DNA of 63,736 nt, the filler included, from Nemertoderma westbladi (Eukaryota > Animalia > Xenacoelomorpha), in NCBI GenBank assembly GCA_032718475.1. It is 4 parts of 4 records of this genome, joined end to end, with 100 filler letters (N's around TTAATTAATTAA, not from the genome) between each part and the next. Parts side by side here need not be neighbours in the genome. Positions count along the whole stretch, not along the records: positions 1 to 29,040 come from JAUCBJ010002413.1; 3 more parts are not named here. One strand, 5' to 3'. The translations under genes were made by a program, and so were the position numbers. Numbering within the stretch: the first letter of the stretch is position 1; every line of letters starts with the position of its first letter. The notes under the pieces are model-generated. The model was not told where the DNA came from. It worked only from the letters and a program-made list of their open reading frames with translations, and searched no databases. Positions 1 through 63,736 of the stretch are shown piece after piece.

Positions 1-428
1 GCCACTAAAATTTAGTTTCAATTTTTCCTGACATTTCCCTGACCTTTTAAAAAAATTCAATGACACTACCGGTAGACTACATTTTTATAGAATATATTAT
101 GGCCGCTTTACCTTATTCATTGCCGTTTTATTATATTCCAAACTAATTAACCCCCCCCCCCCCTCTCCCTATTGGTTGTGACGTAATTTTTGAACTATTA
201 GCCATAATTATGAAAGATTGAACAAATTATACTTTTTCAAAGAAACAAATTATACTTTTTCAAAGAAAAATACGAATAAGAAATATTTATTATTTCTGAA
301 ACTGAAACGTATTAATTATGGATTCTCTTCACATGCAGACTTTTTGAATATGGCCGTGGTATCATTATAACCGTCCACTGACAACTCACCCACAAGTTCA
401 GATATTTCAAATAAAGCAATTTACTAAC

Positions 429-2770
429 TATTGATTACGTCTTTCAGCGTGAGAGCCGAAAATGCTCTCTTTTCCCCCTTACCAGCCCAGTTGAATTTCT
501 TAGCTAAGGTGTTGTCGAACAAATGTTTCATCATCCGACGCGTGGTATCCTTAGCATTCGCTCCACCGATATTGCTAAGAGATTTAATCTGGTAAAAAAT
601 AAAAGTAAGAAAATTAAGTTTATAAGTTTGTATAAGTAATAGTTAGTGAGACTGAGAACTATGGAGTTGATGTAACCATCGAGCTTAACTACCGTATTTC
701 TTCGACTAAGAGCCTGGACGTTTAAATTCAAGAAAACAAGTTAAACAAATGAAATAATTCAAATAAAAACAGGACTACCGTTATTACAATGCAGCCTATT
801 ACAGCGGTACAACACCTCAGAGTTGGACAGGACACGGGCCGGTTTTTCACGGCCCGAGCCCGTTAATATATATTAATGATAAAATCGTGTGCTAGTGGCA
901 TCGCTCACTAATCGTGGCTCGCCCCACATTGTATTATTATTAAATGCCGGGGAGTTTATTCGGGGAAGGGGTTTAAGTTGCTAATTTGATGGTAAGGGGG
1001 GGTGGGGGGGGGGGGGGGTAGGTGGGGGGGATTAATAAAAACTTTAATATGACTTACCAAGTTTGATTTGAACTTGTCGTCATCATGTAATTGTTCTTCC
1101 AGCTCATTGACCTCTTCAATACGGCTCATGGGGAACTTTGGGATATAGCCTGATTCTGCTGCAGAGGAGTCGCCGTCTATGATTCTCTCAATATTAATAC
1201 CAAGTTCGACTTGTCGCTCCCCTTGCCTTTTCAGCTCCTGCTGAAGACACTCTAATTTGCTAAGAAGCTTCTTACCCAGAGCTAAAATTCAACAATTACA
1301 AATATTAATAAATATATATGAATATTTTTTAAGCCCCTCTTTTTTATTTTTAAGTCGGATTGAAATACGCCATGAAATAAAGTAACAGTATTCTAACTTG
1401 AATTGGTAACATTGTTTCAACGTATAATATTTAACACAAATACAATTATGTTCATTGTCGTTGAATTTTAACGTTGAGGAAACAGTAACATTTCAGAAAA
1501 ATTAAAACTAGTTATTGCAGTTGATTTGTTAACGTTACATAAACGCATAATATTCAACGCATACAGTTTAATGAATACAATACATACATTTAAATAACGC
1601 AAAATAAACTAGGCATCATGGTTAAAGTTCTTACATTGTATCAATATTAGTCCTTGATATAAAACTAAACTAGGAAACTAAAAGGCATGGTAGATTTTGT
1701 GGTAATTGTAAACTTGTAATAATGATGTATAAGGATGAACTTACACTCCATAATTAGCACGGGTGAGGTCGGATTATAATTGGCCAGATGTTGTTGTTGT
1801 TCAATGGGCGTCACGGCAATTATCTCAGCGTCTGATCCACCCCGAGTTCTTGGAGTGGTGTTTATACCTGTTGGTGGCGGTGTTGGAGGATCCGGTGCTC
1901 CAGGAAGTTCCATTTCACCATTAGTATCGTCGGATTCGCTATCGCTATCAAATCGTGGTGGGGGTCTATATCAAAATTAATATTAACGTTGATGTTACGG
2001 TAATAGAAAAATAGCATAAAAATTGATGAAAATGACGATTTAAAATGTTATGGGTGTGCACTGTGCAGTAGCCTCCTACTACAAGTAAAGACAAACATTT
2101 TGTTACATGCACTCTTAATGTTGAATACACATTGTATTTTCATATAGAATGTACCATAACTTTAAATTAAATTGAAAATTAAGTAGTTATATGTACAATT
2201 TATTTATAAAGTTTTATATATAAACTAAGTAGATATATATATATACAACAGAACATATAACCGTACTACCGGTAGTTAGGACTCCGGGAGGTTTAGACTA
2301 GGTTGAAGTGGGAGGAACAAAGACAGGCCTACCGGTATGGTAGGCCTATATATGATATCAGGATATAGGCAGACAACCAAATGGCTGAATGGTTCAGTAC
2401 CGCTAGCCTAATCATCTAACCTAACAGCTAACCTTGCATCACGTTTCCTTTTGCGATGATTGCCGGTAGTAGATTGTTGACCTCCTCCTTCGGACTCAAG
2501 CGCCCTATTGTTTTCAGCCCGTTTTTGGTATTTAATTACATCTCCATACGTGCAGCCTCTCCGTATGATAACAACTGGGTATAGGTCCCAATTCTTTTCT
2601 GGTTGGGTGTAATTTTTGATGGCATTCGATACATTTTTTGGAGGCCAATAGCATTCCGCAAGAGGTCGCTCATCCACATCATTTGTTTCGAGTATTCTAG
2701 TTAGCCATGTTTGTGGGACAGCGGCTAACGCATTATCCTCATCCACAAACTCGACAAGAGAATAATACAT
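429..2770 (-). CDS. Spliced DUF4806-type accessory gene of an EnSpm/CACTA-like transposon (exons 2770-2433, 1965-1745, 1281-1058, 588-429; last exon not located)
   Basis: The four exons join in frame at GT-AG sites. The N-terminus YSLVEF...VPQTWL...CYWPP and the C-terminal FPMSRIEEVNELEEQL...LSNIGG..KDTTRRMMKHLFDNTLAKKFNWAGKGEKRAFSALTL match my recollection of DUF4806 proteins. Confidence 0.85.
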
Positions 2771-3443
2771 TCAGTGTTTTGTTTATTATTATTACAGTAG
2801 AGTATTCAGGTCAGGTGATAGTTTCCCGTTTACCATTACCTACCGTTACCTGAATGTATACTGGTATATAGTATAGGTGTATACCGTAACTAATTAATAC
2901 ATTACCTGAACGCATACTGTATGTATACCGTACGGTACCGGTAACTAGGTCAAAAATTTTATATCGGTAGCCTACCGGTAGGCCTACTGCTTCTGCTACA
3001 ACAATCTGACAATGGTCCTTTACAGCCTTAACAATCAGACAATAGGCCTACAGGCGGACAAGATAAAATAAGAATGAAAATGCAGACAGACCAGCAGACA
3101 GATCTAAAATAAACTGATAAAAGCAGCCTCTGGTGTCTGGCCTCTCGGCCTAACCCCACGAACCCTCCATTTTTTCTTTAAAAAAATACCATGGTTTTGT
3201 TCAGCCTCTGGCTGCTGGTGGCTGGCAGGGGCAGCCTGGACCGGGCCCGCACATCCACACGGCACGACCAGAACTTCTCAATAAGCAAAAGGAAAAGGCT
3301 GAAAGGTGAAATGGCTAAGAAGAATTATATAGACCCGGTAGGGCCTACCGGTGCGGTGACCTGTAAAAGAGAAATAAATAAAAATGGCCCAAAAATATTC
3401 GGCAAACTCGTAAAGCAGCAAAGGTCACTAGTTTTCAACTAGG

Positions 3444-3719
3444 CTAGGCCTGTCTGCCTGTAGGCTTTAGGCAGCTAGGCCTACCACCGGTCCTGGGGCT
3501 GGAGCCATTGGTATTTCCATCATCTGAATGAAAAACTGGTACCGGTACTGGTACTATGATTGTCTCTGCATTTGTTTTGTCATTAGGGCTACCACTACCA
3601 GTAGTCGTACTACTGCTAGGCGTAATATCGGTAGACGATACAAACGCATTATCAATTATATTTTGCCATTCTTCATCCACGGCATTACTAAGTCTCCTCC
3701 TCTTTGTCCAATAAGACAT
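3444..3719 (-). pseudogene. Possible N-terminal remnant of the EnSpm-like transposase
   Basis: MSYWTKRRRLSNAVDEEW resembles the start of animal EnSpm-like transposases (from memory). It lies upstream of the DUF4806-type gene in the same orientation, and no catalytic region follows. Confidence 0.4.
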
Positions 3720-4232
3720 AACGCAACGGCCTGACGGTAGGCTAGCTAGAAAAGCCAGCAGGAAGCATATGCCAGTATAGTATGCAGTATGCGTACAAAA
3801 TACAACAGAATTCAACAGAGCTCTCTGCTCTGGCTGTCTGGCATAGCTCTGCAGCTCTGTACAGCTGTAGCTGGAGCTGCGCCGCTGAACTTCCGCACCA
3901 GTACAGTACTGCAGTACCGGTAGGCAGATAGACCTAAGTACTAAAGTATTGAAGTGACTGCAGACTGGTGAGCAACAAAAAGCAGAAATGCTGAAATGTG
4001 AACACAAGTACTGTTGCATATACTGATGTAGTAAGCAGCACATAACAGCATAAGGCAATAAGGGTATAAATAGAAGGCATGGCCTACTTTGCAAAATATG
4101 TAGTACATTTGGCTCTGCTATACAAGGTGATTTGATTTACCACATGTTGAGGTTGAATCTATAATGTTTAATATTTAACAGCAATTCAAACTACTGTAGT
4201 TATTGCAGTTGAAATGCTAAAATTGAATCAAA

Positions 4233-4990
4233 GTATAATATTTAACTCTTGCACACTGTGGAATTGTTGGTTGAATTGGTAACATTGTTTCAACGTATAA
4301 TATTTAACTCTTGCACACTGTGGAATTGTTGGTTGAATTGGTAACATTGTTTCAACGTATAATATTTAACTCTTGCACACTATGTAATTGTTGGTTGAAT
4401 TGGTAACATTGTTTCAACGTATAATATTTAACTCTTGCACACTGTGGAATTGTTGGTTGAATTGGTAACATTGTTTCAACGTATAATATTTAACTCTTGC
4501 ACACTGTGGAATTGTTGGTTGAATTGGTAACATTGTTTCAACGTATAATATTTAACTCTTGCACACTGTGGAATTGTTGGTTGAATTGGTAACATTGTTT
4601 CAACGTATAATATTTAACTCTTGCACACTGTGGAATTGTTGGTTGAATTGGTAACATTGTTTCAACGTATAATATTTAACTCTGGCACACTATGTAATTG
4701 TTGGTTGAATTGGTAACATTGTTTCAACGTATAATATTTAACTCTTGCACACTGTGGAATTGTTGGTTGAATTGGTAACATTGTATCAACGTATAATATT
4801 TAACTCTTGCACACTGTGGAATTGTTGGTTGAATTGGTAACATTGTTTCAACGTATAATATTTAACTCTTGCACACTGTGGAATTGTTGGTTGAATTGGT
4901 AACATTGTTTCAACGTATAATATTTAACTCTTGCACACTGTGGAATTGTTGGTTGAATTGGTAACATTGTATCAACGTATAATATTTAAC
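4233..4990. repeat. 62-bp tandem array, about 12 copies, subterminal in the EnSpm-like element
   Basis: Unit TTTAACTCTTGCACACTGTGGAATTGTTGGTTGAATTGGTAACATTGTTTCAACGTATAATA, near-identical copies. Confidence 0.97.
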
Positions 4991-5932
4991 AAAAATACAA
5001 TTATGTTCATAGTCGTTGAATTTTAACGTTGAGGAAACAGTAACATTTCAGAAAAATTAAAACTAGTTATTGCAGTTGATTTGTTAACGTTACACAAACG
5101 CATAATATTCAACGCATACAGAGTAAGTATTTTTGGTTTTATTATTAACAATATAATAACGTAATATAAATAACACAAGTAAAAATTTGGCATCATGGTT
5201 GAAGTTCTTACGTTGTATCAATGTTAGTCCTTGATATAAAACTAAAATAGGTATTTGTGGTTAAGTTCCTAACGTTGATGCAACATTTAAAGTTCAACTA
5301 AATAGCATGGTAGATTGTATGGTTGAATTGCTAAAGTTGCTATAACGTAATTTGCATAACGTTGGTTTGAGGCACAATTTGCAACTTCATATCAACGTAC
5401 ATAGAAGGTTTTAGTGGATTAAACTAATAATTTGTAATTTTGACAACCTTTATGCAACGTTGTTTCAACATTTACTCTGGGTTGAACTATACTACTAATA
5501 TTTTGTTTATTTTTCAACGTAACATCTACATTACAACACCGTTGAAAAAATACGCTAACCATTAATCAACGGTGTCAACCTTCTAACAACGTTGATTCAA
5601 CGTGTCCGTGTTGCCTGGGTAACGTGGTCTAACATTGACTGTAGCAAATTGGCCAGACCATGTCCTGTGCATCTTTGTGTGCAATAAATCTCTTAATCTG
5701 CACCACGCACCCCAAACCAAAGGAGCACAGAGGATTAATGAAAGGCAGAGGTATTAACAGGAAATTTGTGTTTTAAAAGTAATATATTTTTAGGTGTGGA
5801 GGCAACCAAATATGTAAAAATTATTAAAATATTAGTCGATAGTATTGATACTGAAATATTAATTTATAAGGTCAACACCTCAAATAAATTATTTAGCTAA
5901 TGATTCTAAAGAATATGATTAAATACTCCAGG

Positions 5933-7703
5933 CAAGGATGTTATTACGTTACGTTACGGTATCTTTTCAGGAATACAGTAGCTCAATATTTTTCCGTAAC
6001 GTAATAGCTTTTTCAATACCGTAACGTAATATTACTGTATATTTTTGCCGTAAACCGTAACGTAATAGCGTAATATTTGTTTTATCTACCAAGCAATCAT
6101 TTTGGACAAAAAAGTAAATCTTTCGACAAAAAAACTTTCACTTGAACGTTCTAGCTATTCAATATAACGTTAAATGCTTTTGGGTTTTGTTGGATAGTAC
6201 TAGATTGTGACAACAATCGAAAACAGGCGAAAACAAGCGAAAACAGTTGAAATGTAGGGAAAACAGACAAAAACAGTTAGATCGTTTAAAAATAATCATC
6301 CATGCATCCAGGTGAAAATAGATATTGAAGTTAACTTAGTGTAATAATAGATTTAAAATTTAGTGGCATTTATAATGTCGCTAACTTAAGATGACATTTT
6401 ACCCATAACCCATGTACAATAACACTGATTACCCGTTGATTATGGATTACTCCAGTGCGGCAGTAAGCCTACAGAGTAGAGTATTCAGTGAGTCAATTGT
6501 ACCGGCACCCGTACCGGCACCGATAGAAGAAGATGTGGAAGTACGAAGTTCCGGTATCTTCGCTTCCAGCGGTTTCGCCATTATCAGAACAAACAAAATC
6601 ATTTATTGCTGGAAATGAAATAGGCCTATGTGCTATGTATTTTACGTACCTAGTATCGTTCTTACAGACATGGAGTTCAACTTAGGCCTACTGTACTAGC
6701 TACTACTACAGTACTACTGTATAACAATCAATAAAGTGCATCTCTGCAATAATAATAAATTCAATATGGTACTTCCCAACCGGTACGGACACAGTAACTA
6801 CATCAGGTACCGGTACGGCAGTACGGGCACTGATATGAGCAGAGTTATTGTACATGGGTACGTCATCTTAAGTTAGCGACATTATAAATGCCACTAAATT
6901 TTAAATGTATTATTACACCTAGTTAACCTCAATTTCTATTTTCACCTGGATGCATGGATGATTATTTTTAAACGATCTAACTGTTTTCGACTGTTTTCTC
7001 TAAATTCCAACTGTTTTCGCTTGTTTTCGCCTGTTTTCGACTAGTACTCGATCTAGTACTATCCGGTTTTGTTTATCTGTACACGGTATCCTTATAGCCA
7101 GCTTCCTGGCTTCTCCAGTTATTTATGTTGAAGTTTTAATTAATAATTAATTTATAGTTAAATTAAGTTATAATTAAACATTAAGTTTTAATTAATGTTA
7201 AGCTAACTAGGGCTACTGACTGAACTATTTATACTGAGTCTCTGCTCTACCAGCTGTAGCCTATAACAACGCAGTATGCTGCAATGGTATAGATCATAGA
7301 TTTACAGGACAGTAGGTAGGTATGGTAGGCCTACCTACAGGGCTACCGCTACCTGTTTGTCTTATTATGACAACCTATTACAACACAAGCCAAGCCGTTC
7401 TACCAATTTAAAGTTATTTTTATGGTTAAGTTAATTTGCAATTTCAAAACATTGAAACTATAATTTTCTGATTTTCAGACAAAATTAGGATGAAACTTTA
7501 AATATCTCTTTGTGGTCCTATGGAATCTGAACCGGTTATTACGTTACGGTATTTTCGGTAATACGCAATTATTTTTTTCGGAATACAGTAACGTAATGTA
7601 ATTTGGAAATTATTCCGCAATGTAATATCGTAACGTAAAAAGTTCAGTTTTTCAACCGTAACGTAACGTAATACAGTAATGTAACGTAACGTAAACATCC
7701 TTG
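5933..7703. mobile_element. Non-autonomous hAT-like element
   Basis: TIRs CAAGGATGTT..TACGTTACGTTAC / GTAACGTAACGTAAACATCCTTG, with GTAAC subterminal repeats. The flanks ACTCCAGG and ACTCTCAGG look like a degenerate 8-bp TSD. Confidence 0.75.
6192..7064. mobile_element. MULE/foldback-type MITE nested in the hAT-like element
   Basis: About 220-bp imperfect TIRs starting GGATAGTACTAGAT. Perfect 9-bp TSD GGTTTTGTT at 6183-6191 and 7065-7073. Confidence 0.9.
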
Positions 7704-8027
7704 ACTCTCAGGCAATCATTTTGCTAGAAAAATAAATAATAAGCAAGCTGGCTTATTAGTCACTTTACACTAGTAGTGCCGGCCTTGTCTATGTCCTATA
7801 GATGTAATTACGCGTTGCCTAATAGTGATGAGATTTGGACTGGTTCCAACTAATAGCCAATAGTTAGTATGCCAACGAAGGAGGGAGCTATAGCTGGAGA
7901 CGGGGCATTTTAATAAATTAATTACGTTTAGATCAATTAAAAACACATTTCTTAAAGCAAATCACTTGAACTAATTAAAAACTATAATGAAATGGGGTAC
8001 GGGGATTACAGCTGTATAACTTTTAAG

Positions 8028-9055
8028 CAGAGACAGAATACGATACGATACGATACGACGATACGATACGATACGATACAAACCAATGTTTACGATACGA
8101 TATGATACGATACGACGATACGATACGATACGATACGATACGATACAAACCAATGTTTACGATACGATACGATACGATACGATACAAACCAATGTTTAAG
8201 ATACGATACGATACTCTTGAAATTTTGAGGAATTACGATACGATTCGAAATACGAAACAATTTCGTATGTTTTTCCTATCGTATTTTATCTAAGAGTTGA
8301 TAAAATATTGGGATTTTATATTATTACACTTAGAAAATCATATAAATATCTATATAATAGGCAAATATATTTTATTTCAATGTTCCAGTCCAGTATGCTT
8401 GCTACAGCAATAGTGTGTCTACTGGCTACAACATCCCATATGGACGTTATGCAACACGGCCCAATAGTAGGCGTTTCCATATTACCCTGCCACTTTATGT
8501 ATACTGTACTGCTTTACCTATATACCTACTGCCGTTATATATAGAATGATGACTGTGCATTATTACCAATATTGAAAAAAAATTCAAAACTTCAATTTCC
8601 AAGTCAAACTAATACTAGAATAAAACTATGTTTTATTTCAAAATAAATGTATTATTTTTTATTCTCTCACTAGAAAGACGTCAAGGCCTTGTACAGTAGG
8701 CGCGATTAGAGTTATCCTCGTTCAACTGTAATTAGATTATATTTTATCATTTTTCTACGATTAACGATCCTCATTTGTTACAATTTCATTGACATGGGTA
8801 ATAAAACTGTAAGCTGAAACCTAATTTATTCACATGTAAAGAAATAAGTGGTGTGATCTCTGGTTTGTCTGTTAAAAACATGAATATTTACAAAATAATA
8901 AGATAAGAAAATCCGATACGAAATACGAAAAATATTTTTTCGTATTTTACGATACAAAGTCAATTTTTATAATCCGATACGAAATTCGATACGTATAAAA
9001 TACTGCGATACGAAATACGAAAATCCGTTTACGTATCGTATCGTATCCGTCCCTT
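8028..9055. mobile_element. hAT-type MITE with a (CGATA)n subterminal microsatellite
   Basis: Imperfect TIRs CAGAGACAGAATACGATACG / CGTATCGTATCCGTCCCTT. Perfect 8-bp TSD CTTTTAAG at 8020-8027 and 9056-9063. Confidence 0.88.
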
Positions 9056-9646
9056 CTTTTAAGTATAATTATTTATATCTTATAATAATAATTACAATTA
9101 ATTTCCAATAATTATCCAATAATAGACAATATAATACAACAATTATAGAACATTTATTTTTTTTTAAATTATACGATTATAATTTTAGCTAGTTTCCATA
9201 GCAATATGCGAAAATTAACAATAAACTAAATAAATTTTAGTTTGAAAAGGTTTCCTTCCGTATATTTATTAAATACCAAACCTTATACTAACTACGGTAT
9301 GTAGCACAAATACTGGATGTTCAATATTTATGTTCTAGAACATATTTATTTTGTTCTAGAACATTTTATTTAAACTAACTAGTTGTCGCTACTTTTTAAT
9401 CTCCTAGAACAAGTTCGTTATCAATTAAGGTTCTAGAACACTTTGTTTTACTGGAACATTAAAAATAAATTAAATATTATATTGATCGTTTATACAAACC
9501 GAATAAATAAAAACAGCTAGTAAATAATTACTGGCTACGCTGACTATCTAATAACAATTACTGGCGCTGTAATACTTATTAGTACTTTAGCAATTTAGCG
9601 GCAATTTACTTTATTTTATCTTTTAGATTCAATAATCCCCCTAACA

Positions 9647-10505
9647 ATGGCGCCGATCCAGGACCTCAAAATGATCCCGGGTACCGAGGAGGTTGTCTTT
9701 GTGTCTTTCAACCTCCCCTGTATCATAAACTCAACAACTCTCTACGAAAAGGAAGATCTACCAGGATCCGGAGGTTCTACCGATTACTGGAGAGTCGCGG
9801 TTTCTTCGGACGGGAACCGCGTTGCCTCGGGAAGCTGGATTGTGGGGGGGTCGATGATTGTCTGGGAGCGGGAAGCGACCGGTTGGAGGGTCGTAGTGAA
9901 GGTACCGTGGGAGGTGTTAGTGGTTGGTGGGTGGGGGGCGGGTCCATGGAGGGAGGGAATAGATATAAATCCCTCCAACCGGGACGTCATTGCAATATGT
10001 GGGTACAAAGGGGGGATTTCTATTATATCAATAACTGGTAGGAAATATAAGGTTACGAACTGGGTGGGGCATTCTGGGTTGGTTAACTGTATTCGGTTCA
10101 ACTCGAACGGGTCCCGGTTGGCCAGCTGTTCGGATGATAGAACAGTAAAAGTTTGGGTGACCGGAACCCGGGAGATGTTGTACCAATACCGGGGGCACAG
10201 TGGGAGGGTCTACAGTCTGGGTTGGGGTCCGGATGGGAAGTCAGTGGTGTCGGTAGGTGACGGAGGAGGGATCCATCGCTTCGTTGTTGGTACAGGGGAG
10301 ACCTTGTGGAGACAGGAAGCAACTCCTGAGGTCCGGAAGATCGTATTGAGTCCGAACGGATCCAGAATCGCTGCTGTTGGGTGGAACCCCGGGTTGATTT
10401 ATATTCTAAATTCTGTAACTGGGGAGGTTATCAACCGGATTGAAGGAACGGGGAGCGGCATCGGTGCTGTCGATTTCTGTAAAGATGACCGCCATATCAT
10501 TACAG
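9647..10505 (+). CDS. Coding exon 1 of the WD40-Roc-COR-CARD gene: WD40 beta-propeller, 6-7 blades
   Basis: WD repeats such as GHSGLVNCIRFNSNGSRLASCSDDRTVKVW and GHSGRVYSLGWGPDGKSVVSVGDGGGI. The exon ends mid-blade (HIIT-G) at the donor AG|GTAAT, phase 1. Confidence 0.92.
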
Positions 10506-11120
10506 GTAATTAATTAATAGACCTCTTTTATTAAAACACGTTAAATTAATTAATTAGGCCTAGGGTATAATTCATTACCGTACCACGTACCATAGTAAGT
10601 AATAATCATTATAACACTTAAATGAATTAATTACATTAATTATTATTATTTAATTTTATTTTATTTAATTAATAATTTACTTACCGATATGATGCGGATT
10701 AACTGAACATTACCTTCACTGCCTCCTGCCAATATTGGGTACCATGGGAACGAAATTTAAATTGTGTAATATCAGAATATAGACGACCGGAACTGAAAAT
10801 CAGAAGTTATTACAACATAGTCCCTGTAGTCGGATAGTTTTAGGTGCAGTTTGGTTCCGGTAAATGTAACATAAAAATAAACTAATAAACCAGCAATTAG
10901 CTTAATAATATTATGTATTCAGTTACCCTGTTAGGTTGTTTGTTATTGGTTTGTATCAAAGGCGTTTTAACCAACTGGTAGTTCTACTTAAATAAACAAA
11001 CTATAATGGTACCAATAGGCGTACCGGTACTGCAATGCAGTAAAGTAACTGTACAGAGAATACAACCGGTAATGTATAATAAAAACTTTCATTATTAGGT
11101 CTGCCATACAGTCCCATTAC

Positions 11121-11608
11121 TTAGGCATACAACAAAGGCTTATTATAATATATACTACCTTGCTCGCCATAGTTAGTTAGTTAGGCATACAACAAAGGCT
11201 TATTATAATATATACCACCTTATTGCTCGCCATAGTTAGTTAGTTAGGCATACAACAAAGGCTTATTATAATATATACCACCTTGCTCGCCATAGTTAGT
11301 TAGTTAGGCATACAACAAATGCTTATTATAATATATACCACCTTGCTCGCCATAGTTAGTTAGTTAGGCATACAACAAAGGCTTATTATAATATATACCA
11401 CCTTGCTCGCCATAGTTAGTTAGTTAGGCATACAACAAAGGCTTATTATAATATATACCACCTTGCTCGCCATAGTTAGTTAGTTAGGCATACAACAAAT
11501 GCTTATTATAATATATACCACCTTGCTCGCCATAGTTAGTTAGTTAGGCATACAACAAAGGCTTATTATAATATATTCCACCTTGCTCGCCATAGTTAGT
11601 TAGTTAGG
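11121..11608. repeat. 60-bp tandem array, about 8 copies
   Basis: Unit TTAGGCATACAACAAAGGCTTATTATAATATATACCACCTTGCTCGCCATAGTTAGTTAG. It lies just beyond the 3' end of the adjacent LINE fragment. Confidence 0.96.
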
Positions 11609-11742
11609 TAGCGCCTGGAGAGCTATATTTCAAATTATTACGAATTATGTCACAAATTAAATATCACAAATTCAATATCCAGTATGTTACAGGAAAACGT
11701 AGAAAATCAAAATAATATCAAAATAATATTAATCAAAATCAT

Positions 11743-12870
11743 TTAAACAATTCTAGTAATTCGTAAATATATGTACAGAGGGTATGAGTCACCTTTAAAA
11801 AGAGTATTCAAGCGCCCGGCAAAATAGAGAGTCTGGTATTTTAAACATAAATCTTTTGAGAGTGGGCACACACATAAAACGTGCAACTCATCTTGTACAG
11901 AGGTGTTGTCACAGATACAAGTTCTGTCCAATCGTGGTATCCTGGACCACCGGCCGGTTTCTATACGCAGTCTATGACTCATTAATCTGACTCGGGTAAA
12001 AGCAGCGCGGTGATAATCCGGAATATACGGTTTGGCAGATTTGTATATCGGGCATACAGACAAGTCGCTGTTTAAAACAGAACGGTATGTAAAAAACTTT
12101 GTAGCGGATTCTGGTTTGTTTATAACACGGGATTTTACTATACTGCTAGTGAATAAATTGAACGAGGCTTAGTACAACAAATTATAACCCGGGCTATTTG
12201 CCGATTTGCAAAGTTGGAATGCCTGATTAATCGGTGTATCGGGATCGCTATGAAGTATTTTCATATAAAATTGCTTCCTACATTTAATTATACGTTCTAG
12301 AATGGTTGGTAGCCCTAATTCGATCAGACAGATGTCGGTAGGAGTTTGATATCTAACACCTGCTAATGTCTTTACCATACGTACGTAAAATTAAAATTTC
12401 TCGATAATTTTAAAGTCGTTAGTCAACCAGGACTCTGAAGCGTACAGTAAAGAGGATAACACGGCCGATTCTAGGACTTGCCTTTTAAAAGCAAACGGCA
12501 TGGTCTGGTTAACTGCACAAAATATACCGTATTTATTAGCGGTTTCTTCCAGTTTTGGTTCTAAAAGTTTAAACATATATAAGATATAAGTATAAATATA
12601 TAAGATTTAATTGTTCCGTCATCTGTGAAAATTGACCCCAAATAATTATAATAAGCACAATAATTTATCACCATACCGTTAGATATTATAGGTGTACGGT
12701 CAGCAGAATTACCATTTATAACCAAAAATTTCGTCTTTTTCTTAATAATTTACATTCCGGATATATTACAAAATTCAACTAACTTATCTACTTTTTTTCT
12801 GAAGGCTACCCCTTGATGCTGCTATAGTAATACTGTATCGTCCATTAGTAATAATATGTGTATTGCACCA
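11743..12870 (-). mobile_element. 5'-truncated, frameshifted non-LTR retrotransposon (ORF2 3' half; clade uncertain, RTE-X/L2-like)
   Basis: RT catalytic motif HILLLMDDTVLL near 12840, then SSLLYASESW and the C-terminal RLMSHRLRIETGRW..RTCIC..QDELHVLCVCP. Confidence 0.88.
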
Positions 12871-15800
12871 TACAAAGTGTTATAAGAAGGGACACCCCCA
12901 ACCATCACCCCACTTTATTTTTACAAATCTTTATCATACTATATTTAACTGGAGCTACATAGAATTTTCTATTTTGATTTTATAGACGTTTGGCACGTTT
13001 CTTTTGCGATATCGCCCTCATTGCATCACGGCCATCCCCCCCCCCCCCCCCCCCCCCCTTCCTCCCAAAGCTTGTAAAATATCCCCTTTTTGGAGGACGT
13101 TTTTGTTTTTAGATGTAGTCCAATACAAAATGCCGGCTAATATTTTTTATTGTTTGTTCCAAATTCATTAACATACTAATCATAATTTTACGCTGCCTAA
13201 AACTAATCTACTTGGGGGAAAAGCTTCCAGTTTCTGGCATAATTAATACAACTAGGACTGCACCGGTACCAGATTTGCCTACATAATGTAGTACGCATAT
13301 AGATTACATCAGTATGTATTATAATAAATGTTTACTAGCTGTGTGTGACTGGTGTAATGTGTCTTATCGGTCTGGTCACCTAATGTTTCATATTATTATT
13401 TGATGGTAAATTCAAATTGTATTGGGGGGGGGGGGGGGGGGGGGGGGTTGGACCGGTTTTTTTTCAAATTGATTTTAAACTGTATTAGTTTATTTTAAGC
13501 AATACACCGATATTTGTCACCCATATAAAAACATTACAATCTTCTGGTTTACGAATATGGCGACGAAATGCTCGAGAACCTACTCAAACGATCACAATTT
13601 GAATAAAAGTGGATGGGAGTAGTGTGGATCAAATGTGTCTACGTCAGAATACTTCAATTTTAACCGCCAAAGAAACGTATTGTGTTGGATCAAATGGGTG
13701 GATGGAGGAAGTACAGACAATTTTTATTCGAACCATCCCAGCATATATAACATCTCCACCTTTTGGAAACAAACTATTTTATGCCAAAAATTAAAAAAAA
13801 TCTAAAAAATGGGTCAATAAATGTAAAGTTTTCAATGATTACTGGCTACGGCTTGTTTAAACATTGAATTAGCAGTAAATATCGCACATTATCCTGCCCA
13901 GTTTCAGTGCAGTACAGGTAGGTCTACCTACACCAATGCCAGGGATACTCCATTCAATTTATTAATTATCTACGGTAGTTCTGTAGTTAATTAGTATTGA
14001 GCACTGTAAGCGGTATACGGAAACGTAGGATAATATTATCGAGCTAGACCCATTTAACCCAATATAGAAGAACGTAATTTTCTGCTCTTGTATCTGTAAT
14101 TGTACGTTTGCATTAGTCAATTAATATTGCCAATTACGTTATTTTATGTTCCCCGCTATGGACCCCTAATAGTGAACAGATCGGACTGGATACCTGGTGT
14201 AACATGGATTTCGAGCAGCCTTCAATAAATGCCCCTAATTGAGTTTTTCCTGAGATTCGCATTCAGGGTTGTGTGTTCATTTTACCAAGAATCTCAATGA
14301 AAATAGGGAGGAGTGGGATCGTTAATTAATTCCATGCCAATAGTATGATGTAGCATCCGTATCTGGAGATATCTAGTTTCCCTGTGTATCCTGATTAAAT
14401 TAGTACTTCCTATTCCGATAACAAATATTAATATTATAGCTGAGGGACCTGTCATTCATAATGTTCAATCATAATGTAAAAATCATATTTATAGCCATTA
14501 TATAAGGACGCTTAAAACTGTAAATCGATACTTTTTGTAATCGATTTTTCGCACCTTCTGTAGGAAACACACAAAAATACACTCTTCCAAGATTCTAATT
14601 TAGAAATGCAATAGTCACAACATAATTATTCCCTACCCCTTTCCTCACCACAATACCCCTTTGCCATCTACAACCAATATCACGGCCTTCACCCATCCGG
14701 GCACCTTTAATTCACCTACAAATTGTAATATTACCAGCTTCCCTGCAAGATACCACTGTCCATGTCCAATAAGGGAGCTCCCTATTCAAATACATCCCTT
14801 CCTTCTCATTGGAGCTTCCTATGCAAATTCATTCTCTTCCTTCTCATTGGAGCTTCCTATGCAAACACATCCATTCCTTCTTATTGTATTAACCTTTACA
14901 GTTAATAACAAGGAATATTTCTGTATCCAATAACTATATGAGATAAACGTGACAGTAAACGTTTATTGATCAGTTTGTAACAAGTCAATATCAATTATGT
15001 TTAACATGTGTTTTAACGTAATCTTTGCACAGGAAAGACAGCTTCTAAATAGGTGATAATTAAGGGTCAACTTCACATCTACCCCAGATACCGGGTTTAA
15101 AAGGGCCAGTTTTGGATGTTTTAAACAGTCAGTAAAAACAGGCCTGGTAGATGGCAGCCTCGGCAGCTAATCTTGGCTCTGCTTCTTGGTATCCGACCTA
15201 AACTGCGCCATTACTTTGATACCATCAGGGGAGGGGACCTAGTGTTTGGATGTGTAGGTAAGGCTCCCGCTGAGAACTGAGCTTTGGCCGACCAGCCCTG
15301 GAGCGCTAGCGCACTCTGCCCGCTCCGCTGGCTATTCAGTCCGTCCCAGGATCGATTGTTTAGCCATGAGGACAAAGTGGCAGCATCTTCCTGGGTTTTT
15401 TTTGTCTCAGGTCAGATTACGGTAGAGCTTGCACTCTTTGCCCGTAAACTTAGTGAAGCGACCAGCGACCTCGGTTAATCCTCTAAGTCATAGGACAAAT
15501 TAGCAGCTAACCATCTGCATCCAATCGGTCCCACCCCAATTTGGACACAGAAGGTAACATAGTGTTTTGCACTATTGCCAAGTTTCCAATAGCGTGAAGC
15601 CGCACCAAGTTTATATATTTATCAGTCTTTTCCGACTTTTTTTCCACATTTAGTCTTTATGACTAACTATGACTTTTATCAGACGTTTTTTGTATTACAT
15701 TCTTCACAGTATTTTAGCATCAATAAACGACTAAAATATTGTATTTTATTTACTATTTTTCGGTTATAATTTTTTTGGATTGTAGTATTTTTCGAGGCTA

Positions 15801-16592
15801 TACTTTGGATCCTAATGGACGCAAAGCACCCCTCACCCGGTATTTTCTTTTTCCCTCTTCTCAGAGGTTTTTCAATGGTGTTTGTTACATTACACTATTT
15901 TTATACCAGAAGCAAGCAATATAGCATCTGGAGAGAACAGAAATCGCTGAGTTTTAGTGCTATCTGGGAAGGGTTGTGGATGTCCGTAAATAACAAGTCA
16001 TTGAAGGACCGTGTATTACTGCGAGCTATTTTCCAGTCAGTCTTGCTACCGAGAAACAAATTACACTTTTACGATTACACTTTTTATTTACCGATTACCA
16101 TTATTTACATTCAAATTTTAAGCCCACCACCAACACTGTCAAAAAAAGTTTGTTTCACAATCAAGGTTCAAATCGAGTCAACTTAAACTTTATAAAAAAA
16201 CAATTTTAATTGGTAGTTCTTCTGGTCCCATATTTTTCACCGAGTCTACCTGCGTTCGAATTTATATGTGTGCAATCCAATCTGATCAAGGATTGTTTTT
16301 ATAGCTTTGGAGACTGTTGGTACAAATCGTATAAAACATTAAGTATCATCTGTAAGATTGGGTGCTTCTGTTAGTTCTGGGTGTGGAGGTTTTTATCAAC
16401 CATATCTAGCGGGTTGTTGTTTATATTAACATAACAGTATATCAGTGTCTTCGGCTCAGAAATAGTTCAAGCAACTTATCTCTATAATTTTAACCATCCT
16501 ATTGACCCGTTTATTATTGCTACTGTATAATACGTAATATTGGATGTCAACTCAGTGGAAAGACAGCTTAACAATAATTATACTTTATACAG

Positions 16593-19500
16593 GAGATGTT
16601 GGCGGCACAATTACATTAATGGATACGTTCCGTGAAGGTCAAACTGAAACAAAGAAAAGTATCAAACAGGTGGAAAGTATATTGGAGAAAGCTGAAGAAT
16701 TAAAGGAAATTGTTGAGTATATCGGAAGGGTTGGTCCCATAAATAAACCACTCCAGGGTAAGATAAATAATATAATTAAGTCTACTGTTGATGTTCTTTC
16801 TTATAAGGAAAAACAACTTTACTTTAGACTGGATGCAGATATTTCTGAGTTAACAACACAGAATCTGGTTAGTATTTGGGGTTTAAATCAAGTTTCAACA
16901 ATAGAAATTGTTAATAAATTCAGAGACTTGGGACTTCTGTCTACAAGTGAATTAAATTCACTGGAAGTTCCAAAATTTTTAATTAATTATATAAAAGAAC
17001 AAAAACTGCCGATAGAGATACTGGCGAGAGGCCCAGAAGCATTGGCTGCTTATAAAGCAGCTCTTTCTAAAGGGACTACATGGATACTGAAAACCCGGTT
17101 AATGTTAGTCGGACAAGAGAGGGCTGGTAAAACAAGTTTGAAGAAGGCCCTTATTGGTCAACCATTTGATATTAATGAACAAATAACAGATGGTATTGAT
17201 TCATCTGCTAACTGTATTATAAATACCGAACAAAACACAGATTGGACCAACTTACGAGATAAAAATAAAGAAAACTTGGAGAAAGATGTCAATGACTTTG
17301 TTTCTAAACAAATAGCAAAAACTGTTCTAGAAAGTAAACAAGTTGCAGATAATAAAAATGATGATTCTGGAACTTCTGGAAAGGTTGTTGGAAGTGCGAC
17401 TCCCGTAGTTTCAACCTCTTCATCAGCAGCTAATGTTAAACCTAAAGAGATTCCTATTACAGTTGCAAGTGGAAGTGCTGATAAAGTTCCAACCATTAGT
17501 TTGTGGAGGAGGTTAGTTTCCAAAATTACACGCAATAAAGAACAGATCAGTACTTCTGAAACACAAATCCCTCCAAACATTTCTAAAGGAGTAGAAGATA
17601 TACTCACATCTGGTAAACCTCAAGATATTCTGGCTAAATTTATTGAGGAAGACAGTCGCTTTTCTCTACAGATAATCGATTTTGGTGGCCAATGTATTTA
17701 TTATACAACCCATCAGATATTTTTGAGTAGACGTGCTATTTACATAATTGTATTTGATTTGACACAAGATCTCGACAAAACAGCTGATGTTATTGTTAGA
17801 GCTGATGACACCAACATAAAAGTTTATGGCGAGATGACCAATATTGAATTTATAGATTTTTGGTTAAGGAGTATTTACTCATTTGGTGCGAATTTTGATG
17901 AAAAAACATCAAATGTTGTCGGCCCACCAGTATTTATAGTAGGAACTCATAAAGGTAGTTTAGATGCTGATTCTAGAACTCAATCAACTTTAGCAACTAA
18001 TATTTTAAAATCCATTAACAACTATATAGATAAAACTCACCTTACAAGTAATTTAGTAAAGGAATTTTATGCATTGGAAAATAATAAAGAAATTTTGAGT
18101 GATAGCGCTGAAGAACTGGAGAATTTGCAGCAAGATATTGCCAAGGAAATGATTAGGTTCAAAGAGGAAATACCCCTACAATATTTAAAATTTGAACAAC
18201 TTGTGTCTCAATTAATAAACGATGGCAAAGTTTATATTAACATTGACGAATTAAAAGTAAAGTTAAATGCTATTGATGTAGAAATGAATGACATTGGTTT
18301 GAAAACAATGTTAGAATTTTACCACGATTTGGGTACAATAATTTACTTTGATGATGAATCTCTAAGAGACACTGTTATAATGAGCCCAGAATGGTTGAGT
18401 GGAATGTTTACCAAAATAATAACTGTAAAAGACAAAATTAAGAAACAACACTTTACTTTCTGGAAGGACCTGGACGACAATGGTATATTACATGAAGAAC
18501 TCCTTGATTATCTGTGGGAAGGCGTTCTTGATAAAAAACAATTTATGTTGAATATTCTAGAACGTTTTGATTTACTATGTGAAAGAGTTTTGCCTCAGAT
18601 TAAAGGAACTTTAAACCAAAATATAAAGCGATCCTATTACGTTCCGTGCAGACTGAAACCAGTAAATATAAATCCGTTTTTACCAAAATATTCCAGCTTG
18701 GAATTTTATATAATATTCGTTAGTTTCTTACCAGAAAGTTTGTACTACCGTTTAATTAAGAGAACTATAGATTTGTCCTACATTGTAGGAGATGGAGTAA
18801 TTCAACCTAAACTATACCACAGAGTTGCTCAAATATTTTTAGATTGTAATCATGAAATTATCTTGGAAAGATCTGCGAATTCGTTGCATCGGGTCAAAGT
18901 TCAGATCATTAGAACTGAAGAGGTTGATACAGAAAGCATTTCAACTGAATGTAAAAGGAGTGCGGATCCACAGCTGGTCAACAAAGTGAAGTGTTATCTT
19001 AATAATTCATTGCAGGAATTCCTTAAACAAATTCAAATAAAAAACATTTCGTTTAGTTTTCAGATAAAATGTCAATGTAATTCAAAATGCGAACAGCACA
19101 ATGAAATTAACTGTAAAGAAGAAATTTGTTTCCATTTTATTAAAATTGATGAAAATATTTCAGATAATAAAGTCAAATGTAAGTTTCATAAACATATGGA
19201 AAGCAACTTAATAAGAGAAAAATATACAGGTGATTTAAGTTCACATTGGAAGAAAATAGCGTCTAAGGAGAATGAACTTCTACATAAACTAGAAATATTA
19301 GAACTTATAATTTTCTTAGAAGCTAAGCGAACTTTGTCTCGGGATGTTTTATCTATAATGAACTCGAAACCAAATGTATTCAGTAAAATAAAGACTTTAT
19401 TGGAGGCAATAAAATGGGGTACAGAAAATAATTACGAAATATTTATTGAAGGATTAAAGGAAACATATCAAACTCATATAGTAAATATTTTAGAGAATAA

Positions 19501-19807
19501 AACAACAGATGATGATAAAAAGTTTCCGTTGATACTAACTAAATATAAGTTTGTTTTAGTTAATAGAATCGAACCAAACTTGGTAATAAAATTACTTTGT
19601 AGGAAACAAGTGTTTAGGGATTCTATAGCTGAATCAATCAATAGTAAAGAATCCACAGTGGCAAAGAATAATGAACTGGTCAACGCGATAATTAGAAGGT
19701 CATACAACGATTTTCTTTCATTCTGTCAATGTCTGAGAGAAACAAATCAGGTTCAAATAGCTGATATCCTGACTACAGCTGTACATAATTTAGATGATTT
19801 AGTCTAA
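16593..19807 (+). CDS. Coding exon 2: end of the last WD blade, winged-helix-like segment, Roc GTPase, COR, two CARD-like domains (Roco family)
   Basis: Acceptor TTTATACAG| at 16592. Pre-Roc PIEILARGPEALAAYKAAL; G1 GQERAGKTS; G2 TDGI; G3 DFGGQ..YYTTHQIFL; G4 VGTHK. COR motifs LEFYHDLGTIIYF, VIMSPEWL, ILERFDL and YYVPCRL. The CARD ends match F...L.ET.Q..I..IL twice. Confidence 0.93.
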
Positions 19808-20489
19808 ATATAAAAATAATTATATGCAATTTTCAGTGTTTAATTTTGTTACCAACCAGAGATAAATAATGTTGTGGATATGATTGGAATATATCCCATA
19901 ATATTGTTATTTACCAAGAATGGTAAGGATAATATTTCATACTTATTTTTAACTTATAGTGCCAGTCAGGGCCGGACACACAATTTCTACTAGCATTTTA
20001 TAGCTATTCGTGTCCGACCTACCATCCACTATATTAAATATATAAAATTTAGTGCAATTTCTATTATATTACGGTAAATATACATTCAAGTTCAAGTTTA
20101 ATAATTATTTTATTAAGTTTTCTCTTTTATAGATGGAAATACGAATATATCCTGATCTCGGAATCGTAAACCAGTAAACTGTCAGGCTCTGAACCAAATC
20201 AAACAACCGCCTAAATTAAAAAACAGATAATTTGAAATCTTTTAGAATTGCCGATCCGATATGATAACCTCGATTCTGGACTGTAATGAACCGACATGAT
20301 TTGTTCCTTTCAGATGAGATTCGTGGTTCGATTCGTGGAACACAATTATCGAAAACTTCAGAATAAGTTAGTAATAAATTGTTACATGAAATATATCCTA
20401 CAGTCGGGGTCTCAAAGTGTATCTGGTATTACCTTTATTGTGAATACATTATTAATAAATTATATTATTTCTACTTATTTTATAGGTAG

Positions 20490-23400
20490 AGCTCATAAAC
20501 TCTATCCACCAACCCATCGAAACCATAAATTCTATCCACAAACCCATCGGAACCATAAACTCTATCCACCAACCCATCGGAACCATAAACTCTATCCACC
20601 AACCCATCGGAACCATAAACTCTATCCACCAACCCATCGGAACCATAAACTCTATCCACCAACCCATCGGAACCATAAACTCTATCCACCAACCCATCGG
20701 AACCATAAACTCTACCCAGTAACCCATCGGAACCCTAAACTCTTCCCACCAACCCATCAGAACCATAAACTCTATCCACCAACCCATCGGAACCATAAAC
20801 TCTATCCACCAACCCAACGGAACCATAAACTCTATCCACCAACCCATCGGAACCATAAACTCTATCCACCAACCCATCGGAACCATAAACTCTATCCACC
20901 AACCCATCGGAACCATAAACTCTATCCACCAACCCATCGGAACCATAAACTCTACCCAGTAACCCATCGGAACCCTAAACTCTTCCCACCAACCCATCAG
21001 AACCATAAACTCTATCCACCAACCCATCGGAACCATAAACTCTATCCACCAACCCATCGGAACCATAAACTCTATCCACCAACCCATCGGAACCATAAAC
21101 TCTATCCACCAACCCATCAGAACCATAAACTCTATTCACCAACCCATCGGAACCATAAACTCTATCCAGTAACCCATCGGAACCATAAACTCTATCCACC
21201 AACCCATCGGAACTATAATCTCTATCCACCAACCCATCAGAACCATAAACTCTATTCACCAACCCATCGGAACCATAAGCTCTATTCACCAACCCATCGG
21301 AATCAGAAACTCTATCCAGTGACCCATCAGAACCATAAAATATATTTCACCAACACAATGGAACCCTAAACTATATCCACCAACCCATCAGAACCTTAAA
21401 CTCTATCCAATAACCCATCAGAGCCATAAACTCTATTCACCAACCCATCGGAACCATAAATTCTATCCAGTAACCCATCGGAACCATAAACTCTTTTCAC
21501 CAACCCATCGGAATCATAAACTCTATCCAGTGACCCATCAGAACCATAAACTCTATTCCACCAACACAATGGAACCCTAAACTATATCCACCAACCCATC
21601 AGAACCTTAAACTCTATCCAGTAACCCATCAGAACCATAAACTCTATTCACCAACCCATCGGAACCATAAACTCTTTCCAGTAACCCATCGGAACCATAA
21701 ACTCTATCCACCAACCCATCAGAACCATAAACACTATCCAGCAACCCATCGGAACCATAAACTCTATCCCGTAACCCATCGGAAGCCTAAACTCTATCCA
21801 CCAACCCATCAGAACCATAAACTCTATCCAGTTACCCATCGGAACCCTAAACTCTATTCACCAACCCATCAGAACCATAAACTCTATTCACCAATCCATC
21901 GGAACCATAAACTCTATACACAAACCCATCAGAACCATAAACTCTATTCACCAACCCATCGGAACCATAAACTCTATCCACCAACCCATCGGGAACCATA
22001 AACTCTATCCACCAACCCATCGGACTCATAAACTCTGTCCAGTAACCTATCGGAACCATAAACTCTATCCACCAACCTATCGGAACCATAACCTCTCTCC
22101 ACCAACCCATCGGAACCATAAACTCTATCCACCAACCCATCGGAACCATAAACTATATCCACCAACCCATCGGACTCATAAACTCTGTCCAGTAATCCAT
22201 CGGAACCATAAACTCTATCCACCAACCCATTGGAACCATAACTTCTATCCACCAACCCATCGGACTCATAAACTCTATCCACCAACCCATCGGAACCATA
22301 ACCTCTATCCACCAACCCATCGGACTCATAAACTCTGTCCAGTAATCCATCGGAACTATAAACTCTATCCACCAACCCATCGGAACCATAACTTCTATCC
22401 ACCAATCCATCGGACTCATAAACTATGTCCATTAATCCATCGGAACCATAAACTCTATCCACCAACCCATCGGAACCATAACCTCTATCCACCAATCCAT
22501 CGGATTCATAAAACTCTGCCCAGTAACACATCGGAACCATAAACTCTATCCACCAACCCATCGGAACCATAACTTCTATCCACCAACCCATCGAACTCAT
22601 ACACTCTATCCACCAACCCATCGGAACCATAACCTCTATCCACCAACCCATCGGACTCATAAACTCTGTCCAGTAATCCATCTGAACCATAAACTCTATC
22701 CACCAACCCATCGGAACCATAACTTCTATCCACCAACCCATCGGACTCATACACTCTATCCACCAACCCATCGGAACCATAAGCTCTATCCAGTAACCCA
22801 TCGGACTCATAAACTCTGTCCAGTAATCCATCGGAACCATAAACTCTATCCACCAACCCATCGGAACCATAACTTCTATATACCAACCCATCGGACTCAT
22901 AAACTCTATCCACCAACCCATCGGAACCATAACTTCTATCCACCAACCCATCGGAACCATAACCTCTATCCACCAACCCATCCGACTTATAACCTCTGTC
23001 CAGTAATCCATCGGAACCATAAACTCTATCCACCAACCCATCGGAACCATAACTTCTATCCACCAACCCATCGGACTCATACACTCTATCCGCCAACCCA
23101 TCGGAACCATAACCTCTATCCACCAACCCATCGGACTCATAAACTCTGTCCAGTAATCCATCGGAACCATAAACTCTATCCACCAACCCATCGGAACCAT
23201 AACTTCTATCTACCAACCCATCGGACTCATAAACTCTATCCACCAACCCATCAGAACCATAAACTCTATCCACCAACCCATCGGAACCATAACTTCTATC
23301 CACCAACCCATCGGACTCATAAACTCTATCCACCAACCCATCGGAACCATAACCTCTATCAACCAACCCATCGGACTCATAAACTCTATCCACCAACCCA

Positions 23401-24700
23401 TCGGAACCATAACCTCTATCCAACAACCCATCGGACTCATAAACTCTGTCCAGTAATCCATCGGAACCATAAACTCCATCCACCAACCCATCGGAACCAT
23501 AACTTCCATCCACCAACCCATCGGACTCATAAACTCTCTATCACCAACCCCATCGGAACCATAAACTCTATCAACCAACCCATCGGAACCATAAGCTCTA
23601 TCCAGTAACCCATCGGACTCATAAACTCTATCCACCAACCCATCGGACTCATAAACTCTGTCCAGTATTCCATCGGAACAATATCCTCTATCCACCAACC
23701 CATCGGAACCATAAACTCTATCCACCAACCCATCGGAACGATAACTTCTATCCACCAACCCATCGGACTCATAAACTCTATCCACCAACCTATCGGAACC
23801 ATATCCTCTATCCACTAACCCATCGGAACAATAACCTCTATCCACCAAACCATCGGGAATATAAACTCTATCCACCAAACCATCGGAACTATTAACTCTA
23901 TCCACCAACCCATCGGACTCATAAATTCTGTCCAGTAATCCATCGGAACCATAACCGCTATCCACCAACCCATCGGAACCATAAACTCTATCCACCAACC
24001 CATCGGAACCATAACTTCTATCCACCAACCCATCGGACTCATAACCTATATCCAGCAAACCATCGGAACCATATACTCTATCCACCAACCCATCGGATCC
24101 ATAAACTTTATCCACCAACCCATCGGAACCATAAACTCTATCCACCAACCCATCGGAACCATAACCTCTATCCACCAACCCATCGGAACCATAAACTCTT
24201 TCCACCAACCCATCGGAACCATAACCTCTATCCACCAACCCATCGGAACCATAAACTCTATCCACCAACCCATCGGAACCATAACCTCTATCCACCAACC
24301 CATCGGAACCATAAAATCTATCCACCAACCCATCGGACTGATAAACTCTATCCACCAACCCATCGGAACCATAACCTCTATCCACCAACCCATCGGAACC
24401 ATAACCTCTATCCACCAACCCATCGGGAACCATAAACTCTATCCATCAAACCATCGGAACCATAAACTCTATCCACCAACCCATCGGACTCATAAACTCT
24501 GTCCAGTAATCCATCGGAACCATAACCTCTATCCACCAACCCATCGGAACCATAAACTATATCCACCAACCCATCCGAACCATAACCTCTATCCACCAAA
24601 AAATCGGAACCATAAACTCTGTCCACTAACCCATCGGAACCATAAACTCTGTCCACTAACCCATCGGAACCATAAACTCTGTCCACTAAACCATCGGAGT
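20490..24700. repeat. 30-bp satellite, about 140 copies, with sub-arrays and higher-order structure
   Basis: Consensus AACCATAAACTCTATCCACCAACCCATCGG. It accounts for all the repetitive ORFs in this interval. Confidence 0.98.
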
Positions 24701-24924
24701 TATAAGTTTTGGAAACTGAACTGGATCTTAATTACTGGTAAGTAATAATTATATGATTTTTTTGCCTTTGGTTGATCACAGTGCAAACCTATCATCGAAC
24801 ATTCGTTAATAAACATATTTCTATACATTAAACTATGATATACTAGATATATAGTATATTACATGTCACAGTTATATAAATTAAATGATACTAAACCATG
24901 AGTAGACTAGACTATGTCACTAAT

Positions 24925-25155
24925 ACATACTACTAGGACGAGAGAGAATGGACTGGACAGTTGAAATGAGATTTATTCATAGTTGTCGCAATTTCGTTTC
25001 TCTCAAGTTCAGTATCCCTTTCAAGTTGGTCTTTATATGTTATAGCCGGTCGTCCACGCATACACTTTCCTTGTGTTGGTTGCCAGAAAAGCAGATCTGG
25101 TATTAAGACCTCATGTTTACTTCTCCAGAAGTGCCCACTGAATCTTAATCTGCAT
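24925..25155 (-). mobile_element. RTE-like LINE 3' fragment
   Basis: The - strand reads RLRFSGHFWRSKHEVLIPDLLFWQPTQGKCMRGRPAITYKDQLERDT, followed by a TAGTAG tail. Same family as 45850-46185. Confidence 0.8.
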
Positions 25156-25705
25156 TCACGGGGGTTGTGTGTTTGATCAATGTGGTATATGTCATATTGT
25201 TGACATATGTTCGTATTGTCATATTGTTGTCCCCAGATGTTATGTTTATCATTAATGTTTCAATTTTCTGTTAGAACGACATTTTATTATTCCTTATTTA
25301 TTTATAGATTAAGAATTTAACCGCAAAAAGAAACACAATTTAATAAATTTAACGAAGGAACTGGACTATTTCGTGTAACTTATGATGATTCGCCATTTAC
25401 AAACTCCAGTTGGTCGCCACTATCTCAATAAACCTTAAAGTAAGTGTAGCATCCATTCATAAAATAAACACTGACTTTTTTACTTACATCTTTATAATGG
25501 TACAGCACCGGTATTGGTTCTTCTATTAAATAACAACAACAGACTAGTTAGTGTTTATTAAGTTGCACAGAGTTAGTTAAGCTAAGCTGTTAGTTGGATA
25601 GCACGCGAACACGAATCTGGGCCAAACTGAACCGAACTGATCGAAAGTGTGGCGAAATGGACCAAGTGTCTATAGCGATAGTGTTAACCGAAATTCTGTC
25701 CATCT

Positions 25706-26770
25706 GGATGTAGGACAATTCGGTCCCGGACAATTCGGTCCCGGACAATTCGGTCCGGACAATTCGGTCCGGACAATTCGGTCCCGGACAATTCGGTCCC
25801 GGACAATTCGGTCCCAAAACACTAAATAAATGGGACCGAATTGTCCGGGACCGAATTGTCCGGGACCGAATTATCCTAGGACCGAATTGTCCTAGGACCG
25901 AATTGTCCGGGACCGAATTGTCCGGGACCGAATTGTCCGGGACCAAATTGTCCGGTTCCTGATAGCAACTTTTTAGTGCTTTTTTGATATTGGTGAATGT
26001 TCTAGAACATTAGTAGAGATATTTGTTATGGTAGCTAGTGTTATTTACTTGCTAGAATTTTTTGAAATTTTAAAAATACTGTATTTTTTTATTTTTGTTA
26101 TTGGTAGTGTTCGAGAACATTATTATATATTATTTATAGAGGTGTAGCTAGTGTTTTTTTTACGAGCTAGCATTTCCTTGAAGTTATAAAAATACCTGTG
26201 AAAACAATGATATTTCAGAATTAGGCCTAAACTGTTGCTGATTATATTAATTACCAACAATATTGATGATATTATAACAGTCCCTGAATGAGATCCATCT
26301 ATTATCTAGGATAATAATTTAGGCTTGTTAACCAGCCAACAACACATACAGTATACTTACGCAATATATTAAAAAAATCAGCTTTAAACATTTTAAATAC
26401 ATACTATTACTAGCTAGTAAATAATTAACAAGCTCCATAAAAACACCATAGCTACCATAAATAATAATGTTAACAAAAAAAGTAAATTTTTTTTATTTAA
26501 AAAAAAAATACTAGCTAGCAAAAAAAAACACTAGCTACTATATAATAATATATATTAAGGTTCTAGAACATTCACCATTATATAGTACAGTACCAATTAA
26601 ATTTGGTCCGCGACAATTCGGTCCCGGACAATTCGGTCCCGGACAATTCGGTCCCGGACAATTCGGTCCCGGTCAATTCGGTCCCGGACAATTCGGTCCC
26701 ATTAATATGCATGTTTTACGGGACCGAATTGTCCGGACCGAATTGTCCGGGACCGAATTGTCCTGCTTCC
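25706..26770. mobile_element. MULE-type foldback MITE with 15-bp subterminal repeats
   Basis: Termini GGATGTAGGACAATT / AATTGTCCTGCTTCC; perfect 9-bp TSD TGTCCATCT. Arrays of GGACAATTCGGTCCC occur in both orientations at each end. Confidence 0.9.
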
Positions 26771-26904
26771 TGTCCATCTTATGGATTTTATCTCTGTAAA
26801 TGGATTGTTTTAGGCTGGAACTTAGTTCAAAAAGGGGCTGGAATGCTATGGACTCATAGTGGACCCAGTGGTCACAAGTCCCAGATAGACCATTTTCCGT
26901 TTCG

Positions 26905-27842
26905 TAGGAAATAAAGGAGCTCTATAAAAGACTGTAATGCTTTTACACTTCGATCCTTCTCCAGTGATCCCCGCCTTATTGTGGCTAAGGTAAGACTTAG
27001 TCTGCGTGCTAGCAGAACAACGAAATCTGCCTTGCCGCGGCTTGACTGGTTCTCTCAGTTGCAACAGCCAAGTGTGAGATACAGCTTCACACTACAGCTG
27101 AGCAACAGGTATGAGGTTCTTTCCTCTGAGGCGGCAGATCACTGTGAGGGCTATACTGCCTACACAGAAGCAGTTAAGTTAGCAGCTGCAGAAAAAGTTG
27201 CTGTATACCCTCAAAACAGGAAAAGGGCCCCCTGGACTGACCACAAAATTCAGAAGTGCCGACATGACCTCTATAAGGCGCCGAAAGAGTCCCGACTCAA
27301 ACAGACAACAGCGGCCAAGAATGCAGTTAAGGCTGCATCTAGATCCCCGAACAGGCAGTACTCTGTTAATATGCAGGAGCTAATAAACCAACAGGTTGAT
27401 GCCATCAATAATTCTGACAACAGCAGGCAATCATCCCAGGCATAAAAATTGATCAACTTGCTTACTGGGCGGAAAAGCCAACCAACCACCAAGGTTAATA
27501 CAGAATCACCAGCCGATCGCCTTAATGGTTGGAAGGCCGACTTTGAAAAGCTCCTCAATAATGACAGGGTATTGCCTGATAACTTTATAGAAGTTAAAGT
27601 GTTTGAGTCTGTACTCCCAGATATTCCCATTGGCGATATCTCCTTTGCAGAAGTGAAGGCTGCTGCAAAGAGAAGACAGGCATCTGGCTGTTATCTTTGT
27701 TGACTTCTCCAAGGCCTTTCATTCAGTCTCTCGCCTATGTATCTTCAGCATACTTTCATTATATGGGATTCCTGATGAAATTATTGCAGCAATCAGATCA
27801 GTATACGGTGGTTCGACAACGTTTGTGTCGATCGAGGACCAA
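26905..27842 (+). mobile_element. Degenerate RTE-like LINE internal fragment (end of endonuclease to start of RT, with a deletion)
   Basis: LIVAKVRLSLR, LSNRYEVL, W.ADFEKLLN, then FVDFSKAFHSV..ILSLYGIPDEIIAAIRSVY in another frame. Stops and frameshifts are present. Confidence 0.82.
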
Positions 27843-29040
27843 GGAATATGAGGTGATGGAAGGGCTGAGGGAACATGGGGTGACAGAAGTGGGGGAAAAA
27901 CCAACAAATGGGGGGAGGGGGGGGGGGCAGCTGGCAAGTTTAACGTGTATCCTTTGGTCAGTCGCCATGTAGGTAGGACTGTCGGTTACCTGGTCGGGAT
28001 CCCACGCCAACTCGGATCCCATCACATATTATTATATTATTTATTTATTTACAGAATAACCGCGAATCAAAAAAGAAATCCTAATAAAGTAATCCATCCC
28101 TCTACAGACAGAAGTTCAGATGTTGGAACGTCAAACTGTCCTAATTATGCCATTGAAGATCTGATCAAATGATTGAATAACATCAGTTCAATTCCGTATC
28201 TTACAGAATATTACATTTAGTTACAAAAAATAATTTAGAGTATTTTGTATTAATTTTAATTTATGGAATTTTCTAACTCTATTTATATAAAAAATAATAA
28301 CAAAGATTTATTAGTATTTTCCATAGGGAGAGCTCGCAATGTTTGCTAAAATTAGATATAAAATAATTAATGTATATCAGATGTAAATACAATTATGATA
28401 TAAATTTCTTTCAATTTATTTCCATTTTAATTCGTTCTATTAAATTATATTAAGTTCTATTAAATTAGTTCTGTATTCTTGTAAAACCTGTGTATCTCCT
28501 ACGTGTCCCTTTGGTAGACACAAACCTGGACCATCTACTAATAAAACGTTTAAATTATAACTCAGAGGTTCCCATTGGTTATATTATTAACCAATCGGTT
28601 CTTTAACCAATAATACATTGGTTTACAATGAGTGTAACGGAGTTGGTTCCCATTCAGAACTACTATAATGTTATATGTTTATCTAATCTATTCTAATTAT
28701 CTCGGTCCCACTGTGGCTGGTTGTGGTTTCCCTAAAGTTACCCGACAACCCTATGTCATTGTACGTCCGTCCGTGTTACTAAACTATCAACTCTGTTTGG
28801 ACAATCGCACTCCATTTTGCATCCAAAATCTCCAGTTCAGCTATTTATATCCTTATAAAGGTTATATTTAGCATTAATTACAGCGATCAGTGGATTGGTT
28901 ACAGACTTGTTCAGTAAACCCAGGGGGGTCTGTATTGGATACACAGGATTCCTTCTCTATACTTACATTCCTATATGGATCACTGACATGAAACCAAATC
29001 AGATTTTCAGCTGTTGTAATTATTGAAGGATCATTATTGT

Positions 29041-29140
29041 NNNNNNNNNNNNNNNNNNNNNNNNNNNNNNNNNNNNNNNNNNNNTTAATTAATTAANNNN
29101 NNNNNNNNNNNNNNNNNNNNNNNNNNNNNNNNNNNNNNNN
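29041..29140. other. Assembly gap
   Basis: 100-bp N run with a central TTAATTAATTAA linker. Confidence 0.99.
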
Positions 29141-29824
29141 TGTCGTTTTGTTTGTTATATATTGTGTCTCACCTTGGAAACTGAAAGATTGATATAATAG
29201 ATATAATATCCATTTCGTAGAATGCGTATGGTGATACATTTACAGACCATAAAGGGAAAGAAAGAGATTGCGCCAGACCCCCTATGGGTGTCTAGCATGG
29301 CCTGTGGATATATGGGGTGAAGGATGAACCGGTCGGTAGTCGGGATGCCTATTCATCCTGGCTGAGAGATAAAGGACTCTGTATCCGACTCCATTCTGTC
29401 CAGCTATCTGCCTGTCTGCACTTCCCGCAGTACAGCAGTGCCGGTACTCGTCGGGCTGTCAGGTACAGATACCGTACCTCGCGCTGACAGTCTCCCCGGC
29501 AACCCGGCCTATCTACCTGGCCGTGTAGTACCAGTATCTAGCCGGTATCTACCAACCGGTATCGCTACGTATTCATTACCCGCCTACCCGGCCTACCTAC
29601 CTGGCCGGGCGTCCGCCAATACATTGCCCTACCTATATACTGACGTACCGGTACACTTTACCTGCTTTGTGTTATATATATACATATATATCTATATATT
29701 CTTATCGTTGTGTTGTGAACTGATATGCCCTTGCTTGAATCATATATATCAGTATATAGTAAGCCTATGTAACAGAACTATATATATATATCGTTTTATA
29801 CCGCCTCAGATACACTTCCACTCT

Positions 29825-30405
29825 GGCGCAGATCTCATGTTCAGCCACACATACAGTGCCGACGGACCCAGCAACATAGTGCCCCCAGATCTCGCGGTCA
29901 GCCACACACAGTGCCGGCAGACCCAGCAACATGGCACCCCCAGATCTCATGGTCAGCCACACATACAGTGCCGACGGACCCAACAACATAGCGACTCCAG
30001 ATCTCGCGGTCAGCCATACACAGTGCCGGCGGACCCAGCAACATGGCACCCCCAGATCTCATGGTCAGCCACACACACAGTGCAGGCGGACCCAGCAGAA
30101 TGGCACACCCAGATATAATGTTCAGCCACACATACAGTGCCGATGGACCCAGCAACATAGCGACTCCAGATCTCGCGATCAGCCCCACACAGTGCCGGTG
30201 GATCCAGCAACATGGCACACCCAGATCTCATGGTCAGCCACACATACAGTGCCGACGGACCCAGCAACATAGCGACTCCAGATCTCGCGGTCAGCCACAC
30301 ACAGTGCCGGCAGACCCAGCAACATGGCACCCCCAGATCTCATGGTCAGCCACACACACAGTGCATGCGGACCCAGCAGCATGGCACACCCAGATCTCAT
30401 GGTCA
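29825..30405. repeat. About 56-60-bp tandem array with alternating A/B units
   Basis: Recurrent CCAGATCTC(A/G)(T/C)GGTCAGCCACACA..CAGTGCCG..GGACCCAGCAACAT, about 10 units. Confidence 0.92.
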
Positions 30406-30869
30406 GGGGGGGGGGGGGGGGCTTTACATCAATTCAGGAAAATAGGACACCGTACATTATTACTGGAAAATAAGCTAATACTGTACAATAATTCGGGAAA
30501 AAATAAAGATAGCATACGTTAATTCAGGAATAAATAAGGTACTGTACGTTAATTTTAGGAATTAGGTCCTAAAAATGACTTAAATACTAATTAATTCTGG
30601 AGATACAAATTAATCACAAATTCACTAACACTCGCAAGCGCAGACAGAGCTGTAAACCAAAACAATTTAATTCAGGAAAATAAAACTGTATGTTAATTTT
30701 AGGAATTAGGTCAATTAATTCAGGAAAATAGGATACTGCACATTAATTCGGGAAAATAAGACACTACACATTAGTTCATAAAAAAATAATAATATACCAT
30801 AAACTAATTCAGGAAAATAAGATACTGCACATTGATTCTGGCAACTAAGGTAATTATTTCGGGAAAATG

Positions 30870-31487
30870 AGATACTGCACATTAATTGAGGAAATTAAGA
30901 TACTGTACGTTAATTTGGGAATCTACGATACTGCACATTAATTGAGGAAATTAAGATACTGTACGTTAATTTGGAAAACTACGATACTGCACGTCAATTG
31001 AGGAAATTAAGATACTGTACGTTAATTTGGGAAACTACGATACTGCACATTAATTGAGGAAATTAAGATACTGTACGTTAATTTGGAAAACTACGATACT
31101 GCATATTAATTGAGGAAATTAAGATACTGTACGTTAATTTGGAAAACTACGATACTGCACGTTAATTGAGGAAATTAAGATACTGTACGTCAATTTGGGA
31201 AACTACGATACTGCACGTTAATTGAGGAAATTAAGATACTGTACGTTAATTTGGAAAACTACGATACTGCACGTTAATTGAGGAAATTAAGATACTGTAC
31301 ATTAATTTGGAAAACTACGATACTGCACGTTAATTGAGGAAATTAAGATACTGTACGTTAATTTGGGAAACTACCATACTGCACATTAATTGAGGAAATT
31401 AAGATACTGTACGTTAATTTGGAAAACTACGATACTGCACGTTAATTCAGGAAATTAAGATACTGTACGTTAATTTGGAAAACTACG
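30870..31487. repeat. 56-bp tandem array (dimer of 28-bp monomers), about 11 copies
   Basis: AATTGAGGAAATTAAGATACTGTACGTT + AATTTGGAAAACTACGATACTGCACGTT. Decayed monomers continue upstream to about 30430. Confidence 0.95.
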
Positions 31488-31489
31488 TG

Positions 31490-33900
31490 AACTTAGAAAA
31501 CTCCACTGCGATTGCGTTAACCGATATATTGTCTTCCCTTCCTATCTGTTGATGGATGTAAGTTGGAATCGGTTCCGACCGATGGGTAGGTTCCAACCTT
31601 TCCATTGTCTGTTGTCGAGTCTGCGAATTCGTCACATAGTGGGTTACCCTCTCACTCACTGGGTGGTCTGTAATCAGCCTCAAACTCAGAGTCTGTTTGA
31701 ATGTTAACAATTGGGCATTCTTGCCGCTGTGTTAGTTTAAACTTGGGATGGTCTTCAGGGCATTGATATTGTTGTTCTTGTACTCTAACCTTTTCATACT
31801 CCTGTTGAGCTCGCTCTACACGGTCATTGACCTCTCAGATATTACACCTATCATTGTCGAACTCCTCATCCACCTGCTCTTGGATGTACTGAACTCTTTG
31901 CTGTACATCTTGCACGTCACCACATTTTGACACGTTCACAGTTTGAACTTGTCCCTGAACCTGTTGGACTTGTAACTGAACGTATTGGACTTTACCTTAT
32001 ATATGGATGACTTCATCCAACACCTCCTTATTGCCTTCCCTAATTTCTAACTTTAATTGATCCATTTGGATCTTGGGCTCACCTGGAGTAGGAATAGGAT
32101 TAAACCACTCATGGTCTCGAGCTCCATCCCACTCAGATTGGTCACCTTCTTTAATCATAAACCTTTCTCGTGTGGGTGGTTCTAGTTGGCATCTAGGTTC
32201 AGGCTCATGGTGGGGTTCGGGCTCACGGCAACCTTCCGGCTGAGTTACCTCGTTTCCGGGAGTCCTCGATTCCACTGTGTCCACCCAATCCTTGGCAACC
32301 CATCTCTAGATGGATTGCTCATAATGTTGATATGCCTCTATGGTGTTGGCTCTGTTTATCTCGTTGAAGCGCGCAATAGATGATGCTGCATGGTTCAGGC
32401 CGTTGATTAGCCACTCAGCGCCATCATTGTTTAGCATGGAGCAAGCCTGCTCGAGTTCTTGAGCAATGAGTTGCTGTCGATCCTCCAACTCATAGGCCTC
32501 CTGTTGAGATCTGGCCCGAGCCAACTGTCTCTGTTGTTATAGAATTAACACCTTCTTACATTGTTCCATCTCAAGTTTCTTCCTGGCGATATCACATTGA
32601 TGAGCCAAACATTTATTCTCTTCCGGTATAGCTTTCTCCATTTTTGAAATTTTTTTAATCGTTTTTATTGACAATTTTATTATGTTCTAGAACAATATTC
32701 ACATAGAACTTTACATCAGCTTCGTCATGCCATTCATTTTCCTTCGAATGACATGTGCATTGAAATCACAGTTAGTGACCGTACAGGGTTAAATGTCACT
32801 ACCAGTAGGTAGTAATCCAACCGATTGAGCAAAAGTAATAAATATATAATAGCCGAATAGCGGCGCTCTCTTCTGTTGCCAATAAAGATGCAATTTCGAA
32901 ATGTTAGGGTCAGTCATTATGAAAATAATAACGAACACGTCTAGAATATAATAAAAACCATTATTTTACGAATTGCAAAAATGGACATAGCTATCACAGT
33001 AATACCTCTCCTCCTCAGCCATTTGTAATTCCATCTCGATCTGTTTATACACTATCCCTGCTAATTTCTCATCGCTAATTCGGTTGGCTTCCACTTTAGC
33101 TCGCGCTACTGCCCAGTTACATTCAAGTTTAGACTGTTTATGCACATGCTCAAGCTGCTCATGTTCAAGTTGTTCGTGCACATGCTGCTCGCACTCATGT
33201 TGTTCCTCTCTTTCTTGCTCCAATTGATCGGCTTCTTGTTGATCCTCGTGTTCCTCTCCCTCGCTCTCAATGGCGAGGAATCATTCCTCCTTCTCATATG
33301 CTCGAGCTGTGACTTCACACGAGCTGCCGCTTCTTGAACTTCATCATCATCCAGACTTAACCTCGAAACATTACCGTTCAGTTGCTGCAACTTGGCCGCC
33401 ACCAACTCCACACTCTAACTCGGATAGTCTCCAACTGTTTGACAGCTGTCGCCACTCAGTCGCGTCACGGTTTGTTGCTGTGAAACAGCCACCGATTTCG
33501 AACTAACTCAATCACTATGGTGGGCTTTACTCATCTGGGATGGTTCACTACCATCTCTTCTCCACCCATCGCTGCGTTCTCTTTAGTCAGTAAAGGTACC
33601 CCCTTTTTATGAAGGAGGTAGCACTCCAACTTACCTGTGAAGGCAGCAGTCCAACAAGCGATCTTCGACTGCTCAGCATTGAACTTGGTGGCTGCTTCCC
33701 CACTTTCCTCTAAAGTATTATGGTAAGCCTTCCTTAATACATCGACTCTACTATTAATATGTAGGAAATACACCTAGCTACGAATCTTGAGTACCTTATC
33801 AAATACACCGGTCACTATTTTAAAGAAAAGTGCCCTTTCGGCCGTTTCGACTAAACCCTGTAGGTTATTGACCTGAGTGAGCACCAACTGGTGGTACTTA
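31490..33900 (-). pseudogene. Decayed coding sequence, coiled-coil/gag-like, probably retrotransposon-derived
   Basis: A run of broken E/Q/R-rich ORFs on the - strand, with stops and frameshifts. No diagnostic motif recognised. Confidence 0.35.
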
Positions 33901-35119
33901 TCTAATAACCTACTTAGTCAAGAAGTGAAGCCTTATCAGCTGACAGACAATCTGTAGTTCAGGATGCACACTGGGGTGCGGGCTAATTTTATTTTATAAT
34001 TTTATCCGAAAATATCTAATAATAAACCAGAATACCGAATGTGCCAAACCTGGGTCAAACAGCTGTCAATAGGGCCGTATTACCGACGTATTCGAGTGGC
34101 AAGTCTCTGTCTATGTACAGTCTGACCTTCCTGCAATCCACTGACAAAAATAAACAAATGATAACGTTTCATTATTTCAATCACTTAACTTTGTACTAAA
34201 ACAAAATAAACGAGAGAAATTAAACCCCAATGAAACCTAATCCAGCAAAACTAATCCAAATGAGTACTACTCATTTATTTTGAGTCGGCGGAGCTGGAGT
34301 CGGCGGTGTCTGGTGCACAATGCGTCTATTAAACCCAACTTTTACCTAGATAATGCGCTAATTCTCAGCTAATACCTAAGTATTCCAGTCCAAATTTAAA
34401 TAATATTAAAGGTGCGCTTTATTGCGTTTCTAATTTGAATAATTACGCCTAATATCGCTCTCTTTTATACTCAATTTTGGCTAAAACTAAATTTTGCTTA
34501 GTTGGATAACTAAATTTGGTTGTAAACGGAAAAATAAACTAAATTTTGTTTGGATATCGGACTTGGTTATAAGCGAATTCGTTTGATCGAACTTAATTAG
34601 ACTTTGGATATTGGACTACTGAAAAACGAAAGGTGTTTGCGGCCTGTTATAAAGTGCTTCTAATAGACCTGTACACGAGCTACATTATTACGTATTGGTG
34701 AATTCCTGCAAAGGGATTACCGTGCGTGGCTATACATTTTACTATCAAAATTCGGTTGCGGTGGTATTCCTATTAAATATACACTGTAACTAATGATGTG
34801 TTAACTATGAATACAACTGTTGCGCCCAAGTAAATATAAATGCACCCAAATGTTCCTCAGTCCCTAATATGACTTAAAATGACCGCTAATTGTTATCCTT
34901 TCCCCAATATACCATAATACCTATTAAGATTTTTTACGTAAATACAGTACTAAATACATACTGTAATACTGTATTACTTAAATTAATTAAACTTATAGGA
35001 CTAATGTCATTTATCTAAGAAAATCGTAAAAAATTCGGATCTGCTTCTTACTTACTAAATATCGAACGATTACCTACTAAATATGAGGATCTGCAACAGC
35101 AATGGAAAATCACTCACAA

Positions 35120-35950
35120 CATTGATGTTAATAGACAATGGAGCTTCCTTTACCAACAGAAAATACCGTAGCCCAATAATGACTGGGAATACCAACTAAA
35201 ACCAGCAAAATGGCCGTAACCACACTTACCGCCAAAGGCGAACTTGAGGAAATCGAAACCGGTCAATGTATTATAAAGGGAATCGGACCTGGATGCAACT
35301 ACAGCATCAACTGCAAACCCATAAGATTCACATCAGGTCTAACCATCAATGCAAGGAGACCTACAGAACTTGAAACAGCTCAATACGAACATCTCAATAA
35401 CATCGACTTCTTGATACCTAAACTAGTGGACATACCAAGAGTTACAACCATACGTGGTATGGACTTCCCCGCAAGACACACACGTTTCGCAGTTGTAAAT
35501 GGACCAGACCCACAACAAGATCCAGTCTCAATACAGACACCATTCGGGTGGTCTCTCAGTGGACCAATACGTACCAACAGGCCCCCCAGCGCAAACAGTA
35601 TACACCACTCTGCATAAGGTTGTATAATGTCCGCAACCATCGATGAAGTGGACAAGATAACTAACTCTAACCACATCCCTTCTACTAGGAGAAAAACCAA
35701 CCCAAGTTATCATGAACCCATCCAGTTGACAATAGACGAGATAGATGAGACAATCATCAAACAGGATTTTTACAGACCCTGAAACCCGAAAAAACATAAA
35801 ACCCGGCTTGCGCCGGAAACACCCAAGGAATCCTTTGACTAGAAGGCGACAGACCCCGACCAGACCACACACGCGGACCCAATAGGCAGGACTGACGAAT
35901 GCTCTCACGTCTCAGGTGAGGAAAGCAATTTGGAAACAACCCCACCTATG
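35120..35950 (+). mobile_element. BEL/Pao LTR-retrotransposon fragment (aspartic protease region)
   Basis: LMLIDNGASF near 35125 and PVSIQTPFGWSLSGPI, the T.FGW.L.GP motif of BEL/Pao polyproteins. Frameshifted. Confidence 0.65.
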
Positions 35951-36895
35951 CTACTGCACCTCTCCTAGACAGTTTCACCTTATATGCCAAACAGATCATG
36001 AACCCCATCCCGAAGTTGTCCCACCAGTTGTCTGCTGGAGCAAATAACATAACCACCGTCACACATATAAAATTACTGGGGTGTGACTACCAAGTAATGA
36101 CTGGCGCATTCTACTAATTAACTGCTGCAGTAATTAACTGCTCTACTGCTCAGAGTTTAAAAACCAATAACTTTAGTTCAATGGCAGTGAATTTATAGTA
36201 GTAATATTAATGATGACCCCTCTGTAAAATTACATGTAAACCGGTAAAATTCATGGTTTTCAACTCAAAGAGTTTAGGTTTACATAGTTTTAAATTTTAC
36301 ATTATTTATTGATTTCTAATTTTCAATTTGCACCTCCTTTACATGTTATTGGAATTGGGGGCCCCAAAAAGTCGGGGGCCCCTAGTCTATAGCCTAGCTA
36401 GCCTAGGCCTTAATCCAGCCCTGACTGACTGTGTCCTACCGTGTCCTACCGTGTAACCATGCTCTACCGTGTACTACAGTACACGTCAAACCAGTCAGGT
36501 CCAGATTGGATAAATCTTGCTACTACTAACGCAGTAATGTGGTACTAGCTGTAGCTGTAGAGACCAGTCAGATCGGGATGTCGGATCTTGCTACCACCAC
36601 TATTGTGGTAATGTGGTACTATCTGTAGCTACCAGCCCTACCGAGAAATATAGTAAGATCGGGATGTCAAATTCTTGCTACCACTTATAGTAGTTACGTA
36701 GTACTATATGTATCTGTCGGCCCAATAGCATTAATATGGTACTATCTGGAAGCTAGTCCTACCGGGGAAATAAACAGGGGAAATATATATACTATAGAAT
36801 ACGAAGCGATATAAAGTAGGAAGAAAATAAAGTAAAGTTTTGTACTTATATTTTATTAGGCATATATGTTACGTAATGTGTAGAATAAAATAAAA

Positions 36896-37220
36896 TAAAA
36901 ATAAACTTAATACGGGATGGAGGTAACAACATTCCCACAGGAACCCGTCGAGAACCAGTAAAAATAAACTTAATACGGGATGGAGGTAACAACTTTCCCA
37001 CAGGAACCCGTCGAGAACCAGTAAAAATAAACTTAATACGGGATGGAGGTAACAACTTTCCCACAGGAACCCGTCGAGAACCAGTAAAAATAAACTTAAT
37101 ACGGGATGGAGGTAACAACTTTCCCACAGGAACCCGTCGAGAACCAGTAAAAATAAACTTAATACGGGATGGAGGTAACAACTTTCCCACAGGAACCCGT
37201 CGAGAACCAGTAAAAATAAA
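36896..37220. repeat. 63-bp tandem array, 5 copies
   Basis: Unit AAAATAAACTTAATACGGGATGGAGGTAACAACTTTCCCACAGGAACCCGTCGAGAACCAGTA. Confidence 0.96.
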
Positions 37221-37421
37221 ATAATTTCGATGTGATTTCGAACTTATTATTGCATTTCTGAGATAAATGCAGGTCTTGATTTTAGATGTGTGTAATTAAT
37301 TAATGGACTGAATAAAAGCAGGACTCGGGACGGTTACTTACAGTAATATAATCTAAATAATTAAATAATGTGTGAAACTCTAGCGAATTACGAGCGAATA
37401 AGGGACTGGTGTAAGTATGCT

Positions 37422-38134
37422 TTAACCTTATTAAACCCGGGGGGGGGGGGGGGGGGGGGTGGGGTCAATATGACACTCACGTGGTTTTTTTGTTATATCT
37501 CTGAAACAAACGCAGTTGGGAATCTGAAATTTTATGACATTTCCTAAAAATCTATTGTCTTCCTAATAGTGAAAACGGTTTTTAAAAATATTGGGTAGTT
37601 TTCGAGTTATAGTACCATTTTTTAACCCTACTTTTTTGTTTTTACGTTTTTTGAAAATTACATTTCATGAAATATGATTTGTAACATCTCTATTTTTGAT
37701 TTAAACCGTTTTTTGGGTGTTTGCAAGTAGATGGAATTCATATAAATTAATTAAGAAATGTCAAACTTGCTTTTTTTCAGCGGGTGCCAAATTTGAAATA
37801 TTTTGAAATTGAAATTATGAAATATGTCAATTTTGTAAATTAATTGTTTGAACCTGTTTTTTACGCAATATGGGTTTTTTGGGGTTCTGGTTTCGATGGA
37901 TACGAGTTGCACCACGCGCACACGTATCAAACTTTTATTTTTCGATGCTGTGTAAAACATTTTGGTGCCACGAAATTTTGAAAATCCTTTCAATAGTTCA
38001 ATTGCGGTTCTGAATTCAATGGAATAAATAATTATTTAACTAAACATCTCAAACTTGTATTTTTCGGAAGTGGGTGCAAAATATGGCGCTAGCACCAAAT
38101 TTTGAAAATCATCAAATACATCAATTGAGGTTAA
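37422..38134. mobile_element. Possible piggyBac-type non-autonomous element
   Basis: Starts TTAACCTTATT..CCGG-poly(G)-GGGTCAATATGAC. A candidate end is GAGGTTAA; the TIR match is weak. Confidence 0.35.
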
Positions 38135-38149
38135 AAGAGTAACACGAGT

Positions 38150-38930
38150 GTTCGCGCTTTCAGACCTTTAGCAGTTTAACCTGCCAAATTTGGATGTCTT
38201 CTAGATAATAAATCGACTTTAGCCTATGACGAGTATTTGATACACTACATTAGCCGAAGCCAGTCTATGCGCGACCATTCACCCGCTGGATATACCCGGG
38301 AGACTGGATTCGGAAGCCTAACCTTTGCGGTGTAGGCCTACTGTATTATTCGACTGATCGTAATATATAATCTCTGACAAATATTATTCACTTTCGGGAA
38401 ATATTAACAGTTCCTTTAGGACGTGGCGCTCTAAATATGTAAACAGAGTTATGACTTAAACTAGACACAACGGGATGGCTATGGATTCACGTATATAGCG
38501 CATTCTTTAGGAGATGCTTTGTTATCAGTCACAATCATACACAATACTGCTCAATGCTGCACACCGATCTGCCGACCTTCACTAATTTTAGTCACATATA
38601 AAGAGAACAACAACCAATACATGTAGTGCCTATGAAATAGCATTAGATTCACTTCAAAACCACTTTAATGTAAGTCGCAATCGTTATATGCAACTGGTCT
38701 CTCTTACCTTCAGTATATCAAGAAGATTGAGGGTTTTGTAATTATTTATCGATATTCCAAATATAATAATATTCCATCAACTGATATAATGAATAACCGA
38801 CAGTAAATAGCAGTAAAATGTTAAGGTATATTTGATTAGTTATGAATTGTGGTTTGTAAGATAACAGATATACGTTCTATAATTAAGCCTACTAATGTTG
38901 GGCTAAAGCCTGAAAACACAGAGATTCCAA
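38150..38930 (+). repeat. Unclassified interspersed repeat, copy 1
   Basis: Collinear similarity with 55070-55860, e.g. GCAGTTTAACCTGCC, TTAGCCGAAGCCAGTC and AATCTCTGACAAATATTATTCACTTTCGGGAAATATTA. Confidence 0.85.
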
Positions 38931-39332
38931 AGCCGGTCTTCTGGGCTCAGGAAAAAGGTAAACATTGACCCATAATGCATTGCGCGATTTCCCGGAGGTT
39001 TCTGTACAAAAAGCAGGAGAATCGATCTGATTGGTTGACCGAACAAAGAAACACCAGAGAACAAGGAAAAAGCTACACATGTACAGATCAGCTGTCAGCT
39101 GTCGTCATAGTAACTACACTGTTTCAAGAGGATTTAGCTTATTGCGACATAGAATTGCTAATTATGTCCGCTAAAGTACACATACAGAAGAAATGGCTTT
39201 TTATGTCCACTAAAACACCAGTACAGTAAGGAAACGGCTTTTTGTGCCCGTTAAACCAACTACAGAGTACTTTGCGGGGAAAATAACCGGCTAATTCCGC
39301 AAAAGCTTTTACAACGAGTAACACCGGCATGT

Positions 39333-39785
39333 TAAAATTGTGAGGTGTGAAGGACTTGATGAACTATAAAATTGTGAGGTGTGAAGGACTTGATGAACTA
39401 TAAAATTGTGAGGTGTGAAGGACTTGATGAACTATAAAATTGTGAGGTGTGAAGGACTTGATGAATTATAAAATTGTGAGGTGTGAAGGACTTGATGAAC
39501 TATAAAATTGTGAGGTGTGAAGGACTTGATGAACTATAAAATTGTGAGGTGTGAAGGACTTGATGAACTGTAAAATTGTGAGGTGTGAAGGACTTGATGA
39601 ACTATAAAATTGTGAGGTGTGAAGGACTTGATGAACTATAAAATTGTGAGGTGTGAAGGACTTGATGAACTGTAAAATTGTGAGGTGTGAAGGACTTGAT
39701 GAACTATAAAATTGTGAGGTGTGAAGGACTTGATGAATTATAAAATTGTGAGGTGTGAAGGACTTGATGAACTATAAAATTGTGC
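39333..39785. repeat. 34-bp tandem array, about 13 copies
   Basis: Unit TAAAATTGTGAGGTGTGAAGGACTTGATGAACTA, with no spacers. Confidence 0.97.
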
Positions 39786-40080
39786 GCGCTTGAGAATTGC
39801 GTGCAAAATAACTTAAGTGCGTGTAACGCATTCAAATAAAATGTGTGGCGTATTTTCATCCTATGGATTGTAACTGGATGGTGGAGCCTCCGGGGTATTA
39901 ACGTTACTTAACGCGGAGTTAAAGTATCAATACCTACCATTCTGGAATCACATAGGTGTGGCACTATAATATTGCTCTAAACTCTAAATTTTACGCACAC
40001 CTCACGTTTACCCATTAGTGATGTTTGTCGCATTCACAATCACAAACATTCTGTCCTGTCCTGTACTGTCTGTCTGACTC

Positions 40081-41220
40081 ATGATGTCTGACAGCCAGAC
40101 TGATACTGCTGATGACAGCACTACCGGTAATACTAATAGGCCTTCTTCGACCACTGCCAATAATAATGGTACAATCATTGTGGATCGGGTTCTAAGTGTT
40201 CTGGTTCAAGGTATGGCTACCAGCACTCAGCCGGTAACGTTGGATGCTTGTATGAAACGGTTTACAGTGTCCGCCTTGGACGCACTGTCTCTGCCTTCTT
40301 TGGTCGAGGGCGGGGATGACGTTATGGAAGCGGAGAGTGCTTCGCAGTTCTCATTGTTAAGCGATAAACTATCCAGTATGCAGTTACAATTTATAGAACA
40401 CACAAAGTCTCTGGAACATAAGTTGATGGCGGAGATTAAAAAAGTCTCCGCACCGGTACGGGTACCGGTTTCGAAACCTTCTGACCCTGCACCTGTACCG
40501 GTAACCATTGGCCTACCACCAGCCTGGGCCAGTAGGCCTACAGCTGTTCCCCCTAGTAATATAGACCGCGAATCCAATCGGACGTCTGACTACCCTGCTA
40601 CCAGTCTTCCAAATCGGGCTGCAGAGTTTCATCCACCGAATGTCGCCACACCCTGGGCGAGACCGGATCCCCCGCGGCCTACACGTTCGCTAAGGTCCAT
40701 GCCAGTGTATGGCTCGCCCGGTAATATTAATCGATCGCGTGCCAACCCTTACGAACATTTGAGTAATTTTGCGGATACTCCTACTCCTAGTCGAGGTAAC
40801 ACTCCCAATCGCAATGGAAGTGTCAAGAGACGAAGAACCAATGTAGAGGAAGGAAATCTGGATGAGGATAACTACGAAGTAGTCAGCTACCGGAAACCCC
40901 CGCGTCGCTCAGCTCCTTCGTTTGTTGTAGGAACTGGCAAAGGGAGTATCCAAGGTGGCGGCTTGAAAGCGGCTCCTACTGACATCTTCGTCTTCAGATT
41001 GGATAGTAATACGAAGGCAATCGAGCTGGTTGAGAACTTGAAATTGTGCGGGATCACTGTTAGAGAAGCTGCCATACAGCGGAAGTCGCCTGCTGTCTCC
41101 AGATTAGCAAGCTTTCGAATAACGCTCACGTCTCGCGACATGGAAAAAGCTCTCGAGCCATCTACGTGGCCACCCGGAGTGTGTGTGAGGAGGTGGATTT
41201 ACGGTGGAGCTAAGAAATAG
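40081..41220 (+). CDS. LINE ORF1 protein
   Basis: 379-aa ORF directly upstream of APE-RT. The C-terminal RRM-like segment DIFVFRLD...SFRI...WPPGVCVRRW is typical of non-LTR ORF1p. Confidence 0.82.
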   Translation: MMSDSQTDTADDSTTGNTNRPSSTTANNNGTIIVDRVLSVLVQGMATSTQPVTLDACMKRFTVSALDALSLPSLVEGGDDVMEAESASQFSLLSDKLSSMQLQFIEHTKSLEHKLMAEIKKVSAPVRVPVSKPSDPAPVPVTIGLPPAWASRPTAVPPSNIDRESNRTSDYPATSLPNRAAEFHPPNVATPWARPDPPRPTRSLRSMPVYGSPGNINRSRANPYEHLSNFADTPTPSRGNTPNRNGSVKRRRTNVEEGNLDEDNYEVVSYRKPPRRSAPSFVVGTGKGSIQGGGLKAAPTDIFVFRLDSNTKAIELVENLKLCGITVREAAIQRKSPAVSRLASFRITLTSRDMEKALEPSTWPPGVCVRRWIYGGAKK

Positions 41221-41268
41221 GTAGATTTTAGTTTATTCTGCCAGTGGCTTCATAAACAATAACCAACC

Positions 41269-43885
41269 ATGGCGAATGATACCAGTCCTAATAACGGCGT
41301 TGGACCGTTAAATTCTGATTTATTAACTATCTCATCCTATAATAGTACAGGTATATCTCCAGATAGACTTGATTTCATCAATGCGTTAATGTTGGGATCC
41401 GATATTGTCTGCTTGCAAGAGCATTTTGTTTTGCGTGATAATATTTATAGATTTATATATTTTATATCCTATAGATTTTACCTATACATGTTACAGAGAT
41501 CAGTCTATATTTCACTCCACTTTGGATCACTTTTTTGGTAATAAATTGTTATTTGATAACACTGTGGAATCTGGTGTAATACATTCCGGTGCCAACTTGT
41601 CAGGTCACTGTCCTATATACTTAAAGTTAAATATTTGTGTCACTAATCTGAAAGCTGGTATTACGACTGATGTCAATAGTAGCTGTAATAATAGTAATGT
41701 CAATTTTAAACGTGCTACTTGTGAGCAGCAGCGTGAGTTTGGTATAAAACTAACTGGTGCTTTAAATGATATAGAACCTTTACCTGGTGTAGTATTGTGT
41801 GATAATATTTTTTGCACCGATCCTAGCCATAGACTGGATATCGAAAAATACACATTGGAAATTCTTGAAGCGATTGATGGGTGCTCCAGTTGTTGCCTTG
41901 GCAATGGTAAACAAACAGGGGAGTCCAATGTACCAGCTGACAGGCCAATTTTGCCAGGTTGGTCAAATCATGTAAAACCTTTTAAGGAAGAAGCCATATT
42001 TTGGCACAGTTTATGGGTATCAGCAGGCAGCCCCAACGCTTCCGAGAATGAACATCTCTTTCATATGCGCCGGGTTACTAGAGCACAGTACAAGTACGCT
42101 GTACGTAGATTGAAGAAGTCTGCAGATAAAGTTCGCCGCGATAAACTTATACAGGCTTGTTTGCAAACTAACTCAGATATATTTAGAGAAATTAAGAAAC
42201 TTCGTTCAGTTCCCTGTACTGTTAGTGCTACAGTTGATGATTGTTCCGATCCACAGTCTATAGCCAATAAGTTTGCCAGTATTTACTCCGATTTATTCAA
42301 TCAACCGTATGACTCTAATATTGAACAATTAAAACAGACAATTGAATATAAGTTAAGAGGTTCTACAGACGATTTTCACAAAATCTCACCCGAGTTGGTT
42401 GACGAGGCCTTACATAGATTAAAAAGTTCAAAATCGGACGTTACTTTTGGGTTCGACTCGGATTGTTTGATTAATGGACCTCCTGAATTACGGTTACATA
42501 TTAGTAAATTGTTCAACTCTTTCTTATTTCACGGTTTTGTTCCGCAGTTCATCCTGACATGTGTTATTATTCCATTAATTAAAGACAAACTGGGTAATCA
42601 GAATACATCTAATAATTACAGGGCGATTGCTCTATCCTCGTTATTGATTAAACTGTTCGAGTGGGTAATGCTTCTATCCCAGTCACAAAGGTTGCTATTG
42701 GACGAATTGCAGTTTGGGTTCCAGTCTGGCTCCAGTACTACCCAATGTACTTGGGCGGCCTCTGAGGTCGTTGGATATTACTCCCGGCATTCTACTCCGG
42801 TCTATGGTTGTCTACTAGATTTGTCAAAGGCGTTCGACATGGTTGAATGGGGCAAATTATTCCTAGAACTAATTAAGAAAGGTTTCTCGGCTTTATTTCT
42901 TCGTGTTTTATTATGGATTTACAGTAACCAATCCTGTTGTGTGCGGTGGAATAATTCGCATTCTGACTCGTTCACTCTATCAAACGGGGTTAGACAAGGT
43001 TCCGTGGCCAGCCCAATTTTGTTCTGTGTACTACTAGACAAGTTGATAAAAAAGTTACGATCTTCGAAAGTAGGGTGCCATATAGGAAAGGTTTACTTAG
43101 GGATCTTAGCTTACGCCGATGACATTCTTCTGCTCTGCCCCTCCATACTTGGTCTTCAATACATGGTATCTCTTTGTGAAGATTTTGCAAAGGAACACAA
43201 CCTCGTATTTAGCACGAACGCCGATCCTGATAAATCGAAATCTAAATGTATACGTTTCGACTCCATATGGTCTGAGCCTCATATTCACATCGGTTTAAAT
43301 GGGGTTAATCTTCCGTGGGTGAAGCAGGCGCTGCATCTTGGGAATGTAATGGATTATAAGAATTCAATGGAACCCGATACTTTACGTAAACGCGGTCAAT
43401 TCATAGGAAAGATAAATGCATTACGACAAGAATTTTATTTCGCGGATCCGTATCAATTGTGTAACATACAACGAATTTATGCCACATGTTTTTATGGTAG
43501 TAGTCTTTGGGACCTTTTTTCTCCACAATGTACACGTGTTTATAGTGCTTGGAATATCAATGTTAGGATTATTTTTGGCTTACCCCGTACAACACATAGA
43601 TATATCGTAGAAAATATTGTGCAGTTCAATCACCCATGTATAATGATTCAATCTAGGTTTGTTTCGTTTGCTCAAAGTTTATTGACCTCTTTAAAACCAT
43701 CTATTCGTTTCTTGGCAGAATTATTTTTATTTGATTGTAGATCTCGTGGCGGGTGTAATTTTAGGAAAATTGGCAATTTATGTAATGAACACAATTTAAG
43801 ATTATTAAAACATAATCGCGTTAAGATATTGAAGTATGTACCATGCAGTGACGGTGCTAACAATTATAAAGTGCGCATTTGTAGG
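41269..43885 (+). mobile_element. LINE ORF2 (APE endonuclease with internal deletion and frameshift, plus RT); possibly Proto2/RTE-X-like; cut by the gap
   Basis: ISSYNSTG..DIVCLQEH (APE N-terminus) and LDHF..SGHCPI (APE C-terminus). RT motifs NYRAIAL, QFGF, LDLSKAFD, GVRQGSVASPILF, YADD and HLG. Confidence 0.93.
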
Positions 43886-43985
43886 NNNNNNNNNNNNNNN
43901 NNNNNNNNNNNNNNNNNNNNNNNNNNNNNTTAATTAATTAANNNNNNNNNNNNNNNNNNNNNNNNNNNNNNNNNNNNNNNNNNNN
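43886..43985. other. Assembly gap
   Basis: 100-bp N run with a TTAATTAATTAA linker. Confidence 0.99.
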
Positions 43986-44294
43986 ACCATCGAGAAATAT
44001 TAATTACAGCCGCATATTCTGCGGCCTTTATATTTACGCTTAGCGCAATAATTATTTATCGATTCAGCAATGATTGCGTTGACTCTCTCTCTACTAGGAG
44101 AGTAAGTCCTCCGGTCGCTTACGCAGGCTCACCGCCCAGTTTCTATTAGTGTGTTTAACAATTTGATCACATCCAGTAAACTTTGATTGGTTTGGTGTTT
44201 AGGATAGAAAGTTACTGTAATATTTGAATTATTTTAAATGAATTTTGTGAAATTCAAATTGATAAACACATTTCGATAATCACCTACTCCAACT

Positions 44295-44620
44295 GGTTGA
44301 GTGCAATCTTCGCCCGCGTACAACCTTCGCCCGCGTACAACCTTCGCCCAATAAGATTTGTGTTAGTAATCATTTTAGTAACAAATTAACGGCTTTTTCT
44401 AACCAAAACAATAAACGATGGTGTTACTAATTAAGGGGAAAGGACCAGGTTAAAGAGACGGCTTTTTATAACCAAAACAATAATTGTTTATTGGGCGAAG
44501 GTTGCTCGCGGGCGAAGATTGCCTGCGGGCAAATGTTTCCGCCGGGCGATAGTTGCTCATTTTGAGGGCGAAGATTGGACGCGGGCGAAGCTTTATCGCG
44601 GGCGAAGTTTGCTGAGTACC
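44295..44620. mobile_element. Small MULE-type MITE
   Basis: CTTCGCCC repeats on the left and GGGCGAAG repeats on the right, with GGT..ACC termini. 9-bp TSD ACTCCAACT/ACTCCATCT (one mismatch). Confidence 0.8.
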
Positions 44621-45849
44621 ACTCCATCTGACTTAATGTGTTGTATGGCACTCCCACCTAAATGACTTGCCATATTATTATATCGATGGGTTTATGATTG
44701 AATGCATCTTTGGGAGGTTGTCGGTTCAACTCTTACTCTAAGGTATACTTATAAATTAAACTTCACGAAATAGCTATTTCTTTATGATGTTCCCTCTCCG
44801 CTCTCTTTATATTAAAATATTTGCATATGTTTGCAAAAAAGTGGCATTTCAAATCAAAATCTTGAATATTTTTTTTTTCATAATGGAACTAATAATATAT
44901 GATTTTATTTCTGTTTTCCCTCTAAAATGATTGGCAGAATGTTCTCAATTCTATGGCTTGTGTGCAAATATTCCATATGACCTTGCTCGCTTGCTAGAAC
45001 CACTAATGAGAAAAATTTTTACAGAATGTAACGGAAATGGCCTACTGTGTAGCAACTATAGCAACAGAGGAACACTAGAACGACACAATTAGCCTGAAGT
45101 AGTTTGTTATTCGAGTAAGGCGTTTCCTACTCAAAGAAATTACATGAATAATTGCCGTGTTTGGTTATTTTTCATGCTGTTTGTTGTTGATGCGGATTAC
45201 TCTGTTGTTATATTTCTTGAAATAGAAAAAAAAATAAATGGGAGGGCAGGAAAAACAGGATTGATTAAGTGTTGCCATATCATCCGCCCACAACCTGCCT
45301 ACTTAAAGTTGCATCGACACACGTGCATGCACACTTAAACAGACATCTAATCATCTCTTATTCATGCATTGAGTTTACAGTACTCGTCCTGGCTCTCATT
45401 AATGGATTTCTTCTTTGCCGCATTAAGCATGCACTTGTACCCGCTCAACTCACGTACAGTACATGCTGTATGTTATTAAAAGGTTAAAAGGGGTTATCCC
45501 GTGACCTTGAAACATCGTGGATCTCCTTAGGATATCTTCCCGCATACATATGTTCGTTTTTATCTCTGGCATCCTATGTCTCAGTAATAACCACCATGCT
45601 AACGTTAATGCAGTGTGTTTCAACTTGTAACCAGAAAGTGTAGAGTAAATTAATTACATATTTGAATGAAAATACGGAATTTTAAATATGATAAGAATTC
45701 TTAATTCGACACAGAAATGTTTAAAAATAATGAAAGATTCAAATAATATTGTTATTCCATAAGAAAGAATTATCGGAAGTCGGCTATTTTCGTCACTAAT
45801 TTTAATTGAAGTTCAACTACGATAATTTGTGACCTGGACACTTTAACAC

Positions 45850-46185
45850 CGAATTGATGGTTGCTACACAAGACTACTAAAGGCAGCCCTAAACATCAAC
45901 TGGAGACAGCACATGACAAACGCATAACTTTATGGTACTATACCAATACCACCTAACGCAGATAAAGATTCAGTGGGCACTGCTGGCGAAGTAAAGACGA
46001 GGTCATACCAGATCTACTTTTCTGGCAACCAACTCATGGAAAACGTACATGGATTACATATAAAGAACAAATTGAAAGGGATACTGGACGTGGGAGAAAC
46101 GAAACTGCGACAACTATGGAGAATCGGGAAGCCTGGAAGGATCTCATTTCCACTGTCCGAGCTCGCTCGACCTAGTAGTAGTAAT
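45850..46185 (+). mobile_element. RTE-like LINE 3' fragment with a (TAG)n tail
   Basis: RLLKAALNINWRQHMTN..RFSGHCWRSKDEVIPDLL.WQPTHG..VRARST* followed by TAGTAGTAG. Confidence 0.82.
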
Positions 46186-47297
46186 ACAGTAGTGCAATAT
46201 CTGGTTTTATTATGCTCTGTTTATAATGGCTGGTTTGTTACAAGTAATTCAAGTTTCTACTTTATTGCCTGGAACAAACTATTTAGTTGATCATGGTTCT
46301 ACTCTAATAAATTTTGTGACATAAGCCTTAACTACAACTATAAAATTGGTCCTCACTACTACTTTACTTTTTCTATTAACCACTAGCACTAGGCCTAATA
46401 CAGTAACGGCCCAATATACTACCCTCGACCAAATATATGTGGGCCCGTCGGTAAATAACCGCCAATTTCCCGGGCCAATCTCTCCAGTTGTTCTCCCCAC
46501 GAGGCAGTATCTCTCCATTAACCCAATAATTTCCATCTATACTAACGTCCCATTAACGTACTCCTATTGTTACCGTGAATACGGCTTCCTATAGGCCTAC
46601 ATTAGCCTCTCCTGGGGGTCACGGTAATTACTCTCTATAGAGCCTATCTGCTCTCTAGGGAAGACTTAGGAGCTGCTTGCTCTCTCAGGTAAACAACATT
46701 GGCCGATTTCCAATAAACAGGAAAGAAAGCATTCATCGGGGATTTACACACCCAGTACCTAACGTAATTCAGTTCAAAGCGTTCCCGTAAGGCCCCGTAC
46801 AAACTCATTTATTACGTAATAACTTTCTACCCAGGGGCAATCCGTTTTATATGGCCTCTTCTGTACTGTATGTGCGTGCAGTTGGCGGGGGCCCACTATA
46901 TGGTGGCCTATTGGAGCCAGCGTGTGCCAGGGCTGTGAGTAGGGCCTTATATCTATGGTTTCGGGATGTTACTATTCATTTACTAGTAGTGTATTGGATG
47001 GTAAAGGATATGTTTTTCAGTAGGTAGTACTACATTATGCATTCTACAGTACCTTATCTACCAAGTCAAAAATAATTAGTTTTTAACAATGGAAAAAATT
47101 CGAACTATCCAAAGCAATCTTCCGCAATTATAATTATTCCCTCTCCAGGGTAAAATCTTCACAAATACTCCCAAAAATAAAACTGTAACCTGTTCTATTG
47201 ACTTTAGTTTATTGTTTTTGTTATTTGCCACTGTAACCTGCTCCTTTCCCTCTATTGATAATTTTACAATGATACGAAATGAGATGGGATTTGCGAC

Positions 47298-47440
47298 AAC
47301 CCCCCCCCCCCCCTGTCTCTGTTTACTACCAGTTATTGTACATGTACCCCCCCCCCCCCTGTCTCTGTTTACTACCAGTTATTGTACATGTACCCCCCCC
47401 CCCCCCCTGTCTCTGTTTACTACCAGTTATTGTACATGTA
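47298..47440. repeat. About 47-bp tandem triplication with poly(C)
   Basis: (C)nTGTCTCTGTTTACTACCAGTTATTGTACATGTA, three copies. Confidence 0.9.
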
Positions 47441-47659
47441 TGTTGGAAAATTATATAAATTTTATAAATTATTCCATTTATTTTATCCATCAAAGTTGGT
47501 AACTTATTATTATTTGGCAATAATATATAATTAAATGTATGTATTAATAACATTAGATTTATTGACACAGGTAAAAACAAACGCAATTAATTGTTAATTT
47601 TTTACCAGTTATACCTTATAGCACAGTTATTTAACAGTTATACAGTAACATACAGAATA

Positions 47660-49156
47660 ATGATGCTCTCCGAATTGTTGTTTATTTCCCTTCTTCCAGT
47701 ATTACCCTTGGTTTCTCACAGCAAACCAACGCAATCTCCTCCCGGCTGTCCGCTCACATTGCCGCCGACTTGCCGCTGCATAAAACGCGTAGTTATCTGC
47801 AGCAAACTCCCCACCGCCAAGCAAATGATACTCCTAAAGCACGCCATCGCACTGGATATTACCGAGGCGACCATTGAAACCATTGAGGACGACACATTTA
47901 ACTTCCTCACCGAGTTACAATCCCTCAATATATCCAACAACGGAATTATGAGTTTCTCTTCAGGGGCTTTTAACGGCCTCAGTAAGCTCACTTTGTTGGA
48001 TATCTCGTATAATAAACTCGCTACACTCCCCGACAACGGATTAATCAACCTTTACAAACTCGTTGAATTGCGTCTAAACGACAATTTCTTAAAGGACCTC
48101 GGACGTAGTGTTGTTTACGAGTTAGGCGGCACTGCTATACAACGCGTTAGTTTGGGGGGCAATGACCTCGAGTGCACCTGTTTGTTGGGGAACTTCCGTA
48201 ACTGGTTGCTGTGGAGACGAGTCGAGTTAATTGACGCTCACAGAGTGCATTGCCGTCATCGTCGCAAGGGGGCGCCCGAGGTTGGTTTGTTGGAGTTGGG
48301 CGACAAAACAAAGATCGAGTGCGCGCCGCTGGAGGCGCCTCGGTTGGTTGTTGCTATGGCAACGTCCTGCTCAACCGCGCGATTAGTGTGGGAATATCCA
48401 GTTCCGGTAGCTCGTGACGTCACATTCCGGGTGTCCTATTCCACCACCGGACAGTCTGCGGTGCTGTCCAACCAAATAGATATCGGACGGTCGGACACCG
48501 AACTGTCGGACACCGGACGGTCGGACCCTGGACAGTCGGACACTGAACTGTCGGACACCGGACGGTCGGATACTGGACGGTCGGACACCGGACAGTCGGA
48601 CACCGGACGGCCAGACCCCGGGCGGCCAGACACTGGACGGCCGGACACCGGACGGTCGGACAGCAGACGGTCGGACACCGGACTGTCAGACACCGGACGG
48701 CCGGACACCGATCTCCGGACGGATTTAGTCGATCTAGTTCCCGGATTGTCCTACGTGGTTGCGGTGAACGCGCGACGGGGCCACGAATCCGGTCCCTATG
48801 GCAACGTGATGATGTTCACAACATCACCGACCTGTCGGGATGAGTCACCTTCAATGGTCTACCCTGTTACCATAGACACAATAGAATCTATCGACATTCA
48901 ACTACGGTCTAACTTGGTAACCTACATTCTAGTTTCCTCGGTATTCGCGGCCTTGTTTGTTTTTATTTGCCTTCTCATTAAATTCGACATGATTCGTCTA
49001 CCCAAGAACAGATTCCGCGGGTTCCGTAGGGTGCCCACGTCCCTGTCTCCGAGACGATTGGCCGCTGCTATATCCACTCGCGTCTCCCAGCGGTACAGTA
49101 TGGAATCGTTGGATAGCGTAAAGTTGTATAGCACAGCACCGGAAGAGGGCGACGAA
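47660..49156 (+). CDS. Receptor exon 1: signal peptide, LRRNT-LRR-LRRCT, FN3 with repeat insert, TM, juxtamembrane
   Basis: MMLSELLFISLLPVLPLVSHS; CP..CRC..VIC; LQSLNISNNGI, LTLLDISYNKL, LVELRLNDNFL; NDLECTC..W..C. FN3 AP..LVW..FRVSY..LVPGLSYVVAVNA; TM ILVSSVFAALFVFICLLI. Donor GAA|GTAAGT, phase 0. Confidence 0.92.
48480..48712 (+). repeat. Coding 15-bp minisatellite, (DTGRS/P)n, about 15 copies
   Basis: GACACCGGACGGTCG-type units, in frame inside the FN3 domain. Confidence 0.93.
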
Positions 49157-49535
49157 GTAAGTAGTTAATACCTAAGTAAAATGTTTTTATAAATTATTTT
49201 TATTAACTTATAATCAATCAGTAAACTTATTTATTAAGAGCAATAAATACAGGTAAACTGTTACCTGTAAAGCTATACTGTAAGGAGGCGATATATTTTT
49301 GTGTTTAACTCTACGGTTACCGTTTATCTGATTATAGACTCCCCGCAAGTTTTAATCAATTATAGTTTAATCAAACAATATTATTTATTTATAAATTTTT
49401 AACATCGTATTTACTTATTACAAAATACTATAAATGAGTATTTACTTTCAGTTTTAGCCTACAGTACCGGTTTCAGTCCTTTTTTGATTATCAGTTTCAG
49501 ACTTCAATATAACAATAACAATCTCTTATTCTCAG

Positions 49536-50480
49536 GTTCTAGTTCTCAACGAAATTCCAGCCAAAACAGTGACTCACATGCAGATCATACAGGAGGGAAG
49601 TTTCGGATCGCTGATTCGCGCGAATTTATCGACCGGGACCGACGGAACCACTTCGGGATTGGCGTTGCGATTAAACCTCGATTCGTCGCCTAGACAACGC
49701 GCCCGTTTCGAGACTCGGGTTCGATGCGCGTGTAGACTGAGCCACGCCCACGTTCTGCGTCTCCTGGGGGTTGTCACGGCAACGCCGCCTCTCTCCGCAG
49801 TTTACGAATTCCCGGAGTTCGGCGATTTGAAAGAGTTTCTCCGTCGTCGAAGCGGTTCGGTTTCCCCCGAGGCTCTCGTCGATCTCGCGTCCCAAGCCCT
49901 GGACGGACTCGCCTACCTTCAACAGCGCGGCTACATCCACACGGATGTGAGCTCGCGCTCGTGTTACGTCACTTCCGGCGCATCACAAAGCGGACACGCC
50001 GGGGCTACGCTGAAAGTGGGCGACCTTCCGGGTTTACAGGAGTTGTACCCGGAGGATTACTCGCGAATCGGTCGCCATCTGGTCCCACTTAGATGGCTCG
50101 CCCCCGAGATGGTCTCCGCCTACTCCAACAACAATAACAACAATTGTCTGGATCTGTACGACCCCGCGGCGGTCTGCTGGTCCGTAGGAGTGCTCCTCTG
50201 GGAGATCTTCTCCCTGGGAGCGACTCCCTACGGAGTGTTCGTGGACGCCGAGGTTCGGGAATTGGTCGCTGCGGGTCGCGGACAGCTCGCTGTGCCCCGA
50301 CTCTGTCCCTCGTCGTTGCGGCAATTGTTGACTCGTTGTTGGAGCGTTGCTCCTTCCGCTCGTCCTTCCGTCGACCAATTAGCGGAAGTGACGCGATCTC
50401 TCGAGACCTCATCAACCGGTATTTACAACACGATTCGCCACGCCATCTATTCCAACTATAAGCGACAGGAATGGGTGTAG
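49536..50480 (+). CDS. Receptor exon 2: tyrosine-kinase-fold domain, predicted pseudokinase (Ror/Trk-like)
   Basis: Acceptor CTCTTATTCTCAG| in frame with exon 1. Motifs EGSFG, HVLRLLGV, YEFPEFGDLKEFL, HTDVSSRSC, KVGDL, PLRWLAPE, WSVGVLLWEIFSLGATPY and CW..PSARP. Confidence 0.92.
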   Translation, partial: VLVLNEIPAKTVTHMQIIQEGSFGSLIRANLSTGTDGTTSGLALRLNLDSSPRQRARFETRVRCACRLSHAHVLRLLGVVTATPPLSAVYEFPEFGDLKEFLRRRSGSVSPEALVDLASQALDGLAYLQQRGYIHTDVSSRSCYVTSGASQSGHAGATLKVGDLPGLQELYPEDYSRIGRHLVPLRWLAPEMVSAYSNNNNNNCLDLYDPAAVCWSVGVLLWEIFSLGATPYGVFVDAEVRELVAAGRGQLAVPRLCPSSLRQLLTRCWSVAPSARPSVDQLAEVTRSLETSSTGIYNTIRHAIYSNYKRQEWV

Positions 50481-50907
50481 ATTTATTGTCTAACTATCAA
50501 TATATTTACATAAACAATTATTAGTTTGTTACAAATATTTACTCTCAATTAGTTTTATTTATTTTATTTCTGGGAATTTCGCCGGGAATTTAAAAAGAAT
50601 AATAATAAAATATAAATATTCGTCTTAAATAACTTTATTTTCACGTTTTTTTATTTATTTGAGTTAAATTTATTAGCTTCTGCAGTAATTGTTGTTAATT
50701 AATTTAATGGCAATAATTTAATTATGTGGTCATTATTTAAATGTTTATTACTGTAGTTACATAGAGTCTCGTTTATTTTTATATGAGTCGAGTAGTTATT
50801 ATTGTTTGTGTTAAGTTTCTTATCGTAAATTAGTATATTTTTGATTAAGTTGTTTAAAATAAAACCTCAACAATATTTTATTATCGGAATTTATTATGAA
50901 ATTATTT

Positions 50908-51570
50908 ATTACATGGGAAAAAAGTAGAACTTTTTTTCATTATTCTCGAGGCACTTTATTTACCGAGCGCCAACGAGGTAATAAAGGGACGAGAGAATAT
51001 TGAGAAAAAAAAATTGTTCTACGTTTTTTTCCCATGTAATACGTATATAATTTTATTCTTAAATTGGCACTTCATTCTTTAATTAAAGATACAGCGATAT
51101 GGTGTTACAAAATAAATTGAACTGTAGTATTTTACTATATTGCTTCCATAGTTACTGCAATTCAAATTATCTTACTCTTCAACTCCTGATGCTGCCTTTA
51201 CTCAATGTTAAATAATTTAGTGTTCTCGAATATTTATTACGTAACTAGAGAGCCGCTTAACTACATAAACCAATATTGGATATTGAGTTCCGTTTTGGAG
51301 TTCGCCGCACAGACACTAAAGTTGCAATAACTTTATATGAGTGTGTCAATGGATTTTGCTCAAATTACTTCCAAACCTTTTCTATGTCGATGTTCTTTCA
51401 ATATATGTAAGAAATTCCACCAAAAATATTTTACTTTACTTTTTTCGCCGGGAATAAATGTAAAATCAATGCAATCCTATGGGTTACTTTATAACCCTAG
51501 GGAAAAAGTGAAACTTTTTCTCCCGATTTTGGGGTATATTCGAGCGAAAAAGTAACAATATAAGAATAAA
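50908..51570. mobile_element. Non-autonomous element with a long terminal hairpin (Crypton-like by resemblance)
   Basis: 50908-51040 is an imperfect palindrome, ATTACATGGGAAAAAAGTAGAAC...GTTCTACGTTTTTTTCCCATGTAAT, with a GAGCG..CGAG loop. TTTATTCTTA near 51053 has an inverted partner TAAGAATAAA at 51561. Confidence 0.5.
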
Positions 51571-53107
51571 ATTATTTTATCGAAGTATTTTATTTTCCAA
51601 TGGGATTCCATTAAATACGAGGTTAGAAATCTATTTTATTATTGTATTAGAATATACAGTAGGTAGAGGATATATTATATTGAATTATATTAATATTATT
51701 ATTTAAACTAGGAAAACTGTAATTAACTAAATTAGTTAATATATACCGGATAATATACTCAGACTTGCAAATAAATAACTTTATTTATTTTCTAACCGCG
51801 TTGGGTTTATTGAAGTTTAACTTTTGCAATATTGATAATTAATAACTCGAATATTTGTGGAACTCACATGTTTCAGAACAAATGGTTAATTTTTCATTGC
51901 AGATTAGATACAGAACTTGTTTTATTACAAATAAGTTGGAGTTATAGAATTTATAAAACAGAAATAAAATATTCCTATTTAATCCAATTCATACAAACAA
52001 GATAACCTCAACAGAGTTGTTTTAATTGGTTAGGTTTTTTTGCACAGCTACAGTACAGTAGCAGAGATTTAGACATGTTTCACACAGGCCTCGCGCGCTC
52101 TTATGTCAACATTTAATTCCAAGAGATTATACTCGTAGGGAAGATTGAACAGTGCCACCAGAGTGCGGCGCTTCGAGCAGTACGATGTCTAAATGACCCT
52201 TTATGTAGTAGTAAAGTCAGTGGATCTGGTCACTCCTCCTAGCGGCCGATAAATGAACTATAGAAGTCTATGTGTGTGTAAAATATCTACACTTTTGATA
52301 GTCTACATGTGTACCAAGTTTACCGCTACTACACAAACGATAACCTAGACTACGTGGCTCGCCCCAAATTCCGGGTCATCGTTAAATATATGTTTGTTTC
52401 CCTCAACAACACATCCCTCATTACCCTACAAATATAAATACCTTTGGCTACCAATTAAAGTCATACCAAAATCGATGAAAATTTCACCAAAAAAAAATTA
52501 TGTTACACCAATTTAAATGACAAAACCCCCAAAATTAATACAAATTTTCCCAAATACTTAATAATTAAATAATATAATATTCGCATATATTTATAATATT
52601 AATAATTTAATATTATTAATAATAATAAATACTTAAACCCTCAAAATAAATACGCAATCCCCCAAAATAAATACATATTTTCCCTAAAATAAATGCTTAT
52701 TCCCCCAAAATAATAAATTATTCTACCAGCCCATTCTGTACAAAACAGAGAGGTAAAGTCGCATTAGGTCCCAAAGAGCGTTAGGTCCCATTGCTATTTG
52801 AAGGAGCAGGTTAGTAAAGGAGCAGGTTACAGAGGGGTGTTGGGGGAACCAAAACAATAAACGAAAGTTAACATGTTACAATGATTATGCTGGTCTTTAT
52901 AATTGGGGTCTTTGTTTTGTACTCACCCGAGGATCGTCGGTATAATATGATTAAACATTTTGTTTGATATAGTAATGAATTTGTCTAAGTAAACTTTCCA
53001 TAAAATATTTGTTGGTGGGAGAATTGTTTTTGGTTGAAAAGTAATTATTTTAGGGAGATTGAATAATTGTTTTTGGTGTGAAATCATCTGATTTGGGGTG
53101 GCATTCA

Positions 53108-53312
53108 ATTAATAATAATAACAATAATATAATATTTATAGAGCGCACTTTCTTAAGTAACCTAAAGTTATAATAGTTCAAATGCGTTGTCTCTGGATTG
53201 GGATTCAGGCAAATGTCTCTTTGAAAAAATGTGTTTTCTATTCCTTTTTGTAGGCTGCAAGTGAGTTCTGGATGCGAAGACTGCGTGGTAAACTATTAAA
53301 TTAGTGGCGAAT
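53108..53312 (-). mobile_element. L2-like LINE 3' end
   Basis: The - strand reads FNSLPRSLRIQNSLAAYKKE*KTHFF, then GCGCTCTATAAAT and a (TTA)n tail. Confidence 0.65.
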
Positions 53313-54166
53313 ACCTTTTTGTAGGCTGCAAGTGAGTTCTGGATGCGAAGACTGCGTGGTAAACTATTAAATTAGTGGCGAATACCTTTTTGTAGGCTGC
53401 AAGTGAGTTCTGGATGCGAAGACTGCGTGGTAAACTATTAAATTAGTGGCGAATACCTTTTTGTAGGCTGCAAGTGAGTTCTGGATGCGAAGACTGCGTG
53501 GTAAACTATTAAATTAGTGGCGAATACCTTTTTGTAGGCTGCAAGTGAGTTCTGGATGCGAAGACTGCGTGGTAAACTATTAAATTAGTGGCGAATACCT
53601 TTTTGTAGGCTGCAAGTGAGTTCTGGATGCGAAGACTGCGTGGTAAACTATTAAATTAGTGGCGAATACCTTTTTGTAGGCTGCAAGTGAGTTCTGGATG
53701 CAAAGACTGCGTGGTAAACTATTAAATTAGTGGCGAATACCTTTTTGTAGGCTGCAAGTGAGTTCTGGATGCAAAGACTGCGTGGTAAACTATTAAATTA
53801 GTGGCGAATACCTTTTTGTAGGCTGCAAGTGAGTTCTGGATGCAAAGACTGCGTGGTAAACTATTAAATTAGTGGCGAATACCTTTTTGTAGGCTGCAAG
53901 TGAGTTCTGGATGCGAAGACTGCGTGGTAAACTATTAAATTAGTGGCGAATACCTTTTTGTAGGCTGCAAGTGAGTTCTGGATGCAAAGACTGCGTGGTA
54001 AACTATTAAATTAGTGGCGAATACCTTTTTGTAGGCTGCAAGTGAGTTCTGGATGCAAAGACTGCGTGGTAAACTATTAAATTAGTGGCGAATACCTTTT
54101 TGTAGGCTGCAAGTGAGTTCTGGATGCGAAGACTGCGTGGTAAACTATTAAATTAGTGGCGAATAC
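53243..54166. repeat. 71-bp tandem array, 13 copies up to the gap
   Basis: Unit CCTTTTTGTAGGCTGCAAGTGAGTTCTGGATGCGAAGACTGCGTGGTAAACTATTAAATTAGTGGCGAATA. Confidence 0.97.
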
Positions 54167-54266
54167 NNNNNNNNNNNNNNNNNNNNNNNNNNNNNNNNNN
54201 NNNNNNNNNNTTAATTAATTAANNNNNNNNNNNNNNNNNNNNNNNNNNNNNNNNNNNNNNNNNNNN
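54167..54266. other. Assembly gap
   Basis: 100-bp N run with a TTAATTAATTAA linker. Confidence 0.99.
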
Positions 54267-54772
54267 AAACAAACTACTGTATGTGCAGATTCTGAAACTG
54301 TTAGTTAGTATGCGTGCTAATACGGTAGTACGACTTATTCTTTAAGAGGGGATTGTCCTTACAGCGATGGCTGCCCCAACTTACTAACGGCACTTTATCA
54401 GACTTACTCTACACACGTAGCAATTCCTTCAGACCCAACAACAGTCAGACAACAATCCAGCCCACAAAATATCTGAATAATATTACGGTATCTGAACAGA
54501 CTATACAAACAATACAGGATAAACGCTGACGGACTACTATCAAGCCTAAATAAACTACAGTATATGCAGATTCCGAAACTCGTTAGCTAGTATGCGTGCT
54601 AATACGGTAGTACGACTTATTCTTTAAGAGGGGATTGTCCTTACAACTACGAGTTGCCCCAACTTGCTAACTGGCACTTTATCAGACCTCTACACACGCT
54701 GTAATCTTCAAGCCTAACAACAGTCAGACAACAGTCCAGCCTACAATGATCTGAACAATCTGAGCAGACTTA
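54267..54772. repeat. Diverged tandem duplication, about 280-bp period
   Basis: TAGTATGCGTGCTAATACGGTAGTACGACTTATTCTTTAAGAGGGGATTGTCCTTACA occurs near 54306 and near 54588. Confidence 0.88.
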
Positions 54773-55069
54773 CACGTCTTCAGCTCAATATTAACTTACT
54801 AGGAAATAAAACTGACAGAAATAAACCTAAGTAAAATCCCAATAAAAACCAGGCGTCCCCGATTTAGTATCAAGACCTACCGGTATACAATAATCAAAAT
54901 CGAATAATACTAATGTACTTGTACAGCAGTACCGGTTATGACAGTTGGGCCTACGGACCTACGGTAGTAGTACCGGTTATGACAGTTGGGCCTACTGACC
55001 TACTGGAGTGCCGGTATTTTCAATCTTATTGCTTACCGCAAATAAGATCGATAGCTATTATTGTACGCG

Positions 55070-55860
55070 CTTTTATAGACCGTCAGCAGTTTAACCTGCC
55101 GAAATTTATATGTCTTTATTGATAATCTGCCTTTTTTAAGATGATAAGATTTAATACAAAACAAACCAAAAACATTAGCCGAAGCCAGTCCATGCGCGTC
55201 CAAATGACCCGTTTATAACACCGGGAGACTGGATTCGTGGGCTTAAATTTATTTGCGGTCAAGCCTACTGTATTATTCGATTGATTACTAATAGATAATC
55301 TCTGACAAATATTATTCACTTTCGGGAAATATTAGCAGTTCCTTTTAGGACGTGGCGCTCTACCTATGTAAACAGAGTTATGACTGATACTACACACAAC
55401 GATATGGCTTAAATTTCAAGCATAGGGCGCATTCTTTAGGAATGCTTTATTATCAGATCCAATCACTTTACAATCACGCACGCTACCGGTAACGCACAAC
55501 ACTGCTCACTGATATGCCGACAGTTACTGACTTTGATCAGGTATAAAGAGATATGCACTGGACTCAGGTAGTGTCTGTCAAACAACATTAGATTCACTAC
55601 AAACACAATAATAAAGTCGCAATTATTGTACATAACCCTTCTCTCTAACCTGTAGTGTATCAAGGATATTGGGAAAATTGTGGGTTGATTATTGATATTC
55701 TTCAACTAATAACATCCAATTATACTGATACAAAATTACAAACAGTAAAAGCAGTATGACGGTAGGTTAAGATATAATTAGATTGCATTGAATCGTTTGT
55801 TTGATTGAATTGGGAAGATAATAGCTATGCTTTCTATAATTTAGCCTACTAATGTTCTTA
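55070..55860 (+). repeat. Unclassified interspersed repeat, copy 2
   Basis: Collinear with 38150-38930. Confidence 0.85.
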
Positions 55861-57734
55861 TAAAAGGCAGAAAACATTTCGCTATTTCAACACGGTCTTA
55901 AAACACTGATAATAAAGTCTCAAAATCATAACAAAAAGTCCCGTGACTTTAGCTCTCTTATTTTCCAAGAATCCCGTTCAACACATGTAATCAGCAGTGA
56001 GACAGGATAATTTCAGTTCAGTAGCTCGGGATTGGTCGAAATCAGAACTAACTCAACGCAGGGCTATGGGTAACTGGGGCAACCTTCCCAAGCCGGCTGT
56101 CCAATCGAACAGCTCAGATCCCTCCTAAAGGATTCCAACGCCTTGGAAGGGGGAACTGGTTAGCAAAGAAAACAAATCAGTCATATCCCAGAAAAACCTT
56201 TACAGTAGGTTTCAGAGTATTTTAGCGTATGGGGGAAAAACTGGGTTGCGGGGCGAAGGGCCAGTTACATCCCACAGAAGCTTTTACATATTTTGATCAA
56301 ATTATAGCACAACAAACAATGGCTAGTCAGCTAGTAGGCCTATCAATAAACAAACCTACTGTATAACTATACATACTGACATATATTGTTATACACACAT
56401 TATATATAGGGGCCTACTGATATATATACTGCTGTACTGTAGGTCTAATTAATTTCATAATTTATAGATTTACGAATTTTCAATTTAAAATTTAAGTACC
56501 GGTAATTAATTTATCACGGACAGACGGCCTGTCGCTGACGGCTAAAAATTACCTACAGTACATAACTCACTAACTGTCTAACTGTGGTAGAGGTGTGTAC
56601 TGTCTGACTGTAGGTAGCCTACCGCTACCGCTGTACCGTACGTGTACCAGTACTGCAGTACATTATGCTGACATTACTGCATTAATGGTACAGTGTACAA
56701 TCATAGCATTTTTACAACAATTTTTACAGTAGGGCCTATCTGTAATAGTCTGCTAGTCAGCCAGCTGGCCAGTACCAGTACTGCAGTACAGTCAGTCAGT
56801 CATTGCCTAAGTAAATACTGCAGTATTATGCTTGATATCATGGCCTACTACTATATTGAAGCTGTACTACAGTACTTATAGTGTAAATAATTGTTCAGAT
56901 TAGAATATTCACAAAATATAATACTTTATTAAAAAATTAACTCCGGCAATATTTTTACCGGAGCCGGAGCAGGAGCCGGAAATGCCAAAATGGCCGGAGC
57001 CGGAGCCGGAGGCCGGAGCTCCGATCGAGCCCTCCCTGCAAACATTTTGACGTTAATTTAACGTTAATTTACGTTAAGATTCTACCATACCAACGTTATT
57101 TTTTAACGTGCCCTTACGTTAAAATAATGTATTATTGGCTTTTTTTGATTGAATTGATTGAATTTTTTCCCATATAAAAATACATACTGCACAATACTGA
57201 AATAATATATATAAATCACAATTTACCGGTAATTTATTTTACATTGTTTTATGTAAATTATGTAAATTAATGGATGGTAATACATTTGTTTGAAATTATA
57301 TAATAAAATTGTCTTGCCTAGGTATCATAAATGGTCTAACTCTGTACAGTAGTTTACAATAAATCACGTGTACCGTATATACATACATTAAACTTGAAAT
57401 AAAATAAAATTTACAGTTTAAAATATATCTGTTACGTAGCTACAGTTTAAAAAGTAGTATCACATACGTACAGTAAAATTTATTTAACAAGGTACAATAA
57501 AATACGAACACGTAGCCTAGTTTAAAACTTATCACATATTATGTATAGTAAAATTAACTCGGAGTATCAGTACGTAACTACAGTTTAAAAAGTAGTATCA
57601 CATACATACAATGAAATTTATTTAACAAGGTACAATAAAATTTATTTAACAAGGTACAATAAAATACGAACACATAGTTTAAAACTTATCACATATGTAC
57701 AGTAAAATTAACTCGGAGTCTCAGTATAATTTTA

Positions 57735-57890
57735 TACAATAAAACAAGGTATACAAAATAAAACAAGGTAGACAAAATAAAACAAGGTAGACATCAATAA
57801 AACAAGGTAGACAAAAATAAAACAAGGTAGACAAAATAAAACAAGGTAGACATCAATAAAACAAGGTAGACAAAAATAAAACAAGCAGAA
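57735..57890. repeat. About 19-21-bp minisatellite
   Basis: AATAAAACAAGGTAGACA(AA/TC), about 7 copies. Confidence 0.88.
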
Positions 57891-57899
57891 CCTTAAAAT

Positions 57900-58775
57900 A
57901 AAAAACAAGTAGAAAATGTGCAATATTAGATTAAAATGGAGGGATAGCCTTATGAGGTTTCACCTCGTTTCCATAAGGGTCCCTGTGCTCTATGCGGCAG
58001 ACAATATTATTTGCACCAAAATTGTAATGAAAATGGAATGGCGCCAATGAAATGCTAAAAGTAACTGAAAAATACAATAAAAAATAGCAATAAATGCAAT
58101 AATAAAAACACTGTAATATATAAAATATAGCCTATAAAATAAATAATTATGAAGTTCAATAAAATACAATGTTTGTTATGTTAATTAATAATCATAATAA
58201 ATGTATTCATTTGCATTTTCGCTTAGCAGCTGCTGTAGGTAGTAGTCTTTGAGGTTGTGTTTGAACACTTCTAAAGTTTTCACGTTCGTTAAGCTTTGAG
58301 GCAGTTCGTTCCAAATTTTTGGGCCCAAGTAAGTGAACGCTTTCTTGCCGCAAACTGTCGTACAATGGGGGAGCGCAGCTGATGACTCAGTAGAACGCAG
58401 TGAGTGTGTTTGACAACGAAGGTTAACGAGGTCTGACATGTAATCGGGTGATATGTTGTTAACAATTTTGAACATATGTGATGCTATAACTGCCTTTATT
58501 CTTTCGTTTAGAGGGAGCCAATTTATTTCTTTGAAGTGTTGGATTCCGATATGTTCACGAGGACCGTAACCAAGGCAATATCTGACACATTTCCTCTGCA
58601 GTGCTTCCAATTGCTTACGAAGGCGTTGAGTTATGCTGTAAAACCAAGTAGATGCGGCGTAATCGATATGTGGTTGTATCAGTGTATTGCATAGCAAACG
58701 TCTTGTATAGTAGTCTAGTAATCCGCCATATCTATGTAAAAATTTCAATCTATTGTTACATTTCTTTATTACCTT
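57900..58775 (-). mobile_element. L2/Crack-like LINE 3' fragment with 3' UTR
   Basis: KFLHR..LCNTLIQPHIDYAASTWF..LQRKCVR..INWL..AFTYLGPKIWNELP..FKHNLKDY. The 3' UTR carries a structured motif at 57941-57983. Confidence 0.85.
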
Positions 58776-59019
58776 TGGCCGGGGTTACTACGTTAAAAAT
58801 ATACATAAATTTTACCCAAATCATACTAATTAACTCATGTCTGAAAATAACGTTAACAGCCGTATATTATGAACGTTATTTATAAACGTACCATTACGTT
58901 ATATTAACGTATTATTTATTGGCCGGGGTTACTACGTTAAATAAATACGTCAATAAAACGTTAATAAAAAACGTCACTAATACGTTATTTTTGATTCAAA
59001 AGCATAAAAAAGATCAAGT

Positions 59020-60268
59020 TTGAGATTTACTTCATGGAGCACAGTGGCAGTTAGTTGGTGGACCTGCCTGCACACACAAGGTTCCGTGATCTCCATGAAC
59101 CTCCGTGGCGGCAGCACACACGCAGTCGTCCCATCGCGGCACACGGCAACGGGCTGTGAGTGCTTCTCATATATGGGTCCATCCATATGGAACGCGCTGC
59201 CACCAGACATACGTAATGCCCTTTCTGTAGAGTCTTTTAAGCACCAGGTTAAACAACACCTTTTGAGTCAAGTAGTGCAGTATGAACATTCAATCTGGCA
59301 ATTGTAAATATTATTCAGTTATTCGGCAGTTTTATCAGTGATCTACACAGAATGTATTTGTCTGACATTTCAAAAATTTATTTTTATTTTTTAGTTCAAT
59401 TGTAATTTATTAACATATTTAGCGTTGTAAATAATATAGATACTGTAGTCACCAGACGGTTTTTTTTAGCCAAATTGTAATGTTTTCTTATTTATTTTAT
59501 TAATTTTGGATTCGGTATGGGGTTTTAAGATACTGTAGATTAAATACATTAACTATTTTCCAGTCTGAATGCTTGGTGCTTATTTTATTTTATTTTATTA
59601 ATTTATATTTATTTTAATTGAACTTACTTCTAGGTTTTGGTGTTCCATATTCGCCTGTTTCACTCTTTTTTTCTATCGCGCCAATCTTTAGTCTAAATAA
59701 TTAATTTTACTTCATGTGTTGTCTATCGCGCACTTTTTAACACTAATTTTAATTCACTTTTTTATATTGTACGCATTCTTAAATATTTAATTTTAATTTA
59801 TAAATAAATTTATGTAATTCCTACTTACACCTTATGTAATTCCTACTTATACCCTCAACATGTTGTGATTTTATTTAGTGCACATACAGGACTTCCCACT
59901 ATGTTTAATACCCGATTGTTCTTAAGCTAATATTTACTAGCTAGTTGTAATACCATTCGGATATTTTATCAAATTAATTTGTTATTTTTAAGTAATTTAC
60001 ACGCTGCGCTCACTTTAATGCTGTGCTTTTTAAAGGGACCTCCATGGAAACGAGGTTTATCCTCATGGAGCTATCCCTAACATTGTATGTCTACAAGATA
60101 TTCTATATTTTATTTATGAACTATGCACTATTCCTTTTTTTAAATTATAATATTATAGTCGATTCCAAATTATGCCGGTTATTAGTGTATTATGTTATGT
60201 TTTATATGTCTTACATTTTATATGGCTTATGTACAATGTTAATAAAAAACTTCAACTTCAACTTCAAG
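59020..60268 (+). mobile_element. Second L2/Crack-like LINE 3' fragment with a long 3' UTR and (CTTCAA)n tail
   Basis: CFSYMGPSIWNALP..FKHQVKQHL, an AT-rich UTR, the motif at 60035-60077, then AATAAA and CTTCAACTTCAACTTCAA. Confidence 0.8.
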
Positions 60269-61114
60269 GGACCTAACCCTAACCTACACAGCCTACGCCC
60301 CTACACCTACTATACCTTAGGAGTGGAACCTTCAATGCATTTAGGCAAACTAAATAGCGGATTATTTCTGAGAAGAATTATGAAGACTTTTGATCAATTG
60401 CTAAGAAATTTGTTTAGATTCATATAAAATACTATCACATACCTTATTTGGTTTCCACGTTAGATAAATCATTTGATTAAATTATTTAAATTTATTAGTT
60501 ATCAAACAATTTAATTGATAATTTAAAATTAAATTATAGGGAATTAATAACTATTTAGAGTCTGACGTCATTTAACGTTAGACTTGCGTTTCTTGCAGAC
60601 GCTGGGGGTAGAATGAAACCAATTTATGGTTTGTATTAACTACACTGTATATCAAACCTCACCAATCATTTAACGATGGTAACGAACGGTGTTTACATTA
60701 TTTAGCCACTGACACTGAATAAACGTATGCCGTTTTTATATAAATAATTGGCAGTCGAAAATTAACTTATTTAACAAATTTTGCCCGGAATAAAAAATAA
60801 TTCAAAGCTAAATTTACGGTATATCGGTAATATAAATCGGCATAACGTACTGTAATATTTATTGACTAAATAAACTTCAATAAGCAAAACTATGATTAAT
60901 AAACAAAACGATAACAAAACTACAGTATAAAAAAATAATACCAAAATTGAAAGAAATATTCAATATTGCATCGTTATAAATTCTATAACATTGCACATCA
61001 CAATAATATATTGAAGAACATGTAAACTAATTAATATTGCAGTTACAGTAGTTATATTATGGGAGTACAAATATTAAAATAAAGACCTAAGACCCAACAC
61101 CTTAAGACCAAAGA

Positions 61115-61480
61115 CCCTACAAAACTAAGAACCCCCCCCCCCCCCCATCCCCGCCCTGGTACAAAAGAAAATCACCCTGGTACAAAAGTAAGACCCCCTG
61201 GTACAAACGTAAGGCCCCCAGGTACAAACGTAAGACCCACCCCAGGTACAAAAGTAAGACCCCCAGGTACAAACGTAAGACCCACCCCAGGTATAAAAGT
61301 ATGACCCCTCCAGGTACAAAAGTAAGCCCCCCCCCCCAAGTAGATAAGTAAGACCCCCCTGGAACAAAAGTAAGACCCCCAGGTACAAAAGTAAGACCTC
61401 CCCCCTCAGGTACAAAAGTAAGACACCCCAGGTACAAAAGTAAGTCCCCCTGGTAGAAAAGTAAGACCACAAGGTACAAC
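61115..61480. repeat. About 22-26-bp minisatellite
   Basis: CCCCAGGTACAAAAGTAAGAC-type units, about 14 copies. Confidence 0.9.
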
Positions 61481-61888
61481 TTGAGAGATAGTTGCATGAC
61501 ACTGAATTACAACACTATATTCCGGTGGAACTGGTGCAATAAACATTAACGTGACTAAATTACATTACAATTTTCTATACAAAGAATGATTCTATTTAAC
61601 CAATGTCAGACGTTTTAAATTAACATTAAAAATCGATGTTAAATTTCAACGTTTGTTTAACTTTTGGGTTTAGTGATTAATGTACATGATTAAATTTAAC
61701 CAACATCAGACGTTTCAAAATAACGTTAAAAATGTATGTTAAAATTCAATGTCTGTTTAACGTTTGGGTTTAGTCATTATTATACATGATTAAATTTAAC
61801 CAATGTCAGACGTTTCAAAATAACGTTAAAAATTGATGTTAAAATTCAACGTAAGTTTAACGTTTGGGTATAGTTGATTTTAGACATG

Positions 61889-62730
61889 TGTGGCTGGCCA
61901 CGAGAAAAGGGACCTTATGTCACCGGAGGTCGATTTTGAGTTATTAGGCCTATGAGATGCAGAATTTTCCAGAGATTTTAACAAAAAAAACGGTGTCTCA
62001 ATATCTATTTCCAAAAAAAAGTTATAGCGATTTATGTCAAGGTGAATCGGGTAGCAAAAAAATTTTTATTAATAGCGGTTATACTGTAATAAGCGATTAT
62101 TAAAAAAAAATGGAAAATATTAATAATATCATAGCAATTCTTACTATATAGTTAGGCAACTCAATGTTATTCGGCTTTTTATACAACTTTTAACAATTCG
62201 AAACTAATATTGTTCATGAACTATTATAACAAAAATTTTGCAAAATTTTCAAAAAAACATGAAACCAAATTTTTTTTTTTAATTTAAAATTTTTTCAAAA
62301 AGATAAATTTTTTTAACAAAATTTAAAATTATTTGTATTTTGAATTCTTTATTGGGATTACAAAATTTAAGAACTATCGAAGATTAATTAAGAAAATGAC
62401 AGCCATATTGCATTTAAAAAATAACTGTAGGCCTACAGTACCTACATAATACAGTAGTACAATTACAATTTATTACAGTCCTAAATTAAGACTTGAAAAC
62501 CCTAAGACAGTGTTATATACAACACTGCAACATCTTATATTGCTTCCTGTAATTAGTTATTTCCTAGGTATATTGAATATCAGAACCAATTTGAATTTCC
62601 CTCATCGTTTTATACATTTCTAAATTGATAATCCAATTAAATTTGTTCAAAAATAGAGGGAAACTTTAAACGCGATTATCTCAGAATCAGGTTTTGCGAC
62701 ATAAGGTCCCTTTTCTCGTGGCCAGCCACA
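61889..62730. mobile_element. MITE with perfect 33-bp TIRs
   Basis: TGTGGCTGGCCACGAGAAAAGGGACCTTATGTC and its exact reverse complement, with TG on both flanks (possible 2-bp TSD). Superfamily not assigned. Confidence 0.88.
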
Positions 62731-63204
62731 TGTAGTTTTTAAACGATTATAAGACGTTAGAAAACGTTTGTTCTAAGTTATTTTTATAACTTTATTTTTC
62801 TAACCAAAAACAGACTAAAGTCTAACGTTAGATTAGCGTAATTAACGTAAAATGTTTGCAGGGCGCTAATAAGTACACTACACTGGCATACAGGCATACA
62901 CGTTTTGAATGCGTTTCTCACTCGTTTGTACTATTTTGTACTATTTTTATACTTTATTGTCCATTCTATGTAAAACTACAGTATATATCGAAAACTAGAG
63001 AATGTCAATAAATATTATCAGAATGTGAAGTGAAGTCTGCACTGCAAACCAACTTAAACCACCTAAAAAACATGAAGAAAACGAAACCAGTGAGATGACA
63101 ATGGTAATGCATTTACTGTACAGATTCGTGCATGACGGCATGACACTGAATAATCTGTTGTACCGGTCTGCCGTTAATTGAATCTGTTCAGAAGACTTCG
63201 GGCA

Positions 63205-63736
63205 GCATGTTGGATACTGAATCAATCCAATGAAACGTTTGAGACTGTGAGCGTGAGGCTTTCGCGCAGTATGTGAGATACTGAAACAAATCCGTTGAAA
63301 CGTTTAAGAGACCTTCATCTGTTCATGCTGCACGTACCAGCGTACGTGGGGTACTGTAACAATCTGTTGAAACGTTTAAGAGGCCATCGTGAGCAGCATG
63401 TTGGAATAGTTGGATACTGAAACAATCTATTGAACCGTTTAAGAGACCTTCATACAGCACGTGGCTGCGTGGGGTAGGTACTGTAACAAATCTATTGAAA
63501 TATTCAAGATACCTTCACGCAGTATATGGGATACTGCTATACTGAAACAATCCGTTGAAACGTTTAAGAGACCTTTGTGCAGCACATTGGATTCTGAAAC
63601 AATCAGTTGAAAGTCGTTTAAGAGAGCTTCAAGCAGCACTGCAGCATGTGCAACGTGGGGTACTGTACAAACAATCTATTGAAACATTTATGTTACCTTC
63701 GCGCAGAATATGGGATACTGAAATAATTCGTTGAAA
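63205..63736. repeat. Diverged tandem array, about 60-75-bp period, running off the window
   Basis: Recurrent ATACTGAAACAATC(C/T)(G/A)TTGAAACGTTTAAGAGACCTTC. Confidence 0.85.

What the first reader, a model, noticed from the sequence alone, without database searches (positions are those of the whole stretch)
9647..19807. One gene hidden in two ORFs: WD40-Roc-COR-CARD-CARD, a candidate Roco-driven apoptosome or immune receptor
Seen: donor ACA G|GT at 10505 and acceptor AG|GA GAT at 16593 are both phase 1. The join reads DDRHIITG-DVGGTITLMD, which completes a WD40 blade exactly across a 6.1-kb intron, giving about 1357 aa. Known: Roc-COR is the GTPase and dimerisation core of LRRK2, DAPK1 and MFHAS1, while WD40 sensor plus CARD effector is the Apaf-1 design. 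Inference: this is a sensor-switch-effector protein like an NLR or Apaf-1, but in reversed order, with a GTPase in place of NB-ARC and no kinase. I do not know of a characterised protein with this architecture.
Basis: partly seen in the sequence, partly recalled or inferred. Interest (0 to 1): 0.92.

Follow-up and report, generated by a model that had tools for sequence, protein, structure and literature searches.

The report
Propeller-Roco GTPase with tandem CARDs
Two open reading frames 6 kb apart in an invertebrate-type animal genome very likely splice into one 1,357-residue protein that joins a WD40 propeller, an LRRK2-type GTP switch and two cell-death adaptor (CARD) domains; it likely works as an intracellular immune or death receptor, a design already predicted for related proteins, although this exact combination was not found elsewhere and nothing about it has been tested.

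Summary
The splice sites and domains are as described. Joining 9647-10505 to 16593-19807 gives 1,357 aa without stops. Acceptor 16593 is the best WD40-blade completion of 1,329 in-phase AG sites downstream. No RNA check was possible. Pfam confirms WD40, Roc, COR-A and two CARDs. The protein belongs to a large modular animal Roco clade: 51 of 142 representatives carry a death-fold domain, 5 a caspase, none WD40. A mussel protein (KAL3889163.1) has a likely NHL-type propeller, Roc-COR and two CARDs, on a separate branch. WD40-Roc-TIR is catalogued in prokaryotes and CARD-bearing Rocos in Trichoplax. This scan also noted bacterial WD40-Roc-COR and an invertebrate Roc-COR-CARD on other DNA. Best reading: a sensor-switch-adaptor receptor that recruits a CARD caspase or adaptor; a ring-shaped apoptosome is unlikely. 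Verdict: new variant of a known, untested kind; interest 0.45.

The parts
9610..9646 (+). Pyrimidine-rich tract and AG (9625-9626) 20 nt upstream of the ATG: candidate acceptor of a 5' leader intron, or of an unseen phase-1 upstream exon
   Evidence: Sequence; no convincing upstream coding exon among 25 strong donors in 1-9600; untested
9647..10505 (+). Coding exon 1: WD40 propeller, about six and a half blades (seven blades after joining is read by eye)
   Evidence: Pfam WD40 E 3e-23; own blade HMM finds 4 clear blades and a weak last one; GC3 0.58
10506..16592 (+). GT-AG intron, 6,087 nt, phase 1; holds tandem arrays at 11117-11608 (60 bp x 8.1) and 14774-14886
   Evidence: no significant WD40 or Roco remnant inside; splicing inferred
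16593..19807 (+). Coding exon 2, one open frame to the stop at 19805-19807
   Evidence: GC3 0.25
16593..16624 (+). Start of exon 2: likely the missing strand of the last WD40 blade
   Evidence: Rank 1 of 1,329 acceptors
16763..17002 (+). Likely STAND-type (NB-ARC/MalT/Apaf-1-like) winged-helix domain without its MHD-type motif (joined residues 344-423), after about 40 helical residues
   Evidence: ESM Atlas features; 5-sequence profile aligns over its length, 2 of 1,000 shuffles reach the score. No hit in Pfam, PDB or homologue search; not found at E<=5 in a six-frame scan
17006..18100 (+). Roc GTPase: P-loop 17111-17134, G3 17678-17692, G4 17942-17956 (no Asp); insert of about 140 aa between G2 and G3; end approximate
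18179..18577 (+). COR-A
   Evidence: Pfam E 1.1e-13, 51.8 bits over cut-off 35.3
18635..19210 (+). Likely COR-B with a Cys/His cluster at its end (bounds approximate)
   Evidence: No direct Pfam hit; homologous to the region that scores weakly as COR-B in relatives; two Cys invariant in 11 aligned rows
19247..19498 (+). CARD 1
   Evidence: Pfam CARD E 2.2e-4, 21.6 bits, model 1-84 of 85
19538..19774 (+). CARD 2
   Evidence: Pfam CARD E 1e-5, 25.9 bits; best solved relative is the CED-3 CARD, E 0.002; procaspase-9 CARD E 1.4

Best explanation
The two ORFs very likely splice into one kinase-less animal Roco protein (WD40, likely winged helix, Roc, COR, CARD, CARD) that likely acts as an intracellular immune or death receptor: the propeller would bind a microbial or damage signal, the Roc-COR nucleotide switch would then change shape, and the freed tandem CARDs would recruit a CARD-bearing initiator caspase or adaptor. 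Shown: splice signals, open frames, domains, intact G1 and G3 motifs, membership of a modular animal Roco clade. Inferred: the splice (about 0.9), ligand sensing by the propeller, GTP cycling, the resting state (a COR-linked dimer with GDP, by analogy to the Chlorobium Roco) and the partner. Clustering would have to come from the tandem CARDs or from COR dimers, not from an AAA+ wheel. The gene likely arose by domain shuffling in its own lineage; the winged helix would be a leftover of a STAND-type donor.
For: Join and chance test. Domains. Relatives keep Roc-COR and swap the ends: of the 142 newly listed representatives, 51 have CARD, Death or DED, 13 TIR, 5 a caspase domain, others HEPN, NACHT, Macro, GT4, OTU, Bcl-2 (cut-offs E 1e-4 to 1e-5). 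Six tree rows of one branch share an N-terminal domain that scores weakly as NHL/SGL propeller, with CARD-CARD, Death-Death, TIR or HEPN behind, so the layout propeller-switch-effector exists in single annotated proteins. A tree that holds the query with four of them is rejected (p-AU 5e-78, 29 rows), so the layout likely arose twice. NB-ARC-winged helix-Roc-COR exists in P0040. The same logic is predicted for prokaryotic AP-GTPases (PMC8195603) and brown algal Rocos (PMC11378527).
Against: No expression or function data. No relative shares the WD40 exon or the linker; best identity is 38% and the branch is long, 1.2-1.3, so conservation of the fusion cannot be shown. GTP monomerises the bacterial Roco, the opposite of what a GTP-driven platform needs. 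G4 lacks the guanine-binding Asp, though 56 of 147 relatives with a scored motif also lack it and G4-G5 vary in Rocos (PMC6337361). CARD1 is under the Pfam cut-off. The exons differ strongly in GC3 (0.58 and 0.25). The census set was chosen by similarity to Roc-COR and holds many fragments.
Confidence: 0.55

Rival explanations
1. One gene as modelled, but a constitutive scaffold or trafficking GTPase (LRRK2- or MFHAS1-like): the propeller binds a fixed cellular partner and the CARDs tune signalling or act as decoys, with no sensing of non-self and no caspase activation.
For: Characterised animal Rocos have varied, largely non-receptor roles (PMC6337361 passages); the WD40 blades are divergent from each other, not a hypervariable array; no paralogue in the window.
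Against: Relatives are dominated by death-fold, caspase, TIR and HEPN partners and expand per lineage; the CARD's best solved match is a caspase CARD.
Confidence: 0.25
2. A recent shuffling product that is weakly functional or decaying.
For: No orthologue found; long branch; winged helix without its motif; G4 without Asp.
Against: A 3.2-kb frame at 32% GC with no stop; G1, G3 and the Cys cluster kept although best identity to any relative is 38%, which points to long purifying selection.
Confidence: 0.1
3. The ORFs are not joined as proposed: exon 1 belongs to another WD40 gene, or exon 2 takes another first exon or starts at its own Met at 16619.
For: No RNA evidence; GC3 and CpG contrast between exons; weak absolute blade score; no relative of this clade with N-terminal WD40 (0 of 142 by Pfam).
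Against: Exon 1 breaks inside a blade, and the best completion of 1,329 sites lies at the start of the Roco frame; no other WD40 exon in the window.
Confidence: 0.1

Closest known systems
Sinanodonta woodiana KAL3889163.1 (P0195; uncharacterised, 1,190 aa)
   Same: N-terminal likely beta-propeller, Roc with long insert, COR, two C-terminal CARDs, no kinase
   Different: Propeller is NHL/six-bladed-like (direct Pfam hit only E 0.11; stronger by homology to NHL-scoring relatives), not WD40; short linker with no match to the query's; separate branch
Prokaryotic AP-GTPase (Roc)-COR counter-invader proteins, including BetaPropeller+AP-GTPase+TIR (PMC8195603)
   Same: Repeat sensor, Roc-COR, variable C-terminal effector in that order; predicted immune role
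   Different: Prokaryotic; effector TIR, caspase or phosphoesterase rather than CARD (0 occurrences of COR+CARD in that data file); canonical Rocos have G1-G3 spacing of about 49 aa against 189 here, so the core is of the animal clade, not a recent transfer
Trichoplax Roco repertoire (PMC4104024) and mollusc/anemone Roc-COR-TIR/Death proteins (PMC9334734, PMC5094078)
   Same: Animal kinase-less Rocos with CARD, Death, TIR and repeat domains
   Different: No WD40-Roc-COR-CARD named in the passages read; figures not visible
Neuralized-Roc-COR-Death-TIR proteins (Ptychodera, Lineus, molluscs) and echinoderm Roco expansions
   Same: Nearest sequences (up to 38% over the aligned core); same supported clade; share the G4 variant
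   Different: Different N- and C-terminal domains
Apaf-1/CED-4 and tandem-CARD receptors NOD2, RIG-I (features recalled)
   Same: WD40 sensor, nucleotide switch, CARD output; likely winged helix; tandem CARD
   Different: No NB-ARC/NACHT or helicase; reversed order; no AAA+ ring expected
DAPK1, MFHAS1, LRRK2
   Same: Roc-COR core (LRRK2 chains E 5e-6); DAPK1 ends in a death-fold domain
   Different: No kinase, no LRR; WD40 is N-terminal, whereas LRRK2's is C-terminal

Membership tests
Roco family | Roc G-domain with G1-G3 motifs | tested here: met
   Pfam Roc 47.9 bits over cut-off 27; G1 and G3 intact
Roco family | COR directly after Roc | tested here: met
   COR-A 51.8 bits over 35.3; COR-B only by homology
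Roco family | GTP binding, hydrolysis and nucleotide-dependent monomer-dimer cycle | not testable with these tools
   G4 lacks Asp; needs biochemistry
Animal long-insert Roco clade with death-fold partners (grouping made here) | Long G1-G3 spacing and placement among animal rows | tested here: met
   189 aa against median 176 (n=145) and 49 for canonical Rocos (n=68); inside a 65-row clade, support 99, and a 13-row clade, support 99
LRRK/DAPK kinase Rocos | Protein kinase domain | tested here: not met
   No kinase hit in either ORF
MFHAS1-type Roco | N-terminal LRR | tested here: not met
   No LRR hit
Apaf-1/NLR (STAND) | NB-ARC or NACHT ATPase | tested here: not met
   No hit at E<=1; not a member, works-like claim only
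Apaf-1/NLR (STAND) | Winged-helix domain of the STAND module | tested here: inconclusive
   For. Against or blank:
Apaf-1/NLR (STAND) | Ligand-induced oligomer that activates a caspase or adaptor | not testable with these tools
   Needs cell and biochemical assays
WD40 propeller | Seven complete blades | tested here: inconclusive
   WD40 certain; 4-5 blades scored, the rest by eye; single-sequence model pLDDT 38
CARD (death fold) | Full-length match to the CARD profile, twice | tested here: met
   CARD2 over cut-off; CARD1 full length but 2.3 bits under

The most novel reading that the evidence does not exclude
An Apaf-1/NLR-like receptor whose STAND ATPase was replaced by a Roc-COR GTPase, with the STAND winged helix left as a trace of the swap. 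It would be one member of an unrecognised third class of animal intracellular receptors: invertebrate Rocos that have repeatedly and independently joined propeller sensors to CARD, Death, TIR, HEPN or caspase outputs. A GTP switch would then gate caspase recruitment directly, giving a kinase-free readout of the LRRK2-type switch.
Probability: 0.25. Interest if true: 0.75.

Novelty: new variant of a known kind. Interest (0 to 1): 0.45.

Why it matters
How Roc-COR passes a nucleotide change to its neighbours is still debated for LRRK2. A kinase-less Roco with a CARD output offers a simple readout (CARD clustering, caspase cleavage). For invertebrate immunity, the wider result matters more than this one gene: a large Roco clade shuffles sensors and death or immune effectors the way NLRs do, and none of the papers found here tests a member. 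The limits: the design was predicted before, this gene has no known orthologue or RNA support, and a near-equivalent sits unannotated in a mussel genome.

Tried and rejected
RNA check: no RNA holder listed; no evidence either way. No genome held, so paralogues outside the window, taxon and upstream exons could not be examined. Structure of exon 1 from a single sequence: pLDDT 38.5, unusable. Linker from a single sequence: best model pLDDT 61.5 made of long helices, four of five models about 40; Foldseek gave nothing at E<=0.001; neither supports nor refutes the winged helix. Linker homologue search: none of 1,095 candidates; pairwise tests against STAND proteins not significant (104 of 500 shuffles for P0040); a 2-sequence profile aligned but was not significant. 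A second Atlas look at the winged helix alone and a complex prediction of exon 1 with the start of exon 2 were not available. Search for longer relatives of the WD40 exon gave only generic WD40 proteins, 23-37% identity, in the 120 of 591 listed; Apaf-1 ranks high among solved structures (E 7e-28), but this is summed over many repeats and was not taken as kinship. My blade HMM missed a known degenerate WD40 (P0058) among relatives, so absence of WD40 rests on Pfam, not on it. Rejected: recent transfer from bacterial WD40-Roc-TIR genes (animal-type insert and tree position); orthology with the mussel protein; G4 change as a sign of decay peculiar to this gene (shared by nearest relatives); a wheel-shaped apoptosome.
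Full report
OBSERVATION. The window looks like animal DNA with introns, tandem repeats and a retrotransposon; no whole genome is held. Two + strand frames lie at 9599-10513 (304 aa) and 16538-19807 (1,089 aa). The donor (10505/10506) and acceptor (16592/16593) are both phase 1, and the join from ATG 9647 gives 1,357 aa without a stop across a 6,087-nt intron. To test chance I built a position matrix for the last 11 residues of a WD40 blade from 935 repeats of unrelated proteins and scored all 1,329 phase-1 AG sites downstream that have no early stop. Site 16593 ranks first (1.2 against -5.7 for the next), and first of 165 up to 16700. Since that site is also the start of the Roco frame, the join is well supported. 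The absolute score is low against canonical repeats (1st percentile 9.4), and a whole-blade HMM gains only about 2 bits. No RNA holder was listed, so splicing remains an inference (about 0.9). A second acceptor-like site lies 20 nt before the ATG; no convincing upstream coding exon was found among 25 strong donors in 1-9600. Exon 1 has GC3 0.58 like the neighbouring receptor-kinase exons (0.60-0.64), exon 2 has 0.25 and lower CpG; I cannot explain this beyond different origin or methylation, both untested.

ANATOMY. Pfam gives WD40 (E 3e-23), Roc (2e-12), COR-A (1e-13) and CARD twice. Alone, CARD2 passes the curated cut-off and CARD1 covers the whole model but falls 2.3 bits short. The best solved match of the CARD pair is CED-3 (E 0.002). 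Roc keeps G1 and G3; the G1-G3 distance is 189 aa, against a median of 176 in 145 scored sequences of the close set and 49 in 68 canonical Rocos; G4 lacks Asp, as in 56 of 147 relatives with a scored motif, including the nearest ones. No kinase, LRR, NB-ARC or NACHT was found. I recalled a likeness to the Apaf-1 winged helix and tested it. For: ESM Atlas features give unnamed clusters at 0.96, an 'archaeal ATPase family' cluster at 0.95, WHD_MalT at 0.90 and HTH_77 at 0.88, with low shared-feature counts of 120-168; a profile of five STAND winged helices from stored proteins has its only hit on ORF 2 at residues 76-155, and 2 of 1,000 shuffles reach the score. Against: no Pfam, PDB or homologue hit, pairwise tests not significant, not found at E<=5 among 1,911 six-frame peptides, and an uninformative model. 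I rate it likely, about 0.65. One relative, P0040, has NB-ARC, winged helix, Roc, COR in a row, which shows that such a neighbour arrangement can arise.

RELATIVES. ORF 2 finds 186 proteins in one search and 6,129 representatives at E<=0.001 in another, of which 150 were listed. The named top hits are uncharacterised proteins of hemichordates, nemerteans, molluscs, echinoderms, cnidarians and amphioxus, up to 38% identical over the core. I scanned all 142 newly listed representatives with Pfam: 51 carry CARD, Death or DED (5 CARD, 3 of them C-terminal), 13 TIR, 5 caspase, and others HEPN, NACHT, Macro, GT4, OTU, Bcl-2, ankyrin, NHL, FN3 or SH2; none WD40. Many are fragments. Among the 120 listed, WD40-type families appear only in two LRR-Roc-COR-kinase proteins. 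The nearest architecture is Sinanodonta woodiana KAL3889163.1: Roc-COR-CARD-CARD behind a 230-residue domain that is homologous (E 1e-26 to 1e-33) to N-termini scoring as NHL or SGL propellers (direct hit only E 0.11). Its branch holds the same N-terminus with Death-Death, TIR or HEPN instead. In a 168-row FastTree (217 of 262 relatives had enough coverage; 12 canonical rows kept as outgroup) the query is a long branch in a 65-row clade with Neuralized-Roc-COR-Death-TIR proteins and echinoderm expansions. In a 29-row IQ-TREE subset chosen by me after seeing that tree, holding the query with four of the propeller proteins is rejected (p-AU 5e-78). Propeller-Roc-COR-CARD-CARD therefore likely arose twice. 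No paralogue lies in the window.

MECHANISM. Most likely (0.55) a sensor-switch-adaptor receptor. The propeller would bind a ligand; Roc-COR would change state on nucleotide exchange; the tandem CARDs would then recruit a CARD caspase or adaptor, as tandem CARDs of NOD2 and RIG-I do (recalled). The bacterial Roco is dimeric with GDP and monomeric with GTP (PMC5714945, abstract), so a GTP-built wheel like the apoptosome is not expected; clustering would come from CARD-CARD contacts. Rivals: constitutive scaffold (0.25), decaying shuffle product (0.1), wrong gene model (0.1).

LITERATURE. Nine full-text searches of open PubMed Central and bioRxiv papers listed no paper on an animal WD40-Roc-COR-CARD protein; subscription papers are not covered. 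Seen: PMC8195603 (passages, section 15, 12 of 13 supplements searched, file 6 searched again) names AP-GTPases beside STANDs as apoptotic switches coupled to LRR, WD or TPR repeats and lists prokaryotic BetaPropeller+AP-GTPase+TIR proteins. PMC4104024 (passages): at least 17 Trichoplax Rocos with CARD, death, TPR and LRR domains. PMC11378527 (passages and section 10; supplement listed, not read): about forty domain combinations in animals, WD40 mentioned among N-terminal repeats, Rocos as candidate immune receptors; its Figure 2 may already show this combination and could not be seen. PMC9334734 and PMC5094078 (passages): Roc-COR with TIR or Death in Aplysia and anemones. PMC6337361 (passages): G4-G5 vary in Rocos. 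Earlier notes of this scan describe bacterial and archaeal WD40-Roc-COR proteins and an invertebrate Roc-COR-CARD on other DNA; none matches this sequence.

VERDICT. A real and well-spotted gene model; a Roco by membership, NLR/Apaf-1-like by analogy only. The exact build is new in these searches, the design is not. New variant of a known kind; interest 0.45, or 0.75 if it proves to be a GTP-gated caspase-recruiting receptor derived by an ATPase-for-GTPase swap (probability 0.25).

Noticed in passing
window 47591-50480 (+): LRR-FN3-transmembrane exon followed by a tyrosine-kinase exon (Pfam E 2e-19 and 1e-46); the kinase's catalytic-loop and DFG-type motifs look altered in the translation, so it may be a pseudokinase receptor; an in-frame 15-bp repeat at 48484-48710.
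   Followed up: partly
window 40078-43933 (+): Two long ORFs, the second with reverse transcriptase (E 2e-24): likely a non-LTR retrotransposon, cut by an N gap at 43886.
   Followed up: partly
window 20494-24698: 30-bp tandem repeat, about 140 copies, with extreme GC skew, starting 0.7 kb after the stop codon; gives long spurious ORFs.
   Followed up: partly
window 956-1285 (-): Weak DUF4806 match (E 1e-4), with further short frames to about 2770: perhaps a transposon-linked gene on the minus strand.
   Followed up: partly
proteins P0195, P0197, P0213, P0228, P0237, P0260: One branch (two members named Sinanodonta woodiana) keeps a likely propeller plus Roc-COR and swaps the C-terminal effector (CARD-CARD, Death-Death, TIR, HEPN): a good system for testing Rocos as NLR equivalents.
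   Followed up: partly
proteins P0167, P0142, P0014, P0130: Striking fusions in the same family: Bcl-2-Roc-COR-caspase (Owenia), Roc-COR-caspase (Lingula), CARD-RIG-I helicase-Roc-COR-Death (Amphiura), DED-Macro-Roc-COR-Death (Anneissia); gene models not checked.
   Followed up: no
proteins P0003-P0011, P0123-P0128: A conserved Neuralized-Roc-COR-Death-TIR group across a hemichordate, a nemertean and molluscs, with a shared G4 motif lacking Asp.
   Followed up: partly
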